Positions 1-64,000 are shown, counted from the first letter of the stretch. The stretch is 64,000 bases of DNA from an uncultured bacterium (GCA_965541585.1 CBEUCH010000015.1:22317-86316), one strand, 5' to 3'. Notes: generated by a model not told the origin, from the sequence alone. Made by a program: numbers and translations.

Positions 1-843
1 AACTGGGCTCTGTGCCAGGGCGGCCTGCCGTCTGATTTGTATTATGGAAGAATTGAGGTAAGCAACGTTGATCCCGATCTAATCTTTGTCTCTGACTGGG
101 GTGACCCCAGATTAGTTTACCGCTCCACTGATGGTGGTCAAACGTGGGCTGCTCTATCGAGCCCACCGGGGAACGGAGCTATAAACAGTATCGCCTGCGA
201 TCCTTTCAACTCTGATATCGTTTATGCCTGTAGATCCCATGAAGGAGTGTTCAGGTCCACTGACACCGGGCAGAGTTGGGTTGATATCAGCAATAATCTA
301 CCGAGAGATCCCGATTATTTTATCCCGTCTGGAGTTGCCATTAACCCTCTTAATCCCCAGATTCTTTATGTAAACTCGGCCCGTTACGGCATATTCGTCT
401 CACATGACGGCGGGCGAAGCTGGGAGGATTTCAATGAAGGATTGCGAACCGGATATTCTCATGCCGTTACCGCCATTGCGCCCTCGGACACCAACAGGAT
501 TTTCCTTGCCACGAGCTCGCAGTCAGTCTGGACTATAACTAAGATCCCCACCTCGGTTGATAATGACGATGTTTCACCGAGGGAATATTCGATCCTGTCA
601 AACTATCCCAATCCCTTCAATTCTATCACCGTTATACAGTATTCTCTATTGGAATCCGAGCCGGTTATTCTCTCTATATATAATATCCTCGGCCAGCAAG
701 TAGCTACCATATTCGAGGGATTGCAGCAGGCTGGGGAACATACGCCCACTTGGGACGCTTCCGCTTTCCCCTCCGGCGTCTACTTCGCCCGGATGAAAAC
801 CCTGAAAAGCTCGCAAAGCCTTAAGATGATTCTGCTCAAATAG
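1..843 (+). CDS. Secreted BNR/Asp-box beta-propeller protein with PNPFN-type C-terminal sorting (T9SS-CTD/FlgD-Ig-like) domain, 5'-truncated by the window
   Basis: Frame open from base 1; Asp-box motifs STDGGQTW, STDTGQSW, SHDGGRSW; C-terminal NYPNPFN...IYNILGQ...SGVYF...KMILLK. Confidence 0.85.
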   Translation, partial: NWALCQGGLPSDLYYGRIEVSNVDPDLIFVSDWGDPRLVYRSTDGGQTWAALSSPPGNGAINSIACDPFNSDIVYACRSHEGVFRSTDTGQSWVDISNNLPRDPDYFIPSGVAINPLNPQILYVNSARYGIFVSHDGGRSWEDFNEGLRTGYSHAVTAIAPSDTNRIFLATSSQSVWTITKIPTSVDNDDVSPREYSILSNYPNPFNSITVIQYSLLESEPVILSIYNILGQQVATIFEGLQQAGEHTPTWDASAFPSGVYFARMKTLKSSQSLKMILLK

Positions 844-932
844 TTAGCCTGAACAAGGGCACGCCACCGGTTAAAAAAGTATTGATATTCCCCACAATCT
901 TCTATAATATAGAGCCTTAATCGGGGAGAGGT

Positions 933-2216
933 ATGAGAATCCTTGTAATTGGAAAAGGTGGTCGGGAACACGCCCTGGCCTGGAAGCTCTCGCAGTCGGA
1001 CAAAGCGGAGAAGATCTTCGTGGCGCCCGGCAATGGCGGCATAGCAAAGCTGGCTGAGATTGTCCCCATCGCGGTCGATGATCTGACCGGCCTGGCCGAT
1101 TTCGCCGGAAAAAACCGCATAGATCTGACCGTTGTCGGCCCGGAGCTGCCATTGACAATGGGTATCGTGGATATATTCGAGGAGCGCGGCTTGAAGATTT
1201 TCGGGCCCAACAAAGAGGCGGCCGAGATCGAAGGTTCGAAGGCCTTCGCCAAAAACTTCATGGATAAATATCATATCCCCACGGCGCGATTTAAGGTCTT
1301 CACCAGCCACCTGGAGGCGATTGATTTCACGACATCGGCCAGTTATCCTCTGGTCATAAAAGCCGACGGTCTGGCTGCCGGTAAAGGGGCTGTGATCGTG
1401 AATGATCCGGACGAAGCCAGATCGCAGATAGAAGAAATTATGGTAGATATGGTCTTTGGCGAAGCGGGTTCCAAGGTACTGGTCGAGGAATTTTTAACCG
1501 GGGAAGAGGTGACAGTAATGGCCCTAACCGACGGCGAGCGGGTTATTCCCATGGCTTCCTCCCAGGACCACAAGAGGATCGGAGAGGGTGACACCGGCCT
1601 GAATACCGGCGGCATGGGAGCCTATGCCCCTACCAGCATCGTCAACGAAAAGATGCTGAAGCAGATTAACGATGAGATTCTCGAACCTACAATTAGAGGT
1701 CTGGCCGAGCAGGGCCGCAAATATACCGGTGTGCTGTACACCGGGCTGATGATCACCGATAGGGGACCGAAGGTGCTTGAATACAACTGTCGTTTCGGAG
1801 ACCCGGAGACCCAGGCGGTTCTTCCCCTGCTCGAGAGTGATCTGGCCCGGATTTTCTCCGATATAGCAGACGGATATTTGAATATTGATGAGATCAAATG
1901 GAAAGACGCTCATGCGGCCTGTGTAGTGCTGGCGTCAAGGGGATATCCTGCGGCAGTGGAAAAAGGCATGGCGATTAAGGGGCTGGATAAGTTAGATTCT
2001 AATAATTGCGTGGTATTCCATGCCGGCACGGCCAGACCCGGAAATCAATACATCACCGATGGCGGACGGGTCCTGGGTGTGACGGCAGTAGACAGGACTT
2101 TGAGTGGCGCTTTGTCCAGGGCATACGATACAATTAATAATATCCATTTCGATGGCATGCAATATCGGCGCGATATCGGTTGGCGCGCCGGAAAGGTAAA
2201 CACCAGCTATTTCTGA
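933..2216 (+). CDS. purD: Phosphoribosylamine-glycine ligase
   Basis: GGREHALAW, APGNGG, KADGLAAGKGA, NTGGMGAY and RFGDPE motifs. Confidence 0.97.
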   Translation: MRILVIGKGGREHALAWKLSQSDKAEKIFVAPGNGGIAKLAEIVPIAVDDLTGLADFAGKNRIDLTVVGPELPLTMGIVDIFEERGLKIFGPNKEAAEIEGSKAFAKNFMDKYHIPTARFKVFTSHLEAIDFTTSASYPLVIKADGLAAGKGAVIVNDPDEARSQIEEIMVDMVFGEAGSKVLVEEFLTGEEVTVMALTDGERVIPMASSQDHKRIGEGDTGLNTGGMGAYAPTSIVNEKMLKQINDEILEPTIRGLAEQGRKYTGVLYTGLMITDRGPKVLEYNCRFGDPETQAVLPLLESDLARIFSDIADGYLNIDEIKWKDAHAACVVLASRGYPAAVEKGMAIKGLDKLDSNNCVVFHAGTARPGNQYITDGGRVLGVTAVDRTLSGALSRAYDTINNIHFDGMQYRRDIGWRAGKVNTSYF

Positions 2217-2683
2217 TGGGAAATATCGACGTTCTAATAGTCCTGGGGAGCAAATCGGATACTGAAACCGTTTCGGTATGCGGGGATATCCTGAGCAAAT
2301 TCGGTGTGCCCTTCAAACAGGAGATAAGCTCCGCTCATCGTCAACCCGATAGGACCAAAAACCTTATTAAGGAAGCGGAATCCGGGGGCGTTAAAGTAAT
2401 CATAGCTGCCGCCGGTATGGCGGCACATCTGCCCGGCGTAGTGGCATCTTACACGACGTTGCCCGTCATTGGAGTCCCCCTGGCTGCCTCGGCTCTCTCT
2501 GGTACAGATTCCCTTTATTCTATCGTTCAGATGCCCGCAGGTATCCCGGTGGCCTGTATGAGTATAGGATCTCACGGTGCAAAGAACGCCGCTTTATTAG
2601 CGATCGAGATACTTGCCCTCTCCGACAGCGCTCTCAAAGACAAATTGAAAGCTTACCGCAAAGAGCTTGCCGGTGGACAATAA
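2216..2683 (+). CDS. purE: N5-carboxyaminoimidazole ribonucleotide mutase
   Basis: GSKSD, SAHR, AGMAAHLPG, PVIGVP, SIVQMPAGIPVA; ATG at 2216 overlaps the purD stop (TGATG). Confidence 0.96.
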   Translation: MGNIDVLIVLGSKSDTETVSVCGDILSKFGVPFKQEISSAHRQPDRTKNLIKEAESGGVKVIIAAAGMAAHLPGVVASYTTLPVIGVPLAASALSGTDSLYSIVQMPAGIPVACMSIGSHGAKNAALLAIEILALSDSALKDKLKAYRKELAGGQ

Positions 2684-2766
2684 CGATCTGCCAGAATCTT
2701 CTGCACTCCGAATCTTGATGACAGGTATAAAATCATTCAGGTCTATGGCGCTGATGCTAAACCGGC

Positions 2767-3675
2767 ATGAACAGAAAGAGGAGACATCGTAGTATGCCGT
2801 CGATCGGCCAGAGAATAAGCACCCCGGTGGCCTCCACCAAGATCTCAATGGTTTTCAATATCCTGTTATTGATATTGAAATTCTTTGGAGGATTCTTCGG
2901 GGGGAGCCGCGCCTTAATTGCCGATTGCCTTAACTCCCTTCTCGATATCGTGGCCAACTCCGCGGTCTGGATCGGGCTGAAATTGGCCGGAAAGCCCGCC
3001 GATACCGATCATCAATATGGTCATGGCAACGCCGACGTTATAGCAGCGTCATTTGTTGCGATCGTAATATTCACCACCGGGATTTATATCGGATATGATT
3101 CGATTCATGTCATCCTCAACAGGAACTTCGGTATACCCAGTTATTTCGCTACCGGCGTGGCCGCCTTCACTATCATTGTGAAATCAGTCCTCTTCCGCTA
3201 TACAAAGAACGTGGGCGGAAAATTCAAAAGCGCCGCCGTCCTGGCAAATGCGCAGGATCATAAATCCGATGTTTACGCCTCTTCCGGGGCCCTGTTTGGC
3301 ATCGTCGTATCCCAGATCGGCTATCCCATCCTGGATCCTATAGGAGGCTTATGGGTATCATTCTTTATTCTGAGAAACGCCGTAAACTTAATCCGGGATA
3401 ATATACACACGCTCATGAGCGGGGCTCCGGATAGGGAGCTTGTGGAGAGGGTCGAAAAGACCGCCGCTCAGATAGACGAGGTAAAAGGCATTTTAGCTAC
3501 CAGGATGAGAACCCTCGGGTCCAGGCAATTCGTAGATCTCGAGATATTCGTGGATGGCAATCTAAGCGTTCGTGAAGGCCATAATGTCGCTCACCGGGTC
3601 AGGGATCTCTTGATCGCAAAATACGATGACATAACAGAGGTTATGGTTCATGTCGAACCCCGCATGGAGAATTGA
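2767..3675 (+). CDS. Cation diffusion facilitator family metal transporter (FieF-like)
   Basis: ALIAD, KPADxDHQYGHG, DHKSD, C-terminal VMVHVEP; several hydrophobic helices. Confidence 0.9.
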   Translation: MNRKRRHRSMPSIGQRISTPVASTKISMVFNILLLILKFFGGFFGGSRALIADCLNSLLDIVANSAVWIGLKLAGKPADTDHQYGHGNADVIAASFVAIVIFTTGIYIGYDSIHVILNRNFGIPSYFATGVAAFTIIVKSVLFRYTKNVGGKFKSAAVLANAQDHKSDVYASSGALFGIVVSQIGYPILDPIGGLWVSFFILRNAVNLIRDNIHTLMSGAPDRELVERVEKTAAQIDEVKGILATRMRTLGSRQFVDLEIFVDGNLSVREGHNVAHRVRDLLIAKYDDITEVMVHVEPRMEN

Positions 3676-3676
3676 G

Positions 3677-4912
3677 ATGAAAGTTGTTTTCTTTGAAGAT
3701 CACCATTATGCAAAATTCGATCCCATATCCCTTTCGCATCCAGTGTATATGCTGTTGCACGGGACATCGAAGCTATATTCGAAATGGATCACGGCCTTAA
3801 AAAGCAATGATTATTCGTTTTTGTGCAGGCCGCACTTAGCGGGCGTGCTCGCTTTCGAGACCGGCAGAGAAGTTAATGCAATCCCGGATGGGGATCTGCT
3901 ATTCATAAATGGACGCTATTTGCCATCGGATAAGACCGTCTGGTTGGTGCAGGAGATTAAGAAGGGGGAAGCGCTCTCATGTGATGATGAGCTGGTTGCC
4001 TTCCGTATAGGCGATGACCGTCCGCCCAAACTTATAGAAATACTTGAAAAACTCTATGACACAAACACCAACGAGGAGTTGAAATCTTATCTGGCTATTG
4101 AAAAGATAAAAGCGGAGTGCGTTAACTATCTTTGGGATCTGGTCGATGGCAACGGAGCGATGATCGCCGGAGAATTCGCAGGGTTCAAGTCGCGATCTGC
4201 ACTGGCCAGCGATAAAGCCAGCGGGGTGACAATCATAAAGCCGGAATCCGCATATATATCTCCTAATGCGGTGGTATCGTCTTCAGTCGTTATCGATGCC
4301 ACCGAGGGCCCTGTCATTATTGATGATGACGTCTCAGTGGAGCCTTTTACCTTCATCCAGGGTCCTGTTTACGTTGGTCCGGGCTGCCTGTTGACCGGTG
4401 GGCGGATCAGGGGAGGATGCTCGCTCGGGCCTATGTGCCGGGTCGGCGGTGAGATCGAGGAATCGATTATGCTCGGCTATTGCAATAAATACCATGACGG
4501 TTTTCTGGGACACGCCTATCTCGGGGAATGGGTAAACTTAGGAGCCATGACGACTAATTCTGATCTCAAAAACAACTACGCACAGATAAAGGTGGCCGTA
4601 GGAAACGAGTTGGTGGATACAGGCCGGATCAAGGTGGGTTGTTTCATCGGAGATCATACCAAGACAGGTATTGGCACAATGCTTAATACCGGAATCTGTA
4701 TAGGGTTCTCCTGCAATTTATACGGTTCGGGAATATTTGCTGAGAGGAGGATAAAATCTTTCGGCTGGGGGGCGTCCGGGAACCTCACTGAATACCGACT
4801 TGATAGGGCGATCCGGACTGCCAGGGCGGCGATGTCTCGTCGAGAAGTTGAATTCACAGAAGTACATGAGAATCTATTTTCCGATATACAAAAGATCGAT
4901 TCAGGGAATTAG
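3677..4912 (+). CDS. GlmU-related putative sugar nucleotidyltransferase with left-handed beta-helix
   Basis: Hexapeptide repeats; NKYHDGFLGHAYLGEWVNLGA and SDLKNNY; ATG 3677 directly after the CDF stop. Confidence 0.8.
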   Translation: MKVVFFEDHHYAKFDPISLSHPVYMLLHGTSKLYSKWITALKSNDYSFLCRPHLAGVLAFETGREVNAIPDGDLLFINGRYLPSDKTVWLVQEIKKGEALSCDDELVAFRIGDDRPPKLIEILEKLYDTNTNEELKSYLAIEKIKAECVNYLWDLVDGNGAMIAGEFAGFKSRSALASDKASGVTIIKPESAYISPNAVVSSSVVIDATEGPVIIDDDVSVEPFTFIQGPVYVGPGCLLTGGRIRGGCSLGPMCRVGGEIEESIMLGYCNKYHDGFLGHAYLGEWVNLGAMTTNSDLKNNYAQIKVAVGNELVDTGRIKVGCFIGDHTKTGIGTMLNTGICIGFSCNLYGSGIFAERRIKSFGWGASGNLTEYRLDRAIRTARAAMSRREVEFTEVHENLFSDIQKIDSGN

Positions 4913-5079
4913 CATGCTGAGCGGCTTACGATTTGTATTGACAATGAATTCTGGTTTCAGCTATGATCGGCAACAGTTTCGATCCATTAAGGACGGGTCG
5001 AATCAGACGATAATCTAAGAGAATGAGAATCTTTGAATCGATCTGGCCTCTTTGCGCATAAGCAATAGCTGGAGGATGA

Positions 5080-6072
5080 ATGCCCGAGCTTCGTAAAGAT
5101 CCTGTGTTGGGGCGGTGGGTTATAATTTCCACCGAACGTGGCAAAAGACCCACTGATTTTCCCATCCAGTCGAGCAAACGTCAGGCAAAGCTTTGCCCGT
5201 TCTGCCCCAATAATGAATCATCCACTCCTCCTGAGATTTTTGCCGTCAGGGATAACGGTTCCGAGGCGGATTCACCGGGTTGGACATTGAGAGTTATTCC
5301 AAATAAGTTCCCCGCCCTGAGGATTGAGGGCGATCTGAACCGGGAAGGCGAGGGATTATTCGATAAGATGAACGGCATCGGTGCGCATGAGGTGATTGTA
5401 GAAACGGCTGCTCATGAGATGGACCTGGTCGATCTGAAGCCGGAGGAAATCAAGAATGTCATCGCAGCTTTCCGCGAGCGGATTATAGATCTCAAGAAAG
5501 ACCCCCGATTCAAATACATAATGATCTTCAAGAATCAGGGTGAGGCGGCCGGTGCGTCGCTTGAACACTCTCACAGCCAACTAATTGCGACGCCGATCGT
5601 CCCAAAGAGAGTCCTCGAGGAGATGAACGGGTCGAGGGAATACTACGAATACAGAGAAAGATGCATTTACTGCGATATTGTAAAACAGGAAATCAAACAG
5701 GATATGCGAGTGGTGACGCGGAATGACCAATTTCTGGCTATTGCGCCCTTCGCCTCCAGGTTCCCCTTTGAGATATGGATTATCCCCCGGTTCCACAGTC
5801 CCCTGATTGAAGATATAAAAGATGAAGAAATGATGAATTTTGCATCAATAATCAAAGATACGTTAGGGAGGCTGACACGGGCTCTGAGCAATCCGCCGTA
5901 CAATCTAGTCATTCATTCATCTCCTGTAGAAAATAAATATCGAAAAGAATATCACTGGCATGTCGAAATAATGCCCAAACTGACGAAAGTCGCCGGCTTT
6001 GAGTGGGGGACCGGTTTCTATATCAATCCGACAACTCCTGAAGATGCCGCCAGGTTCTTAAAAGAGATCTAA
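5080..6072 (+). CDS. galT: Galactose-1-phosphate uridylyltransferase (GalT family)
   Basis: ELRKDP, CPFCP, PNKFPAL, GASLEHSHSQ (HxHxQ), AGFEWGTG. Confidence 0.93.
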   Translation: MPELRKDPVLGRWVIISTERGKRPTDFPIQSSKRQAKLCPFCPNNESSTPPEIFAVRDNGSEADSPGWTLRVIPNKFPALRIEGDLNREGEGLFDKMNGIGAHEVIVETAAHEMDLVDLKPEEIKNVIAAFRERIIDLKKDPRFKYIMIFKNQGEAAGASLEHSHSQLIATPIVPKRVLEEMNGSREYYEYRERCIYCDIVKQEIKQDMRVVTRNDQFLAIAPFASRFPFEIWIIPRFHSPLIEDIKDEEMMNFASIIKDTLGRLTRALSNPPYNLVIHSSPVENKYRKEYHWHVEIMPKLTKVAGFEWGTGFYINPTTPEDAARFLKEI

Positions 6073-6128
6073 CCAGACCAATAAATGGGCTGATAGTTAG
6101 AGATATAACGCTTGCTGGAGATCATACG

Positions 6129-7616
6129 ATGGGTCTTTTGAATATCTTAATAGCAACTCCCGAAGCCGTTCCCTTTGCCAAGACCGGGGGACTGGCAGAT
6201 GTAGCCGGCTCGCTGCCGAAGGCCATCGCATCCCGGGAGCATACGGTCAGGCTTGTATTGCCGCTTTACCCTCATGTGGATCGCGAAAAGCACAAATTGC
6301 AGATAATGGCTTCCGGACTGAAAGCTAAAATTGCAGGTCGCGAGGAGGTCTTCCAGGTTCAAAAATGCGATATGGACGGTACCGAGGTCTGGTTCATCGA
6401 GCATGACGGTTTCTTTAACCGTCCCGAACTCTACCGTGATCCCTCTACCGGAGACGATTGGGCTGACAATGATGAACGGTTCGGATTCTTCGCTCGTGCT
6501 GTCCTTGAGGCCTGTCGCCGACTTCGCTTTATTCCCGATATAATTCATTGCAACGACTGGCAGACTGGTCTGATACCGGCCTTGCTGAAGATCGATGATA
6601 GTTATGGCGATTTCGCTGATACTGCTACTTTGCTTTCGATACACAATCTTGCCTATCAAGGCAGTTTTCCATCGGAGAGTTTCGGCAAACTGGGACTGGA
6701 TTGGTCTCTGTTCGCCCCGGGGGGAGGCTTTGAGTTCTGGAAAAAGTTGAGCTACCTGAAGGCAGGCATCTGGTATTCGGATCTGCTCAACACCGTATCC
6801 GAAACCTACGCCGGGGAGATTCAATCATCAAACGAATTCGGCTATGGTTTCGAGGGTGTTCTGGCTGACCGATCCGATGATCTATTCGGGATTTTAAACG
6901 GCATCGATTACGATGTCTGGAATCCGGCCACTGACGATCTTATTCCCGCCACGTTCACTCCGGAAAAGTTGGCGGGAAAGAAAAAATGCAAAAATGCTCT
7001 CAGGCGACAGGCTAAGTTACCAATGGTTCGTAGAGAAGTGCCGGTTATCGGGATTATATCGCGGCTGGCCGATCAAAAGGGGTTCGATCTCATCGCCGAG
7101 GCTGCCGATGATCTTCTGGCCCTCGATCTGCAGATCGTCCTTCTTGGCACCGGCGATCAGAAGTATCATGATCTGTTTGCGGCCTTGCATGAGAAGTATC
7201 CTAAGAAGATTGCGGCCTTCCTCGAATTTAATAATCAGATTGCGCACCTGATCGAGGCCGGCAGCGATATGTTTTTGATGCCTTCCCGCTATGAACCGTG
7301 CGGGCTAAACCAGATGTATAGCCTGAAATACGGCACCGTTCCCATTGTCAGGAAGACCGGCGGCCTGGCCGACACCATAGAGAACGCCAATCCCGTGAAG
7401 GGCACGGGCAATGGTTTCGTCTTTACAAATTACGATTCCAGGGAGATGCTGAACGCCGTAAAGTTCGCTCTCGAGGTCTATCGCGACAAAAATGTCTGGG
7501 AGGTTATGATGCTTCGCGGCATGCGCCAGGATTTCTCTTGGGACGCCTCCGCCGGGAAATATGTGGAGTTATATAAAAAGGCCCTGGATAAGAAAAAAAC
7601 GACCGTAGAAGCATAA
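6129..7616 (+). CDS. glgA: Glycogen synthase
   Basis: KTGGLADV, HCNDWQ, IHNLAYQG, PSRYEPCGLNQ, TGGLADT. Confidence 0.96.
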   Translation: MGLLNILIATPEAVPFAKTGGLADVAGSLPKAIASREHTVRLVLPLYPHVDREKHKLQIMASGLKAKIAGREEVFQVQKCDMDGTEVWFIEHDGFFNRPELYRDPSTGDDWADNDERFGFFARAVLEACRRLRFIPDIIHCNDWQTGLIPALLKIDDSYGDFADTATLLSIHNLAYQGSFPSESFGKLGLDWSLFAPGGGFEFWKKLSYLKAGIWYSDLLNTVSETYAGEIQSSNEFGYGFEGVLADRSDDLFGILNGIDYDVWNPATDDLIPATFTPEKLAGKKKCKNALRRQAKLPMVRREVPVIGIISRLADQKGFDLIAEAADDLLALDLQIVLLGTGDQKYHDLFAALHEKYPKKIAAFLEFNNQIAHLIEAGSDMFLMPSRYEPCGLNQMYSLKYGTVPIVRKTGGLADTIENANPVKGTGNGFVFTNYDSREMLNAVKFALEVYRDKNVWEVMMLRGMRQDFSWDASAGKYVELYKKALDKKKTTVEA

Positions 7617-7637
7617 ATACTGAATTTATGGATATAT

Positions 7638-7668
7638 AAGCCTCGCCAACTCCGGCGGGGCTTTTTTT
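7638..7668 (+). terminator. Rho-independent terminator after glgA
   Basis: AAGCCTCGCC-aactcc-GGCGGGGCTT stem followed by a T run. Confidence 0.8.
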
Positions 7669-7826
7669 GTTGACGGAATCTTATACTGTGTTATTTTGTT
7701 TAATAGACGTATAGATTGATCTGTTCTTTTCAGGCTTTGCGGCAGAGGCGATTGGCCAAAACTTCGATGGATTGATCTGCGTATCAATGGATGGATGCTT
7801 GAACTTGAATCCGAAATAAGGGAGGT

Positions 7827-9515
7827 TTGATGCGGGAGTTTTTATGTTTTTTGATGATCGGTTTTTTTGCGCTCTTTCAGCTGCCATCTTACGTGGCAGC
7901 GGGCGAGATCGATTACCCGAAACCGTTTCGGCTGTCTATTCTGGAGTATCCGAACTCGGATACGCCTGACGATCCCTGGGCCATCATCCTCGATGTGGAT
8001 AATATCCAGATAAACAGCGACAACAGCGGCCGGGTGCAGAATGAGGAGATGGTCTGCATAAATCCTACCAATACGGCCAACGCTGTGGCCGTCTGGCGCG
8101 ATTTCCGTCTCGACTACCGGCGCGTGGGTGTCGGCTATACCTTTGATGGCGGCCAGACATGGCACGATACCCTGCTCTTTGTTCCGCCGCATCCCCGTCA
8201 ATCCGATCCCGTTCTGACGGTCGATGATGACGGCACCTTCTACGCCTGTACATTGACGCTTGAATGGTCAATGAACGAGCCGTCCGGAATCTATATTCAA
8301 AAATCGACCGATGGCGGCGTGAGCTGGTCCGAACCTTATATTGCAATCGATTCCGTTCAAGGTGCTTTCGAGGACAAGCAGTGGATGACTCTCGATAGAA
8401 CCAGCGGTTCCACCAATGGCAATATATATATCAGCTGGACACGATTCACCGATATCACCGAAATTCTCTTGGTCTCATCTACCGACGGAGGAGAAACCTA
8501 TTCCGATCCGGTGTATGTTTCCGATGAAAACGGCGTTCAATGGTCGGTTCCCACGGTCGGTGTCTGGGGAGACGTATTTGTTGCCTGGTTCGACTATTAT
8601 CCAACCTCCGCGATTTTGATGGATGTTTCCACTGATCAGGGAGCAACTTTCGGGACAGACCGGGTAATCGTTGAAACCAACACCTGGGACGTTAATATCA
8701 ACGGCGGCATCTGGGTTTTCCCCTATCCAGCCCTGAACTCCGACGTGAGCTTGCTCTCACCATATCTTGGCAACCTCTACCTGGCCTTTATGGACGAGAA
8801 CGTTACAGATATGGATATCTTCTTTATGAAATCCGAGGATAACGGGGCCAGCTGGTCAGAGCCGATCAGGCTCAACGATGATCCGGAACATAACGGCGCA
8901 GACCAGTTCCATCCCTGGATAACGGTGGACGAGACTGGATCAATCCATGCCATCTTCTACGACAGGCGGATGGATGAGCGAAACAGAAGTTTCGATCTCT
9001 ATTACACCAGGTCCGACGATGCCGGGGAAACCTGGCTGCCGAACGAGCGGATCACCACCGTCTCTTCCGACCCGAACGATGCTCGTCTGGCGGGCCTGAT
9101 TGGGGAATATATCGGCCTCGACGCCTGGCAGGGCCAGGTTCAAATGGTATGGACCGATACCAGAAACGGCAACCAGGATGTTTTTTCAGGCAGAATGTCT
9201 CGCACCGGTATCGAAGACGATATCGTGACCATTCCTGACAGACTGAGGCTCCATATGCCCCATCCAAACCCGTTTAATGCCTCTGTTTCTGTTACCTTTG
9301 AGTCTGATCAGGAGGCGCCGGTTAGTCTCGAGATCGTGGATATACTCGGCCGGAAGACGGCTGAGTTATTCGATGGCGTCTGCCGGACCGGCACAAACAG
9401 ATTCGTCTGGGATGGCACCGATATGACCGGCGGCGAGGTCGCCAGCGGAACATATTTCGTCCGTATGAGCGGACCCGACGGTGTGCAGGTTGAGAAGGCC
9501 GTGCTGTTAAGATAA
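7827..9515 (+). CDS. Secreted sialidase-like (BNR repeat) protein with C-terminal sorting domain
   Basis: Signal peptide; TFDGGQTW, STDGGVSW, SEDNGASW; HPNPFN...SGTYFVR; GGAGG upstream (ATG at 7830 is the likely start). Confidence 0.85.
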   Translation: MMREFLCFLMIGFFALFQLPSYVAAGEIDYPKPFRLSILEYPNSDTPDDPWAIILDVDNIQINSDNSGRVQNEEMVCINPTNTANAVAVWRDFRLDYRRVGVGYTFDGGQTWHDTLLFVPPHPRQSDPVLTVDDDGTFYACTLTLEWSMNEPSGIYIQKSTDGGVSWSEPYIAIDSVQGAFEDKQWMTLDRTSGSTNGNIYISWTRFTDITEILLVSSTDGGETYSDPVYVSDENGVQWSVPTVGVWGDVFVAWFDYYPTSAILMDVSTDQGATFGTDRVIVETNTWDVNINGGIWVFPYPALNSDVSLLSPYLGNLYLAFMDENVTDMDIFFMKSEDNGASWSEPIRLNDDPEHNGADQFHPWITVDETGSIHAIFYDRRMDERNRSFDLYYTRSDDAGETWLPNERITTVSSDPNDARLAGLIGEYIGLDAWQGQVQMVWTDTRNGNQDVFSGRMSRTGIEDDIVTIPDRLRLHMPHPNPFNASVSVTFESDQEAPVSLEIVDILGRKTAELFDGVCRTGTNRFVWDGTDMTGGEVASGTYFVRMSGPDGVQVEKAVLLR

Positions 9516-9580
9516 AAGATCTTGACAAAGATGGCCGATTAAATAATTATGAAAACGCCCGGCAGCGCCGGGAAGCTTTT

Positions 9581-9653
9581 GCGGGAGTAGCTCAGCTGGT
9601 AGAGCACCACCTTGCCAAGGTGGCTGTCGCGAGTTCAATCCTCGTCTCCCGCT
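9581..9653 (+). tRNA. tRNA-Gly (GCC)
   Basis: GCGGGAG/CTCCCGC acceptor stem, TAGCTCAG-TGGTAGAGC D arm, CCACC-TTGCCAA-GGTGG anticodon arm, GTTCAATC T loop; CCA not encoded. Confidence 0.96.
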
Positions 9654-9729
9654 TTTCTTTATTTTTGATATCTATAGGTCGGGTTCCGAAGAAACCCGAC
9701 AATAGCGCGGGGTTACCTTTCACAATCCG

Positions 9730-9770
9730 ATTGCCCATAGATTGGAAAACTTGTCTTAGCAGCTGAGGGA
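9730..9770 (+). repeat. Intergenic ~41-bp repeat, copy 1 (copy 2 at 11160-11200)
   Basis: ATTGCCCATAGATTGGAARACTTGTCTTAGCRGCTGAGGGA; the copies differ at two positions. Confidence 0.9.
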
Positions 9771-9845
9771 CGGAGGCCAGAAATCTCTTGCCGAACCCGG
9801 AGAATTTCCTATTATTATCATAGGCTGCATCGATCGGGAGGACTT

Positions 9846-10979
9846 TTGAAAAGTGTATACATTATAGCTATTGCGTTGGCTTGCTATGCCTATCTGCCTG
9901 TTTCAGCTACGATCATCAACATCCCCGGTGACCACCCGACCATACAAGATGGCATAAATGCCTCCACCGATGGTGACACCGTGCTGGTACAGCCAGGAAC
10001 ATATGTGGAGAACATCAATTTCCAGGGGCATAATATCGTGCTGGGGTCGCTGTTTTTGACTACGGGGGATACTGATTATATCTCATCGACAATAATCAAT
10101 AGTAATGGTTATGGGTATGGGAGTGTTGTATCTTTTTTTAATGGTGAAGATAATAGCGCTGTTATTACCGGATTCACGATTCAAAATGGTTATACTTCGT
10201 GGGGCGGCGGGATTCATTGCTTGGGTAATTCCAACCCTATGATAAGCTACAATACCATAAGCGGAAATTCAGCCATCGATTTCGGCGGCGGGATTCTTTG
10301 CGACAATTCCAGTCCGACGATCGACCACAATACCATCAGCGGAAATTCAGCTGGCATTGACGGCGGCGGGATTTATTGCCATGATTCCGATCCCACGATC
10401 AGCAATAACACCATCAGCGGAAATTCAGCCGACTTCTTCGGCGGCGGGATTCATTGCTGGGATTCCAATCCGGTAATAACCAACACCATCTTCTGGGCTG
10501 ATAGCGCCCCAGGTGGATCGGAGATTTCTTTAGAATGGTCATTTCCGGTGATTACCTACTGCGACGTTCAAGGCGGCTGGGCAGGCGACGGGAACATCGA
10601 TTGCGATCCTGAATTTTGTTTTCCGGATACGGGGAATTATTATTTGACAGAAGGTTCCTGCTGCCTTGGCGGAGGCGAAGGTGGGGCTGACATTGGCGCA
10701 TTCGGTCAGGGTTGTTGCCCTTACATTGCAGGAGATGTTAATTACAACACTATGCCGTTCGAACTTGTTGACGTTATGGCTATGATCCGATGCTATCACG
10801 GGGCGCCGCCGTATTACACCTGCGATTGTCCCCCTCATGGCTCCGATTTTCCGGCGACGGCCGACCCCAACGGCAACTGCGTGGCCAACGAACTTAACGA
10901 TGTGGTCACTGAGATTGCAGCCTACAGAGGTTCAACCACGGTATCCGGATGTATAGATTGTCCGGTTTCGGGAAGATAA
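9846..10979 (+). CDS. Secreted right-handed beta-helix (GGGI repeat) protein with C-terminal dockerin-like domain
   Basis: Signal peptide; TIQDGINASTDGDTVLVQPGTY; repeated NTISGNSA..GGGI; C-terminal AGDVN...ADPNGNC. Confidence 0.8.
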   Translation: MKSVYIIAIALACYAYLPVSATIINIPGDHPTIQDGINASTDGDTVLVQPGTYVENINFQGHNIVLGSLFLTTGDTDYISSTIINSNGYGYGSVVSFFNGEDNSAVITGFTIQNGYTSWGGGIHCLGNSNPMISYNTISGNSAIDFGGGILCDNSSPTIDHNTISGNSAGIDGGGIYCHDSDPTISNNTISGNSADFFGGGIHCWDSNPVITNTIFWADSAPGGSEISLEWSFPVITYCDVQGGWAGDGNIDCDPEFCFPDTGNYYLTEGSCCLGGGEGGADIGAFGQGCCPYIAGDVNYNTMPFELVDVMAMIRCYHGAPPYYTCDCPPHGSDFPATADPNGNCVANELNDVVTEIAAYRGSTTVSGCIDCPVSGR

Positions 10980-11041
10980 TTTTCAGGTAATGGAAGCCAA
11001 GCGGCGGATTGAGATTCCTGCAGTGGTCGTTTACGAGCAGT

Positions 11042-11070
11042 AAAAAAGGGCTGCCGAAACAACCCCTTTT
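11042..11070. terminator. Probable bidirectional terminator
   Basis: AAAAAAGGG...CCCCTTTT hairpin after the 9846-10979 gene. Confidence 0.5.
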
Positions 11071-11159
11071 AACTTATACATCAAAACGCCTATATCCTAT
11101 CCCCCGGACTCAGCCGCCTGTGGCGGGATTTGTGCACGTGGTTGCACACCAACTACCTT

Positions 11160-11200
11160 ATTGCCCATAGATTGGAAGACTTGTCTTAGCGGCTGAGGGA
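11160..11200 (+). repeat. Intergenic ~41-bp repeat, copy 2
   Basis: Matches 9730-9770 with two mismatches. Confidence 0.9.
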
Positions 11201-11325
11201 TGGGGGTATACTCTCGCAAACGCCGAAAATCCTTGACATTTAAGTAGAATTGTGTATTCATATTAATGGACAGACGTAATTTTCATCTGTGATCGGCACT
11301 AGGATAAATACCTCGATGGGAGGAT

Positions 11326-12642
11326 ATGATGAAACTGGTTACGGTTTTTACGACGGTTATCGTAGTCATTGCCTTTGCTGCTGCGACGGCAACGATTATA
11401 AACGTTCCTGATGATTATCCCACCGTTCAGGAAGGCATAAATGCTTCCACCGACGGCGACACAGTCCTTGTGCAGCCGGGGACGTACGTGGAGAACGTCG
11501 TCTTCAACGGCCATAATATTGTTCTTGCGTCGTTGTTCTTGACCACAGGGGACGCATCCTACATATCCTCCACGATACTGGACGGTAACTCATCGGGGGC
11601 TGTAATTACGCTTACAGACGGGGAAGATAATTCAGCAATGATTATCGGCTTTACCATTACGAATGGAATCTCAGTTTTTGGCGGCGGTATTAATGCCTGG
11701 TTTACTTCTCCTACAATACTTCATAATATAATCAGAGGTAACAAAGGAACATGGTATGGGGGGGCGATCAGTCTTGAACAATCACCGGGTACGGCCATAG
11801 TACAATATAATGTTTTGACGAAAAATCAGGCTGAACTCGGAGGAGGACTGAGAGCCTCGTATGGCGATCCTTTTATCGGAAACAACCTCATTATTAATAA
11901 TTATGCGGAGGAATGGGGCGGCGGTATGTATGTAAACAACAACACGCCCCTAATTATCAATAATATTATTTCAGGCAATGAGGCGGATGAAATGGGAGGG
12001 GGATTAAGAACGGGAAATGCGTCACCCAATGTTGTAAATTGTATTTTTTATGGTAATTCTGCCCCCGACGGACCCGAGATTTCGCCCTGGGGTTCCCCGG
12101 TATTTTCATATTCGGATATACAGGGAGGATATGAGGGGGAGGGGAATATCGATGCCGATCCGCTCTTCCGTGATCCTGAAAACGGCGATTTTCATCTAAT
12201 GTCAATCGAATGCGGCGATCCCTCCGACTCTCCCTGCATCGACGCCGGCGATCCGTCTATCTTCGATTATCTGCTCGAATGTGATTGGGGCTTAGGAGGC
12301 CAGCGGAGCGATATGGGCGTCTACGGCGGCCAGGCCATCCCCACCGATATCAGGGAGGAGCATCCCCCGACAATTCCCGTGGCATACGGCCTCCCTCAGA
12401 ATTACCCCAATCCGTTTAATGCTTCAACCGTCATTCGATATAACCTACCCACAGCTTCCGATATAACCATCTCCATCTACGACATCCGCGGCCGCAAAGT
12501 TGAAACGCTGGTTCAGGGAGAACAGCAGGCCGGGTATCATCAGATTATCTGGGATGCCAGCGATCATTCCTCCGGCATGTATTTTTATAAGATTCAGGCG
12601 GGGAAATATGCTGAGACGAGGAAGATGGTGCTGTTGAAGTAA
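11326..12642 (+). CDS. Secreted right-handed beta-helix protein with PNPFN-type C-terminal sorting domain
   Basis: N-terminus closely similar to the 9846 gene (GINASTDGDTVLVQPGTYVEN); SPCIDAGDP; NYPNPFN...SGMYFYK...KMVLLK. Confidence 0.85.
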   Translation: MMKLVTVFTTVIVVIAFAAATATIINVPDDYPTVQEGINASTDGDTVLVQPGTYVENVVFNGHNIVLASLFLTTGDASYISSTILDGNSSGAVITLTDGEDNSAMIIGFTITNGISVFGGGINAWFTSPTILHNIIRGNKGTWYGGAISLEQSPGTAIVQYNVLTKNQAELGGGLRASYGDPFIGNNLIINNYAEEWGGGMYVNNNTPLIINNIISGNEADEMGGGLRTGNASPNVVNCIFYGNSAPDGPEISPWGSPVFSYSDIQGGYEGEGNIDADPLFRDPENGDFHLMSIECGDPSDSPCIDAGDPSIFDYLLECDWGLGGQRSDMGVYGGQAIPTDIREEHPPTIPVAYGLPQNYPNPFNASTVIRYNLPTASDITISIYDIRGRKVETLVQGEQQAGYHQIIWDASDHSSGMYFYKIQAGKYAETRKMVLLK

Positions 12643-12664
12643 AGACCATTCATTTAAGCAATTA

Positions 12665-12698
12665 AGGGGCTACCATCACGATAGCCCCTTTACTTTTT
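12665..12698. terminator. Bidirectional terminator between convergent genes
   Basis: AAGGGGCTA...TAGCCCCTT stem followed by a T-rich tail. Confidence 0.75.
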
Positions 12699-12735
12699 AC
12701 TCTCGGCAAGACATGCTTTACGGAAACCAGGATTC

Positions 12736-13008
12736 TTAAACAGATACGTCTTGTTTCGATTCTTTCTTTTCCAAAGATGTTTTTGAGGGAATTAATCGCT
12801 CAAGTTGAGCTTTAAGTTCTTTGTTGGCCTCAAGAAGCTTTTCTTTGTCCCCTTGTTTGCTTAACATATTCGCCCTGAGGAGAAGTCCGAGCGAAGTAAG
12901 CATAAACAAGGCTGGACTAACACTTCTGAATAGTTGACCATAATTATAAATGGAATCAAGAAGCGCCAGAATAGCAAGACCGAAAAGCACTAAACCCCAG
13001 ACTATCAT
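12736..13008 (-). CDS. Small membrane protein (two TM helices and a charged tail)
   Basis: AGGAGG SD upstream; two hydrophobic stretches. Confidence 0.7.
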   Translation of the reverse strand: MIVWGLVLFGLAILALLDSIYNYGQLFRSVSPALFMLTSLGLLLRANMLSKQGDKEKLLEANKELKAQLERLIPSKTSLEKKESKQDVSV

Positions 13009-13301
13009 CAGTCCTCCTTGTTGAGGATAAATATATGGATCCAGTAATATTATCGGCAGGATCAGATTGGCCTTAATTGGCCATACCCTTATTCAACCAA
13101 ATCCGATCTCCCGCTGACAGCCGCCTGTGGTAGATTCGCAGGCCTTCCTGGTTGACGGTCTGATTGATGTAGCGTTGGGTAGTGTTCGGATTGCTACTGC
13201 TTAAGAGGAATCTCGAATAAAGTTGATCGGCGGGCGTCTTCGTCTATCCCGCCTATGGCGGGATTGGTGCACGTGAACATACACGGATAACCGAAACGAA
13301 T

Positions 13302-14573
13302 CTATTTCAATTTCTTCTTTAGCTTCTCCGTTTTTTCTTCTATGAACTTTCTATTTTCCTCTGGAATATCGGCGGCTATTATCCATTCCTCGATATCGTC
13401 GTAAGACCACGTTAGAGCAATATCCTCTTTAAGAATCTCTTCAAGCTCTGCCTCCGCTTCCATTGTATCCTTACTTGAGAGTTTTTGGGCAATGCACTTT
13501 AGATAGAGTAAAACAGCTTTTTCTTTGGATTCTTTGGGTTGAATCATAGCTTTCTCTATTCTTCCAATAGCCAAATCGTGCTCTCCCCTAAAGATGAGCA
13601 ATTCGGCCATATTTTCATAAGCAATGATATTTCCAGGATCGAGTTCGATGGCTATATCGTAATCGGCTAAAGCCTTCTCGTATTTCTTCAGTCGCAAATA
13701 TGTAAGCCCCCTATTGTTGTATGGCTCGGACTTATTTGGATCGAGTTCGATGGCTATATCGTAATCGGCTAAAGCCTTCTCGTATTTCTTCAGTTGCGAA
13801 TATGTAAGCCCCCTATTGTAGTATGCTATCGCATTTTTTGGATCTTTTTCAATCGCTTTGCCATAATATTCATTGGCTTCTTTATAATTCCCCTTTAGAT
13901 ACTCACTGGTCCCTTTTAATTCCCAATCAATCGAAGTGTATTGTTCTTCGCGCTTAATTGATAGCAGCTTTTCCTCAAATTTCTCATATTTTTCGGACCG
14001 CTCTTCTGGTGATGGCTCTTTCATGGCAAGACTATCCTTCATTTGAAGTAACTCATCTTTCAATCGCGAATATTCTTCCCGCTCCTTTTCTAGTTTATTC
14101 AGTCTTTCGGTTAAAGAACTTTCATATTCCTCGGTTTTTTGTTCTGCAAATTTTTGAAAGATGTCTGCCCATGTTTTTTCCAATTCTTTTTCCGTAATTT
14201 CATTTACTTTCTCATTAATTTTATCCTTAATCCAGTTAACCATTGTTTTCGCGCCCAAAAACCTTAGAAGAAATGCAATAAAAACTAATACCAGACTTCC
14301 GCCCCAAAAATACAGATCTATTCTTTTTTCCAATTCCTTTGTCCTCAACTCAATCTCACTTTTCCGGGCGTTATCTCTGTATCCAATTTCGTTTCTAATT
14401 GCTTCAAGTTTCGTCTCGTTGTTTTTATTCTGTTGCTTTAACCGCTCCTCCAGCACTCTGATATCGGAACTGTCCTGTGCAGTAGACTTATCCGGAATTT
14501 GCGCTACTGATGTTGCGGCAAAAAGCATCAACATTGCCGCGGCCTTTACAAAGATCTTAAATAAAGTAGCCAT
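13302..14573 (-). CDS. Membrane-anchored coiled-coil and tetratricopeptide repeat protein
   Basis: Signal-like N-terminus, one TM segment, TPRs (AYYNRG...YEKALADYDIAIELDP twice); start codon uncertain. Confidence 0.8.
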   Translation of the reverse strand: MATLFKIFVKAAAMLMLFAATSVAQIPDKSTAQDSSDIRVLEERLKQQNKNNETKLEAIRNEIGYRDNARKSEIELRTKELEKRIDLYFWGGSLVLVFIAFLLRFLGAKTMVNWIKDKINEKVNEITEKELEKTWADIFQKFAEQKTEEYESSLTERLNKLEKEREEYSRLKDELLQMKDSLAMKEPSPEERSEKYEKFEEKLLSIKREEQYTSIDWELKGTSEYLKGNYKEANEYYGKAIEKDPKNAIAYYNRGLTYSQLKKYEKALADYDIAIELDPNKSEPYNNRGLTYLRLKKYEKALADYDIAIELDPGNIIAYENMAELLIFRGEHDLAIGRIEKAMIQPKESKEKAVLLYLKCIAQKLSSKDTMEAEAELEEILKEDIALTWSYDDIEEWIIAADIPEENRKFIEEKTEKLKKKLK

Positions 14574-14802
14574 ATATCTATCCCTGCTTACTGGGATTAT
14601 TATTTTCATTTTCCACGGAGCGTCCTTATTTAATTTTTTCCTACAGTTTTTCAAAACTGTAACTGATCCAAAAGAATTACAGCAAACTCCAGGGGGGAAT
14701 TATCAGCAAATATAGACTCTGAAGTCGGAAAGTCAATATCTTTATAACTACTTGCGTATATTATCTTGGCGGGTGCCCAGATCCCACTTCATGGCCGGCT
14801 TC

Positions 14803-15237
14803 TTACAAATGCAAAATCTCAGTTGCCCCATCAGCCATCTTGCTGAGTTCCGCAGCCACCGCCCGCCTGTGGCATCTATTCACGTCCCGCTCATAACAGA
14901 GCAGGCATACGGTTTCTCGTTTTGCCAGATCCAGGAGGGTCTTTAAGGCCTCGGCCTGTTCCTCGAGATATTCACGGTATTTATCGAAGAAGTAATCGTA
15001 ATCGTCGTCGGCCCTTACTTTATCCCTGAGCTCCTTCGGGCCTCCCAGATCGATCAGGTGGATATATTCTATTCCAGCCACGGCAAGTTTGGCGGGCAAC
15101 TGCTTCTTAGAGAATTCCTTTCGCCTCGAATAAGGGACGGCCCGTATATCAGCTAAAACGGCAATCCGGTTATCTGAGAGTACCTCGAAAAACTCATCGG
15201 TATCCCTTTTTTCATAGCCGATTGTAAATAGCTTCAT
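14803..15237 (-). CDS. DUF488 family protein
   Basis: TIGYE, LADIRAVPYSR, CLLCYE..CHR motifs. Confidence 0.85.
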   Translation of the reverse strand: MKLFTIGYEKRDTDEFFEVLSDNRIAVLADIRAVPYSRRKEFSKKQLPAKLAVAGIEYIHLIDLGGPKELRDKVRADDDYDYFFDKYREYLEEQAEALKTLLDLAKRETVCLLCYERDVNRCHRRAVAAELSKMADGATEILHL

Positions 15238-15406
15238 TTCAGATCCTCTGTCGCCGGGACATGTTCATGTTTGCTGGTATCAACTTAATGGCTAAGACGC
15301 CCGAAAAAAAGGGCTTTTCCCCTTATTGTTAAAGAATTGAACCTATTTCGATATCTTCCGATAGCAGTAAGTAAGGGAAGACGGTTGAGGGGGGCGCCGT
15401 TTTCCC

Positions 15407-15435
15407 TTGACTCTAAGATCTTTCAAATCTATTTT
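15407..15435 (+). promoter_or_regulatory. Putative sigma70 promoter of tRNA-Cys
   Basis: TTGACT (15407) - 17 bp - TATTTT (15430), ending 15 bp before the tRNA. Confidence 0.5.
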
Positions 15436-15449
15436 CCGAATAGACTTAC

Positions 15450-15521
15450 GGCGGCTTAGCCAAGTGGTAAGGCGGAGGTCTGCAAAACCTCTATTCTCCG
15501 GTTCGAATCCGGAAGCCGCCT
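15450..15521 (+). tRNA. tRNA-Cys (GCA)
   Basis: GGCGGCT/AGCCGCC acceptor stem, GAGGT-CTGCAAA-ACCTC anticodon arm, GTTCGAATCC. Confidence 0.96.
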
Positions 15522-15569
15522 TATTTTTATGCCGGAATTGCGGAAAACGAGGCGATTCGATCTACCATT

Positions 15570-17684
15570 CTATCTCGAAAGCATTCTCTGTAGATATGTG
15601 TATTCAAGAGCATGTCTTTTCGCTCTCTGAGCGTTATCAGCCGATGCCGCATGCCCACCCTCCATTTCCTCGTAATAATAAACCTTATTTCCGAATTCCT
15701 CCATCCTGGCCGCCATTTTCCTGGCATGCCCCGGATGGACCCGGTCGTCCCAGGTGGAGGTCACGAATAATACGTCGGGGTAATCAACTCCCTTTTTTAG
15801 GTTCTGATACGGAGAGTATCTGGCGATATATTCCCTCATCTCGGGTATATCGGGATCGCCGAATTCAGCCATCCACGATGCTCCCGGCGGAAGCTTGTGA
15901 TATCTGAGCATATCCAATAGCGGCACTTGGCATACCACCGCGTTATAGAGATCGGGTCTCTGGGTCAATACTGCCCCGACCAGCAGTCCGCCGTTACTGC
16001 CGCCCATGATCCCCAGATGATCCGGCGATGTTATTTTTCGATTTATCAAATCCTCGGCGACGGCAATAAAATCATCGAAAGCGCGTTGCCTGTTTTCCAG
16101 AAGGGCTGCTTTATGCCATCTCGGCCCGAACTCCCCACCGCCTCTGATATTCGCCAACGCGAACACGCCTCCTGTTTCGAGCCATAGCTTTCCTATCGTC
16201 GCCGAGTAAAACGGAGTTTGTGGATTTCTAAATCCCCCGTAACCGTAAAGCAGGGTAGGGTTGCCGCCGTCCGTTTCCAGATCCTTTGCCGAAACCAGAA
16301 AATATGGTATTACGGTACCATCCTTACTCAGAGTCTCGAGTTGACTTACTTTCAAGTTGTTGGCGTCGAACATGGGAGGGACCGATTTGATCACTCTGGG
16401 TGTTTCCTTCGGATCGGAAAAAATGTATAGATTGCTTGGGATCAGAAAACTCGCGAACGAAATCATCAGCCTGTTATCGAATGCGCTATATGAACGTACC
16501 TTGACCGATCCGAAATCGGGAAGATTTATGGCGCCTCCTGTCCATTCGGGTTTCTCGGAAGAGCCTGCCAGCGAAAAATAACGGACTTTACCTATCACGT
16601 TTTCAAGCAGGGATACGATTATATAATCCCTGGTGGGATGGACCGACCTGATCGTGCTCTTTTCATCCGGTCGGAATAAAACTTCAATGTCGGATTTGAG
16701 ATCATCCGATTCGAGATCATCTATTTTTAATGCTATTAGAGAACCCTGCGTGATATCTAGCCAGTCGGAATGAAGAAGAACGACAATATAACCTTTGAAA
16801 AAAGCCTCTATCGTGGCGTCTTTGGGGATCGGGATTTCGCGTTTTTCGAGATTTTCATCCAGAAGCCATTGAGTGGATTCCCAGAAGGATATATATCTGC
16901 CCACAGATACATATTTCCCCTCGGGTCTGTGCTCAATATACCCGTAGATAGAAACGTCCGTTTCCTCTCCTTCAAGAAGGGTTATAGCCTCCGAAAGAGG
17001 CGTTCCTCGCTTCCATAATTTGGCGATCCTCGGATAGCCCGACGTTGTCAATGAACCGGGACCGAAATCGGTATCCACAATCAAATTGTCATCATCGTAC
17101 CAGGCCACAGTGCTTTTGGCCTCGGGAAGATAAAAGCCGTCGCCCACGAACGACTTAGTTTCATAATCAAACTCCCTGACAAATATGGCGTCCTTACCGC
17201 CTTCGGAGAAGTAAATCATGCATCTTGCATAATCGGGCGGTAAATTGGCCGTTCCCTTATAGACCCAGCTTCTTCCTTCTTTCTCATTGAGTTCGTCGAT
17301 ATCGAGGAGAATCTCCCATCGGGGATCTTTCTTCTGGTATTCTTCCAGGGTGGCTCTTCTTATGATCCCCCTGACGTGCTGGTCATCCTGCCAGAAATTG
17401 TAAACGTATTCACCCTTAATAGTCCCATACGGTATCCTGTCTTTTGAATTTAGAATATTCAGAGCTTCATTTTGAAATTCCAGGAAATTGGGATCGTTGC
17501 CCAGATCATCCATTGTGGCCTTGTCATGCTCTGTTACCCATTTGAGGGGTCTTTCTCCTTCCACCTCTTCTAGCCAGATATAAGGATCATCATGCGTATC
17601 GATCGCGTCCTGCGCCGTCGGACAGGTATTCGGTTTAACTATGAATATAAATACAATAGAGGATAGGATTCTTAGAGCCTTCAT
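15570..17684 (-). CDS. Prolyl oligopeptidase (S9A), secreted
   Basis: DPYIWLE, YGYGGF, NIRGGGEFG, GGSNGG nucleophile, DDRVHP, GGH; start placed at ATG 17684 (GGAG upstream, signal peptide follows). Confidence 0.93.
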   Translation of the reverse strand: MKALRILSSIVFIFIVKPNTCPTAQDAIDTHDDPYIWLEEVEGERPLKWVTEHDKATMDDLGNDPNFLEFQNEALNILNSKDRIPYGTIKGEYVYNFWQDDQHVRGIIRRATLEEYQKKDPRWEILLDIDELNEKEGRSWVYKGTANLPPDYARCMIYFSEGGKDAIFVREFDYETKSFVGDGFYLPEAKSTVAWYDDDNLIVDTDFGPGSLTTSGYPRIAKLWKRGTPLSEAITLLEGEETDVSIYGYIEHRPEGKYVSVGRYISFWESTQWLLDENLEKREIPIPKDATIEAFFKGYIVVLLHSDWLDITQGSLIALKIDDLESDDLKSDIEVLFRPDEKSTIRSVHPTRDYIIVSLLENVIGKVRYFSLAGSSEKPEWTGGAINLPDFGSVKVRSYSAFDNRLMISFASFLIPSNLYIFSDPKETPRVIKSVPPMFDANNLKVSQLETLSKDGTVIPYFLVSAKDLETDGGNPTLLYGYGGFRNPQTPFYSATIGKLWLETGGVFALANIRGGGEFGPRWHKAALLENRQRAFDDFIAVAEDLINRKITSPDHLGIMGGSNGGLLVGAVLTQRPDLYNAVVCQVPLLDMLRYHKLPPGASWMAEFGDPDIPEMREYIARYSPYQNLKKGVDYPDVLFVTSTWDDRVHPGHARKMAARMEEFGNKVYYYEEMEGGHAASADNAQRAKRHALEYTYLQRMLSR

Positions 17685-18084
17685 AATCTCTCCCGGCATT
17701 GGTGCTTTAATCTTCCGATGATCATTCCAAGTTCGAAAAAACAGGGTAGCGACGATTATGTCAAGCGCAAAAGCCGCTCTTATAGTATCTTCAGGATTGT
17801 CGATAACTCTTGCAGAGAACAAAGGAGGAGCGAGGAAATGGAGGCTTGTTTCGAAGCAATTTTAAGAAAGCCGAAAGCGTCAAACGGCCTCTAAATAACC
17901 GAAGTAAAGACGATCGATGATTCACATACTTTCTCCATCCAATGAGGATATTTCATGACCACCCCTGAATAGTTGCTCGTTTTTTTTACTCGGTTGCATT
18001 TCAAGAGCTTGCCGTGCCTGCAGAAAAAGTGAGAACTCACTTGTGTCTTTTTTATTATTATCGTAACTTAAAATGTAGATTATT

Positions 18085-18170
18085 GCCGGAATGGCGGAAT
18101 AGGTAGACGCAAGGGACTTAAAATCCCTCGGTCCGTATGGACTGTGCCGGTTCGATTCCGGCTTCCGGCA
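18085..18170 (+). tRNA. tRNA-Leu (TAA), probable integration site
   Basis: GCCGGAA/TTCCGGC acceptor stem, AGGGA-CTTAAAA-TCCCT anticodon arm, long variable arm, GTTCGATTCC; integrase immediately downstream. Confidence 0.96.
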
Positions 18171-18191
18171 TTATAAATCACTACGAGTGAA

Positions 18192-18225
18192 CGGGTTGCA
18201 AAATGTGCATCGCAACCCGTTTTTT
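18192..18225 (+). terminator. Terminator after tRNA-Leu
   Basis: CGGGTTGC...GCAACCCG stem then TTTTTT. Confidence 0.7.
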
Positions 18226-18279
18226 GGTGGATTGTAGGCAAGTCCTACATGAGTCCACACTTTTTGCGGTTTTTACCAG

Positions 18280-19353
18280 TCAATAAGGAAGTTTTGCCAC
18301 CATGTCGGTCTTGTATTTTTCCGCAAGATGAGCGTATATTTCTGTGGTTTTGATGGAGGAATGACCCAATAGTTCCTTTATTGCGTATAGCGGCACTCCT
18401 GCCATCGCAAGATGTGAGGCATAGGAAAAACGTAGGGAATGGCAGCTAGCCCAGTCCAGGCCTATCGAGGAACAGGTCTTACTGATTTTCCGGCTTACTG
18501 TATCGGGTTTCCATTGTGGGAGTTCCTTTCCTTTTTCATCCCGGGAACCAAAAACTTTATTGTCTTTTCTCCTTTGAAGTGAACCAAGCATTTTCCCAAG
18601 ACCACTTTTTTTATCAAACCCAAGGTATCTATACCTTCTACTCTTCGAATTTGACGCCCTTATTGTAATCTGGCATTTATTGAAATCAATGTCATCCCAG
18701 GTTAATGATAAGGCCTCGCGAAGCCTAACGCCCGTCCATAAATAAAAATTCACAACATCTTGGAAAACAGTTCCTTCAAACGCTTCGCGTAACTTCTCAA
18801 TTTCGTCTACTTCAAGATACTTTGGTCGAGGCGCACCTTGGCTCCGTAGCATTTTGATCCTTCTAAAAGGGCTCGTTTCCATTAGCCCCCAGCTAAGAGC
18901 GGTATTAAATATTGCCTTAAGATGACGAAGCTCTAGATTTACCGTCGATTCTGAAATATGTGAGTTTTTTCTATTTGACGGCTGGCTGAGTCTGTGTCTA
19001 ACATAACCATCAACGAGGGCGCTATTGATTGTTTTCAATTCAACGTTTCCGATGTATTTCGCAAACAATCTCAATACTCTTTCTTCTCTGTTTAAAGTCG
19101 ATGGCCTCTTTACAAGACTGCAGTGATTTAAATAATCACGCATAAAATCTTCGAGTAGAATATTCTCAAATTGCCCTACTGTAGATTTGCCTTCAACAAG
19201 CTGGCTGCAAAACTTATGGTACTCTTTTTGAGCAGTCCGTTTATCAACTTCACCGATTGTTTTTAATTGATCTCTGCCATTCAATCTGTAACGAATTACC
19301 CACACAGATCTCCCCGTCCTGTAATTTCTTTTTTGCAATGAGGCCATCAACAC
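18280..19353 (-). CDS. Tyrosine recombinase / phage-type integrase
   Basis: TGVRLRE (Arg), HSLRFSYAS, LLGHSSIKTTEIY catalytic residues; N-terminal arm-binding-like region. Confidence 0.93.
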   Translation of the reverse strand: MLMASLQKRNYRTGRSVWVIRYRLNGRDQLKTIGEVDKRTAQKEYHKFCSQLVEGKSTVGQFENILLEDFMRDYLNHCSLVKRPSTLNREERVLRLFAKYIGNVELKTINSALVDGYVRHRLSQPSNRKNSHISESTVNLELRHLKAIFNTALSWGLMETSPFRRIKMLRSQGAPRPKYLEVDEIEKLREAFEGTVFQDVVNFYLWTGVRLREALSLTWDDIDFNKCQITIRASNSKSRRYRYLGFDKKSGLGKMLGSLQRRKDNKVFGSRDEKGKELPQWKPDTVSRKISKTCSSIGLDWASCHSLRFSYASHLAMAGVPLYAIKELLGHSSIKTTEIYAHLAEKYKTDMVAKLPY

Positions 19354-19368
19354 TCACCTCCTTTCCGG

Positions 19369-19581
19369 CTATTTGATAAAGTTGATTTTTTGTTTGAATT
19401 CGTTTTCCTCGATGAAATGAACGACCTGGTCGTAGGTGAAACAGATTGAATTTCGGCCGTATCGAGTACAGGTGATCCGCCCGGACTTTATCCAGCGAAT
19501 GACCGTGTTATAGTGGACACCCAGGAGATCAGCCACCTCACGTAAGGTCTTGGTCAATTTACCGTCGGGCCAGGTGTTCAT
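19369..19581 (-). CDS. Excisionase-like helix-turn-helix protein
   Basis: TLREVADLLGVHYNTVIRWIKSGRI; AAGGAG SD; directly upstream of the integrase. Confidence 0.85.
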   Translation of the reverse strand: MNTWPDGKLTKTLREVADLLGVHYNTVIRWIKSGRITCTRYGRNSICFTYDQVVHFIEENEFKQKINFIK

Positions 19582-19677
19582 CTCCTTATACCTCAAAAAT
19601 TAATCCCAAAATCACCTCCCGGCGAAAAATATAGCCCAAAAAAACACCGGGAGGCTTCGGAACGCCTACAAACGTTC

Positions 19678-20142
19678 CTACGTTTGACTGCCTGACGGAC
19701 TATTTTTTAGTCCGTGGCCGAATTCGATGAACAATTTATTGGCATTGACCAGATGCTCAAACATGTCCCGCATATCGCCAATCAATCTCTCAAGCGATTT
19801 TCCGATTTCATCAACCGATTCGAACCTATGCTCCTTAGCTATATGATGAGATAAATTCCCAATGATGATCGTCCATTCATGCAAAAAACCTCGAGTGAGA
19901 GATTCATAATTCTTCAGATCATCCAAGGATTGGAATTCTCTGGCTGAAGATGCGAGTTGATCCAGCCTGGGGAGGATGTAATCAGTATATGCTCGAACCG
20001 AGATATACGTTTCGCCATTTTTATCCTCCAGGGCATCCGCGTCAGCAAGGATGTCCATCGCAGCTCTGCGCTGACTATCATCAAGGCGGAGCGCTTTAAA
20101 ATGGTCTTCCAACAGTACGTGGAAATCGCCTTTATCTTTCAT
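19678..20142 (-). CDS. Hypothetical alpha-helical protein, paralog of 20236-20727
   Basis: GGAGG SD; shares ADAL...N...YIS..Y...Q...D...Y.SL...EW with the neighbouring ORF. Confidence 0.7.
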   Translation of the reverse strand: MKDKGDFHVLLEDHFKALRLDDSQRRAAMDILADADALEDKNGETYISVRAYTDYILPRLDQLASSAREFQSLDDLKNYESLTRGFLHEWTIIIGNLSHHIAKEHRFESVDEIGKSLERLIGDMRDMFEHLVNANKLFIEFGHGLKNSPSGSQT

Positions 20143-20235
20143 TGTTTTACCTCCATTTTTGGTTTGTAAGAATGTCAGCGTTTTTTTAGGGTCGCCCTAG
20201 TCGCCGCAATAAAGACGGCGACTAGAGCAGTAAGG

Positions 20236-20727
20236 TTATTCGCATTCATGCAAGTTATGGCCTTCCGCGTAAGCCCTTAGGATCTCATCCGACGGAGGTG
20301 GGGCACCCATATCAAAGAGGATTTTGTGGCTGGATATGCAATGGTCGACCAGGCTTTTCAACTCAGAATTTACGGTCACCCACGCCTGAAAAAGGTCGCT
20401 CCTGATGGCACTATTACGTGGATCAACCGCCATGTTCATTATATCCACGCCGAATAACATCCATTCCTTCACCAGCTTGGCCGCCAGCGACGCATAAAAA
20501 CTGTAGTCCTCCTCGGTCTGCGACTCAACTGCCATATTCTCCAATCCACTTAGGGCGTCATGCATAAATGTTGAATAGGTCTTGAATGAAATGTATTCGA
20601 TTTCGTTTTCTTGGGATAAGGCGTCAGCTTTATCGAATACGGCACGGATTGATTTACGGCAATTGTCGCATTTTCCTTTAGTGTGGAGATCAAAAGGGAT
20701 TAAGACGTCTTTTTCTAATCTTGTCAT
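20236..20727 (-). CDS. Hypothetical alpha-helical protein, paralog of 19678-20142
   Basis: GAAAGGA SD before ATG 20727; shared motif pattern with the neighbour. Confidence 0.7.
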   Translation of the reverse strand: MTRLEKDVLIPFDLHTKGKCDNCRKSIRAVFDKADALSQENEIEYISFKTYSTFMHDALSGLENMAVESQTEEDYSFYASLAAKLVKEWMLFGVDIMNMAVDPRNSAIRSDLFQAWVTVNSELKSLVDHCISSHKILFDMGAPPPSDEILRAYAEGHNLHECE

Positions 20728-20801
20728 TTTTTTCCTTTCATTTTTGTACCCGGTCGCCTCATAGTGGTGGCGACAGGAACCTGATCGCATTCAAGTGCAA
20801 A

Positions 20802-21671
20802 TCAGACATCGTACATCGTGCCAGGGCCAACAAACCTTACCCTGATTTCCTTTATCCTTTCTCCCCAGCCTTCTACCTCACCGATCAAAGCTTCGACGTC
20901 GTAAGCACCATCGCCGAGCCCAGCTGGGATCAGAACCGCAATTCCTTCTCCTATCTGGTAGCCTCTCTTAAAGCCATCCACAATCTCTTGTATTGGATGG
21001 ATATCACTGTGGAAATGACATGGATCGAAGACCATGACATACCCGCTATCAACATTAATCTGGCCAATCGTGGTCCACATGTCCTCTACGGCTGTCTCCT
21101 TGTTCGTTGTCGCAGATACCGGTTCTCCTCCAGAGTGATATTTTTTCGCTGTTCCTTCACGCTTCCTGTTCTCAAGGAAGGAATCGACCCGTTTTTTCTC
21201 CTCGGGGATGAGCTTTCCAAGACGATCCTCAGCCTCTTCTAATGTCTTCAGATCTGCATCGAGCTCGCCATAAACATCGCGGTATTCATGAGCGAGATCC
21301 AGCCGCTTACCAGGGTCATCTTCCTGTAGCATCTTGCTGAAGGTTTCTTTTAGCTTAATTTCTTTTAACAAGGATAGGGTGGCCAATCGATAAGTAATGC
21401 CTCGAAGTTTACCGATGGAATTGATCGTATTAACTATTTTGGACGGCTCGATAATTCCCCTGCCAGTCTGCCCTGGGGACTTGAGTTCGCCCAGCTGTCC
21501 CAGAAGTAGGGACGATAAACGTATGTAATTGTTCTCGCCTATTCTGATAAGAGCGTCGTGAATTGAGGCTTGGATCTCCAGGGTTTTCTGATCAATGCCA
21601 GATACATTGGAGTAAGCTTCTGCCAACACGAGGTCGCCGAAAACATCAAGTAGTTTGTTTTGATTTTCCAT
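20802..21671 (-). CDS. Hypothetical protein with C-terminal DUF4241-like domain
   Basis: AGGAG SD; C-terminal IGQINVDSGYVMVFDP...GLGDGAYDV pattern. Confidence 0.6.
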   Translation of the reverse strand: MENQNKLLDVFGDLVLAEAYSNVSGIDQKTLEIQASIHDALIRIGENNYIRLSSLLLGQLGELKSPGQTGRGIIEPSKIVNTINSIGKLRGITYRLATLSLLKEIKLKETFSKMLQEDDPGKRLDLAHEYRDVYGELDADLKTLEEAEDRLGKLIPEEKKRVDSFLENRKREGTAKKYHSGGEPVSATTNKETAVEDMWTTIGQINVDSGYVMVFDPCHFHSDIHPIQEIVDGFKRGYQIGEGIAVLIPAGLGDGAYDVEALIGEVEGWGERIKEIRVRFVGPGTMYDV

Positions 21672-21743
21672 TTATTTCGTTCTCCTATTTTTATGCCCGG
21701 CGCCGGATGGAACGGCGACGCGGGCGTTAATGGTCAACAGTTA

Positions 21744-22283
21744 CTACTTGACTGGCTCGGCGACAGGTGTCGCTCCTTCTTCCGGACCTCCATCCTCGGC
21801 AGAGTCGTTAGCTTCCAAATCGTCAAGCATCGCTCTTCGCTCAGCCTGTACGCGTTTCAAACCCTGCGTGGCATCTTCGAGATTCTTGCGGTGGCGTTCA
21901 AGATCGGTCTCCAATGTGCTTTTCTCCCCGCGTAAACTGTAGATCTCGTCATCGGAGGTAGCGTCTTTAAGCAAGGCTTCGATTGCTTTTAGCCTCCGCT
22001 CTTTCTTCTTAATGATGTCAGGCAATCTTTTCAGATTCGATTTGAGGATGCCGATCTGTTTGGTATCCGCCAAGGTCTTGCCGGTCTTCGAGCGTTCGCT
22101 TACTTTGGAATTGAATGCCCTCAGAACGTTGGCATCCCACTCCTCCAGGCAGATATGTGGCGCCCCGGCATACTCGAAGAGAATACCGGCTTTCGATGCC
22201 TCCTCGGTCACTTTATCAACATCAGAATATTCCCGAAGTTCGGCCAACTGTTGAATTGTTAAAATTGTCTTTGGGGATTTCAA
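21744..22283 (-). CDS. Hypothetical coiled-coil protein
   Basis: AGGAGG SD before TTG; long charged helical region. Confidence 0.65.
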   Translation of the reverse strand: MKSPKTILTIQQLAELREYSDVDKVTEEASKAGILFEYAGAPHICLEEWDANVLRAFNSKVSERSKTGKTLADTKQIGILKSNLKRLPDIIKKKERRLKAIEALLKDATSDDEIYSLRGEKSTLETDLERHRKNLEDATQGLKRVQAERRAMLDDLEANDSAEDGGPEEGATPVAEPVK

Positions 22284-22662
22284 AGAAAACCTCCTATGAT
22301 AAAAGTTAAATTTTCATTATCTCATCTACTTGATAGTAGAAACGGGTTGTAGTGGGGTTCCTCCTTTCAGTCAGCATTCATTGACGATTAATTGGTCCAT
22401 CCTTAATAATGTGACCGGTCACGAAAGCTCGACTCCTTCCCTGATAATTTCAAAACCTCCGAGATTCACAGGGGCAATCGTTCCATCAGCGCTTGCACAT
22501 TCTTCTAACTAAAAAATTATCGGGGTTCACAAAATATAATGGATGATGTAAGCCACTATCTTGTGCTATAAACACTTAGAGAGAAAAAATAATTATAAAA
22601 AAAAAGATAATATTTTATTTGTATTATTGGAGGCTAATTACGGAGAGATAAACTACAAAATA

Positions 22663-24561
22663 TCAGCGATCAGAGCGCCGATAAATCTTAAATATTGAAC
22701 AATAATAACCCATATCCCTATCGCATTCTATTAGATTTTCTTCTATTTTGAAAAAATGGCGCAATCGCTCATTTGTTTCTGAAATGTTTACTATTAAAGT
22801 GGCATCAGTCTTCTTATAATGTAATATTCCGTTACTATCAGCCAGCTTACCCAGCACCTCTTCGTAAGGCCTAATTGAATTTCTTTTTGATTTTATATTC
22901 TGAAAACCCATCTCCTTAAACGTTCTAATTTCTGTTGGATGCTTTTTCCTAACATCATTGATATCAAATTTACATGAATCGTCTGCGAAACCAACTACAA
23001 GCTGCTTCCATTCAATTCCGGGTGGCAATATAAATGGGATTATTGAATCAATCGCTTCTTGTGGGATAGACGGTTTTTTCTCTTTGGCTTTTTGTTCTCT
23101 ATCTATTAATAAACTATCTGGAAGTTCAGTCAAAGTGTTTTCATTATCATCAGCGAGGAGTACTGTTCGTTCAATTACTGACCGCAGTTCCCTTATGTTG
23201 CCCTCTTTCCAGCTGTGTAATTTTAGTTTCTTTAATAGATCTTTGGAAACTTTCCGGATATTTTTCCTGAATTGTTTCGAGAATTCAGCAATAAACAGGT
23301 TAACAAACTTTTCAATATCGTCGCTTCTTTCTCTTAAAGGAGGTATATGTATCTCATAAGTATTTATCCGATGATAAAAATCCTCTCTCATAATGTTATT
23401 ATCTATTAAGTGACGTGGTTTTTTGCTCAATGTCATAACTATTTTAATATCTGTTTTTATACTCTTGGTAAAGCCCTGTTCCTGTATTTCCCCCTTATCT
23501 AAAAACCTCAGCATCTTTCCCTGAAAATCATAAGGCATATCATTGACATTATCTAAAAATACTGTCCCTTTATCAGCCTGTTCAAAGATGCCCTTTTGAT
23601 TGTGTATCCCTTCCAAAAAAGGTCTATTCTTGGCGCCGAATAGATAATACTCGAATGCAGCATTTGCAATCTCGGAGCAGTAAACAACATAGAACGGTTC
23701 CCTGTTTCTATTACTTTTGCCATGAAAATAGCGCGCAATAACATCTTTTCCGGTTCCGGGCTCACCGTTAAGTAATATGATTTTTGCTTCATCATACTTA
23801 GCGATTTTTTCAACCTCTGATAAAACATTCTTAAAATTTGGAGCATCCCCGATTATAGTGAAAGGCTGATCAGCTATTTTCATAATTGCCGGTTTTGCCT
23901 GGTCAACATATGTCTGAATATTCCCGACGAGATCAGAATAACTGTCCGTATCTCCGAGAATATTAGCATACTTTTCACCAAGCCGGGCGAATGGGATTTC
24001 CTCAAGAGCGATATCGGCATTCTCACCCTTCCGCGGATAGAAATAATCTGGTGTCATGATGCCCTCGGGGTGTCGAAGGTAATAAAGATGATCTTGTTTT
24101 CTGCCTAATATTGTTAAGGCGAGTCCCAAATAAACGGACATTATTCTTCTTCCGCCCGCATATATACAGTGTAATTCTGTATCGGGGTCTTTTGTCAAGT
24201 TCCTAAGTAAATTCGCAATTTTATTCGCGGTCATTTCAAATTGTTCTGGAGTCTTTATATCATCCTGGATATTTCCTTTCTCATCTTCAATCATATAGAT
24301 ATCTTCTTCAGTAAATTTGGGGAATGTTTTATATTCCGCGCAAAACTTGCTGAAGACTTTGTTTTCGCCGAGTAAAGGGGGCATACCTGTTCTAGGATTA
24401 CCCATAAAGAGTTCGTCCCTGCCAATTGATGTTGTGATTAAGACTATTCTTTCAATATCGATGGGTCGCGGCCGTTTTCGGGTTCTAAAATACCAAAGCG
24501 ACAGTGTTATAACGTTAGGGATGTTACCGAAGACGCCAAATAGCAAGTGCATCTTTTTCAT
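22663..24561 (-). CDS. CARF (NE0113/Csm6-N-like) - sigma54-type AAA+ - C-terminal putative DNA-binding domain fusion
   Basis: N-terminus G.IPNVITLSL, LITTSIG, AGGRRIMS, GRKQDHL; AAA region GEPGTGKD, KGIFEQADKGTVFLD, REDFYHR, PPLRERSDDI, GNIRELR. Confidence 0.8.
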   Translation of the reverse strand: MKKMHLLFGVFGNIPNVITLSLWYFRTRKRPRPIDIERIVLITTSIGRDELFMGNPRTGMPPLLGENKVFSKFCAEYKTFPKFTEEDIYMIEDEKGNIQDDIKTPEQFEMTANKIANLLRNLTKDPDTELHCIYAGGRRIMSVYLGLALTILGRKQDHLYYLRHPEGIMTPDYFYPRKGENADIALEEIPFARLGEKYANILGDTDSYSDLVGNIQTYVDQAKPAIMKIADQPFTIIGDAPNFKNVLSEVEKIAKYDEAKIILLNGEPGTGKDVIARYFHGKSNRNREPFYVVYCSEIANAAFEYYLFGAKNRPFLEGIHNQKGIFEQADKGTVFLDNVNDMPYDFQGKMLRFLDKGEIQEQGFTKSIKTDIKIVMTLSKKPRHLIDNNIMREDFYHRINTYEIHIPPLRERSDDIEKFVNLFIAEFSKQFRKNIRKVSKDLLKKLKLHSWKEGNIRELRSVIERTVLLADDNENTLTELPDSLLIDREQKAKEKKPSIPQEAIDSIIPFILPPGIEWKQLVVGFADDSCKFDINDVRKKHPTEIRTFKEMGFQNIKSKRNSIRPYEEVLGKLADSNGILHYKKTDATLIVNISETNERLRHFFKIEENLIECDRDMGYYCSIFKIYRRSDR

Positions 24562-25138
24562 GTTTGGCTCTCCTTAAAAATGCTCCACGTACCTTGAATG
24601 TGATATCTGCCTCTGATCTATTCTACATTTTCAATCGGGCGAGATCGCCTTTTCTAATCGCAAATTCATTTTAGCTCAAATCAGTAAGATTGTAAAGCGG
24701 ATCTCGTAACGCTAAGTGTCTGATTCATCAAACTCTCCATTTATCGTATTAGAATAGCGCTTTTATGGCTTATTTCTAACGATTCTGTGGCCAATGCGAT
24801 TTATTATTTGCGTCACTATCATGTTTCTTCCCCCTCGTTTTTATGGCACCACGGCAAAGGCCTCTGAGGCGCAATCGCCAGCCGGTTTGCCATAGTATCC
24901 GCCGTTAACTCGATACGACTGATTTGCAATTCTATGTCTGCCAATGGCTTATGTTTGCTGCATCGGGGTCCGAAACCAACCCGACCATCTACCAACGACT
25001 TATGGGGATCGACGGGTGGCCCCAGAGTGCCTCCGAAATTTCAAACCGCTCAGGGACGATTTTGGGCCGTCTTCTCGTGACATCGAAATTCCATAAAATC
25101 TACACTAAATCGAGCTAGCGGGAAGAAGAAAAAGTAAA

Positions 25139-25174
25139 AAAACATTTGACAAAGCTACAATGTTTTAGTATAAT
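25139..25174 (+). promoter_or_regulatory. Consensus sigma70 promoter with overlapping inverted-repeat operator; predicts a leaderless mRNA
   Basis: TTGACA 25146-25151, 17 bp, TATAAT 25169-25174; ATG at 25181; AAAACATT/AATGTTTT inverted repeat 25139-25166. Confidence 0.8.
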
Positions 25175-25180
25175 TAGTAT

Positions 25181-25627
25181 ATGAAAGAAACCCCTGATTT
25201 GAAATCGCTCCGTCTGGCGCAAAAGCTAACCTTGGCCGAAGTGGCACTACGCATGGACGTTTCCAAAGGTTTTGTATGCCATCTGGAGAACGGAATCAGA
25301 AGACTAAACGATGATCTGACCAAGCGGCTGGCAGCGGCTCTGGACTGTCCGGAAAACGAGGTATGGAAAGCCAGCCAACGTTCTGGCGAAAAGAATACGA
25401 TTTCCAATAGCTGGATCTCTCAGGTAAGGATCAATGGCTATCCAGTTTTCGATGCTTTCAAGTATCATCTTGAAGCGAAGAAGAAAAAACCTGATGTCAG
25501 AAATAGGGCAAGGCTCAGAAAACAGCTCGCACAATTCATAAGTGAGAACCTGCCGTTTTCGGTGATGGCTGAACTTTCAGAGAATGACATATTGCTGGAC
25601 CAGGTTGTTGAGCACTGCAAAAAGTAA
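25181..25627 (+). CDS. XRE-family HTH repressor
   Basis: LKSLRLAQKLTLAEVALRMDVSKGFVCHLENG. Confidence 0.85.
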   Translation: MKETPDLKSLRLAQKLTLAEVALRMDVSKGFVCHLENGIRRLNDDLTKRLAAALDCPENEVWKASQRSGEKNTISNSWISQVRINGYPVFDAFKYHLEAKKKKPDVRNRARLRKQLAQFISENLPFSVMAELSENDILLDQVVEHCKK

Positions 25628-25751
25628 CCTCTAGCCAATTCCACTACATCCAAACATTGAAATCATGGAAGGCCAGCTTGGCTGGTTGATGATTGATTGA
25701 AACTAACCAGAGAGCCTCATCATTGGGGCGCTCGAAACCAAACAATAAATT

Positions 25752-25979
25752 ATGAATACAAAAGACATGAACTACGCAGCATATTTGCTGGCGAATAATC
25801 AAAAATTAGAAAACTGCTATGCTGAAGGACGCCGATTCTGGTTTGTGTTTTCGGATGATAAGGTTATTAATACGCTTGAAGAGCAGTATTATATGAATAC
25901 TGGGGCTATTAAACCTCAGCACTTTATTAACGCGCAGAAAATATTGAAAAATCTGATAAGAAACTTCCGACCAGTATAG
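25752..25979 (+). CDS. Small DUF5659-like protein
   Basis: TKDMNYAAYL...FWFVF...V/IxP..F..A.K.LK pattern recalled from mobile-element DUF5659 proteins. Confidence 0.6.
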   Translation: MNTKDMNYAAYLLANNQKLENCYAEGRRFWFVFSDDKVINTLEEQYYMNTGAIKPQHFINAQKILKNLIRNFRPV

Positions 25980-26044
25980 GTAGCGAAATATGAATATGAA
26001 CACTTGGAATATTAAAAACGAGTCATGCCATGACTTAGCCCTGA

Positions 26045-28570
26045 ATGTTTTGGGGCTTGAATATGAAGACTTTATCCAATTTAATTATTATGAACAGAAG
26101 TCTAATTTACGAGATTTTTTCACAACTTCAGGAAGGAGAGTACATCAGGTTAGCCTGGGAAGATAAAAATGAAGAGTTTCACTGGCAAGGAATAGACAAC
26201 TATGAACAATTTATAGCGAAAGTTAATGAATTAAGATCCAATCCCCATATAGCCAGTATCTGGTTTACGCCTCATCCGAGCAATTCGGAAACATCCCATG
26301 AAAACGACAACGTTAAACATGTTCAATGGGTTTATGTCGATATCGATGATATTTCGACCGAAGATTTTATAAAGAACTACAATTTCATAAGACCAACATA
26401 TATTATTGCTACAGGTCACGGCGTTCAGCTTTATTGGCAGTTGAAGCAGCGTATAGCAGCACCTTTTGATGAATGGCGTTATGTCGAAAAGGCCATAGAG
26501 AAAAAGCTTAATGGAGAAAAAGGTTACCCTTGTGCTTTGCTTCGCGTTCCCGATACACCCAACAGAAAACATCTCATCGAGAAACATCGCAAAAAGGGAT
26601 ATACAGTAGAAACCGATTGCAAGGTCATTGAATTTAATGATGTTGCCTACGGCCTTGATGATTTCATACAGGCCGGTTTGAAAATCAACGCTAAACCTGC
26701 TCCTACTATTCAAAGTAATGAATCTAAGCTGACAATCTCCGATCTAACGTGTATTCGTCAACACTGCGCTGCCGTAGACTCGGCGTTTAAATCTATTGAA
26801 AATGACTCGGATAATGATAAAACGGCCGGTCACAATAAGCGTCTAACCGCTGCCAGCATCATAAAGCATACCGTTGATGATGAAGATTATGTGTTAAAGC
26901 TGTTCGGTAACACTGCTGATTTTAAAAAGGATGTCACGCTAAAGAACTATCAAAGTATAAAACAAAAACCAATCACTTGTAGGCAATTGCAGGAATGGAA
27001 TCTTTGCTTCAAACCTTGCCAACTGATCCAAGACCTGAACAAGAAAAGCCCTATAGTATTTGCCTACCGCAAAGGAGTTCAGCTTAAGCGGACTAACGAA
27101 TTATTAAGCGACACTGAAAACGATGCCTGTTTTGAAGAACTTATGAAGCGGGCCAAAACAGTAGAAAATCCCGTTAATCAGTTAAAACTTATCAACAGAA
27201 TACAGGCTACAACCGGATTGAATAAAGCGGAAATCAGCCATTATATGCGTCGGGTCAAGGTTTTCGATGAATTAAATTCATATATAGTCAATGCCCAAGT
27301 GGATCCTGTAAGAGCGGCAAAATACATAATCAAAAAATATCAACTGATGCGTTTTCAACAGGACTTTTATCAATTTGATGACGGCATATGGGAGCATAAA
27401 CCGCAGGAAGAAACCGAATCACTTATTCATCACGAAATTGAAAAATACTCGGACAACCATACAATCAGCGAAGTCATTAACGCCGTAAAACGCGAATCAT
27501 TGATTACACATATACAAGTTGAGGATGCCCAGGATACTTATGTGATCGCGGCCGGTAACGGCTTATTAGATGTTCGTAATGACTCGCTTCGAGATTTTAA
27601 ACCCGAAGATTATAGATTTGGGAAAATGGGTGCTGGTTATAATCCCGATGCCGATTGTCCGGCATTTAAGGATTTCATTAAAGAGCTGTTTCTTTTTGAT
27701 GTTGACGCGTCAGATAAAAGGCTATTGGTGCAGGAGATATTTGGATATCTTTTAATCCCTGATTATACTTTGATAAAAAAGATGTTTTATTTCTACGGCC
27801 CTAAAGCCAACAACGGCAAATCCAGCCTAATTGAAATCATCCGATCGATTATGGGACCGGGCTACTTTGACAGCGTTCCTATGGATAAAATGAATGGTTT
27901 TCTGTTAAAACGCCTAATGGGAAAACATGCAAACGTCGTAGGAGATCAGGATGCTTACACTAAAGTTCCTGATGGAGTATTGAAACAGCTTATTGGCGGC
28001 ATGGACGAAATTACCGCAGATGTGAAGTATAAAGATGCAATTAGCTTTATCAATCATGCCAGGCTGATATTCGCAGTAAACAAACTCCCATATTCTGAAG
28101 CGAAGGATGAGGGATACTTTACCAGGGCGGTTATTCTAACATTCAACAATCAATTTCTTATTAATCCAGACAAGAAGGATCCGCGGCAGATGAAAGCTGA
28201 TATTGAAAAGATACAGTACATAAAGGATAACGAAAAGGAGGGCATCCTAAATTGGATGCTGGAAGGTTTGAAAAGGCTATTGGTAAATAAGAAATTGACA
28301 ATCCCGGCAACTTCGGCAACTGCCTTGAAGGACTACAAAACGAACAATAACAGCATATTACTATTTGTTAGTGATAGATGTCAGCTTGGATCATCATTTG
28401 AAGTGAGTCAATCTGAGTTGTATACCGATTATAAGGCATGGTGCTTAGATCAGGGATTTAAATTCTATGCAAATGCAATTACTTTCTGTGATCTACTTGA
28501 GCGGGAGTATAACGTAGCCCGCCAGAGGAATAAAAATTCACGACAGCTGTTAGGAATTCAAATGGCATAA
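26045..28570 (+). CDS. Primase (RepB'-like N-terminus) - D5/P4-type SF3 helicase
   Basis: YVDIDD, TGHGVQLYW, LLRVPDTPN primase motifs; NGLLD; GPKANNGKSS Walker A; LIFAVNKLP; start uncertain (26066 or later possible). Confidence 0.88.
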   Translation: MFWGLNMKTLSNLIIMNRSLIYEIFSQLQEGEYIRLAWEDKNEEFHWQGIDNYEQFIAKVNELRSNPHIASIWFTPHPSNSETSHENDNVKHVQWVYVDIDDISTEDFIKNYNFIRPTYIIATGHGVQLYWQLKQRIAAPFDEWRYVEKAIEKKLNGEKGYPCALLRVPDTPNRKHLIEKHRKKGYTVETDCKVIEFNDVAYGLDDFIQAGLKINAKPAPTIQSNESKLTISDLTCIRQHCAAVDSAFKSIENDSDNDKTAGHNKRLTAASIIKHTVDDEDYVLKLFGNTADFKKDVTLKNYQSIKQKPITCRQLQEWNLCFKPCQLIQDLNKKSPIVFAYRKGVQLKRTNELLSDTENDACFEELMKRAKTVENPVNQLKLINRIQATTGLNKAEISHYMRRVKVFDELNSYIVNAQVDPVRAAKYIIKKYQLMRFQQDFYQFDDGIWEHKPQEETESLIHHEIEKYSDNHTISEVINAVKRESLITHIQVEDAQDTYVIAAGNGLLDVRNDSLRDFKPEDYRFGKMGAGYNPDADCPAFKDFIKELFLFDVDASDKRLLVQEIFGYLLIPDYTLIKKMFYFYGPKANNGKSSLIEIIRSIMGPGYFDSVPMDKMNGFLLKRLMGKHANVVGDQDAYTKVPDGVLKQLIGGMDEITADVKYKDAISFINHARLIFAVNKLPYSEAKDEGYFTRAVILTFNNQFLINPDKKDPRQMKADIEKIQYIKDNEKEGILNWMLEGLKRLLVNKKLTIPATSATALKDYKTNNNSILLFVSDRCQLGSSFEVSQSELYTDYKAWCLDQGFKFYANAITFCDLLEREYNVARQRNKNSRQLLGIQMA

Positions 28571-28571
28571 T

Positions 28572-28806
28572 TGTCACCTTTGTCACCCTCTGTCACCGCC
28601 TAAGTCGTTGTGTAACAAGAGAAATGACAAAATGACAAGAAAATAGCCTAGAAAAGTATTACAGGAAAATTGATAGACACACAAATACAGGAGAATAGTT
28701 TTTTACGGTCATTTTTGTCACCCGGGCACTAAAAAGTTGTTAACTTGCTGCATATCAATTGATTGCGGCGAAAAAACAGGGTGACAAAAAGGTGACAAAG
28801 GTGACA
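28572..28806. repeat. TGTCACC iteron cluster, putative replication origin
   Basis: TGTCACC at 28572, 28581, 28591, 28716; inverted GGTGACA at 28780, 28791, 28800; TGACA at 28625 and 28633; begins 2 bp after the primase stop. Confidence 0.75.
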
Positions 28807-28816
28807 GAAATATATC

Positions 28817-29011
28817 ATGACGTACAGAAAGAAATTCATACCCGAAGCTAATCTGAGGAAGATAATAAAACATCCAAACCATCCAAGACTTGATAACGAA
28901 GAGAAACCTAAACCACAATATGAGGACGGTAGTGGTTTCTTGGCCGAGATGCGCCAGCTTGACTTTGCAGCTGACGAAGCCCTCAAATCCCACGCGGCGA
29001 CTACAAGTTAA
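28817..29011 (+). CDS. Short hypothetical protein
   Basis: ORF directly after the iterons, same strand as the primase; no motif. Confidence 0.35.
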   Translation: MTYRKKFIPEANLRKIIKHPNHPRLDNEEKPKPQYEDGSGFLAEMRQLDFAADEALKSHAATTS

Positions 29012-29106
29012 GGGGGGTACACGCCATTAACCAGAGAATATTAGAAGAACACTTATGAAATAATATCCAAGCAGGTAATGTTCAACAATTTAACCAGCAA
29101 TAAATA

Positions 29107-29589
29107 ATGCTAATAAACCATAACGGCATCATATGCCACATATCAAAAATAGACCAGCCTCACAGGATCTGGTACCATATTTGGGTAGACCTTGAAAGAT
29201 ACGGGGAAGACTATATACGCGAAAAGTTCGGCGTAACAGATCCCAGAATCCAGCGTAAAATACAGGACGAGTTTTATCGCGCCGTCATATCCTATAGGTC
29301 GAAGCCGACCGAGATATTGGAGGAGCATGCCCTTCGGCTGGATAAAACGGATTACCCATTCTATTTGACCGATAAAACCAAGGATTCAGTTACGGTATTT
29401 ATGGAGAAAGGACTATTTACGTTGTATCCTGGTCAGCCAAACGGCATGGATCGGCCTCCTAATGGATATCCCTGGGCGATCATCTATAACACCGACACAC
29501 CTGAAATCATCCAAGCCAAGTTGTATGATCACAGGAAGCGGTTTGGCCCAGCTATGCGAAAGAAGCTCTGGAAAGTCTGCGGTTGGTAG
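29107..29589 (+). CDS. Hypothetical protein
   Basis: 160-aa ORF followed by a terminator. Confidence 0.6.
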   Translation: MLINHNGIICHISKIDQPHRIWYHIWVDLERYGEDYIREKFGVTDPRIQRKIQDEFYRAVISYRSKPTEILEEHALRLDKTDYPFYLTDKTKDSVTVFMEKGLFTLYPGQPNGMDRPPNGYPWAIIYNTDTPEIIQAKLYDHRKRFGPAMRKKLWKVCGW

Positions 29590-29603
29590 CCCAACCTCCA
29601 CCC

Positions 29604-29634
29604 CGCCCCTGCCTTTTGGTGGGGGCGTTTTTTT
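29604..29634 (+). terminator. Rho-independent terminator ending the replication module
   Basis: CGCCCCTGCC-tttt-GGTGGGGGCG followed by TTTTTTT. Confidence 0.8.
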
Positions 29635-29735
29635 ATTGCCCGGTATCAAAAACAGCTTGCATAAGACTATAGCCGAGTATAACTTGGATTATTAACATAC
29701 GTTAACCCCATTTTGCGAGGGCTAAGATAGATAAT

Positions 29736-31286
29736 ATGGCGAAAAAGGATATCAAAAAGAATTCCGAAAGTTTCGAAAAAACACTATTTAAAGCAGCGGA
29801 CAAATTAAGAAAAAACATAGACGCGGCTGAGTATAAGCATATTGTACTCGGCCTTATTTTTTTGAAGTATATTTCTGACTCATTTGAGGAATTACACATA
29901 AACCTCCTGGCAGGCAAAGGCGAATACAAAGGAGCCGATCCTGAAGATGCCGATGAATACCGTGCTGAGAATGTCTTCTGGGTTCCCAAGGTTGCTCGCT
30001 GGTCGCATCTTCACTCACGAGCCAAACAGCCAACTATCGGAAAAGATGTTGACGATGCAATGGAGGCAATCGAAAAAGAGAACAAGACCCTCAAAGGTAT
30101 CCTCCCCAAAGTTTTCGCCAAACCAAATCTCGACAAGACTTCATTAGGTGGGCTGATTGACATGATCGGCAACATTGCTCTTGGTGATGAGGCTTCAAAG
30201 AGCAAAGATATACTTGGTCGAGTCTATGAGTATTTTCTTGGCGAATTTGCTTTGGCAGAAGGCAAGAAAGGCGGACAGTTCTTTACTCCCAAGTCAATCG
30301 TCCAGACTATGGTCGAAATGATCGCACCCTACAAGGGCAGGGTATTTGACCCCTGCTGTGGTTCTGGCGGAATGTTTGTAATGAGTGAGAAGTTCGTTGC
30401 CAGCCATAAAGGTAAGGTCAACGATATTTCCATATACGGTCAGGAAAGCAACCAGACTACTTATCGCTTGTGCAGAATGAACCTGGCATTGCGTGGCATC
30501 GATGGCTCGCAGGTTAAGTGGAACAATGAAGGCTCCTTTCTAAAGGATGAACACAGGGACTTGAAGGCCGATTTCATTCTGGCTAATCCGCCATTCAATG
30601 ATAGTGACTGGAGCGGTCAACTCCTGAGAAAAGACCCTCGTTGGCAGTACGGCGCACCACCCACTGGGAATGCCAACTATGCGTGGATGCAACACATGAT
30701 TTATCATTTGTCCCCAAAAGGGATTATGGGATTGGTGCTTGCCAATGGGTCGCTCTCTTCGAATACATCTGGCGAAGGGGACATCCGTAATAGTATTATA
30801 GGTGCTGACTTGGTGGATTGCATTGTCGCTCTGCCAAAGAATCTTTTCTATAACGTCACTATTCCTGCGTGCCTTTGGTTTCTTTCCCGTAAACGGACAG
30901 GCAATGGTAATAGGAAACGCTCGGGCGAGATTCTTTTCATAGATGCTACCGAAGTAGGCCACATGATTGATCGCACTCATCGGGTGTTTACCGATGAGGA
31001 TGTGTTGAGACTTGCCAACACCTACCATGAGTGGAGAAAAGAGAATGGCAACTATGAAGATATCAAGGGCTTTTGCAAATCTGCCGCACTCAAGAACGTA
31101 GAAAAGCACAAATTCGTCCTCACACCAGGGCGTTATGTCGGCATTCCCGACGAAGAAGATGACGGTATTCCTTTTGATGAAAAGATGAAATCGCTTACTG
31201 GTGAATTGGCCCAACAAATGTCAGACGAAAAGCGGCTCGATAGTGAGATACAGAAGCAGCTAAAGAATGTCGGGTATAACATTTAG
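29736..31286 (+). CDS. hsdM: Type I RM methyltransferase subunit
   Basis: [29 protein letters not shown]. Confidence 0.96.
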
Positions 31287-31306
31287 CCGAGAACTAACTT
31301 GAGGTT

Positions 31307-32170
31307 ATGGCAAAATTAGGCATTTCAGAGTTTTCATTCAGCTTTTCTTTTCTGCATGAGCAGGTAAATAGAAATGGTAGACCATTCTGTGTTCCTGTAT
31401 TACCCTCTCTGCGTAGAGAATCTGATGTAGGGTATGATGCTAAGCTTCCTAAAAAGGGGATTGACTACTATTTCCAATTCAAAATGAGTGATTACTTGCG
31501 AGGTGGAAATGCCAAATTTATTAAGGATGGCACATATAGAAGTCTTTACTATCGAATTGCTCTGCATAAGGCCAAGAAGAACAAACAGCACAATCTTCTC
31601 TATATGCTTTCTCAAAAGAACCCATATGTTTACTACGTTGCACCTAAGCTAAGAACAGATCAGTCATTTTATGATGCTTGTGTAAGAAGGTTAGTTACGG
31701 TGAGTTCAATGATGATTCCAGTGGATTCCTGTGGTTATGTCAGCGATTCGCTTCAACACTTTGTGACATATCCAGAATTTGGCTATGAGTGGCATTTCCA
31801 TTCAAAGCCCAAGCGATTTGATAATGCAATTGAAGGGGAGCGGATAGTTTCGCACTTCGCAGAAAGTTCTAAGAACTGGGTGGCTATCAACAAGGAATTC
31901 GCTTTGAATGTTTATGAACGAATAAAGCAATCAACATATGTATATCAGAGTGGTGATTTTGAAGGGATAGAAGATAATACGAGGAAAGCTATAGGCGATG
32001 ACAAAAGATTAGGTATCGTAGGCGTAGAAACCAAAAAGCCAACTTTCAATGTTGAAGAGTTCTTTGATCGGAATATAAAAAAGTCAGATACTTTTACGAT
32101 ATTGCAGAGAGCATCCGCTATTGCGATGATGTTATATGGTTCAGCACTGATGATAGTCGGTGAAAACTAA
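31307..32170 (+). CDS. Hypothetical protein, probable PD-(D/E)xK-type nuclease fold
   Basis: SE...PSLRRESDVGYD...FQFK pattern; lies between hsdM and hsdS. Confidence 0.55.
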   Translation: MAKLGISEFSFSFSFLHEQVNRNGRPFCVPVLPSLRRESDVGYDAKLPKKGIDYYFQFKMSDYLRGGNAKFIKDGTYRSLYYRIALHKAKKNKQHNLLYMLSQKNPYVYYVAPKLRTDQSFYDACVRRLVTVSSMMIPVDSCGYVSDSLQHFVTYPEFGYEWHFHSKPKRFDNAIEGERIVSHFAESSKNWVAINKEFALNVYERIKQSTYVYQSGDFEGIEDNTRKAIGDDKRLGIVGVETKKPTFNVEEFFDRNIKKSDTFTILQRASAIAMMLYGSALMIVGEN

Positions 32171-32175
32171 CAATT

Positions 32176-33345
32176 ATGAACAAGACTGATTCAAAGCAAA
32201 TACCTGATGGATGGAAAGAAACAACATTGGGAGCACTTGTTACCTTTCAACGTGGTCATGATTTGCCGAGATCTAAAATGGTTGATGGTTCTTTTCCAAT
32301 CATGGGGTCAAATGGTATTATTGGATTTCATAACCAAAGTACAACAAAAGCTCCAGGCGTGACAATCGGTAGAAGTGGTAATATTGGAAGAGCCTTTTTA
32401 GTGAAAAGAGATTATTGGGCGCATAACACAACATTATATTCCAAACAGTTTCATGATTCGGATCCTGTTTTTGTATATTATTTAGTGAAAAACCTAAAAT
32501 TTGAAAGATTCAATTCGGGTAGTGCTGTTCCAAGTTTAAATAGAAACTTCATTCATCCGATTCAGCTAAATGCTCCAATTATCTTTGAACAAAAAGCCAT
32601 TGCCAGGGTTTTATCCTCTCTCGATGACAAGATTGAGTTGCTACGCAAGCAGAATGAAACCCTTGAAGCGATAGCACAGACAATCTTCAAAGAGTGGTTT
32701 GTGAACTTCAACTTCCCTGACAAAAATGGAAAGCCGTTCAAGGACGGCGGCGGCAAGATGATCGACTCCGAGCTGGGCGAGATTCCTGACGGGTGGAGAG
32801 TGGGTAAACTCGGCGACGAGTTTGGCATACTAATGGGGCAATCGCCACCTGGAACAAGCTACAATGAAGAAAGCGAAGGGGTTGTATTTTTTCAGGGCAG
32901 AACTGATTTTCAAGAACGATTTCCAAAAGTTAGGCTCTATACAACAGAACCCAAGAGAATCGCTGAAGCATTTGATGTATTGGTAAGCGTAAGAGCACCA
33001 GTCGGTGATGTTAATGTTGCCATTGAAACCTGCTGCATTGGTCGAGGTCTAAGCTCTGTAAGAGGACAGCAACAATCCTACACATTGTACAAAATGAAGT
33101 TTTTGGGAGACGTATTGCGACGATTCGATGCAGAAGGGACAGTTTTTGGGTCAATTAGCAAAGATGATTTCAAGAGTATTGAAGTCCTGACACCGATGGA
33201 AGAATGGATAAACTCATTTGAGAACACAGTCAATCCATTGGATCAGAAAATACTCTCAAATTATAAGCAAATACAAACATTAACTCGACTACGAGACATT
33301 CTGCTGCCCAAGTTGATGAGTGGGCAGGTGAGGGTGAGGATGTAG
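32176..33345 (+). CDS. hsdS: Type I RM specificity subunit
   Basis: IPDGW twice, EQKAIARVLSSLDDKIEL, LRDILLPKLMSG. Confidence 0.95.
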   Translation: MNKTDSKQIPDGWKETTLGALVTFQRGHDLPRSKMVDGSFPIMGSNGIIGFHNQSTTKAPGVTIGRSGNIGRAFLVKRDYWAHNTTLYSKQFHDSDPVFVYYLVKNLKFERFNSGSAVPSLNRNFIHPIQLNAPIIFEQKAIARVLSSLDDKIELLRKQNETLEAIAQTIFKEWFVNFNFPDKNGKPFKDGGGKMIDSELGEIPDGWRVGKLGDEFGILMGQSPPGTSYNEESEGVVFFQGRTDFQERFPKVRLYTTEPKRIAEAFDVLVSVRAPVGDVNVAIETCCIGRGLSSVRGQQQSYTLYKMKFLGDVLRRFDAEGTVFGSISKDDFKSIEVLTPMEEWINSFENTVNPLDQKILSNYKQIQTLTRLRDILLPKLMSGQVRVRM

Positions 33346-33360
33346 AAGGAGGGAATCAAA

Positions 33361-33726
33361 ATGGAAAGGTATATTCTAACAACCTATGATAAGAACAGAT
33401 TAAGCTCCTATCCTATGATAATTTCAATACACGGTAAATCGTGGTGTTGTAAGCAGGCTCGAATCCTTGTTCAAAGTATGGATGGTGGTTTCATAACTGC
33501 TAACTGTATGAAATGTAATAATAAAACGAATGTATTGATTGACGAATTTCAATCTTTTGATAGAGACGTAAACTGTCCCAAATGTGGTATGGTTATGTCT
33601 CCTGCTTATGTCCCTGATGGAAGTAAAATTGAAGAACGTAACTATGGTTTTAAGTGCATGAAATGTGATATTTATATATGGGCATCTGATTTAATTCCAT
33701 ATTATGAAGATTTTCCATATAGATAA
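33361..33726 (+). CDS. Small Cys-rich (zinc-ribbon) protein
   Basis: WCC, CMKC, CPKC, CMKC; GGAGG SD; lies between hsdS and hsdR. Confidence 0.65.
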   Translation: MERYILTTYDKNRLSSYPMIISIHGKSWCCKQARILVQSMDGGFITANCMKCNNKTNVLIDEFQSFDRDVNCPKCGMVMSPAYVPDGSKIEERNYGFKCMKCDIYIWASDLIPYYEDFPYR

Positions 33727-33734
33727 TAAGAAAC

Positions 33735-36700
33735 ATGACAAGAGACAAAATCACAGAAGATGCAGTCGAACAGGTAGCCATAGAGCTACTCGAAGAGCAG
33801 GGATACCACTACCTCACTCCCGAACAGTGGGAGGCTGAACGAGGGGACCTATCCAATGTTCTCTTGAGGGATCGTCTGAAAACTGCCATTGATAAACTTA
33901 ACCCGATAATTCCGCAGGAAGCGAAAGAACAAGCCTTACGAGTAGTGTCGAATCTTCCCAGTCAGAATTTGGTGGAGAACAACGAGACGTTTCATCGGAT
34001 GTTGACCGATGGAATTGACGTTGAATATATGGGAGATGATGGCATTAAAGGTGATAAGGTCTGGCTTATTGATTTCAAAGAACTCACCGAAAATGACCTG
34101 GTCGTTTGTAATCAGTTTACGGTTATCCAGGACAGCCTCAACAAACGCCCAGACGTGGTGCTGTTTGTTAATGGATTGCCACTTGTTGTGATAGAGTTGA
34201 AAAATCCAGCTGATGAAAACGCTACTGTTAAGAAAGCATATACCCAGCTCCAGAATTACAAGAACGCAATCCCCAATCTGTTTTATTATAATGGAATTTT
34301 AATAGCTTCTGATGGCCTGGACGCAAAGGTTGGATCATTGACTGCAGGTTGGTCTCGGTTCATGGTCTGGAAAACGAGCGATGGAGCCAAGGAAGATAAG
34401 GTCACTATTCCTCAAATGGAAACCGTCATCAGAGGTATGCTGAGACCCGATGTACTGTTTGACCTTATAAAGCAGTTCACTGTCTTTGAAAAAACCAAAA
34501 AAGAGGACACCAAGACCAGATTCACAACAATAGAAACAGCTAAGAAGATAGCGGCATATCACCAGTATTATGCCGTCAAGAAAGCAGTTGAATCTACCAA
34601 GCGGGCCGCCAGTGATAATGGAAGTAGAAAAGGTGGCGTTGTCTGGCATACGCAAGGCAGCGGTAAATCTCTTTCCATGGTGTTCTATTCAGGACAGACA
34701 GTATTAGAACTTGATAACCCAACGATTGTAGTAATTACCGATAGAAATGATCTTGATGATCAGCTATTTGATACTTTCGCGGGTTGTAAACAGCTATTAA
34801 GACAAGAGCCAGTACAGGCGGAGAATCGGGAACACCTAAAAAAACTACTCAAGGTTGCTGGCGGCGGTATCGTATTCACGACAATTCAGAAGTTCTCGCC
34901 TGAAGACGGCGGAGATGTATTTGATCTATTATCTGACAGAAAAAACATCGTTGTAATAGCCGACGAAGCCCATAGGAGCCAGTACGGATTCGGCGCCAAG
35001 ACTATCGTGCGAAATAATGAAGCATATACCAGTTATGGCTTCGCTAAGTATCTCAGGGATGCCCTTCCAAAAGCGACCTTCATTGGATTTACAGGCACAC
35101 CTATTGAAAAAGAAGACAGATCAACGCGAGCAGTCTTTGGCAATGAAATTGATATCTATGATATTTCTCAGGCTGTCAAAGACGGAGCAACTGTTCGTAT
35201 TTACTATGAATCCCGATTAGCTAAAGTCCACCTGAAACCCGAGGAGAAAGATAAGCTCGACGCTGAAGTTGAAAGAATAACTGAAGGTGAAGAATCGACT
35301 GCGAAGGAAAAGGCAAAAGCCAAATGGACTCAACTCGAAGCAATAGTTGGGCATCGGGATAGGCTAAAATCTGTCGCCAAAGATATTATCGATCATTTTG
35401 AGAGGCGGGAGGAAGTATTTGACGGTAAGGCCCTAATTGTGACTACGAGCCGTCGCATAGCTGTTGAGTTATACGAAAAAATAATGGCCTTACGTCCACA
35501 TTGGCATGGCGACGATAAGAGAAAAGGCGAGATCAAGGTAATAATGACCTCCAGTTCCAGCGATCCTCAAAGCTGGCAAAAGCATAATACAACAAAGCAG
35601 GACAGAAAAGACATTGGGGAAAGGTTCAAAGACCCGAATGATAGGCTGAAATTCGTTATAGTTAGGGATATGTGGCTTACAGGCTTTGATGCCCCTTGTC
35701 TCCACACCATGTACGTTGATAAGCTGATGCGAGGACATAACCTAATGCAGGCCATAGCGCGCGTGAATAGGGTTTTCAAAGATAAACCTGGCGGCCTCAT
35801 TGTTGACTATATCGGAATTGGATACGATCTCAAAAAAGCGATGGCAACCTATTCTGAAAGCGGTGGGGAGGGTGAACCAACTTTGGATATTGATGAAGCT
35901 ATCGCGACAATGCTGGAGAAGTACGAAATCGTTGCTCAAATGTTTGATGGTTTTGATTATAAGCGATATTTTACAGCCAATACTAAAGACAAGATGACAA
36001 TCATCTTGGAAGCCCAGGAGCATATTCTCGGTCTGGACGACGGCAAGAACAGATTTGTAAGACAGGTGATTCTGCTTTCAAAAGCCTTTGCCCTATCCGT
36101 GCCAAATGAAGAGGCAATGGCGATTAAGGATGATATTGGCTTCTTTCAAACGGTAAAGGCTCGTCTCACGAAATTCACTCCAACAGGAGGCGGTAAGTCT
36201 GACGAGGAGATAGAAACAGCAATACGGCAGATTGTCGATAAAGCCATAGTTTCAGAAGGAGTAGTCGATATATTTGCTGCTGCTGGTATCAAGAAGCCTG
36301 ATATTTCGATATTGTCGGATGAATTTATGGCTGAAATTAAAGGTATGAAACGAAAGAACCTAGCTTTTGAATTATTAAAGAAAATCTTGTCCGACGAAAT
36401 CAGGCTCAGATTGACCAGAAACCTAATTCATGGCAAAAAGCTATCTGAACTGTTGGAAAACGCTATTAAGAAATACCAGAATAACCTCCTGACCGCGTTT
36501 CAAGTTATTGAAGAATTGATTGAACTGGCTAAACACATCAAGTCCGAAGATGAGCGCGGCAAAGAGATGAATTTGTCCGCAGATGAAATTGCATTCTACG
36601 ATGCTTTGGCAGATAACGATAGCGCAAAAGAAGTTCTCGGCGATGACACACTACGAGAGCTTGCTAGAATATTGGTCGAGAAAGTTCGCGCTAATACGTC

Positions 36701-36857
36701 AATTGACTGGACAATTAAGGAGAGTGTTCAGGCCAAATTGCGGACAATAATCAAGAGAACGCTACGCAAGTTCGGCTACCCGCCTGATAAGCAGTTGTTG
36801 GCAACCGAGAATATTCTTAAACAAGCGGAGTTGTTTGCAAATGAATGGGCTGCGTAG
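33735..36857 (+). CDS. hsdR: Type I RM restriction subunit
   Basis: RPDVVLFVNGLPLVVIELK, HTQGSGKS, DEAHRSQY, MWLTGFD, QAIARVNR, YGYPPD-like C-terminus. Confidence 0.96.
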   Translation: MTRDKITEDAVEQVAIELLEEQGYHYLTPEQWEAERGDLSNVLLRDRLKTAIDKLNPIIPQEAKEQALRVVSNLPSQNLVENNETFHRMLTDGIDVEYMGDDGIKGDKVWLIDFKELTENDLVVCNQFTVIQDSLNKRPDVVLFVNGLPLVVIELKNPADENATVKKAYTQLQNYKNAIPNLFYYNGILIASDGLDAKVGSLTAGWSRFMVWKTSDGAKEDKVTIPQMETVIRGMLRPDVLFDLIKQFTVFEKTKKEDTKTRFTTIETAKKIAAYHQYYAVKKAVESTKRAASDNGSRKGGVVWHTQGSGKSLSMVFYSGQTVLELDNPTIVVITDRNDLDDQLFDTFAGCKQLLRQEPVQAENREHLKKLLKVAGGGIVFTTIQKFSPEDGGDVFDLLSDRKNIVVIADEAHRSQYGFGAKTIVRNNEAYTSYGFAKYLRDALPKATFIGFTGTPIEKEDRSTRAVFGNEIDIYDISQAVKDGATVRIYYESRLAKVHLKPEEKDKLDAEVERITEGEESTAKEKAKAKWTQLEAIVGHRDRLKSVAKDIIDHFERREEVFDGKALIVTTSRRIAVELYEKIMALRPHWHGDDKRKGEIKVIMTSSSSDPQSWQKHNTTKQDRKDIGERFKDPNDRLKFVIVRDMWLTGFDAPCLHTMYVDKLMRGHNLMQAIARVNRVFKDKPGGLIVDYIGIGYDLKKAMATYSESGGEGEPTLDIDEAIATMLEKYEIVAQMFDGFDYKRYFTANTKDKMTIILEAQEHILGLDDGKNRFVRQVILLSKAFALSVPNEEAMAIKDDIGFFQTVKARLTKFTPTGGGKSDEEIETAIRQIVDKAIVSEGVVDIFAAAGIKKPDISILSDEFMAEIKGMKRKNLAFELLKKILSDEIRLRLTRNLIHGKKLSELLENAIKKYQNNLLTAFQVIEELIELAKHIKSEDERGKEMNLSADEIAFYDALADNDSAKEVLGDDTLRELARILVEKVRANTSIDWTIKESVQAKLRTIIKRTLRKFGYPPDKQLLATENILKQAELFANEWAA

Positions 36858-36957
36858 ATGTCAGGAATTTATTTATGAATATTTTGAACCAAACATAACT
36901 TGAAGTCCACGAGCAGAAGATAAAAACAAAATAGGCGAGGTTTGGGGGGAATGACAT

Positions 36958-39450
36958 ATGATAAATAAAATAATTAAATTGAACAATCTTGGTCTCTTCA
37001 AAGGATCAACATGGGCAGATAGTGATCTCCAGTTTGGGAAGGTCAATCTCCTTTACGGATTTACTGGGAGCGGGAAAACAATGCTTTCCAATGTTCTAAG
37101 GATGTTCAGCAAAGACTTACCCAGTGATGAACAATGTGCGATCCTGGACCAACTGCGCAATAAGGAGAGTGTGGATGTTGAGATTGAGCTACTATGGGAT
37201 AGTAAAAAGGTAAGATCCTTCTCTGAAAGAAAGAGCATTTTCGTGTTCAACTCACATTTTGTGAATGAACATGTCTATGACGGCTCAAGCTCAAAGCTAA
37301 AACACTTTAAGGCAAGTGTTGTTACAACAGAGCATCTCAAGAATCCAGAAATAAAAAAATCGGAGGACTCTATATCAGTTAAGCAACAACAGTATGAGCA
37401 GAATCAGAAGCAGATCACGCAGTTGTCCGAGCTGGCGCGTACAACAAGGGCTAATCTCTCAAACCTGTGGAACGCGTCTATTTCTGGTCCCAGACTACCG
37501 CAAAATCTAAATCTCAACAATCCCGAGATCATCCCTCATGGGGCCTCAGAAATTACGCTTGATGAACTTGAGAACCAATTGGCGGATCATTATCGAAAGT
37601 TCAAGGTCACAAAAAGTAATTATGATCTGCAAAAGGATGAAAAAACACTGGAAGAAAGGACCTTTGAAAAACTCACCATCCCATTAGCAATAGAGTCACA
37701 ACTACAAAAGGATATTTCGCAGGAGGCCTACAAGAAAATAAAGGGGAGGCTGGACACTCTCAAAGAGTCAGAACTCAAGCATTCAAGCGTTCAGGAATGG
37801 TTTGAAGACGGTGTTGTGCTCCTGACTGACTCAAAGGATAGGCAGAAATGCCCTCTTTGTGATAGCGACATTCCCAATATAAGAGAGATCATCGAGGACT
37901 ATAACAGTTTCTTCAATGAGGAATTTGTAGGACTTCAAAAGGCCCTCGCTGCGGAAGTGCAGCAATTGAACACAATCTTAGAAACGGCAAGGAATGATAA
38001 GGACCGATTTGATATTCTTAGCAAGATTATTCATAAATATCAGTTTATAGAGAAACTCACAAAGGACCAGAAATCCTTGCTACAGGAATATTCCATTATC
38101 GAGCTTGAAGACGTTGTAAATTCTGCCAAGAACCTTGTTGTTAAGAAACAAAAACAACTGGAAACGCTGTTCTTCGATAAGGACTTAGCCCCGATCCGTG
38201 ATGCACTAGAAGAAATCAGAGCATACAACAAGACCATTGATAAGATTGAAACTCTTAGGAAAAAAGCACTGGTTGAGTTGAAGAGGAGTAGCTTCAATCT
38301 CAATACGGCAAAAGAGACCGCAAAAGATTGTTTCTGGAAGAAATTCGATACCCTCGGGCATGTCTATGCAAAGAAATACGCGAGGAGCAACGAAGGTAAG
38401 AAAACAGATCAGATGGGAGGAATCGAATTCTACAAATACCTGATTGAAATAAATGAGTGCTTAAGCAGGGAAATAGGGCAATGTAGGAAAGACAAGCTAG
38501 TTTTATTATCAAAACTGAAGAAAGAATCAGAGTTTGTGAATTCATTTCTCCAGCAGTTGTGTATTGCAAACTTCAAGATCAGAGTCGGCGATAAGGAAGA
38601 AGACGATATAGAGGTTATATACGGTGACGGTGTAACCAAGAAAGGAATAAAGTATTCGTTAAGTGAGGGGGAGAAAACTGCTCTCGCTTTCGCGTATTTT
38701 CTCAGTAAGGTCAAGTATGAAATTTTAGATAACACACAGAGTAGACTGAAAGACCATGTAATGGTCATTGACGACCCAGTATCAAGTCTTGACGAAAACA
38801 GGCTATTCTCAACAGCATTACTCATAAAAGCAATGTTTGCTAGAGATTCAAAGCAATTATTCGTATTCAGCCATAATCTTGTGTTTTTGAAATTTATGGG
38901 CAGCGTTCTCGGGAAAGTGGATAATGAGGAGCGAAAGGATTTCTATCTGGAGAATGGGAAGATTGAGGGATTGCCAAAAACATTGCAGAACTTTCAAACA
39001 TCGTACTTTTACAAGCTTGGAAGATTACAGGCCTATCTTGATGGGGAAGTGGATTACGAATCCGCGAAGGACGTGATTCCGAATTGTGCGCGAATAGTCT
39101 TGGAGTCATTTCTTTCTTTCAAATTGTGCCGTCTGAAGCAGGGTAGCGGTGCGAGTAACAGGTATAAGTCCGCTGGATTGGACAGGTTGATACCGGCAAT
39201 AGATGGCGTTAGCCTAACTGGTTTTACGCCGGTTGGCAATATCAATGACAAAAAAAGTCTGGTTCAAACGCTGTGCGAGATTAAGAACAGGGTGGATCCT
39301 GAAAGTCATGGAACGCCACAGGATATCACTGAGTTTGAGTTCCTGCCTGAATCTGAACTAAAGAAAGTCACCCATAATACTCTCGATGTAATTGCATTCT
39401 TAGATCAGATCCATATTCGGGAGGTAAGCCGACTGGGCACACAAGGTTAG
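36958..39450 (+). CDS. RloC-like ABC-ATPase (SMC-like) with zinc hook and HEPN-like C-terminus
   Basis: Walker A GFTGSGKT, CPLC hook within coiled coil, LSEGE signature, VIDDPVSSLD, FSHN, NCARIVLESFL and RVDPESH (Rx5H). Confidence 0.8.
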   Translation: MINKIIKLNNLGLFKGSTWADSDLQFGKVNLLYGFTGSGKTMLSNVLRMFSKDLPSDEQCAILDQLRNKESVDVEIELLWDSKKVRSFSERKSIFVFNSHFVNEHVYDGSSSKLKHFKASVVTTEHLKNPEIKKSEDSISVKQQQYEQNQKQITQLSELARTTRANLSNLWNASISGPRLPQNLNLNNPEIIPHGASEITLDELENQLADHYRKFKVTKSNYDLQKDEKTLEERTFEKLTIPLAIESQLQKDISQEAYKKIKGRLDTLKESELKHSSVQEWFEDGVVLLTDSKDRQKCPLCDSDIPNIREIIEDYNSFFNEEFVGLQKALAAEVQQLNTILETARNDKDRFDILSKIIHKYQFIEKLTKDQKSLLQEYSIIELEDVVNSAKNLVVKKQKQLETLFFDKDLAPIRDALEEIRAYNKTIDKIETLRKKALVELKRSSFNLNTAKETAKDCFWKKFDTLGHVYAKKYARSNEGKKTDQMGGIEFYKYLIEINECLSREIGQCRKDKLVLLSKLKKESEFVNSFLQQLCIANFKIRVGDKEEDDIEVIYGDGVTKKGIKYSLSEGEKTALAFAYFLSKVKYEILDNTQSRLKDHVMVIDDPVSSLDENRLFSTALLIKAMFARDSKQLFVFSHNLVFLKFMGSVLGKVDNEERKDFYLENGKIEGLPKTLQNFQTSYFYKLGRLQAYLDGEVDYESAKDVIPNCARIVLESFLSFKLCRLKQGSGASNRYKSAGLDRLIPAIDGVSLTGFTPVGNINDKKSLVQTLCEIKNRVDPESHGTPQDITEFEFLPESELKKVTHNTLDVIAFLDQIHIREVSRLGTQG

Positions 39451-39817
39451 GTGTTGAATTGGATGAACCTCATCACAGTTTTGTGGATATTATAGCGCAG
39501 TTGTTTTGCTCGGAAGATATCTGGCTTTGAAAAAGGTTCGAACATCCTTATCCGAATCGATCATTATGGTATAACTCGCCCCGTTTAATAGCCGACGATG
39601 GTGCCATCAGTAACTTCAGGCCGCCTCCATTTGATGGTATAAGAATGAAGCTTGCTTCACACGAGGTCTGCTATTTTTGGATGCAATAAGATACGATCTG
39701 GATCGATCAATCTGGGCCGTATAACCGCAATAAAATCCTTGCCGTATGGGCCATGTTTCTCCTAGAATTTCCACAATAAAGGCGTTTGAGCATTTGAGAA
39801 TAGACTAGGAAACCAAA

Positions 39818-40546
39818 GTGACAGTCAAAAAAAAGAAGACTCGGCGGAGCAGGCAATTAGTTCTAGGCCATTTAGAACGGATTTCGAGTAAAGTATTTTC
39901 TGACTTCCCAAAGCAACTTACAGATTTAGTGAGCAAACAACACGGTGTTTACGCCCTTTATAAGGGCAACCGTCTCTATTATGTTGGGCTTGCCAGCAAT
40001 TTGAGAAATAGAATCAGACATCATTTGCGAGACAGACATGCAGGGAAGTGGGACAAATTCAGCCTTTATCTGGTAAGAAAAGCTGATCATATAAAAGAGC
40101 TTGAATCATTGATCTTGCGAATTGCGGATCCAACAGGAAATGCAATAAGGGGGGGATTGGCCCGAGCCGAGAATTTGAGATTTGAACTTCAGGCAAAAAT
40201 AAAAGCAGCCCAGGAGAAACAACTATTTAGCCTACTTGGCGCCAAGAAGAGGATAAAACTAAAGCAGAGAAGGTCTCGACCGCAAAGAAAGGTCAAGATG
40301 GCTTCTAAACCTGCTTTAGCTCCCTACGTCAAAAGGCGTTTTAAGATTCGTGCCAGAGATCGTGGAAAATTGTTCGAAGCGAGAGTTAGGAGCAATGGCA
40401 CAATCAATTTCAACGGGAATCTTTTTAATTCACCGTCTGGCGCTGGAAAGGCCGCAACCGGTCGTTTAAAAAATGGATGGTGGTTCTGGCATTTCAAGAA
40501 TAAGAAAGGTGAATGGGTGCGTCTGAGGGAGTTGAGGCGTAAGTAG
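39818..40546 (+). CDS. GIY-YIG nuclease fused to a RAMA-like domain
   Basis: GVYALY...YYVGLASNLRNRIRHH...ELES; C-terminal FNSPSGAG...NGWWFW. Confidence 0.75.
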   Translation: MTVKKKKTRRSRQLVLGHLERISSKVFSDFPKQLTDLVSKQHGVYALYKGNRLYYVGLASNLRNRIRHHLRDRHAGKWDKFSLYLVRKADHIKELESLILRIADPTGNAIRGGLARAENLRFELQAKIKAAQEKQLFSLLGAKKRIKLKQRRSRPQRKVKMASKPALAPYVKRRFKIRARDRGKLFEARVRSNGTINFNGNLFNSPSGAGKAATGRLKNGWWFWHFKNKKGEWVRLRELRRK

Positions 40547-40568
40547 GTAATACAGAAGGAGGTTTGTA

Positions 40569-40682
40569 ATGGCAGCTAAAAGAAGAGTCCGTTGCTCGGG
40601 CAAGACATCAGCAGGCAAAAGGTGTAAACGCAAGGTGGCGCTTCCTGCGAAACGCTGCCATCTTCACAAGAGACAAAGATAA
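40569..40682 (+). CDS. 37-aa basic zinc-finger-like micro-protein (not in the ORF track)
   Basis: MAAKRRVRCSGKTSAGKRCKRKVALPAKRCHLHKRQR; AAGGAGGT SD; followed by a terminator. Confidence 0.7.
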   Translation: MAAKRRVRCSGKTSAGKRCKRKVALPAKRCHLHKRQR

Positions 40683-40693
40683 TGACCTGTCTT

Positions 40694-40724
40694 AGGCGGT
40701 TGGATTCATTCCAGCCGCCTTTTT
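40694..40724 (+). terminator. Rho-independent terminator
   Basis: AGGCGGTTGG...CCAGCCGCCT followed by TTTT. Confidence 0.75.
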
Positions 40725-40879
40725 AAATGATTATGGCATATTACCTTGACAGTATAGTTGTCTAAATATTATGGTTTAGAAATGGCTGAATTCTGCGGAG
40801 AATGCTGGGAAAAGATGGGAGCACCTCCAAAGGTCAACAGAATTTGACGCTTTTATAAGTGTTTGGAGAGTGAGGCATG

Positions 40880-41641
40880 TTATTCACCTGGTTCACTTTC
40901 GTCAAGCGCAGAATTATCCGTTTTTGATTTTTCTTCTTGAAAGATAAGAATTGAAAGCGGTATTAACAACAAAATTACTAAAGTGAACGCGATAAATGCT
41001 AGGGAATTGTTTCCCACCCAAGCCTTAAAGCCATGTAATTCGGTTGGGTAATCAATCTTTACAGACCCAGACGAAAAACTAACCCGAGTATCTTTTTCAT
41101 CAAATTTGCTGTCGAGCTTATCTGCCCAGCAAACGACTCTGATTCCTTCTCCAGGCAATAGTGAACCTAAATCAATCCTGTGGTCATATTTCTCATTTCT
41201 ATCCTCTTTTCCGATGTGCTCTATGAAACAGTAACCTGAAGAAGGTAGTTGCAAAACAAGCCCTTTTACTTCCCTGCTACCGTCATTTTGAATTCTAAAG
41301 GTCCAATACGACCTCAAATCATATATAACGTCACTATAATCGGGTAATCTACTTCGTAGGAAAGCGGAAATATTATTGCCGTGATCTTGGGGAGATAAAC
41401 AGCTGTCTACCTCGATTCGTAGAACGGAGTCTATACTATCAGAGTATTCACGGCCTAGGACATTATTAATGAAATCAACAATCGGGTAAGGATCATAATG
41501 CTCATGATGGGAGCCTGTTGCTTTGATGTCGAAATCTTTCGTAAATATTACGCCGTATAATTGAATTGCGTAATACACTGATCCAGGAATACCAAAAACA
41601 GCAATGATCCATGGAAGCCAAAATTTGACTCTAAAATTCAT
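40880..41641 (-). CDS. Hypothetical membrane protein with N- and C-terminal TM helices
   Basis: Hydrophobic segments at both ends; start placed after AAGGAAGG. Confidence 0.65.
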   Translation of the reverse strand: MNFRVKFWLPWIIAVFGIPGSVYYAIQLYGVIFTKDFDIKATGSHHEHYDPYPIVDFINNVLGREYSDSIDSVLRIEVDSCLSPQDHGNNISAFLRSRLPDYSDVIYDLRSYWTFRIQNDGSREVKGLVLQLPSSGYCFIEHIGKEDRNEKYDHRIDLGSLLPGEGIRVVCWADKLDSKFDEKDTRVSFSSGSVKIDYPTELHGFKAWVGNNSLAFIAFTLVILLLIPLSILIFQEEKSKTDNSALDESEPGE

Positions 41642-41944
41642 CACTTTTCCTTCCTTAAAAGGACTTACGACCTCTATGAATTTATCAAATTTGAACAAGA
41701 CTGTCAAATAAAAGCTAAAAATCTAATATGAGCACTTGGATATGCGGGAGTTGTACCTATATTCCCTTAAAACCGTCCTCATGCCTTCGTCGGCTGCCAA
41801 ATTGACAAAGAACCTTATGCTATAAGGGTGGCACATCAAGCCGCCTCTTTTTAGTGGTATAAGAACCCTGATAGCCGCCTATCCCTTGCCATTTCATCAA
41901 TATACGAATCAATCATTTCCAAAGCCCATAGAAAGGAGTCATCA

Positions 41945-42667
41945 TTGGATGATAAAATGTTGAAGACAGGCCAAATCCAGAAAGCCTTGGTCGAAGCTGG
42001 CTTTAATCCCGAAGAGGAACTGCTGAATCTGGAATCATCCGGCAGTGGTTTTGAAGTCCCTAGGATTAGGATCGATCATAAAGACTCGGGAAAACACCGT
42101 ATCTATATTGACCACGGAGAGAACTACCTTGGCGGGGACACCCAGGAAGAGACCCTACCCGAGAGCACATTTCAGGCAGTCGTATTCGCGGAGCAGGACA
42201 TCAGGGCCCTTTGGACAGATGGTATAGCACTGCCAATCTGCAGTGGAATAGACGGAAAGCCGATGGTGAACGATCCGGTTAGCCCGAGCTGTATGAATTG
42301 CGAGGAAGCAATCATCAACCGGGGCAAGTGCAAACCGAAAATCAGACTATGGCTGCTTCTCGAAAAAGAGGGACAGATCAGGCCATTTGTAATGAGCCTG
42401 AGTCCGACATCGATCAAACACTGGAACCAGCATAAAAGAAAGCTGAAGAGGTCGAGGCTTCCTGTCGTTGCGGTAACCACTGTCTTCAGTCTTCAGGACG
42501 TAAAGAAGAACAGCTACAGATGGGCGGAAGTCCTGTTTGACGTTGCCGGGAGGCCATCGATGGATACGCTTCAGATGGCCAAACAGGCCCGGGATGAGTT
42601 GGATCGGGTGATGCAGGACATCACGGTCAGAGACTTTGAGGATTCTGGGGAACAGTCTGGGAGCTAA
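41945..42667 (+). CDS. Phage-type Cys-rich protein, possibly ssDNA-binding or recombination
   Basis: AAGGAG SD; PRIRI...CSGIDG...CMNC...CK...LSPTSIK pattern and acidic tail; function is inference. Confidence 0.5.
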   Translation: MDDKMLKTGQIQKALVEAGFNPEEELLNLESSGSGFEVPRIRIDHKDSGKHRIYIDHGENYLGGDTQEETLPESTFQAVVFAEQDIRALWTDGIALPICSGIDGKPMVNDPVSPSCMNCEEAIINRGKCKPKIRLWLLLEKEGQIRPFVMSLSPTSIKHWNQHKRKLKRSRLPVVAVTTVFSLQDVKKNSYRWAEVLFDVAGRPSMDTLQMAKQARDELDRVMQDITVRDFEDSGEQSGS

Positions 42668-42672
42668 GGGAA

Positions 42673-42700
42673 GAAGCCGGCCTCGTAAGGGGTCGGTTTC
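42673..42700 (+). terminator. Hairpin after the 41945-42667 gene
   Basis: GAAGCCGGCCTC-GTAA-GGGGTCGGTTTC. Confidence 0.5.
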
Positions 42701-42852
42701 ATCATTCGCAAAATGAACTTGATGTTTGATTCTCGAAAATTTGCCTTTACATACGATTCGACCCACATTATTATGTATGAAATTCCGTAATTCTGTCAGA
42801 CGCCTTGTAGGTCAACTGTTGTCTTAATAGCCACCAAATTAAGAGGCAACAA

Positions 42853-45800
42853 ATGGAAAATGAAAAATATGATAAAGGCGAAAGCGCAATGAAGGCCTGG
42901 TTTGATTCCTTCCGAATAAGAGACTGGATTGACATGGCAGAGCTAACCGAGAGGATTTCAGTATTTTCCGAAAAGGAATCACAATTTCTCCACAAAATGG
43001 CGGAATTGGCTGAGCAAGGTCCCCCTCCCACTGTTAAGCAAATTGGATTTGCTCAGAGTATTGTCGATAAGATTGGACTATCAAGAGGCGACCGTCCGAT
43101 ATCTGGCGAAATAAAGGTGGAGAAGATACTGGACAATAAAACCGCAGACAAAACTATGCACCTGACAGTACGCCTTGCTTGGCACTCTGACGGATGGAAT
43201 GGAAACATATGTACCGCACCCGATAAGAATGATTACTGCGTAGGAGAACATTCGCTGTTATCAAAGAGGGTGAGGGAAAACAGAAACCTAGCAACTGAGT
43301 CAGAGCTCGCTGGGTGCAAATGTGACGAAGGCCACAATAAAGACTATCAGGCTCCATGTTACTGGTCCATCAATGCGTTGGGTGACTCTCCTATTCATTG
43401 TCAGCACGAACACGCAATTGAGAGAGGAGCACCTAAAATCGGAGAAGATCTTCCTCCCTATTCGGTTTTCACATGGCCTTTCAAACTATTTTTTTCCAGA
43501 AGCAAAGAGGAAAAGGAAAAAAACGGTAAATACCCTCCTATGCAGGAAGACAAGGCAATGCGCTTCTTCGGTAAATTTTCAGAAGGAAATTCTATAGTAT
43601 TCCTTTATTGTAATTACGACAATCCGATTTCGGGTGACGACCAAAAATATCTGTTAGTCGGCTGTGGGTTGCTTAAAGGGAAAGGCAAATTAAGCCATTT
43701 TAATATATCACGCGAGCGAATGAGTTGGTGGCAAGCTAAAAAAGAATTTAAAAACTTCTCCAATCTGAATTGGAGTTATAGAATCTCAATGGATCTGCCT
43801 AAGATGGGCGTAATTATCCCGTATCACAATTATCTCAGACACGCCGTAGAAAATGATAATTACGCTTATCTCAACGAAATAAAGATAATAATTGATGAAC
43901 CGGAGCTTATACCCGGCTTCAAATATGTGGCTATGGATATTGATGACGATCAGGCGATATACCTGCTTACTAAGATAAGAAAAAGCCTTTATAAGATGAA
44001 GGAACAAGCTTTCTTAACAAAAACTGAATTTAATCTGGATGATGCAATAAGAAAGGCAGAATACTTGCTGGGTCTATGTTGGAACAAGAGAGGTTATCTT
44101 CCTGGTCTGGGGAAACTCGCACGGATATTTCTGGATCGCAGCAAGGCCGAGCCACTTAGATTAGACGAGTTATTTTCAACTATGACAGGCAGTGCAGATG
44201 CAGTTGAAGAGCTTATAAGTCTGCTAAATGATCCAGAAAACCTCCCCGATGAAATGGATGATTATTATGACGAGTTATCTGACTTGCACGATACGATAAG
44301 GTCTAAAGGTTTATCAACAGAGGAATTCATTCGGCTCTCAGCGTTAGACCTTACTGATCATCAATTTAGACGAATTGTACAAGGTAGGATCTCCGATAAT
44401 GGTGTTGGGCTCAAGGATATATGCAATAATCCCTATGTCCTTTGCGAGGAATATCAGATAAGTGATTATGATCATATAGAGGACCCAATAACGGGTGACC
44501 AGATCGATGGGTTGATACACGTATTTAAAATAGATATCGCATATTATCCTGATGTAAGATTTCAAAAGAAGCTAAAGTTGCTTCACAGGATGACGAGTGA
44601 TGATCCTCGAAGGATAAGAGCGCTAGCGATATCTTATCTTAGGGGAGTAGAGGAAAGCGGTGATTGTTTTGAAAGTGGAGTCGAACTGGGAAAGAGGCTC
44701 ATGGAATATCCTTTGTTTTACAAATCTATTTATCTATTGCGAGAAGATATCTTAACTCATCCCGACAGGCCTCTGGAGAGCCATTTAGCAGAGAAGATAG
44801 TAATAGAAAGAGATACTGAAAATCAAAGGATATTTTATTATTTAAAAGAAATCTATGAAGCTGAAAGATCCGTTGAAGATGCCATTAACTTTCTTCTCAG
44901 GCAGCCAGATATTGAAATCGCTCCACAATTGGGCGTCGGTGAATCGGCAACGTATCTTAAAAATAAACTGGGAGAAAGATTCAGGGAAGGACAATTTCTA
45001 TTGGAACGCAGTAAGCTCTATGAGAAGATTCTAAAGAAAAGGGTTTTTGTTCTTTCTGGAGGACCAGGAACTGGTAAGTCGTTTGAACTTTTAAAGTTAA
45101 TAGATGTACTCAAGCAGGACGGGCAAAATTATCTGCTGCTTTGTCCCACAGGCAAGGCCACGTTACGACTTAAGAATAATGATGAGGGATTTGGAAATAT
45201 CATTGCTCGGACAATTGACAAATTCTTTGCCGAAAGAAAAAAGGAAAAGAATAGCAGATATGTCGTCGAAAACCTAATAATTGATGAATTTTCCATGGTA
45301 GACTTGAAAAAAATGAGGGATTTGCTTGATATAGTAAGAGTGAAATCCCAGGATTTCAAGAGACTTATATTAGTTGGTGACGAGCATCAGCTTCCACCAA
45401 TCGGGTATGGAAGAGTCCTTTATGATATAGTTAATTATTTGAAGAGAGATGCCCGCTATGAGGCTAATAATTATATTCGTCTGGAAACCAATTGCCGCCA
45501 AGAGTATGATGAAAACATAGTAAAGTTTGCTAGAATATTCTCCAGACAAGAAAGAAATCCGGAGCATTTACTGACGAAGATGGCTAAAGGCGGGAACGTA
45601 TCAAAAGGATTATTAATACAATATTGGAACTCTCGAGAACAGCTATATGAGTTAATAACCTCGACATTTGCAAATATATTCGGAGACCAAAATACCGGCA
45701 TCGATCTTGATCTTTTGATAAACACAGTGTTTGGCTTAGAACAGGACGGAACCATCGATGAGAGTGACTCCCGATTCAATGAAAGTCTTAAAGTTGATAG

Positions 45801-46767
45801 GTTCCAAATAATATCTCCATACAGAACCGGGTTCTTCGGGGCGCTGGGTTTGAACAACTATGTTCAAGAGAAATTCAAAGGTAAGCAGAGTTTCATTCCT
45901 CGCCTTTCTTTGAAGCACGGGGATAAAATAATGCAGATTGAGAATATGTATAGTAATGATGGTAGAGAACTACTAATATCAAATGGCTCCCTCGGTGTTG
46001 TCCAGCAAAGAGGACAGTATGGAAAGTCGTTTTACTTTCTGGAAAGATCCAAACCTTTCACCCGCCTCAAAGAGGAGTCATTTGAGTTGGCCTATGCCAT
46101 CACGGTGCATAAGTCCCAGGGCAGTGGCTTTGACCATGTATTCTTCATTGTACCTTCAAAAAGCACGCTGCTGTCAAGAGAGCTAGTTTACACTGCTATG
46201 ACCAGGTCTAAATTAGGCATTTCTATTTTTGTACACGATGCAGGGAAGATTGAAAGTAGGGCTAATAAATTCCACGAGATCATCAACAAATCAAGCGTAG
46301 AATTACGTAAAACAAGCCTAATGGGAAAATATTACTGGGAATTTTCTTTGAATCCTGCTCCCGATGTGTATGTGAGATCTAGAGCAGAATATATCATTTA
46401 TAAAAGCCTTTTAGAATTCAAAAAACAGGAAAGCAGTTTCTCGTTCGCCTACGAGAATCCTCTTGAGATTGATGAAGAATTATCTATAAAACCAGATTTC
46501 ATACTGATTACCCCGAAGGGCGAATTCTATTGGGAACACCTAGGCCGCCTTGGTGACATACACTACGAAGGATCTTGGCAAAGTAGGCGAAAGTTATATG
46601 AAAGAAAGGGTCTAATTGACAATTTGATTACCACCGACGAGCTTCTTGGCATACACGATAGCAAGATCAAAAAGATAATATTTCAAATTTGTCGTGGAAA
46701 GCTATCTTCAGATAGAGAAGATGAAAAGTACTCATTACACCATTATCAGCTATCAGATTATTCTTAA
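42853..46767 (+). CDS. Large RecD-like SF1B helicase with C-terminal PD-(D/E)xK-like nuclease domain
   Basis: GGPGTGKS, PTGKA, IDEFSMVD, GDEHQLPPIG, AYAITVHKSQGS, YTAMTR; C-terminal VRSRAEYII...KPDF...YWEHLG. Confidence 0.88.
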   Translation: MENEKYDKGESAMKAWFDSFRIRDWIDMAELTERISVFSEKESQFLHKMAELAEQGPPPTVKQIGFAQSIVDKIGLSRGDRPISGEIKVEKILDNKTADKTMHLTVRLAWHSDGWNGNICTAPDKNDYCVGEHSLLSKRVRENRNLATESELAGCKCDEGHNKDYQAPCYWSINALGDSPIHCQHEHAIERGAPKIGEDLPPYSVFTWPFKLFFSRSKEEKEKNGKYPPMQEDKAMRFFGKFSEGNSIVFLYCNYDNPISGDDQKYLLVGCGLLKGKGKLSHFNISRERMSWWQAKKEFKNFSNLNWSYRISMDLPKMGVIIPYHNYLRHAVENDNYAYLNEIKIIIDEPELIPGFKYVAMDIDDDQAIYLLTKIRKSLYKMKEQAFLTKTEFNLDDAIRKAEYLLGLCWNKRGYLPGLGKLARIFLDRSKAEPLRLDELFSTMTGSADAVEELISLLNDPENLPDEMDDYYDELSDLHDTIRSKGLSTEEFIRLSALDLTDHQFRRIVQGRISDNGVGLKDICNNPYVLCEEYQISDYDHIEDPITGDQIDGLIHVFKIDIAYYPDVRFQKKLKLLHRMTSDDPRRIRALAISYLRGVEESGDCFESGVELGKRLMEYPLFYKSIYLLREDILTHPDRPLESHLAEKIVIERDTENQRIFYYLKEIYEAERSVEDAINFLLRQPDIEIAPQLGVGESATYLKNKLGERFREGQFLLERSKLYEKILKKRVFVLSGGPGTGKSFELLKLIDVLKQDGQNYLLLCPTGKATLRLKNNDEGFGNIIARTIDKFFAERKKEKNSRYVVENLIIDEFSMVDLKKMRDLLDIVRVKSQDFKRLILVGDEHQLPPIGYGRVLYDIVNYLKRDARYEANNYIRLETNCRQEYDENIVKFARIFSRQERNPEHLLTKMAKGGNVSKGLLIQYWNSREQLYELITSTFANIFGDQNTGIDLDLLINTVFGLEQDGTIDESDSRFNESLKVDRFQIISPYRTGFFGALGLNNYVQEKFKGKQSFIPRLSLKHGDKIMQIENMYSNDGRELLISNGSLGVVQQRGQYGKSFYFLERSKPFTRLKEESFELAYAITVHKSQGSGFDHVFFIVPSKSTLLSRELVYTAMTRSKLGISIFVHDAGKIESRANKFHEIINKSSVELRKTSLMGKYYWEFSLNPAPDVYVRSRAEYIIYKSLLEFKKQESSFSFAYENPLEIDEELSIKPDFILITPKGEFYWEHLGRLGDIHYEGSWQSRRKLYERKGLIDNLITTDELLGIHDSKIKKIIFQICRGKLSSDREDEKYSLHHYQLSDYS

Positions 46768-46903
46768 AAGACGGGATGGCATTTATATCTGAGCTGTCAA
46801 AAAGAGAAAGGCGTTGAAGTGCAATAGCCATGCGCTTGAGATACCCATACTTATCTGAGAGCGACCTCATCTTTACGCGAAAATGACTTAGAAAAAGGTA
46901 AGA

Positions 46904-47641
46904 ATGTCTAAAAGGGAACGCGGCAGCCGTAAACATATTCTGGAACTTGTCAATAAATCGGATTTCGTTAATGTAATGAACGATCTGCTGGATTCTCATG
47001 GAATTGTATTCGCAGGTCAGGATCGACAACAGCCCAATACGAATAGTAAAGAAGAGTGGACACTCCGTCAATTCTGCAGTCAGCATTGCCAGGATTCCTT
47101 TGATTTCGCCAGCTTTGACAAATGGTGGGTACCGGATAAATATAAGAATCCGACGTGGGATTTATTATCGACATGCGTCATTAAGGGACGACCAGGCCTA
47201 CTACTGGTCGAAGCTAAAGCGCATGAGGAGGAGCTGCATTTTGAAGGCAAAGAACTCGGAAACAACGCTTCGGAGCAATCCCGAAAAAACCACGAGCGGA
47301 TTCGTCAATGCATAGAACAAGCCAACAAATCGTTAAATGAAAGGCGTGGAGGTTTCAATATTAGTATCGATAAATGCTATCAACTTAGTAACCGAGTGGC
47401 ATCCGCCTGGAAGCTTGCGGAATGCGGTTTGCCAACAGTACTACTTTATTTGGGTTTCATTGGAGACAAGTACTTCGAAAATTATTTCATTGATTATGGC
47501 CATTGGCAGAGGATGATGGGCGCACATATTATAAATGTCGTGCCGCTTTCGTTTCCCAGCAAAAATTTAGAATTTGAAAAAGAAGTGACTTTAATGATGT
47601 TAATAAAATCATTACCAATCTTATCTGAGGGTATTTCTTAA
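46904..47641 (+). CDS. Restriction-endonuclease-like (PD-(D/E)xK) protein
   Basis: PTWD...LLLVEAKAHEEEL...YQLSNR. Confidence 0.6.
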   Translation: MSKRERGSRKHILELVNKSDFVNVMNDLLDSHGIVFAGQDRQQPNTNSKEEWTLRQFCSQHCQDSFDFASFDKWWVPDKYKNPTWDLLSTCVIKGRPGLLLVEAKAHEEELHFEGKELGNNASEQSRKNHERIRQCIEQANKSLNERRGGFNISIDKCYQLSNRVASAWKLAECGLPTVLLYLGFIGDKYFENYFIDYGHWQRMMGAHIINVVPLSFPSKNLEFEKEVTLMMLIKSLPILSEGIS

Positions 47642-47693
47642 TTTATTGGTTATACCGCTTATATTTAGGTTTGCGGGGAACGCTATCAGAATT

Positions 47694-48614
47694 ATGAAGC
47701 TTAAAAAAGACCAAAGATGGGATGGTTGGCCCGCAATTGATGAAGAATACTTTGATTCCCTCGCGGCGAACTTAACATTAAGACCAGAAATACCAAAACA
47801 GATCCACCGCCTCATTAAACAAATGAAGTCGGTCTTAAGATTTTGCTATTTTGATTACGAATTGATTGGAATTACTAATCTTTTATCAGTGCTCGCATTT
47901 GAAACTGCATTGAATCTTAAGTATCAAGAAATGGTTCCTGCGGAAGACCAAAATGCAAAAATTAGTCTTTTTCAGCTTATCAAATGGGGTGAAAGGGAAA
48001 ATCTGTTTGAAGAGCACATAGATTCACTCCATTCGTTAAGGAAGGTTCGCAATATGTATGCTCACCCAAAGGATGCTATGATTTTTGGAATCATGGGGAT
48101 TCATTCAACAATAAAAATAATTGATTTAATCAATGGAATATATGATAGCCGGATAGATTATAGAATTAAACGTAAAAGAAAGACAGATAGGATTAATCGA
48201 GTTCTTTTCCACCGTTCGAAAGAAGGATTGATTCTCCAATTAGAGGATTTACGGCTTATCGTTTTTGATTCACGCCTTATTCTCTATAATAACCTCTCTT
48301 CAGATCCAGAATATTATTTTTGGATATATCCGATATTTGAAATCAAAGAAGACGCGACAGAAGTAGATGAGAAGAAGCCGATTATACTGCACTGTAAATC
48401 CATCAAATTTAAGAAATCAAGCGATGGTTGGAAGATGGTTATTGGAGAATCAACCTTGACAGAGATTGCTGGAAAAGAGGATAAGGAAAAATTCCGCCTC
48501 TGGCAAGAAAAACTCAATTCCTGTAAACTGCCTATTAAGTTTGCTATTGATCAAAGATACAATGATTTACGACGAGAGCTAATGTCGGATAAAATATACA
48601 AGTGGGCAGATTAA
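47694..48614 (+). CDS. HEPN-domain protein
   Basis: AFETAL followed by RNMYAH (Rx4H); start codon uncertain. Confidence 0.6.
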   Translation: MKLKKDQRWDGWPAIDEEYFDSLAANLTLRPEIPKQIHRLIKQMKSVLRFCYFDYELIGITNLLSVLAFETALNLKYQEMVPAEDQNAKISLFQLIKWGERENLFEEHIDSLHSLRKVRNMYAHPKDAMIFGIMGIHSTIKIIDLINGIYDSRIDYRIKRKRKTDRINRVLFHRSKEGLILQLEDLRLIVFDSRLILYNNLSSDPEYYFWIYPIFEIKEDATEVDEKKPIILHCKSIKFKKSSDGWKMVIGESTLTEIAGKEDKEKFRLWQEKLNSCKLPIKFAIDQRYNDLRRELMSDKIYKWAD

Positions 48615-48660
48615 GTATATTGATCAAGGTTGTTTAGGGTATAAGGAACTTTAATGATTC

Positions 48661-48999
48661 TTATTTTCTGCGGACCCTGGTTTTAAATATAACCTCCGCA
48701 ACCTCCCTAACCATCACAACATCATCAGCAGACTTCCGCTTCAATAGCTTCATCAAATCATCCAGAGCAAACTGAGCCTTCGTCTTCTTCTCCGGAAAAT
48801 CAAATAGTTCCTTCAGCTCGACCTTGAGAACCTTGGATATCCTGAACAAAGTGTCTACGGAGGCCGAACGCTTACCTTTTTCCAATAGAGCGATGAAATT
48901 AGTGCTCAAACCAGCCTTATCAGCCAAGCCCGATTGAGTTAATTTCAGGTTCTTCCGTAGCTGCCTGATTTTATTTCCAAGTAAAACGAGAACGTCCAT
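48661..48999 (-). CDS. XRE-family HTH regulator
   Basis: LGNKIRQLRKNLKLTQSGLADKAGLSTNFIALLEKG. Confidence 0.88.
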   Translation of the reverse strand: MDVLVLLGNKIRQLRKNLKLTQSGLADKAGLSTNFIALLEKGKRSASVDTLFRISKVLKVELKELFDFPEKKTKAQFALDDLMKLLKRKSADDVVMVREVAEVIFKTRVRRK

Positions 49000-49238
49000 A
49001 CGCTAATCCTCCGTAAACGTTGAAATAATAAATAGTTAGCTCGAAGGTAGCGAAATAGACAGATAGTTATAATAATGGATGATATAGGCATTATATATTG
49101 ACTAATAGTGTGATTTTGCTATATTGGGCCTGTGACCTGAAATTTAGCGGGTCCGTCAATTTGCAATTGGAAACGCATACATCGGGGCATTTACAAAGCA
49201 AAGAAGGAAACAAAAATCAATTATTCATGGGGGTTGTC

Positions 49239-51353
49239 ATGAGGGCTTTGATTATAGCAATGGTTAGCCTGTTTTGTATTTCTGAAGTCATTGCCGATGG
49301 GCCGTCATTTGGAGGAACACGGGTAATATTTTCTCGGAATAACGAAAATACGATGTTTGCCTCAATTAATGGCAACGCAAACGCCTATGGACTCTTCAAA
49401 ACCACGGATGGAGGAAACTCGTGGTATTTGCAAGCCAGCGAGCATGACGATCTCTTTGTAATAGCACCAAGCAACGCAAATTTAATTTATGGCTCAAACC
49501 ATAGGAGTACTGACGGCGGCGACACGTGGCAGGAATATGATGGGCAACCGATCATGGCGGTTCATCCTACTTACGGGAATACGTTGATAGGTATGTATGC
49601 TTTATTATATGGAGCAAGCTCATATAAGATCTCCACAAATGGCGGTGATAATTGGGAATCAAATACTATTCCAGGTTTTAATAGATATCCTTATTGCTCC
49701 AGTAGCAATGACGGTCTTTATTTACTCGTTACCAGCGACGGCATCTGGGAATACTATTTGTACTATTCTGATGATGGGTCAAACTGGATTCAAATAGGAG
49801 TTGAAATACCCATGACTACGAGTGCTTTCCCTCGATTGACTATTAATCCCTCAAATCCACAACATATCGCTATTATTTATGGACAGTATGTTTTATTTAG
49901 TACAGATCGTGGAAACACGTGGACGCAAAGTGACTATTTTTATCAGAACGTAATAAACATATATTGTGAGTCATTTTTGCAGCCGAACAGTACGACGTTT
50001 TTTGCTGGCACTTCTGATGGTTTATATAAAACCGATAATCTAGGTTCTTCGTGGCAATTTATTAGCTGTAAAGCGGGTAAAATTATGGACATTGATTATT
50101 TACCATCGTCCTCTAATATCGCGTTTGCAGCCGATCAAATAAATATTAGTACAGATAACGGAGCGAGTTGGAAAAATGTAGGTGTGGTTTATACTGGTTT
50201 CTCATATGATGTGCTTAATTCCTCCTATAATAACATATTCTGCAGCAACACCAATTATCTCCATAATGTAATGGCTTCTGATAACGATATTGATTGGTTC
50301 CCTGTGTTTGGCCAAGCCAGATCATTTAAATGCAACTCTAATGCATCCGCACTTTCAGCGCAAAGTGTCCAATATGATCATTATATTAGTTCAGACGGCG
50401 GGAATAGTTGGTCTGTTTTACCGGAACCATTATTTGATTTTTGGGCTATGTATCCTGCTTCTTCATCGATTCTTTACGGTTATGCATCGGTTGACGAAAT
50501 ATTCTGTATTTCTACAGATGGTGGGGAATCCTGGACCAATCGTCCAATTCCTTCATCCTCTTACATGTTTGATATCACTTCGAAATTATCCGATCCTTAT
50601 TCATTGTTCGTCCAGTGTGGGTATGATCTATATTTTACTAATGACGGTAGCATCAGTTGGAACATTATTACGCCTGAATTTGAGTATCATTCTTCTATTA
50701 GCGGTTTTTGCGTACAACAATCTGGCAATATACTATATGCGTTTGCTAGTTCTGATTTGGCTAAGTCAGCAGATGATGGATCATCATGGGATATTGTTTA
50801 TGATGATTATGCAGGTTATAGCTTTATGAGATTAGCTACACATCCAACGAATGGTGATATTATCTATGGAATAGGGCGGCATTCCCCAGATTACGTTGAT
50901 AGGCCTATTGTTTCATATGACGGAGGGGTAAGTTGGACGATGGCGTATCCGAATGAAGAGTTAGCTCCCGGCCCTAAGTTGTGCGTAGATCTGGCTTACC
51001 CAGATTTTGCATATTTCACTGGAGTTGACGGGATTATACGGTTGGATATGAGCGGATTTACAGATGTTTCGGATGGTGTATCTACACCGAGGGACCATGA
51101 ATTGATTTCAGTTTACCCTAATCCGTTCAATAGTTCCGCCATAGTAGATTATAATCTTCAGAAGGATTCCTTTGTAAAGATTGCCGTCTATGATATTCTT
51201 GGCCATAAATTAGAAACTTTAATAGCAAGAAAACAACCTGCAGGCAATCATAAAATAGTATGGAATGCGACAAATAAACCTTCTGGAATATATTTCATCA
51301 GAATTCAGGCTGGTGAATTCAGCGCAAACCGGAAGTTGTTACTTCTGAAATAG
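49239..51353 (+). CDS. Secreted BNR/VPS10-like beta-propeller protein with PNPFN-type C-terminal sorting domain
   Basis: Signal peptide MRALIIAMVSLFC; many S/TxDGGxxW repeats; YPNPFN...SGIYFIR...KLLLLK. Confidence 0.8.
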   Translation: MRALIIAMVSLFCISEVIADGPSFGGTRVIFSRNNENTMFASINGNANAYGLFKTTDGGNSWYLQASEHDDLFVIAPSNANLIYGSNHRSTDGGDTWQEYDGQPIMAVHPTYGNTLIGMYALLYGASSYKISTNGGDNWESNTIPGFNRYPYCSSSNDGLYLLVTSDGIWEYYLYYSDDGSNWIQIGVEIPMTTSAFPRLTINPSNPQHIAIIYGQYVLFSTDRGNTWTQSDYFYQNVINIYCESFLQPNSTTFFAGTSDGLYKTDNLGSSWQFISCKAGKIMDIDYLPSSSNIAFAADQINISTDNGASWKNVGVVYTGFSYDVLNSSYNNIFCSNTNYLHNVMASDNDIDWFPVFGQARSFKCNSNASALSAQSVQYDHYISSDGGNSWSVLPEPLFDFWAMYPASSSILYGYASVDEIFCISTDGGESWTNRPIPSSSYMFDITSKLSDPYSLFVQCGYDLYFTNDGSISWNIITPEFEYHSSISGFCVQQSGNILYAFASSDLAKSADDGSSWDIVYDDYAGYSFMRLATHPTNGDIIYGIGRHSPDYVDRPIVSYDGGVSWTMAYPNEELAPGPKLCVDLAYPDFAYFTGVDGIIRLDMSGFTDVSDGVSTPRDHELISVYPNPFNSSAIVDYNLQKDSFVKIAVYDILGHKLETLIARKQPAGNHKIVWNATNKPSGIYFIRIQAGEFSANRKLLLLK

Positions 51354-51376
51354 TCGATGTAAAAAAGAACTTGAAA

Positions 51377-51400
51377 GGGGAGCCCTTATTCCGGGCTCCC
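51377..51400. terminator. Hairpin between the convergent beta-propeller gene and the Ubl operon
   Basis: GGGAGCCC-ttattcc-GGGCTCCC. Confidence 0.7.
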
Positions 51401-51511
51401 ATCTTTCTTGTCGTCGCTTTCCTCTTCTTTATCCCGCAAAACAAGCTTTAGTATCTTCTCCACAAGCGCCCCCACAGATTCGGCCAGTTCCTGGGCTTCT
51501 TTTTCTTTCAT
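51386..51511 (-). CDS. 41-aa micro-ORF ending the Ubl operon
   Basis: MKEKEAQELAESVGALVEKILKLVLRDKEEESDDKKDGSPE; ATGA overlap with the preceding micro-ORF. Confidence 0.45.
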   Translation of the reverse strand: MKEKEAQELAESVGALVEKILKLVLRDKEEESDDKKDGSPE

Positions 51512-51585
51512 CTCAGCGTCCTACAGATCAGGAATCTTATCAATTCCGCCACCGCCGCCAGCAGCGCCTTTATTTTTCCCGTCAT
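51508..51585 (-). CDS. 25-aa micro-ORF coupled to E1
   Basis: MTGKIKALLAAVAELIRFLICRTLR; ATGA overlap with the E1 stop; AGGAGGGAG SD inside the E1 3' end. Confidence 0.45.
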   Translation of the reverse strand: MTGKIKALLAAVAELIRFLICRTLR

Positions 51586-52253
51586 ATATGAACTCCCTCC
51601 TGGAGCATTATTAGAGTCTTGAGGTCCATGGTGATCGCCGGCTCAATCCAGTCACCATTAGCAAAGGTCGCCACCTGGCGACAGACCAAGGCTGCCACCG
51701 GCAAAACGGTATAGATTATTGACCGCGCTGTGCATCTATCCTGTAACGCTTCCGTTTCGTCTACCAAGGTGGCTTCATAGGCTTTAAGGCTGGAAGGATC
51801 GCCCGGAGATGCAGTGTAGACCTGAATTACGTGAGCTGCCATGCGAGGATCAATCAGGAGCTTAACCTTTCTGTGAGACACTACAGAATTCCAAATGCGC
51901 GACCGCACATCCATTGAGTCAACGCAGGAAATTACAATATCGGCTTCCAGCTTCTGCTTAATAAATGGCCGTGTCAGTGTGTTTACCTGGATATCACTGT
52001 CAAATTGGACAAGTATCTCGGCACAGGCCACAACTTTTTTCTTCCCCAGATCTTCTTGATAGTAGAACTGGTTCGGAAGATTCTCTGGATTTACAGTATC
52101 AGGATCCATCAGGATAAGATGCCGAACCCCCATCTTACACAAAGACAAGGCAGTGAAGGATCCAACGGCTCCGCAGCCAATGATCGTCACGTATAGGTTT
52201 GCAATGCGCTCCTGATCCACAAGTTCCTGCTGGCGTATATATTTGTCTTCCAT
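51582..52253 (-). CDS. ThiF/E1-like ubiquitin-like activating enzyme
   Basis: IIGCGAVGS, DPDTVNPENLPNQ, SCVDS, IDPRM; candidate catalytic Cys in DRCTARS. Confidence 0.88.
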   Translation of the reverse strand: MEDKYIRQQELVDQERIANLYVTIIGCGAVGSFTALSLCKMGVRHLILMDPDTVNPENLPNQFYYQEDLGKKKVVACAEILVQFDSDIQVNTLTRPFIKQKLEADIVISCVDSMDVRSRIWNSVVSHRKVKLLIDPRMAAHVIQVYTASPGDPSSLKAYEATLVDETEALQDRCTARSIIYTVLPVAALVCRQVATFANGDWIEPAITMDLKTLIMLQEGVHI

Positions 52254-52261
52254 GGGTTCTC

Positions 52262-52939
52262 CTAGTAATCATCGAAAAGAGGCTGGCCGGATAGCTCCTC
52301 GTAATCGTACATATTGATGGACCCCTCTTCGAACGCCTCTTCCAGCTCCTCTTCTGATTTGAAATCCACGGTTGGTTGAAATCGTTTCGGAAACTTACTG
52401 ATCTTTGTCCATCTTTTGACCTTGGCCTCGAATTCCGTCGAATAAAGTTCCTCAAGCTCCTTTGAGCATGTGCAGTGGATCTGAGTGGGCACCTTATTAA
52501 GGGTCACCCGAAACGGATTGTAGATGTCTATTCGAGTAAGTAGATCTCCCCGTAGGTTCGTGACAATTGACAGCGAATACGAATCATTAGCCAGCATTGA
52601 ACAGCAGTCCTCATCAATACTTGACCAGAACGTTTTCATGCTGGAATGGCTGTGGATCCAACAGCGCAACTGTGAGGTGTCGATACCGTCAGCAGCCAGT
52701 TGGATCATTAGATTTGCGACGGCTTTATCATCCAACTCTACGTCTGCTCCGCTAACCTTTTGATCAAGCAGGTAGATCTCGGAAACCAGAAGAGCGGTGA
52801 TCCTGCCTTCATTTTTAACCTCATCAATCAATCCCAAACAGCTTACCTCATCCTGGCCAGCCATCTTGACCCAATGCCGAAGCTTCGCCCAGGCTTCGCC
52901 ATCAACGAAAACCGCGATATCAAGTGGTGACTGTTTCAT
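52262..52939 (-). CDS. JAB/MPN+ metallopeptidase
   Basis: Glu in DEVS and HSHSSMKTFWSSID (HxHx7Sx2D JAMM motif); AGGAG SD before ATG 52939. Confidence 0.9.
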   Translation of the reverse strand: MKQSPLDIAVFVDGEAWAKLRHWVKMAGQDEVSCLGLIDEVKNEGRITALLVSEIYLLDQKVSGADVELDDKAVANLMIQLAADGIDTSQLRCWIHSHSSMKTFWSSIDEDCCSMLANDSYSLSIVTNLRGDLLTRIDIYNPFRVTLNKVPTQIHCTCSKELEELYSTEFEAKVKRWTKISKFPKRFQPTVDFKSEEELEEAFEEGSINMYDYEELSGQPLFDDY

Positions 52940-54131
52940 TGGCGACTCCTCGGTATTTACAGTGTTCGATGTTGCAGGATGCGCAGCTTTCCTCATTAAC
53001 TTCATGACAGGATTCCTCTTTCCGGTAGAACGGGCAGGTACTGAATGAACATGTCATGCATCCCAGAGGATTCTCATCATGGCATTCCTGCAAAAGCTCA
53101 TCTCCAGGTTCACATCGATCACTGCACATCACGCATTTTGTCAAATCCATATTCTCCTGGCATTCTTCCAGAGCCCCGTCGAAGTATGGACATCCCCCGT
53201 CACTGCACTGCAAGCAGGTTTGACCATAGCTTCCACTTTCCCTACATCGTTCATACTCGTTGGATTCATCGCAATAATCTGGATCATTCCAATATTGAAT
53301 TTTTTGGTAGGGGTCGTCTTCGTTGTATTCGTGAATGAATTTATGCAGAAGTTCCAGGGCTCCGTAGATCTCAAATTCTCCGAGAAGTTTCGTTAAACCA
53401 GCCGAGACATTCCCGAGGCAAATCTCTCCATTGTCGTTGACATGAGGATGGGGATAGTTATTGACGGGATTGGTCAAGTTGCTCAATATCACTTTGCCCC
53501 TCGATAATTCCAGTTCGATCAGCAGTACTCCAATCTCGTATTTTTCGTCAGCATACCAGATATCAACCTGGTGTGTCTTGGCCCATACGTGGCGATCATC
53601 AAACCGAATCGATTGGTAGAGGCCTGGTAGCAGCTTCTTGATGTTGGTATATTCACCGATGATCTTCCTGCCCAGTGGAATACTGGGTTTTTCAAGTTGG
53701 ACCAGCAGGTGTTTGTCCAGGTTCCGTTTCCTGGCCATATCGAACATCTGTCTGCTCAGATCATCCAGAGTATACTCTGCCTGTTGGATTGACTGCTTGA
53801 GGGAGTCCTTTCTTTCGACGACTCCTGAAAGGACCAGTTCCTTCAACTGGTCCCTTTTCTTTTGATGGTATTGCCTGGCCAATACGGGGATCTCTTCTTC
53901 AAGGGTCTTGGAGATGCTTTCTAGACCGTTTTCAGCATGAGGATATGATATGATTAGTCGGAAATTCTCTGAACCGATCTTTGCGTCTTTGTCAACAAGC
54001 AGGATCTGAATACCTTCGAATGGGTTGGTGGGCTGGTCGGTATCGGGCAGATGTATTGCTTCTATCGGTATATTATGCGCTTGGGAATGAAATCTGACGA
54101 GCTCCTGAATTTTCTCCCAGATCAATAACAT
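52920..54131 (-). CDS. Prokaryotic E2-like protein with N-terminal coiled coil and C-terminal Cys-rich repeats
   Basis: HPHVNDNGEICLG (E2 HPH/N...ICL motif); four C-x7-9-CxxC-x3-4-C units at the C-terminus. Confidence 0.8.
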   Translation of the reverse strand: MLLIWEKIQELVRFHSQAHNIPIEAIHLPDTDQPTNPFEGIQILLVDKDAKIGSENFRLIISYPHAENGLESISKTLEEEIPVLARQYHQKKRDQLKELVLSGVVERKDSLKQSIQQAEYTLDDLSRQMFDMARKRNLDKHLLVQLEKPSIPLGRKIIGEYTNIKKLLPGLYQSIRFDDRHVWAKTHQVDIWYADEKYEIGVLLIELELSRGKVILSNLTNPVNNYPHPHVNDNGEICLGNVSAGLTKLLGEFEIYGALELLHKFIHEYNEDDPYQKIQYWNDPDYCDESNEYERCRESGSYGQTCLQCSDGGCPYFDGALEECQENMDLTKCVMCSDRCEPGDELLQECHDENPLGCMTCSFSTCPFYRKEESCHEVNEESCASCNIEHCKYRGVANETVTT

Positions 54132-54331
54132 CCCCCTTTGATATGTGGATTCATGGTGAGCACATCGCCATCCTGAACGTGCGATGTGTCAAAAGCGGGA
54201 TGCCCGTTCAGCGTGATCGTCATGTGATCGCGGTTGAACCCTGAAGCCTGAATGACATGCTCAACGGTCGATCCCTCTTGTACCTCGACCTCCTTGGCCG
54301 CTTCCCCAAGCTTCAAAACCTTGACCTTCAT
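54122..54331 (-). CDS. Ubiquitin-like beta-grasp protein ending GG-CY
   Basis: 69 aa, MKVKVLKLG...LNG...VQDGDVL...IKGGCY; AAAGGAG SD. Confidence 0.88.
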   Translation of the reverse strand: MKVKVLKLGEAAKEVEVQEGSTVEHVIQASGFNRDHMTITLNGHPAFDTSHVQDGDVLTMNPHIKGGCY

Positions 54332-54670
54332 AAATGCTCCTTTCTTTGGAATGAAAATGCCTTGCGGGCGCAAGGCTGACTAGCTAATACCAAGTTACTT
54401 ATACCATTAAAGGGATTACGGTTTATATGATAAATGGTCAGATTACCCCTTGACACCTCAAAAAACCATGCTATCTTACTTTTAAGAGCTTAAATAGGCG
54501 CGATAGTTGCAACATGACGGTAACCTAAAGGATTGTAAAAGGATTATTATTGAAAACAAATCAAAATATTAGACAATGACTAGAATGCGCGTTATTATTA
54601 ATCGTGAGATCCAAATGATCATTTACAAAGATGAAACCGAAATTTAATAGATACGGAATATGGCAATTGA

Positions 54671-55903
54671 ATGATATCAAGATTTATTGACAAAACAGAT
54701 TGGCGACATTCTATAAGTCCCGAGAAGAAAAGGTGGATACCTGTGCACAGTTGGTTCCTACTGAATCACAGTTATGGGAAGGAGCTTGTTTCGAATATTA
54801 TTAGCGAAATTCAGATCGAAGAAAGTGCAAGAATCCTTGATCCATTTTGTGGAAGCGGAACCACACCTTTAGTATGTAAGGAAAGGAATATTCAATCAGT
54901 TGGAATTGATTTGATGCCATTGTCTATATTGGTGTCAAGGACAAAATGTAATGATTATAATCCGAGTAAACTAAATATTTTTCTTGATCAGATAATATCG
55001 AAGAAAAATAAAAGGCAAAATTATCCTCTCCCTGACATAAGCATTATTAAGAGAGCATTTACTCCACTTGCATGGCAATCTATACAATCGTTAGTGCAAA
55101 CAATAAGAGAAATCTGTAGAGGGAAATACAGGGATTTCTTTATTACTTCTTTATTATCAATAGTAAAAGACTTCGGAGCATATTCTAATGATGGAGGTTT
55201 CCCGAGATTAACTTCTAAGCCAAAATATCCAGTTGGTCATCTGAGCAAATCCTTTTATGATAGATCTGCACGGATGATAGTTGATGTCGGACAATATCCA
55301 ATCAAATCCTCAAAACTACCTATAATTTTATCTGCGGATTCCCGATTTATATTACCAAGATTTCGAAAATTCGATGCGATAATATGTTCGCCCCCGTATC
55401 CCAACAGACACGATTACAGTCGCGTTTACGCTGTTGAACTCGGAGCCGTCTTTTATAAATCTAATAATGAGCTCAAACGCCTCCGAAAAAGTATTTTTAG
55501 ATCTCACATCGAGGTCTTGCCTGACGATGCGAACTACATAGTTGACAAACTAGGTATATTAAAAGAAGTCCTTAACAGCGTGCTCACAAATCCTCGATCT
55601 GATAGAAGACTTTACAATATGCTACTTGCTTATTTTCAAGACGTAGAGCTAATGCTAAAGAATATGTGGCGAGCATTGAAGCCGGACGCCACAGCTGTTG
55701 TCGTCCTAGGTAACGTTCGCTTCGCCGGAATGGTTATACCCGTGGATGAAATAGTTGCTAGTATAAGCAATGAAATTGGATTTTACGACCAGCAAATATA
55801 TATTGTTCGCTTTAGGGGAAATAGTCCTCAACAGATGCGGGATTACGGAAGAATTCCCATTCGAGAATCAATATTGTTTTTGAGAAAAGGCCAAAGACGA
55901 TGA
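54671..55903 (+). CDS. DNA amino-methyltransferase (SPPY, probably N4-cytosine)
   Basis: LDPFCGSGTT (motif I) and CSPPYPN (motif IV). Confidence 0.88.
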   Translation: MISRFIDKTDWRHSISPEKKRWIPVHSWFLLNHSYGKELVSNIISEIQIEESARILDPFCGSGTTPLVCKERNIQSVGIDLMPLSILVSRTKCNDYNPSKLNIFLDQIISKKNKRQNYPLPDISIIKRAFTPLAWQSIQSLVQTIREICRGKYRDFFITSLLSIVKDFGAYSNDGGFPRLTSKPKYPVGHLSKSFYDRSARMIVDVGQYPIKSSKLPIILSADSRFILPRFRKFDAIICSPPYPNRHDYSRVYAVELGAVFYKSNNELKRLRKSIFRSHIEVLPDDANYIVDKLGILKEVLNSVLTNPRSDRRLYNMLLAYFQDVELMLKNMWRALKPDATAVVVLGNVRFAGMVIPVDEIVASISNEIGFYDQQIYIVRFRGNSPQQMRDYGRIPIRESILFLRKGQRR

Positions 55904-56853
55904 GTCTTAAGCATCCCAGGGCAGATAATCTTATTCTAATTCGCAATTTTATATTTGCGATATACGAAGGTATAGTAACCAAATTAGAAGATTTTAAGTT
56001 AATAAAGCCCGCCTGGAGTAGAACAAGACACTATCATTATTGGAGCGCAATTAGAGATTTGGGGTTTGCCTATTTGAAAAAAGATACTATTGTATTAACC
56101 AAGCTCGGAAAAGAACTTGCCTTATTGGTAGATCCTTTCACAATTAATTCCGTTGAGAATCTACGATCCCCAGAAATTGAGGTATTCAAAAATGCTTTCG
56201 AAGAATATAAGCCCTTACAAGAATTTCTTACATATTTTATTTCAAATGGTGAATCATTTTCCAACTTTGATCATTGGCTGAAATACTCTGGTTTCATCAT
56301 TATGACATTAAAAGACTCACACACGGGTGATGCAAAAAAATCAGCAGAATTGAAAATTCCCACTGGCAGGACTGTTCCATTAAATCCATCTCAAGTAAGA
56401 TCAATGCTATGGTCTTTGAAGCGTTGGTGCAAGCAAATTCATATTTTGGACGAAATATATTTAGAAAGTAAAACGAAATTTGGCATCAATCCCTCTATTC
56501 CTCAGAGGATATTGTTTCCGATAAAGATTAAATTGAGCGAAATGTCTCTAGAACGTTTTAAGATACTCCTTTTTTACATTATTAAAAAAATAGTAAGGGA
56601 GAGTTATATTCCTATCCCAACTTTATCATATCACTTTTGCACAAAGTATTATGCATCTTTACAAGATTTCCATCATAAATTAACAGATTTGTATAAGGAT
56701 GATCCCTTCTACTACTATCTTGAGATAAGTAGCCTTGCTGATTTCGATAAGAGAACTGGGATAATAACGGGTTATTCAAATTACCCTCAGGTTGACGGCT
56801 ATTACAGAAGTCATCTTATTTTGAGGAATAAGGAGGTTTTAGGTGAAGAATGA
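55900..56853 (+). CDS. Hypothetical protein, possible winged-helix DNA-binding
   Basis: ATGA overlap with the MTase stop; DLGFA...IVLTKLG wing-like motif. Confidence 0.6.
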   Translation: MSLKHPRADNLILIRNFIFAIYEGIVTKLEDFKLIKPAWSRTRHYHYWSAIRDLGFAYLKKDTIVLTKLGKELALLVDPFTINSVENLRSPEIEVFKNAFEEYKPLQEFLTYFISNGESFSNFDHWLKYSGFIIMTLKDSHTGDAKKSAELKIPTGRTVPLNPSQVRSMLWSLKRWCKQIHILDEIYLESKTKFGINPSIPQRILFPIKIKLSEMSLERFKILLFYIIKKIVRESYIPIPTLSYHFCTKYYASLQDFHHKLTDLYKDDPFYYYLEISSLADFDKRTGIITGYSNYPQVDGYYRSHLILRNKEVLGEE

Positions 56854-58216
56854 TCACAATTTGAAAAGCAGCCATCCAGGTAAAGTAGATCAGGAGTTAG
56901 GGTACTCTCGCTTTGGATTAGCAGCCAATCCATTTCCTATGTCTGCTATTACTATGGGTATTCACAGCACGCCACTTCCTATGTATATGCCTGAGGGAGT
57001 AAAAATAGTGAATGATTTCATTTTTAGGACATATGAAGAACGCGAGTTTGCCATCTTATTAATAGCAGGAGATTACGGTTTTGGCAAAACATATGCACTT
57101 CGATGGATAGAAAAAGAAATTAACGGCAGATATTCTCAGCGGAATAGCGTTGCAGCGTGTGCTATCTATCTAGAAAATCCGCTAACCTCGCCTCGCGAAC
57201 TAATCGCTTCAATGATATCTCATTTTGGTACAAATAAATTCTTAACAATGATATGGTTAATTGTCGCACGATCTTTTCGGAAGGATTATGAAAAAGAAGG
57301 CAATAGCTTCCTTATTCGTTTTAAATCAGAAGAGAAGGGCCTTTTTGACAAGGATCTGATAGTTGAGTTGTTAAATGAAGAGCTAATAGAAAATCCAATG
57401 ATTTGGATGAGAACACTGCTTGACACTAGTTATAAAGCGAAGCTGATTAATCTGGATGAATTCTCGCAATATTGCTATGACGTATTACAAGACGTATTTG
57501 GAAGCAATAATTTTACTAAAGATCTTTGCTCATTCCAACCTAAGGACGGATTTTTCGATCATGTTAGTAAATGGTCAGATCTCGTAGAGCAAAAATTGTC
57601 ACAAAGAAAATCATACGGTATCCCGGATGAAAGGGCGTTATTAAATAATATTTTAGAGGTATTTAGAAGAAATGGATTTATCCGCGTTTATTTATTAATA
57701 GATGAATTTGAGGACATTGGATATTATCTTAAACCAGAACTTCTTACAAAATATCTACGCATTTTGCGTGATGCAATTGATAATGCGCAGGAGAAGATCA
57801 GCTTAGTAATAGCACTAAAACCCCAGGCAGTAAACGCTATTCAAAATGCTTATCCAGGTTTTTTTGAAAGAATCTCACATTATTACCGTTTAGACCTGGA
57901 AGGAATTATGCAAGAAGCCGTTGAGAAATTTATCGTAGGTTATCTACAAACAGAAAGGTCCCCAAAATTCGCGAGGCCAGATATCTTTCCATTTACGCAG
58001 GATGGAATACACGAAATATACCTTCATGCACGTCCAAATCCTCGTATAATATTACAAACTTGTTCAGAATTGCTCTATCTGGCAGTTACCAATCGCGATT
58101 GTGAGGTTATTGATGCAGCATTTGTAAAGAAATTTTACTCATTCGCAAGATCTAGGATTTGGTCACGGGATGTTTCTATAACGAGAGCAGTTGAAAAAAG
58201 AATTGATGAGGAATAA
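56843..58216 (+). CDS. P-loop AAA-type ATPase (BrxD/DUF2791-like)
   Basis: GLAANPF, GDYGFGKT Walker A, LLIDEFE Walker B, FPFT, NPR. Confidence 0.75.
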   Translation: MKNDHNLKSSHPGKVDQELGYSRFGLAANPFPMSAITMGIHSTPLPMYMPEGVKIVNDFIFRTYEEREFAILLIAGDYGFGKTYALRWIEKEINGRYSQRNSVAACAIYLENPLTSPRELIASMISHFGTNKFLTMIWLIVARSFRKDYEKEGNSFLIRFKSEEKGLFDKDLIVELLNEELIENPMIWMRTLLDTSYKAKLINLDEFSQYCYDVLQDVFGSNNFTKDLCSFQPKDGFFDHVSKWSDLVEQKLSQRKSYGIPDERALLNNILEVFRRNGFIRVYLLIDEFEDIGYYLKPELLTKYLRILRDAIDNAQEKISLVIALKPQAVNAIQNAYPGFFERISHYYRLDLEGIMQEAVEKFIVGYLQTERSPKFARPDIFPFTQDGIHEIYLHARPNPRIILQTCSELLYLAVTNRDCEVIDAAFVKKFYSFARSRIWSRDVSITRAVEKRIDEE

Positions 58217-58217
58217 T

Positions 58218-59021
58218 ATGGCTGTTAGCGAAATAATTGCATTTGTTTCAACTTCGGTTGAAGTTGCTGATTTAGTTAATAGATTATTACCCAAGCTTTA
58301 CGGGAAGCACGTAGATGCTAAATCCGTTGATTTGGAAGATGTACAAATGAATTATAATAGTTATGCTAAGGTTTTAAATTATTACGCATATTTCAGATTT
58401 CCTAGTGATAATGGTCGAAGAAAGTTCATATTCTGGTCAAAGAAGAATAGGAAAATTATCTATTATTTGAACTTAAGGTGTAATCTTGGTTTTCTTAATA
58501 TCCAATCCACAAATACATTTCAAAGTGTAAAAAACCGTTCTTTTCCATTGCTTGAGCTACGACCTACAATTAAATCAATATATAGAAATAACGCACAAAA
58601 TGGGGATAGAATTCAGGTAGATATACCAGTTAGAATTGACCTAGATAGTGAGATTAAATTTAATTGGAATAAGTCTGATCCGACTCACGAGATAATTGAG
58701 TTATACAATCCTTTACAAATTGATGTGGATGAGTATGTTATTTCGTTTCCAATCGATCCGAATTTAGAGGTCCTAAGGAGAATCGTTGTTAAGACGAACG
58801 GCCAAGATGTTCCTCTTGGTTTTAAATTAATATGGAATTCAAATAAGTGGATACCTTCGGAAAGGGCTAAAGAAATCAATATTTCAAGTGATGCATGGAG
58901 AGATGGCAATGATACTCAGAAAGACCATAAAATATGGTTTACCGTTGATTTAAAAAGTAATTCAAGCATGGAAATTCATGTCTACTATGGAGAAAGAAAT
59001 GAAAGCGAAGTTAAAGGATAG
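58218..59021 (+). CDS. Hypothetical beta-rich protein
   Basis: ATG 1 bp after the ATPase stop; no motif recognised. Confidence 0.65.
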   Translation: MAVSEIIAFVSTSVEVADLVNRLLPKLYGKHVDAKSVDLEDVQMNYNSYAKVLNYYAYFRFPSDNGRRKFIFWSKKNRKIIYYLNLRCNLGFLNIQSTNTFQSVKNRSFPLLELRPTIKSIYRNNAQNGDRIQVDIPVRIDLDSEIKFNWNKSDPTHEIIELYNPLQIDVDEYVISFPIDPNLEVLRRIVVKTNGQDVPLGFKLIWNSNKWIPSERAKEINISSDAWRDGNDTQKDHKIWFTVDLKSNSSMEIHVYYGERNESEVKG

Positions 59022-60018
59022 AATCGCTGGTTGTTTGATTGGGGGAGCTATTGGAGACGCTATGGGAATGCCTTTCGAGGAAATTCCAAAAAGCAAGATT
59101 GAAAAAATATATGGAAGGGACCCTGTAGAGAGTTTTATAGATGGTGAGGAATATAAAATGCGTCATGCTATAGAAGCGGGATCTGTTACTGATGACACTG
59201 AATTAGTGTTAGCGACAACCCAGAGTATAGTGAATTGCTCTGAAATCAATATCAAGAATATAATGGATCATTTACGTCAATGGTATGAAAGGAAGTTAAC
59301 ATGGCTCCGCGGTGATCTTGACCAAAGGAACATTGGCTTTACAACCACCCAAGCCATAATGAGATATATAAATGGATATTCTTATAAAGAGACTGGTTTG
59401 GAGAAAACCAGCTGTGGTCCAGTAATCCGGATTTCGCCCATTGCAGTTGCTACTTATAATGATTATAGAAACTTAAAAGCCGCGGTCTTTGCTGCTGCTC
59501 GATTAACACATAATAATCCCACAAAACCGCTTGCAGAAGAAAGCGCTTTTTGCTTTGCTTTATGTATTCGTTATATACTTTTGAATAAGCCCATTCCTAA
59601 TATGCTTAGGTATGTTTTGTCATTGGTTAAGGTCAGAGAATTAAAGCAGGCTATCAACAAAATCAGTTTTGGTTTAAAGGAAAATTGGAGCTCGGAAAAT
59701 GCAGTAAAGGAGCTTGGTTGCGGATCTTCATATATTGCGACGGAAGTCGTATCGCTCGCGATATATAATTTTCTAAATAATTGTGAGGATTTTAGGAGTG
59801 CTGTGCTAGCGTCAGCTAATGCACGAAGCTCTTCAGGTTGCGATACGGATTGTATAGCATCTCTTACTGGAGCTCTATCGGGGTGTTATTTGACCGCGAA
59901 AAGGATACCCCGAGAATGGAAAAGTGACGTTGAATATGCTTCCAATATAGAAGGATTTTCTTCACAATTATCTAATCTGGTTTTGGAATCGAACGGCAAA
60001 ACTAAAGTAGCTATTTAG
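58999..60018 (+). CDS. ADP-ribosylglycohydrolase (DraG/ARH family)
   Basis: GAIGDAMG, TDDT, RISP, LTH, DTDCIASLTGAL. Confidence 0.9.
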   Translation: MKAKLKDRIAGCLIGGAIGDAMGMPFEEIPKSKIEKIYGRDPVESFIDGEEYKMRHAIEAGSVTDDTELVLATTQSIVNCSEINIKNIMDHLRQWYERKLTWLRGDLDQRNIGFTTTQAIMRYINGYSYKETGLEKTSCGPVIRISPIAVATYNDYRNLKAAVFAAARLTHNNPTKPLAEESAFCFALCIRYILLNKPIPNMLRYVLSLVKVRELKQAINKISFGLKENWSSENAVKELGCGSSYIATEVVSLAIYNFLNNCEDFRSAVLASANARSSSGCDTDCIASLTGALSGCYLTAKRIPREWKSDVEYASNIEGFSSQLSNLVLESNGKTKVAI

Positions 60019-60460
60019 CTTTATGAATATTAGAGCTGACCAGCCCCCAATAATTATACCACATTTTAAGTTCTCCAGCCACAGCGAAAGTCAAGTTTGT
60101 TTGAGGTTGGATGGCCAGGCAATCAGCCGATTTGCGTTGATCGGCTATTCCCGATAATGGGAGGATAGCGGAAATGGGGATCAGTATATTGCCTGCAAAA
60201 TAGGAACTTTTCCTAATATTCTGTCTTCCCGACAGGATTTATCAGTCCCGAATTCAATAGTCTAAATATCGTATTGACCTTTTGGCCGCGGCTGATTAGA
60301 TTACTGCTACGGCTCGCCCCCGGGTTTGAAATATTAGTTAGTTCTATTAGGCGGTGGTTGCCAAACGACGCAGACGTGGATTATCCGAACCTTCCGGTGA
60401 GGAACTCCCCGTGACGCATCGGACTGAATCTGTGTTGTGTGACATAACTTCAAAAGGAGA

Positions 60461-61096
60461 TTGTTGATGAGCTACAAACCGACTGATTTCTTCCTGGGCG
60501 TGATGGAATTCTTTGCCATTCTCATGCCCGGCGCTATTCTCACTTTTCTCTTGCTTGACTATGGAACCGCGCTTTTTGGAGTCTTGCTCCCATCCCTGCC
60601 TGGTGCATCGGCTAAGTGGGTCGCGTTTGGAGTTGCATCTTACATTTTGGGGCATCTTCTACATCATGTGGGTGGCATTTTCTTGGACGAGTGGATATAT
60701 GACAAACTCTACGTGAAAAAATATAAACGTAGAAAAGGTAAGGAGAGATTGCTCACAAAGACCCGCGAACTGATGAAAGAAAAGCTAGGAGATGATGCGC
60801 AAATGACCGGAGCTTTTTCATGGGCTGGCTCGTTTGTGCGGGCACACAATGCTTCCGCCTCTGGAGAAACTGAGCGGCTAGGAGCTGATTCGAAATTCTT
60901 TCGGAGTCTGTCATTAGTAGCTCTGGCCGGAATGGTATTGTTCGCTGCAGAAAAGTCTGGACTTGCGAGCGGCGGGGCTCTCCTGCTCTTTGTCTTTTCG
61001 CTCTGGAGGTTCTGTGACCGGCGCTGGAAAAACACTAAGTTGACCTACGAATACTTTATTATGCTCACTCTGGAGGATGCTGATAGGAGAAGTTAA
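60461..61096 (+). CDS. Hypothetical multi-pass membrane protein
   Basis: AAGGAG SD; about four hydrophobic segments. Confidence 0.65.
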   Translation: MLMSYKPTDFFLGVMEFFAILMPGAILTFLLLDYGTALFGVLLPSLPGASAKWVAFGVASYILGHLLHHVGGIFLDEWIYDKLYVKKYKRRKGKERLLTKTRELMKEKLGDDAQMTGAFSWAGSFVRAHNASASGETERLGADSKFFRSLSLVALAGMVLFAAEKSGLASGGALLLFVFSLWRFCDRRWKNTKLTYEYFIMLTLEDADRRS

Positions 61097-61519
61097 AACG
61101 AGAGAGGCACCGCATAACAATTGCATGAAAACGAACAGATTCTGTCAGAGCCTCGAACGCGGCGATACAGAGTTTGACTGCGGGTCGTTGAATTGCTATC
61201 TTCAGAATCAAGATCAATGTCACAAGGTTAAGAGAATGCAAATCCAATGTGAGCGAGAAGTGAAGCTATTCGGCAAAATCATTGCTTTCCTCCGCCGGCT
61301 GTTCGCCAGCCTGATCTGGTTCGCGGCGGCCCCGAAGGACTGGGATCCGGATCTGAAAGACTTCGAGGTGAAGATGGAGGATGGATATATAGAGCAGGTG
61401 GGCAGAGGTGAAGGAAAGGCGAATGGTGAGTGACGCGGATTCTTGTATTGATAAGAATAATAATGAGAAGACCAGCGACGGAGGTATGGACCTTAACTAT
61501 AATTAAGGAGTGATTTAAT

Positions 61520-62737
61520 TTGAAGGAGAAGAACGGGACTTCCCGTAAGAAGCAAAATAAACGGCTGCGCTATTTCACTTACTTAATCATTTGGTTTCTA
61601 GCCTTCTTGATTCTTCTTGATATAAAATTCTTTGAGTTGCTTCCTAAAGAGGTAATTCCGGGAACCATTTATTTGATTTTATTGGATTATTCTATTCTCA
61701 TATATTTGCTCTTAGCTATTGTTGCAATTCTTATTTTTGGCCTCGGTAAAGTCATATCTTTTCTGATTGGATTATTGTCATTTCCATTGTACCTCTTGTT
61801 CTGGTTTCTTCCAAAAAAAAGTTTTAAAATGGCATTATCTGCTTGTAGTCTATTATCAAGAGCTGCATCCTTCACGAATACAATGACTTACAAGATTGCT
61901 TTGGTGTTAATTTTCGTTCTTTCGTCTTATATAATATTCAGCATTGACCACCGGATTTTGATTATTATCTCAATGGCATTCCTTCTGCTAGTGCTCGGGC
62001 TCCATTTAGCAAGACGGTTCTATACCATTTCAAAACCCGTTATCCTATTTCATAGGATAGAAAAGTTGCTTTTCAATATGTGGGAAAAATATAGCAAAAA
62101 TACTATTTCTCAGGGCATTAAGGAATGGAAGCAAATGGATTCAAATGATGCGAATTACAAAGAAAAATGGAGATCGGCTCTGAATGCGCTTTGGTTTTCA
62201 AATCGGATTTTCTATAGGTTTGCGCAGTATCTCAAAAAACTAGAGGGTAATAGATTTTTAGCGGCATATTTTATTTTTGCAGTATCCCTCACCTTATTTC
62301 TTACGATATTGATTTTTGGAATAGAATACTACGCTTTAATCAAACTTTCTGAGGATAGTGTGCGTGGAATAGCCAAAGCCAATATTCTCGATTGTTTATA
62401 TTTTAGCTTTACGACTATTACGACAGTGAATTTCGGAGATATCTTACCGGTAAATGGAGCAGCACGAGGATTAGTATTGTTAGAAATTATTTGTGGAATG
62501 TTAATTTTGGTTATTCTGTTTTTCGTATTCACGACGGTGACATTAGAAAAATACAAGAGAGATTTAGATGAATTTGTAAATTCTTTGGAACATAAAGAGC
62601 ATGAAATAAAGAAAATGATAGAGGTTGAATACGGAAAAAAAATAGGAGAACTGTTGCCAGAACTGGTTAGTTCGACAGATCAGGAAGGCAGAGGATACAA
62701 ATTCATCAAACTGGATGAGGACGAGCTTCCAGAATAG
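61520..62737 (+). CDS. Membrane protein with a potassium-channel-like pore domain (variant filter TVNFGD)
   Basis: Many TM helices; LYFSFTTITTVNFGDILP. Confidence 0.75.
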   Translation: MKEKNGTSRKKQNKRLRYFTYLIIWFLAFLILLDIKFFELLPKEVIPGTIYLILLDYSILIYLLLAIVAILIFGLGKVISFLIGLLSFPLYLLFWFLPKKSFKMALSACSLLSRAASFTNTMTYKIALVLIFVLSSYIIFSIDHRILIIISMAFLLLVLGLHLARRFYTISKPVILFHRIEKLLFNMWEKYSKNTISQGIKEWKQMDSNDANYKEKWRSALNALWFSNRIFYRFAQYLKKLEGNRFLAAYFIFAVSLTLFLTILIFGIEYYALIKLSEDSVRGIAKANILDCLYFSFTTITTVNFGDILPVNGAARGLVLLEIICGMLILVILFFVFTTVTLEKYKRDLDEFVNSLEHKEHEIKKMIEVEYGKKIGELLPELVSSTDQEGRGYKFIKLDEDELPE

Positions 62738-62810
62738 TCCATAAGGTTTTGATGAAACATCTTAAATATGATAACAGAAGATCTTGGATTCTAATTACGG
62801 AAATCTCAAT

Positions 62811-63764
62811 ATGAATTATTGGTTGACAACACAGTGGCCCACAGTAATGGGTGAAGAATATTCTGGCCCTCATGGCGTATATCTTCCGAATGGACGTCAA
62901 GAAGCTGCAATAGAATTGAAACCTGGAGACCATGTGTTTATTTATCAATCCCGAACTGGTAGGGGCATAATAAGACGAAATATTTTTGGGAAAGATAGAA
63001 TTTTGAAACATAATATTGGACGGCAAGGGATAATAGCGTTGGAGGAAGTTTTATCAGAACTTGAAGAAGATATTCATATTTCTCCAGAAAATTATACTGA
63101 TGGCTCGACTATTTGGTGGAAATGGTATGCCAACACAAAGACAATATCAGAAATCGGTTTTGTCAACAAGAGATCAATTAATAATATTTTGGGCTACTCA
63201 TTAAATTATAGCCTAAGAGGATTTGGAGATTTAAAATCTGGATTAAAGCGGTTGACACCAGACCAATTCAATTCTCTTTTATCAGAATTCAACAGAATTC
63301 ATAATCGAAATATAAAGCTCGCTTTATCAAAAAAGCATCCTAAAAAATATAAAACACGGCCAGGGGAGAGATCCGAATCTAAGGAACATAAAGCGTTGAA
63401 AGAATACGTTGCTGCTCACCCCATTCGCGTTTTTAATGAAACGGGAATTAATACGCTTGCGGTTGAATATGAATTTTATACTGCGGATAGGGCCGATGTC
63501 GTATTACAAGATAAGTTTGGTAGAATAATCGGTCTCGAGGTTGAAGTATCGATGGGGCCGAAGGATTTAGCGGGTTTTCTTCAAGCGATAAAGTATAGAT
63601 TTATGTTGGCGCCGATGTTTAATATCAAATATAGCGACACCCGCGCTGCTTTAGTTGCCTATAGCCTATCTAGTGAAATTATAAAACTGTGCAAAGAATA
63701 TGATGTTGAATTCTATACAGTTGATAAATCTGATATTATAGATTGGTTTAGGAAAACACCTTGA
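62811..63764 (+). CDS. EVE/PUA-like N-terminal domain plus NucS-like PD-(D/E)xK endonuclease
   Basis: NYW...LKPGDHVFIY...GIIA; C-terminal EYEF...RADVV...GLEVE...Q..KY. Confidence 0.65.
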   Translation: MNYWLTTQWPTVMGEEYSGPHGVYLPNGRQEAAIELKPGDHVFIYQSRTGRGIIRRNIFGKDRILKHNIGRQGIIALEEVLSELEEDIHISPENYTDGSTIWWKWYANTKTISEIGFVNKRSINNILGYSLNYSLRGFGDLKSGLKRLTPDQFNSLLSEFNRIHNRNIKLALSKKHPKKYKTRPGERSESKEHKALKEYVAAHPIRVFNETGINTLAVEYEFYTADRADVVLQDKFGRIIGLEVEVSMGPKDLAGFLQAIKYRFMLAPMFNIKYSDTRAALVAYSLSSEIIKLCKEYDVEFYTVDKSDIIDWFRKTP

Positions 63765-64000
63765 TTTTGGGGAGTAATGTAAATCTAGGCTGTAGCCCGT
63801 CAGGGCCTACCGTGCCAAAAAGGCATTTGAGTTAGAAGACAGGATTTCCCCGCTTCAACAATACGATAATATGAAAAGGGGGCTTCGCGGAGTGTGTTGA
63901 CAATGAATTCCTGGACCGATTTATGGGGGGGGGTAGGTCAGTTGCTGGCTGGTGCCCGTGTTCTATCGCCATCTCTTGCGTCTGCTGCCGCTGTCATTGA

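Follow-up and report, generated by a model that had tools for sequence, protein, structure and literature searches.

The window, a 64,000-nucleotide stretch of DNA from an uncultured bacterium, encodes on its minus strand a ubiquitin-like protein (Ubl), an E2-like protein, a JAB peptidase and an E1-like protein in close succession. The locus raises the questions of whether these genes form a unit for attachment of the Ubl to other proteins, whether that unit belongs to any system already described, and whether it acts for a bacterial host or for the phages and mobile elements that carry its relatives.

Organization of the operon

The initial annotation described four linked minus-strand genes with overlaps of 10 and 20 nt followed by a gap of 8 nt, and the ORF coordinates bear this out: the ATG of the E2-like gene overlaps the end of the Ubl gene by 10 nt, the JAB gene overlaps the end of the E2-like gene by 20 nt, and 8 nt separate JAB from E1. 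The longest JAB ORF begins at 53005. The four genes are real, but the four-gene unit proposed there missed two micro-ORFs (sA and sB), a conserved leader hairpin and the largely phage-borne character of the family. The predicted transcription unit consists of the leader hairpin, Ubl, E2, JAB, E1, sA, sB and a terminator, with all six genes on the minus strand:

54398..54406, minus strand: conserved -10-like box (TGGTATAAG) upstream of the leader, from an upstream-region alignment of seven loci
54359..54376, minus strand: hairpin of the leader, with a T-run after it, lying downstream of the -10-like box and upstream of the ribosome-binding site, from a terminator scan
54331..54122, minus strand: Ubl, 69 aa, ribosome-binding site AAAGGAG, ending HIKGG-CY-stop
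54131..52920, minus strand: E2-like gene, 403 aa
53418..53450, minus strand: putative E2 active-site motif H228-P229-H230-x7-C238, from family alignments
52959..53246, minus strand: E2 Cys-rich tail, four C-x7-9-C-x2-C-x3-4-C repeats (16 Cys), from 25 close homologues
52939..52262, minus strand: JAB, 225 aa counted from the ATG backed by a ribosome-binding site
52253..51582, minus strand: E1, 223 aa
51585..51508, minus strand: sA, 25-aa micro-ORF, start overlapping the E1 stop (ATGA), found in five loci
51511..51386, minus strand: sB, 41-aa micro-ORF, start overlapping the sA stop (ATGA), six loci aligned
51378..51400, no strand assigned: GC-rich hairpin (GGGAGCCC...GGGCTCCC) overlapping the sB stop, from the terminator scan, scored on the plus strand

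On its sequence features, the locus is predicted to be a real six-gene operon for attachment of the Ubl to other proteins. The arrangement of the block exceeds chance, as it recurs in other genomes, in phage contigs and in most E2-positive metagenome loci.

Upstream of the Ubl gene, the GGTATAAG/GGCATAAG block is retained in six of seven aligned loci despite differing flanks, and the -10-like box may act as a promoter. The leader hairpin, which has no match in Rfam, is retained in all six aligned loci, with both sides changed in four of seven pairs; it resembles a terminator or attenuator and may function as one.

Downstream of E1, the conserved residues of sA are K6, E14, R17, L19 and C21, and its nucleotide differences range from a minimum of 48 at codon position 2 to a maximum of 138 at position 3. 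The product of sB, the sixth gene, whose stop codon lies at 51386 and thus accounts for the start coordinate given in the initial annotation, has a helical N-terminal segment of 25 aa (17 of these 25 residues invariant across six loci) and then a charged, variable tail; its codon differences are 96 synonymous versus 45 non-synonymous, and position 3 holds 121 of 174 nucleotide differences. Both micro-ORFs are under purifying selection and, with an overlapping ATGA at each start, translationally coupled. They are specific to the Zixibacteria-type subclade of this locus and are probably regulators or adaptors; sB was not found in the 80 metagenome loci examined. The GC-rich hairpin is common to the operon and a convergent T9SS cargo gene, and on the minus strand its T-run is interrupted (TTTCAAGTTCTTTTTT); it is the putative terminator of the operon.

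Predicted conjugation enzymes

The motifs named in the initial annotation for all four proteins were found as described. The Ubl is a single beta-grasp domain with GG at 54131-54136 and the CY tail at 54125-54130 (minus strand). Its assignment as ThiS/SAMP2-like stands by Pfam (ThiS, 23.0 bits, with the cut-off at 22.5) and by profile comparison with the PDB, where its profile (A8) matches SAMP2 (5lda_B) at 3.1e-8 and PF1061 at 5.5e-8; SAMP2 is also matched at 1.7e-5, and the profile libraries place the Ubl among ThiS/SAMP2/MoaD-like proteins. G67 is invariant among relatives. Because the tails after GG vary (zero to seven residues) and three metagenome loci carry an in-frame Ubl-GG-E2 fusion, the Ubl is likely to be processed by JAB, and the earlier proposal that JAB trims CY to expose GG fits these observations.

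The E2-like protein has an N-terminal alpha/beta domain, a long helical hairpin, a UBC core (approximately residues 150-285) and a Cys-rich tail. It has no match in Pfam (UQ_con included), NCBIfam, PADLOC or PHROGs, although at E<=1e-3 its family numbers 2,076 representatives; a sequence profile retrieved no significant solved E2 from the PDB, UBE2L3 appearing only at E 0.6-1. The AF2 model of the core (pLDDT 90.7, pTM 0.83) gave 15 Foldseek matches at E<=1e-3, all to canonical E2s, and all 50 matches listed are E2 enzymes (UbcH7 at 1.5e-4, UbcH10, UbcH8, Ubc13). In VIA, UBC/UEV/RWD folds account for nearly all of the best 50 matches, with Z up to 7.7 over 119-127 residues; structural similarity goes no further than TM-scores of approximately 0.5 and a VIA Z below 8. 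The family motif HPH-x7-C-x-GN (YPHPHVNDNGEICLGN in this protein) places the Cys eight residues past the last residue of the HPN-type motif, with His in place of the classical Asn; the HPN-x7-C spacing is that of UbcH5. Across 44 diverse members H228, P229, H230, C238 and G240 do not vary, and among 149 members the P, C and G are invariant while both His and the N are at least 90% conserved. The core is confidently predicted to adopt a canonical UBC fold in which a catalytic-type Cys is conserved, and this upholds the annotation of the protein as an E2. The fold assignment does not extend to the first 65 residues or to the Cys-rich tail, whose pLDDT is below 50. In 25 close homologues all 16 Cys of the tail are invariant or at least 90% conserved, and in distant and viral members the tail is variable or absent; presumably it binds metal.

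The JAB protein has a predicted intact zinc site of the JAMM/MPN+ type, E31...H96-S-H98-x7-S106-x2-D109 (HxH-x7-S-x2-D at 52613-52654, minus strand), and E31, H96, H98, S106 and D109 are invariant in all ten aligned bacterial and viral sequences. Its profile (A3) matches Rpn11-type chains of the PDB at 3.2e-9 to 1e-5, including the Caldiarchaeum Rpn11-like protein (6fjv, 3.2e-9) and yeast RPN11 (7.6e-8), so that its annotation as a JAB peptidase can be refined to Rpn11-like. The E1 is, as annotated, a compact ThiF protein, and it has a single domain: residues 13-193 match Pfam ThiF (PF00899) at 1.7e-29 (103.1 bits against a cut-off of 28.1), Pfam and alignment reveal neither a rhodanese domain nor a second domain, and relatives are 217-243 aa long. 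It contains the nucleotide-binding GxGxxG (GCGAVGS; 52161-52178), the conserved Asp (D112) and C174 (51732-51734, minus strand), and G26, G28, G31, D50, K73, D112, R117 and C174, among them ATP and Mg residues, are invariant. In the PDB its profile (A4) matches Uba1, Uba6 and Uba7 near 1e-19, ThiF at 2e-17 and MoeB at 4e-15.

Homology and conserved residues suggest Ubl conjugation activity. The Rpn11-type JAMM peptidase would remove CY after Gly67 of the Ubl; the single-domain ThiF-type E1 would adenylate Gly67 and bind the Ubl in thioester linkage to the invariant Cys174; the Ubl would be passed to the invariant Cys238 of the canonical-fold E2; and the E2 would conjugate it to target amines. 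JAB may also reverse the conjugates. As to the choice of target, our guess is that it would probably be made through the lineage-variable appendages of the E2, namely the N-terminal domain, the helical hairpin and the 16-Cys tail.

Relationship to described systems

The arrangement of Ubl, E2, JAB and E1 as separate genes in this order is, as first noted, that of the anti-phage Bil systems, an ISG15-like form of bacterial ubiquitination (Ubl-E2-DUB-E1; PMC10557695), and a divergent Type I or Type II BilABCD operon could have been missed by profile libraries. The likeness extends to the same four roles, unfused genes, a short post-Gly Ubl tail for JAB and defence-island-like surroundings; moreover, the DUB of Type II Bil has been shown to pre-process a Ubl that carries a short post-Gly tail (PMC10557695), and 78% of Type II Ubls have one beta-grasp domain (PMC11601603). 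However, Type I BilA has two fused, ISG15-like ubiquitin-like domains (10.1101/2023.09.04.556158; PMC11601603), whereas the Ubl of this locus is one 69-aa SAMP2/ThiS-like domain. Type II Bil (PMC10557695) has a CEHH-type E2, in which one Cys, one Glu and two His are conserved, and an E1 with inactive and active adenylation domains and an inserted CYS domain, whereas here the E2 has an HPN-like HPH...C motif and large extra domains, and the E1 is one 223-aa domain with neither an inactive adenylation domain nor a CYS insertion. BilC is reported to be nearest to AMSH and an archaeal JAMM protein, whereas this JAB is nearest to Rpn11, and the operon adds two micro-ORFs. PADLOC v2.0.0, a release that may not hold Bil models, returned no match for Ubl, E2 or JAB; the E1 matches 32 of its models, the 25 listed all being Cap2-type E1-E2 models matched by the adenylation part of E1 only. 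Classes 6d(?) and 6c of Iyer et al. 2006 are reportedly Type I and Type II Bil. The nearest solved matches of the locus are Rpn11, Uba1 and canonical E2s, with no solved Bil chain among the 44 PDB matches of JAB (E<=1) or the 60 E1 matches listed, and membership in either type of Bil is very unlikely.

A sulfur-carrier pathway, in which the Ubl would form a thiocarboxylate for a cofactor, a tRNA or a natural product and the JAMM peptidase would merely unmask GG, has in its favour the ThiS/SAMP2/MoaD-like Ubl and the ThiF type of the E1. The JAMM-processed sulfur carriers (QbsCDE, CxnE/CxnF, CysO/Mec+) likewise combine a small ThiS/MoaD-like protein that has residues after GG with an adjacent JAMM protein, and removal of a two-residue tail has precedent, as QbsE, with GG-CF where the Ubl of this locus has GG-CY, is processed by the JAMM protein QbsD, like CxnE by CxnF (PMC5925218). 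Those systems differ in having no E2, a rhodanese-bearing E1 and biosynthetic clusters, none of which is seen at this locus, where an E2 with an invariant Cys is conserved in every operon and the E1 has no rhodanese domain. The absence of thiamine and molybdopterin genes nearby stands, since none of the 35 neighbouring ORFs (window scanned from 13.3 to 63.8 kb) matched such families; nor do these ORFs or the related loci inspected include a sulfurtransferase or other sulfur donor, ThiG/ThiH, MoaE or another biosynthetic acceptor enzyme. Given also that the family resides in phage genomes, a sulfur-carrier role is extremely improbable.

Other systems resemble the operon in part. Bub operons (Type I/II, formerly 6E) share a cascade with E1, E2, Ubl and peptidase, and the Ubl-E2 fusions of three metagenome relatives are like BubAB. 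They differ by their JAB-E1 or E2-E1 fusions, the genes of this locus being all separate and the metagenome relatives having no such fusion; solved BubB E2 ranks only 50th in VIA, with Z 5.4 compared with the 7.7 reached by canonical E2s, and the E1 profile finds BubCD at 1.4e-10 but Uba1 at approximately 1e-19. Bub operons also carry the DUF6527 (BubE) serine protease (PMC11601603), and Pfam detected none in the unit or among the scanned neighbours. PRTRC was rejected, as TIGR03736 (PRTRC_ThiF) gives 36.5 bits against a cut-off of 144.75 and no other PRTRC model matches the four proteins. CBASS Cap2/Cap3 (6b) and 6a were also rejected, E2 and E1 being separate, with NF058523 at 45.4 bits against a cut-off of 320 and no CD-NTase or MBL among the scanned neighbours. 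The ubiquitin operon of 'Candidatus Caldiarchaeum subterraneum' encodes the best solved match of JAB, and the E2 core of the locus is nearest to canonical E2s and keeps the HP(N/H)-x7-C motif; in contrast, Caldiarchaeum-type Ub/E1/E2/RING/Rpn11 sets have a separate RING E3 where the locus has a Cys-rich tail fused to E2, and here the Ubl is SAMP2/ThiS-like in sequence, the E1 is minimal and phages and mobile elements are the main carriers of the family. Archaeal SAMPylation (SAMP2, UbaA, JAMM1) shares a ThiF-type E1 and a JAMM peptidase acting on the Ubl C-terminus but is not known to need an E2, whereas a conserved E2 is part of each operon of the family; with Pyrococcus JAMM1 the JAB profile gives no better than E 0.24.

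The locus departs from the defining features compared for Bil I, Bil II, Bub and PRTRC, and no published paper on this Ubl-E2-JAB-E1 family was found, in agreement with the initial suggestion of a distinct, undescribed subtype. The best reading is that the operon represents a large, undescribed family of putative E3-less Ubl conjugation cascades outside known Bil and Bub.

Distribution and possible role

The Ubl-E2-JAB-E1 block recurs in four loci of other genomes, and its order is kept in five of five IMG/VR phage contigs (17.7-191 kb) located by a motif scan. In a metagenome set of 80 loci, 54 of them E2-positive and with JAB and E1 counted only where the flank sufficed, JAB follows E2 in 41 of 41 loci, E1 is present in 29 of 30, and Ubl is upstream in 19 of 29, plus three in which it is fused. 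Six of 285 genomes of the phylum have the operon, along with one decayed second copy; neither of two other genomes of the same genus has it. Uroviricota are abundant in the nearest Atlas clusters (73% and 100% viral). The family is carried by large uncultured tailed phages and mobile islands, and is largely phage-borne.

On the phage contigs the module lies among early or nucleotide-metabolism genes. Neighbours of relatives include NrdD, polynucleotide kinase, RNA ligase, SSB and a Lon-like protease by PHROGs, and Rad52, Mu Gam, DNA ligase, NAD-salvage genes and a toxin-immunity pair by Pfam; the Lon-like protease is two genes past E1 in one locus (L018), and the NAD-salvage genes adjoin the module in another (L048). 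In cultured Flavobacterium and crAss-like phages, the replication module contains an HSH...CxG protein followed by a JAB-E1 pair. Many relatives are located in phage genomes alongside genes of replication and nucleotide metabolism, a setting that suits a phage-serving role no less than host defence.

The island context of the operon in the window includes an integrase (33 kb distant), a D5 primase, Type I restriction-modification genes, AAA_13 and a PDC-S68-type helicase. The operon has an XRE-type HTH gene downstream in common with relatives from two other genomes, which makes part of the neighbourhood syntenic and not freely mobile.

Defence or exclusion, a role likened to that of Bil, is most likely here because the window neighbours are restriction and defence-candidate genes: with a probability of roughly two-thirds, the locus is a complete E3-less cascade of an undescribed family, carried as cargo for defence against, or exclusion of, incoming phages. 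The same proteins could instead be a phage-derived tool that serves the phage or element by tagging proteins of host or virus for takeover of the cell, disarming host immunity, feeding a protease or assisting assembly, the island copy being carried-over element cargo with the same job. The viral share of the nearest clusters, the phage origin of all five IMG/VR matches, the positions of the phage modules and of the JAB-E1 pairs, the Lon-like protease near E1 and the adjoining NAD-salvage genes favour such a role. It is nonetheless a possibility that we consider unlikely for this copy, whose neighbours are restriction-modification genes and defence candidates, not phage structural or replication modules; phages also carry defence and exclusion systems, so that residence in phages leaves the direction of action undecided. 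Because the four-gene order occurs in both phages and islands, the family looks like a weapon in the conflict between phage, mobile element and host, and as it is largely phage-borne, defence would be only one of two live roles.

The operon and its E2

The operon very probably encodes a true Ubl-protein conjugation cascade. The four co-directional minus-strand genes of the initial annotation are present with the motifs quoted there (ORF listing and raw sequence), in a unit that also contains two micro-ORFs, sA and sB, and occurs as one copy in the source genome. The lower coordinate of that annotation, 51386, is the stop of sB, a gene it had left out. The unit and the features around it are as follows.

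54331..54122, minus strand: Ubl, 69 aa, with AAAGGAG ahead of the start and the end ...HIKGG-CY-stop (ORF listing and raw sequence)
54131..52920, minus strand: E2, 403 aa, starting at an ATG within a 10-nt overlap with Ubl
52939..52262, minus strand: JAB (JAMM protein), 225 aa from an RBS-backed ATG, with a 20-nt overlap with the E2 end
52253..51582, minus strand: E1 (ThiF protein), 223 aa, after an 8-nt gap from JAB
51585..51508, minus strand: sA, 25 aa, its start codon merged with the E1 stop as ATGA
51511..51386, minus strand: sB, 41 aa, its start codon merged with the sA stop as ATGA
51378-51400: GC-rich hairpin that closes the unit, opposite the end of the convergent T9SS cargo gene
49098-51353, plus strand: T9SS cargo gene, convergent with the operon, with a Sortilin/BNR body
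48661..48999, minus strand: XRE-type HTH gene, downstream of the operon and co-directional with it
18280-19353: tyrosine integrase (Pfam on 35 window ORFs)

The reading of the first four genes as Ubl, E2, JAB and E1 is supported and extended by profiles, a model of the E2 core and the conserved order in relatives. The profile libraries (Pfam, NCBIfam, PADLOC, PHROGs) recognize two of the four proteins: E1 matches Pfam ThiF at 1.7e-29, and Ubl matches ThiS weakly, its 23.0 bits just exceeding the cut-off of 22.5, as well as SAMP2 at 1.7e-5. E2 and JAB have no match at E<=1 in Pfam, NCBIfam or PADLOC, nor at E<=0.001 in PHROGs, and Rfam has no match over 51300-54700.

A word-indexed search returned 28 E2 homologues of about 400 aa with 50-100% identity, all lacking a Pfam domain; 25 of them show full or nearly full conservation of HPHV, CLGN and the 16 tail cysteines. 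Searching 1.84 billion representatives by profile enlarges the family to 2,076 members at E<=1e-3, of which 514 reach 1e-10 and 55 reach 1e-30; Pfam gave nothing above its curated cut-off on 60 of the 150 distant relatives listed. H228, P229, H230, C238 and G240 are invariant across 44 diverse members, and across 149 members the proline, cysteine and glycine are invariant and both histidines and the following asparagine are at least 90% conserved. In a protein Atlas the E2 has no usable match among named clusters, and the unnamed clusters nearest to it are 73% and 100% viral.

PDB searches with single sequences gave no significant match (E2 to UBC at E 0.43, JAB to RPN11 at 0.17), coiled-coil matches swamp the result of the E2 profile against the PDB, and the full-length E2 model is mediocre (pLDDT 66, tail below 50), with no Foldseek match at E<=1e-3 and E2 and UEV matches only below that threshold. 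The E2 core (residues 145-305), modelled with a 149-sequence alignment, reached pLDDT 90.7 and pTM 0.83 and has 15 Foldseek matches at E<=1e-3; among the 50 matches listed all are E2 enzymes, including UbcH7 (1.5e-4), UbcH10, UbcH8, Ubc13 and UbcH5. With an aligner independent of Foldseek, Z reached 7.7 over 117-127 residues, nearly all matches being UBC, UEV or RWD folds, and BubB, a solved bacterial E2, came at rank 50 (Z 5.4). The motif spacing of classical E2 enzymes is HPN-x7-C, and that of HPH-x7-C here is equal to it. The protein is concluded to be an active-type E2 of predicted canonical fold.

Three further parts are attached to the E2 core: an alpha/beta domain at the N-terminus, a long hairpin of helices, and a Cys tail in which C-x7-9-C-x2-C-x3-4-C is repeated four times. 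Among distant members this tail varies or is missing, which would fit a target-choosing or metal-binding accessory. Read by eye, the tail does not appear to be a ferredoxin-type 4Fe-4S site, with CxxCx4CP found versus CxxCxxCxxxCP expected.

Processing enzymes and known bacterial systems

JAB retains E31, H96, H98, S106 and D109 in ten sequences from bacterial and phage loci. In the PDB its profile scores best against the Caldiarchaeum Rpn11-like protein (3.2e-9), with matches also to yeast RPN11 (7.6e-8) and human PSMD14 (about 1e-5); AMSH (about 2e-3) and Pyrococcus JAMM1 (0.24) match more weakly. Ten E1 sequences keep GxGxxG, D50, N58, Q62, K73, D112, R117 and Cys-Thr at 174-175, and the E1 profile matches the adenylation domains of Uba1, Uba6 and Uba7 at about 1e-19, as well as UBA5, MccB, ThiF (2e-17), MoeB (4e-15) and BubCD (1.4e-10). 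The Ubl profile is nearest SAMP2 (3.1e-8), followed by PF1061, MoaD and ThiS. JAB and E2 are closer to the classical archaeal/eukaryotic set than to the solved bacterial ones, and Ubl resembles SAMP2.

The Ubl GG is followed in genome loci by CY, QS, QN, RR, HY or LIALGKD, in phage loci by SL or by nothing, and in metagenome loci by varied tails of one to four residues. Three metagenome loci closely related to one another (L038 4821-6122, L039 1442-2743 and L079 2624-3925) have an in-frame Ubl-E2 fusion, ...VKGG-SGLSRDLLQFYAQ..., in which the Ubl GG runs directly into E2; the fusions imply cleavage after GG, and they resemble the BubAB fusions. BilC of Type II Bil cuts its Ubl after Gly97 (PMC10557695) and the sulfur carrier QbsE has a GG-CF end (PMC5925218), so that a Ubl tail free to vary, together with an invariant JAMM peptidase, is common to the operon family, Type II Bil and sulfur carriers. 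A sulfur-carrier role agrees with this likeness and with the MoaD, ThiS and ThiF matches of Ubl and E1; the feature that sets the operon apart from sulfur carriers is its E2, neither a rhodanese domain nor a second domain was found in the E1, and the role is judged very unlikely.

The known systems were taken as defined in PMC10557695, PMC11601603, PMC1779556 (including Table 1, rows 6a-6e) and the Ledvina and Hör preprints. On those definitions the operon is like Bil in its gene order, its separate genes and its pre-processed Ubl, but it lacks the two-domain Ubl required of Type I Bil and the CEHH E2 and multidomain E1 required of Type II, and Bil chains are absent among the 44 PDB matches of the JAB profile at E<=1; membership of Bil is very unlikely. 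It likewise lacks the DUF6527 and fused enzymes required of Bub and the E2-E1 fusion required of types 6a and 6b. Its E1 falls under the PRTRC model cut-off, the scores of the NCBIfam PRTRC_ThiF and 6A-MBL Cap2 models being far under their cut-offs, and among the 25 PADLOC matches listed for E1 all are Cap2-type E1-E2 models matched in the adenylation part only. As far as these published descriptions extend, the operon is set apart from every named family, lacking the defining features tested for each. No description of the family or of a phage-borne Ubl-E2-JAB-E1 module was found in the literature, of which the supplementary operon tables for Bil and Bub might list members; the word 'ubiquitin' occurs only two times in a survey of jumbo phages (PMC7824862), in which E1-like, E2-like, Ubl and JAB do not occur at all.

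Relatives in genomes, phages and metagenomes

Within the phylum the E2 occurs in 6 of 285 genomes, or 5 of 198 when only genomes with completeness of 90% or more and contamination of 5% or less are counted; it occurs in none of the two other genomes of the genus and in one of 13 of the family. The order Ubl-E2-JAB-E1-sA-sB is maintained in four loci from genome collections, one of them in a MAG record labelled Gammaproteobacteria and the remaining named ones in Zixibacteria, with nucleotide similarity from about 30 nt before the Ubl start to sB or just past it. A second operon copy in another genome (L011/L014, genome G245, contig C121) is decaying: its E2 is without residues about 162-305, the UBC core, and its JAB is split in two frames, and it still has Ubl, E1, sA, sB and the linked HTH gene.

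Phage and metagenome relatives were located by the back-translated E2 motif YN...PY..IE.W. Five IMG/VR contigs of 17.7-191 kb contain it, all with an E2-like gene, JAB and E1 in operon order and two with a detectable Ubl upstream, beside phage genes for NrdD, polynucleotide kinase, RNA ligase, SSB, HNH and Lon-like protease. On a 152-kb phage contig (L018), an 843-aa Lon-like ATP-dependent protease (9910-12441; phrog_4871, 1.4e-253) is encoded two small genes past E1, which hints at tagging coupled to proteolysis. The metagenome search gave 81 stretches; 54 of the 80 loci examined have an E2-family ORF, and the 26 with no E2-like ORF were set aside as chance matches. Where the downstream flank spans 700 nt or more (41 loci), JAB always comes after E2, and where it spans 1,500 nt or more (30 loci), E1 follows in 29. 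Of the 29 loci with an upstream flank of 300 nt or more, 19 have a detected Ubl, and in three more loci Ubl is fused to E2. The flanks of eight sampled loci encode Rad52, Mu Gam, DNA ligase, HNH with a methylase, NAD-salvage enzymes, a toxin-immunity pair and T9SS cargo. One metagenome locus (L024 6134-7501) has a gene for an ATP-dependent DNA ligase with a WGR domain between JAB and E1, with DUF932 and Mu Gam nearby, and another (L048 6973-9423) has NAPRTase and NAD synthase genes immediately past E1; NAD salvage of this kind is a counter-defence trait of phages.

No E2 relative was found in deposited phage genomes by tblastn with the window E2 and one viral E2, in plasmids by tblastn with the window E2, or in viral contigs by a related-locus search with three queries. 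Cultured Bacteroidota phages of the FpV4-like and crAss-like kinds encode a JAMM protein and an E1 that are annotated as hypothetical or as 'thiamine biosynthesis protein'; these match the JAB and E1 profiles at 1e-10 to 4e-38, and 76 phage records match the E1 query. Flavobacterium phage FpV4 (NC_041872.1 63878-66948) and Bacteroides phage PhiCrAssBcn1 (OQ221536.1 83704-87318) each have the pair, and just upstream a protein of about 420-445 aa with an HSH...CxG motif, homologous between the two (E 1e-9). The E2 profile does not match this protein, which could be a very divergent E2, and the JAB-E1 arrays of these phages are possibly related to the operon family. The home of the family is mainly uncultured phages.

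Control, setting and use of the operon

In six loci, 17 of the first 25 residues of sB are kept, its codon differences are 96 synonymous versus 45 non-synonymous, and third positions account for 121 of 174 nucleotide differences, a pattern that indicates a real, constrained protein. sA is less conserved, with K6, E14, R17, L19 and C21 kept and second positions changing least. Neither was found in any of the 80 metagenome loci examined, so both belong to the Zixibacteria-type subclade. The idea that sA and sB are the missing C-terminal part of a split E1 was rejected because phage E1 proteins are equally short without them, and a UIM-like motif in sB was rejected for mismatched spacing on a by-eye reading. 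Ahead of the Ubl RBS in six loci stands a TGGTATAAG box, then a 7-bp hairpin with a T-run, in which four of seven pairs are changed on both sides in this small sample. The hairpin resembles a terminator, so that the operon may be off by default. The XRE-type HTH protein may be its regulator: orthologues stand beside the operon in two other genomes (72% and 81% identity by whole-genome search), direct BLASTP gives 73% to the copy in one relative's locus (L004 13205-13555), and another relative (L003) has a different, divergent HTH gene upstream of Ubl.

GC content is about 0.50 over the first 10 kb of the window and 0.36-0.47 afterwards, and the window ends with the contig. Besides the integrase, the 35 ORFs scanned with Pfam include a CARF-AAA+ protein, a D5-type primase, Type I RM, an AAA_13 ATPase and a RecD-like helicase, and past the operon a DNA methylase, an AAA_22 ATPase and an ADP-ribosylglycohydrolase; judged by gene content, the setting is defence-island-like. 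Divergent from the operon, a plus-strand run of five genes (54671-60018) encodes an N6_N4 DNA methylase, a 317-aa protein without assignment, the AAA_22 ATPase, a 276-aa protein likewise and the ADP-ribosylglycohydrolase, and its overlapping frames indicate that it may be another defence-type unit. At three loci (the window, L003 10725-11042 and L004 10770-12110) the operon lies tail-to-tail with a T9SS-sorted cargo gene about 30 nt away; the cargo bodies differ (Sortilin/BNR in the window, beta-helix in L004), and nucleotide similarity between the window and L003 continues into the sorting-domain coding end of that gene.

That the operon belongs to a new family, common to phages and mobile elements and carried here as conflict or defence cargo, is given a probability of roughly two in three. 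The main rival holds that the cascade serves the mobile element or phage itself; phage genes surround the IMG/VR relatives, the setting in the window is defence-island-like, and this explanation is considered rather unlikely. A wider reading is tentative, and doubtful as a whole: tailed phages would hold a large, unrecognized reservoir of classical-type ubiquitin systems, deployed without an E3 as a tagging weapon in conflicts between virus and host and between viruses, and mobile islands would have borrowed from it. Its parts would be an E2 of canonical fold with an HPN-like motif, an Rpn11-type JAMM peptidase, an E1 of one domain and a SAMP2-like tag, produced either in precursor form or fused to E2, and in the subclade of the window the two micro-proteins and the leader attenuator would hold the system off until needed. 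If this were true, the closest relatives of the eukaryotic E2/Rpn11 pair among viruses and bacteria would lie in this family, and not in Bil or Bub.

Only recently was Ubl conjugation in bacteria (CBASS Cap2, Bil, Bub) established as real and as active in anti-phage immunity. The operon defines a further family of Ubl conjugation, far larger than its 28 close homologues suggest, whose E2 escapes the four profile libraries searched and whose enzymes are more like the classical eukaryotic/archaeal set than those of known bacterial systems are. The family raises the question of ubiquitin-like tagging run by phages, and of its targets. The ...K-GG end of the Ubl means that trypsin should leave the standard di-Gly remnant, so that existing K-GG proteomics could find those targets directly, and the JAB-E1 arrays of cultured Flavobacterium and crAss-like phages may serve as a laboratory system.
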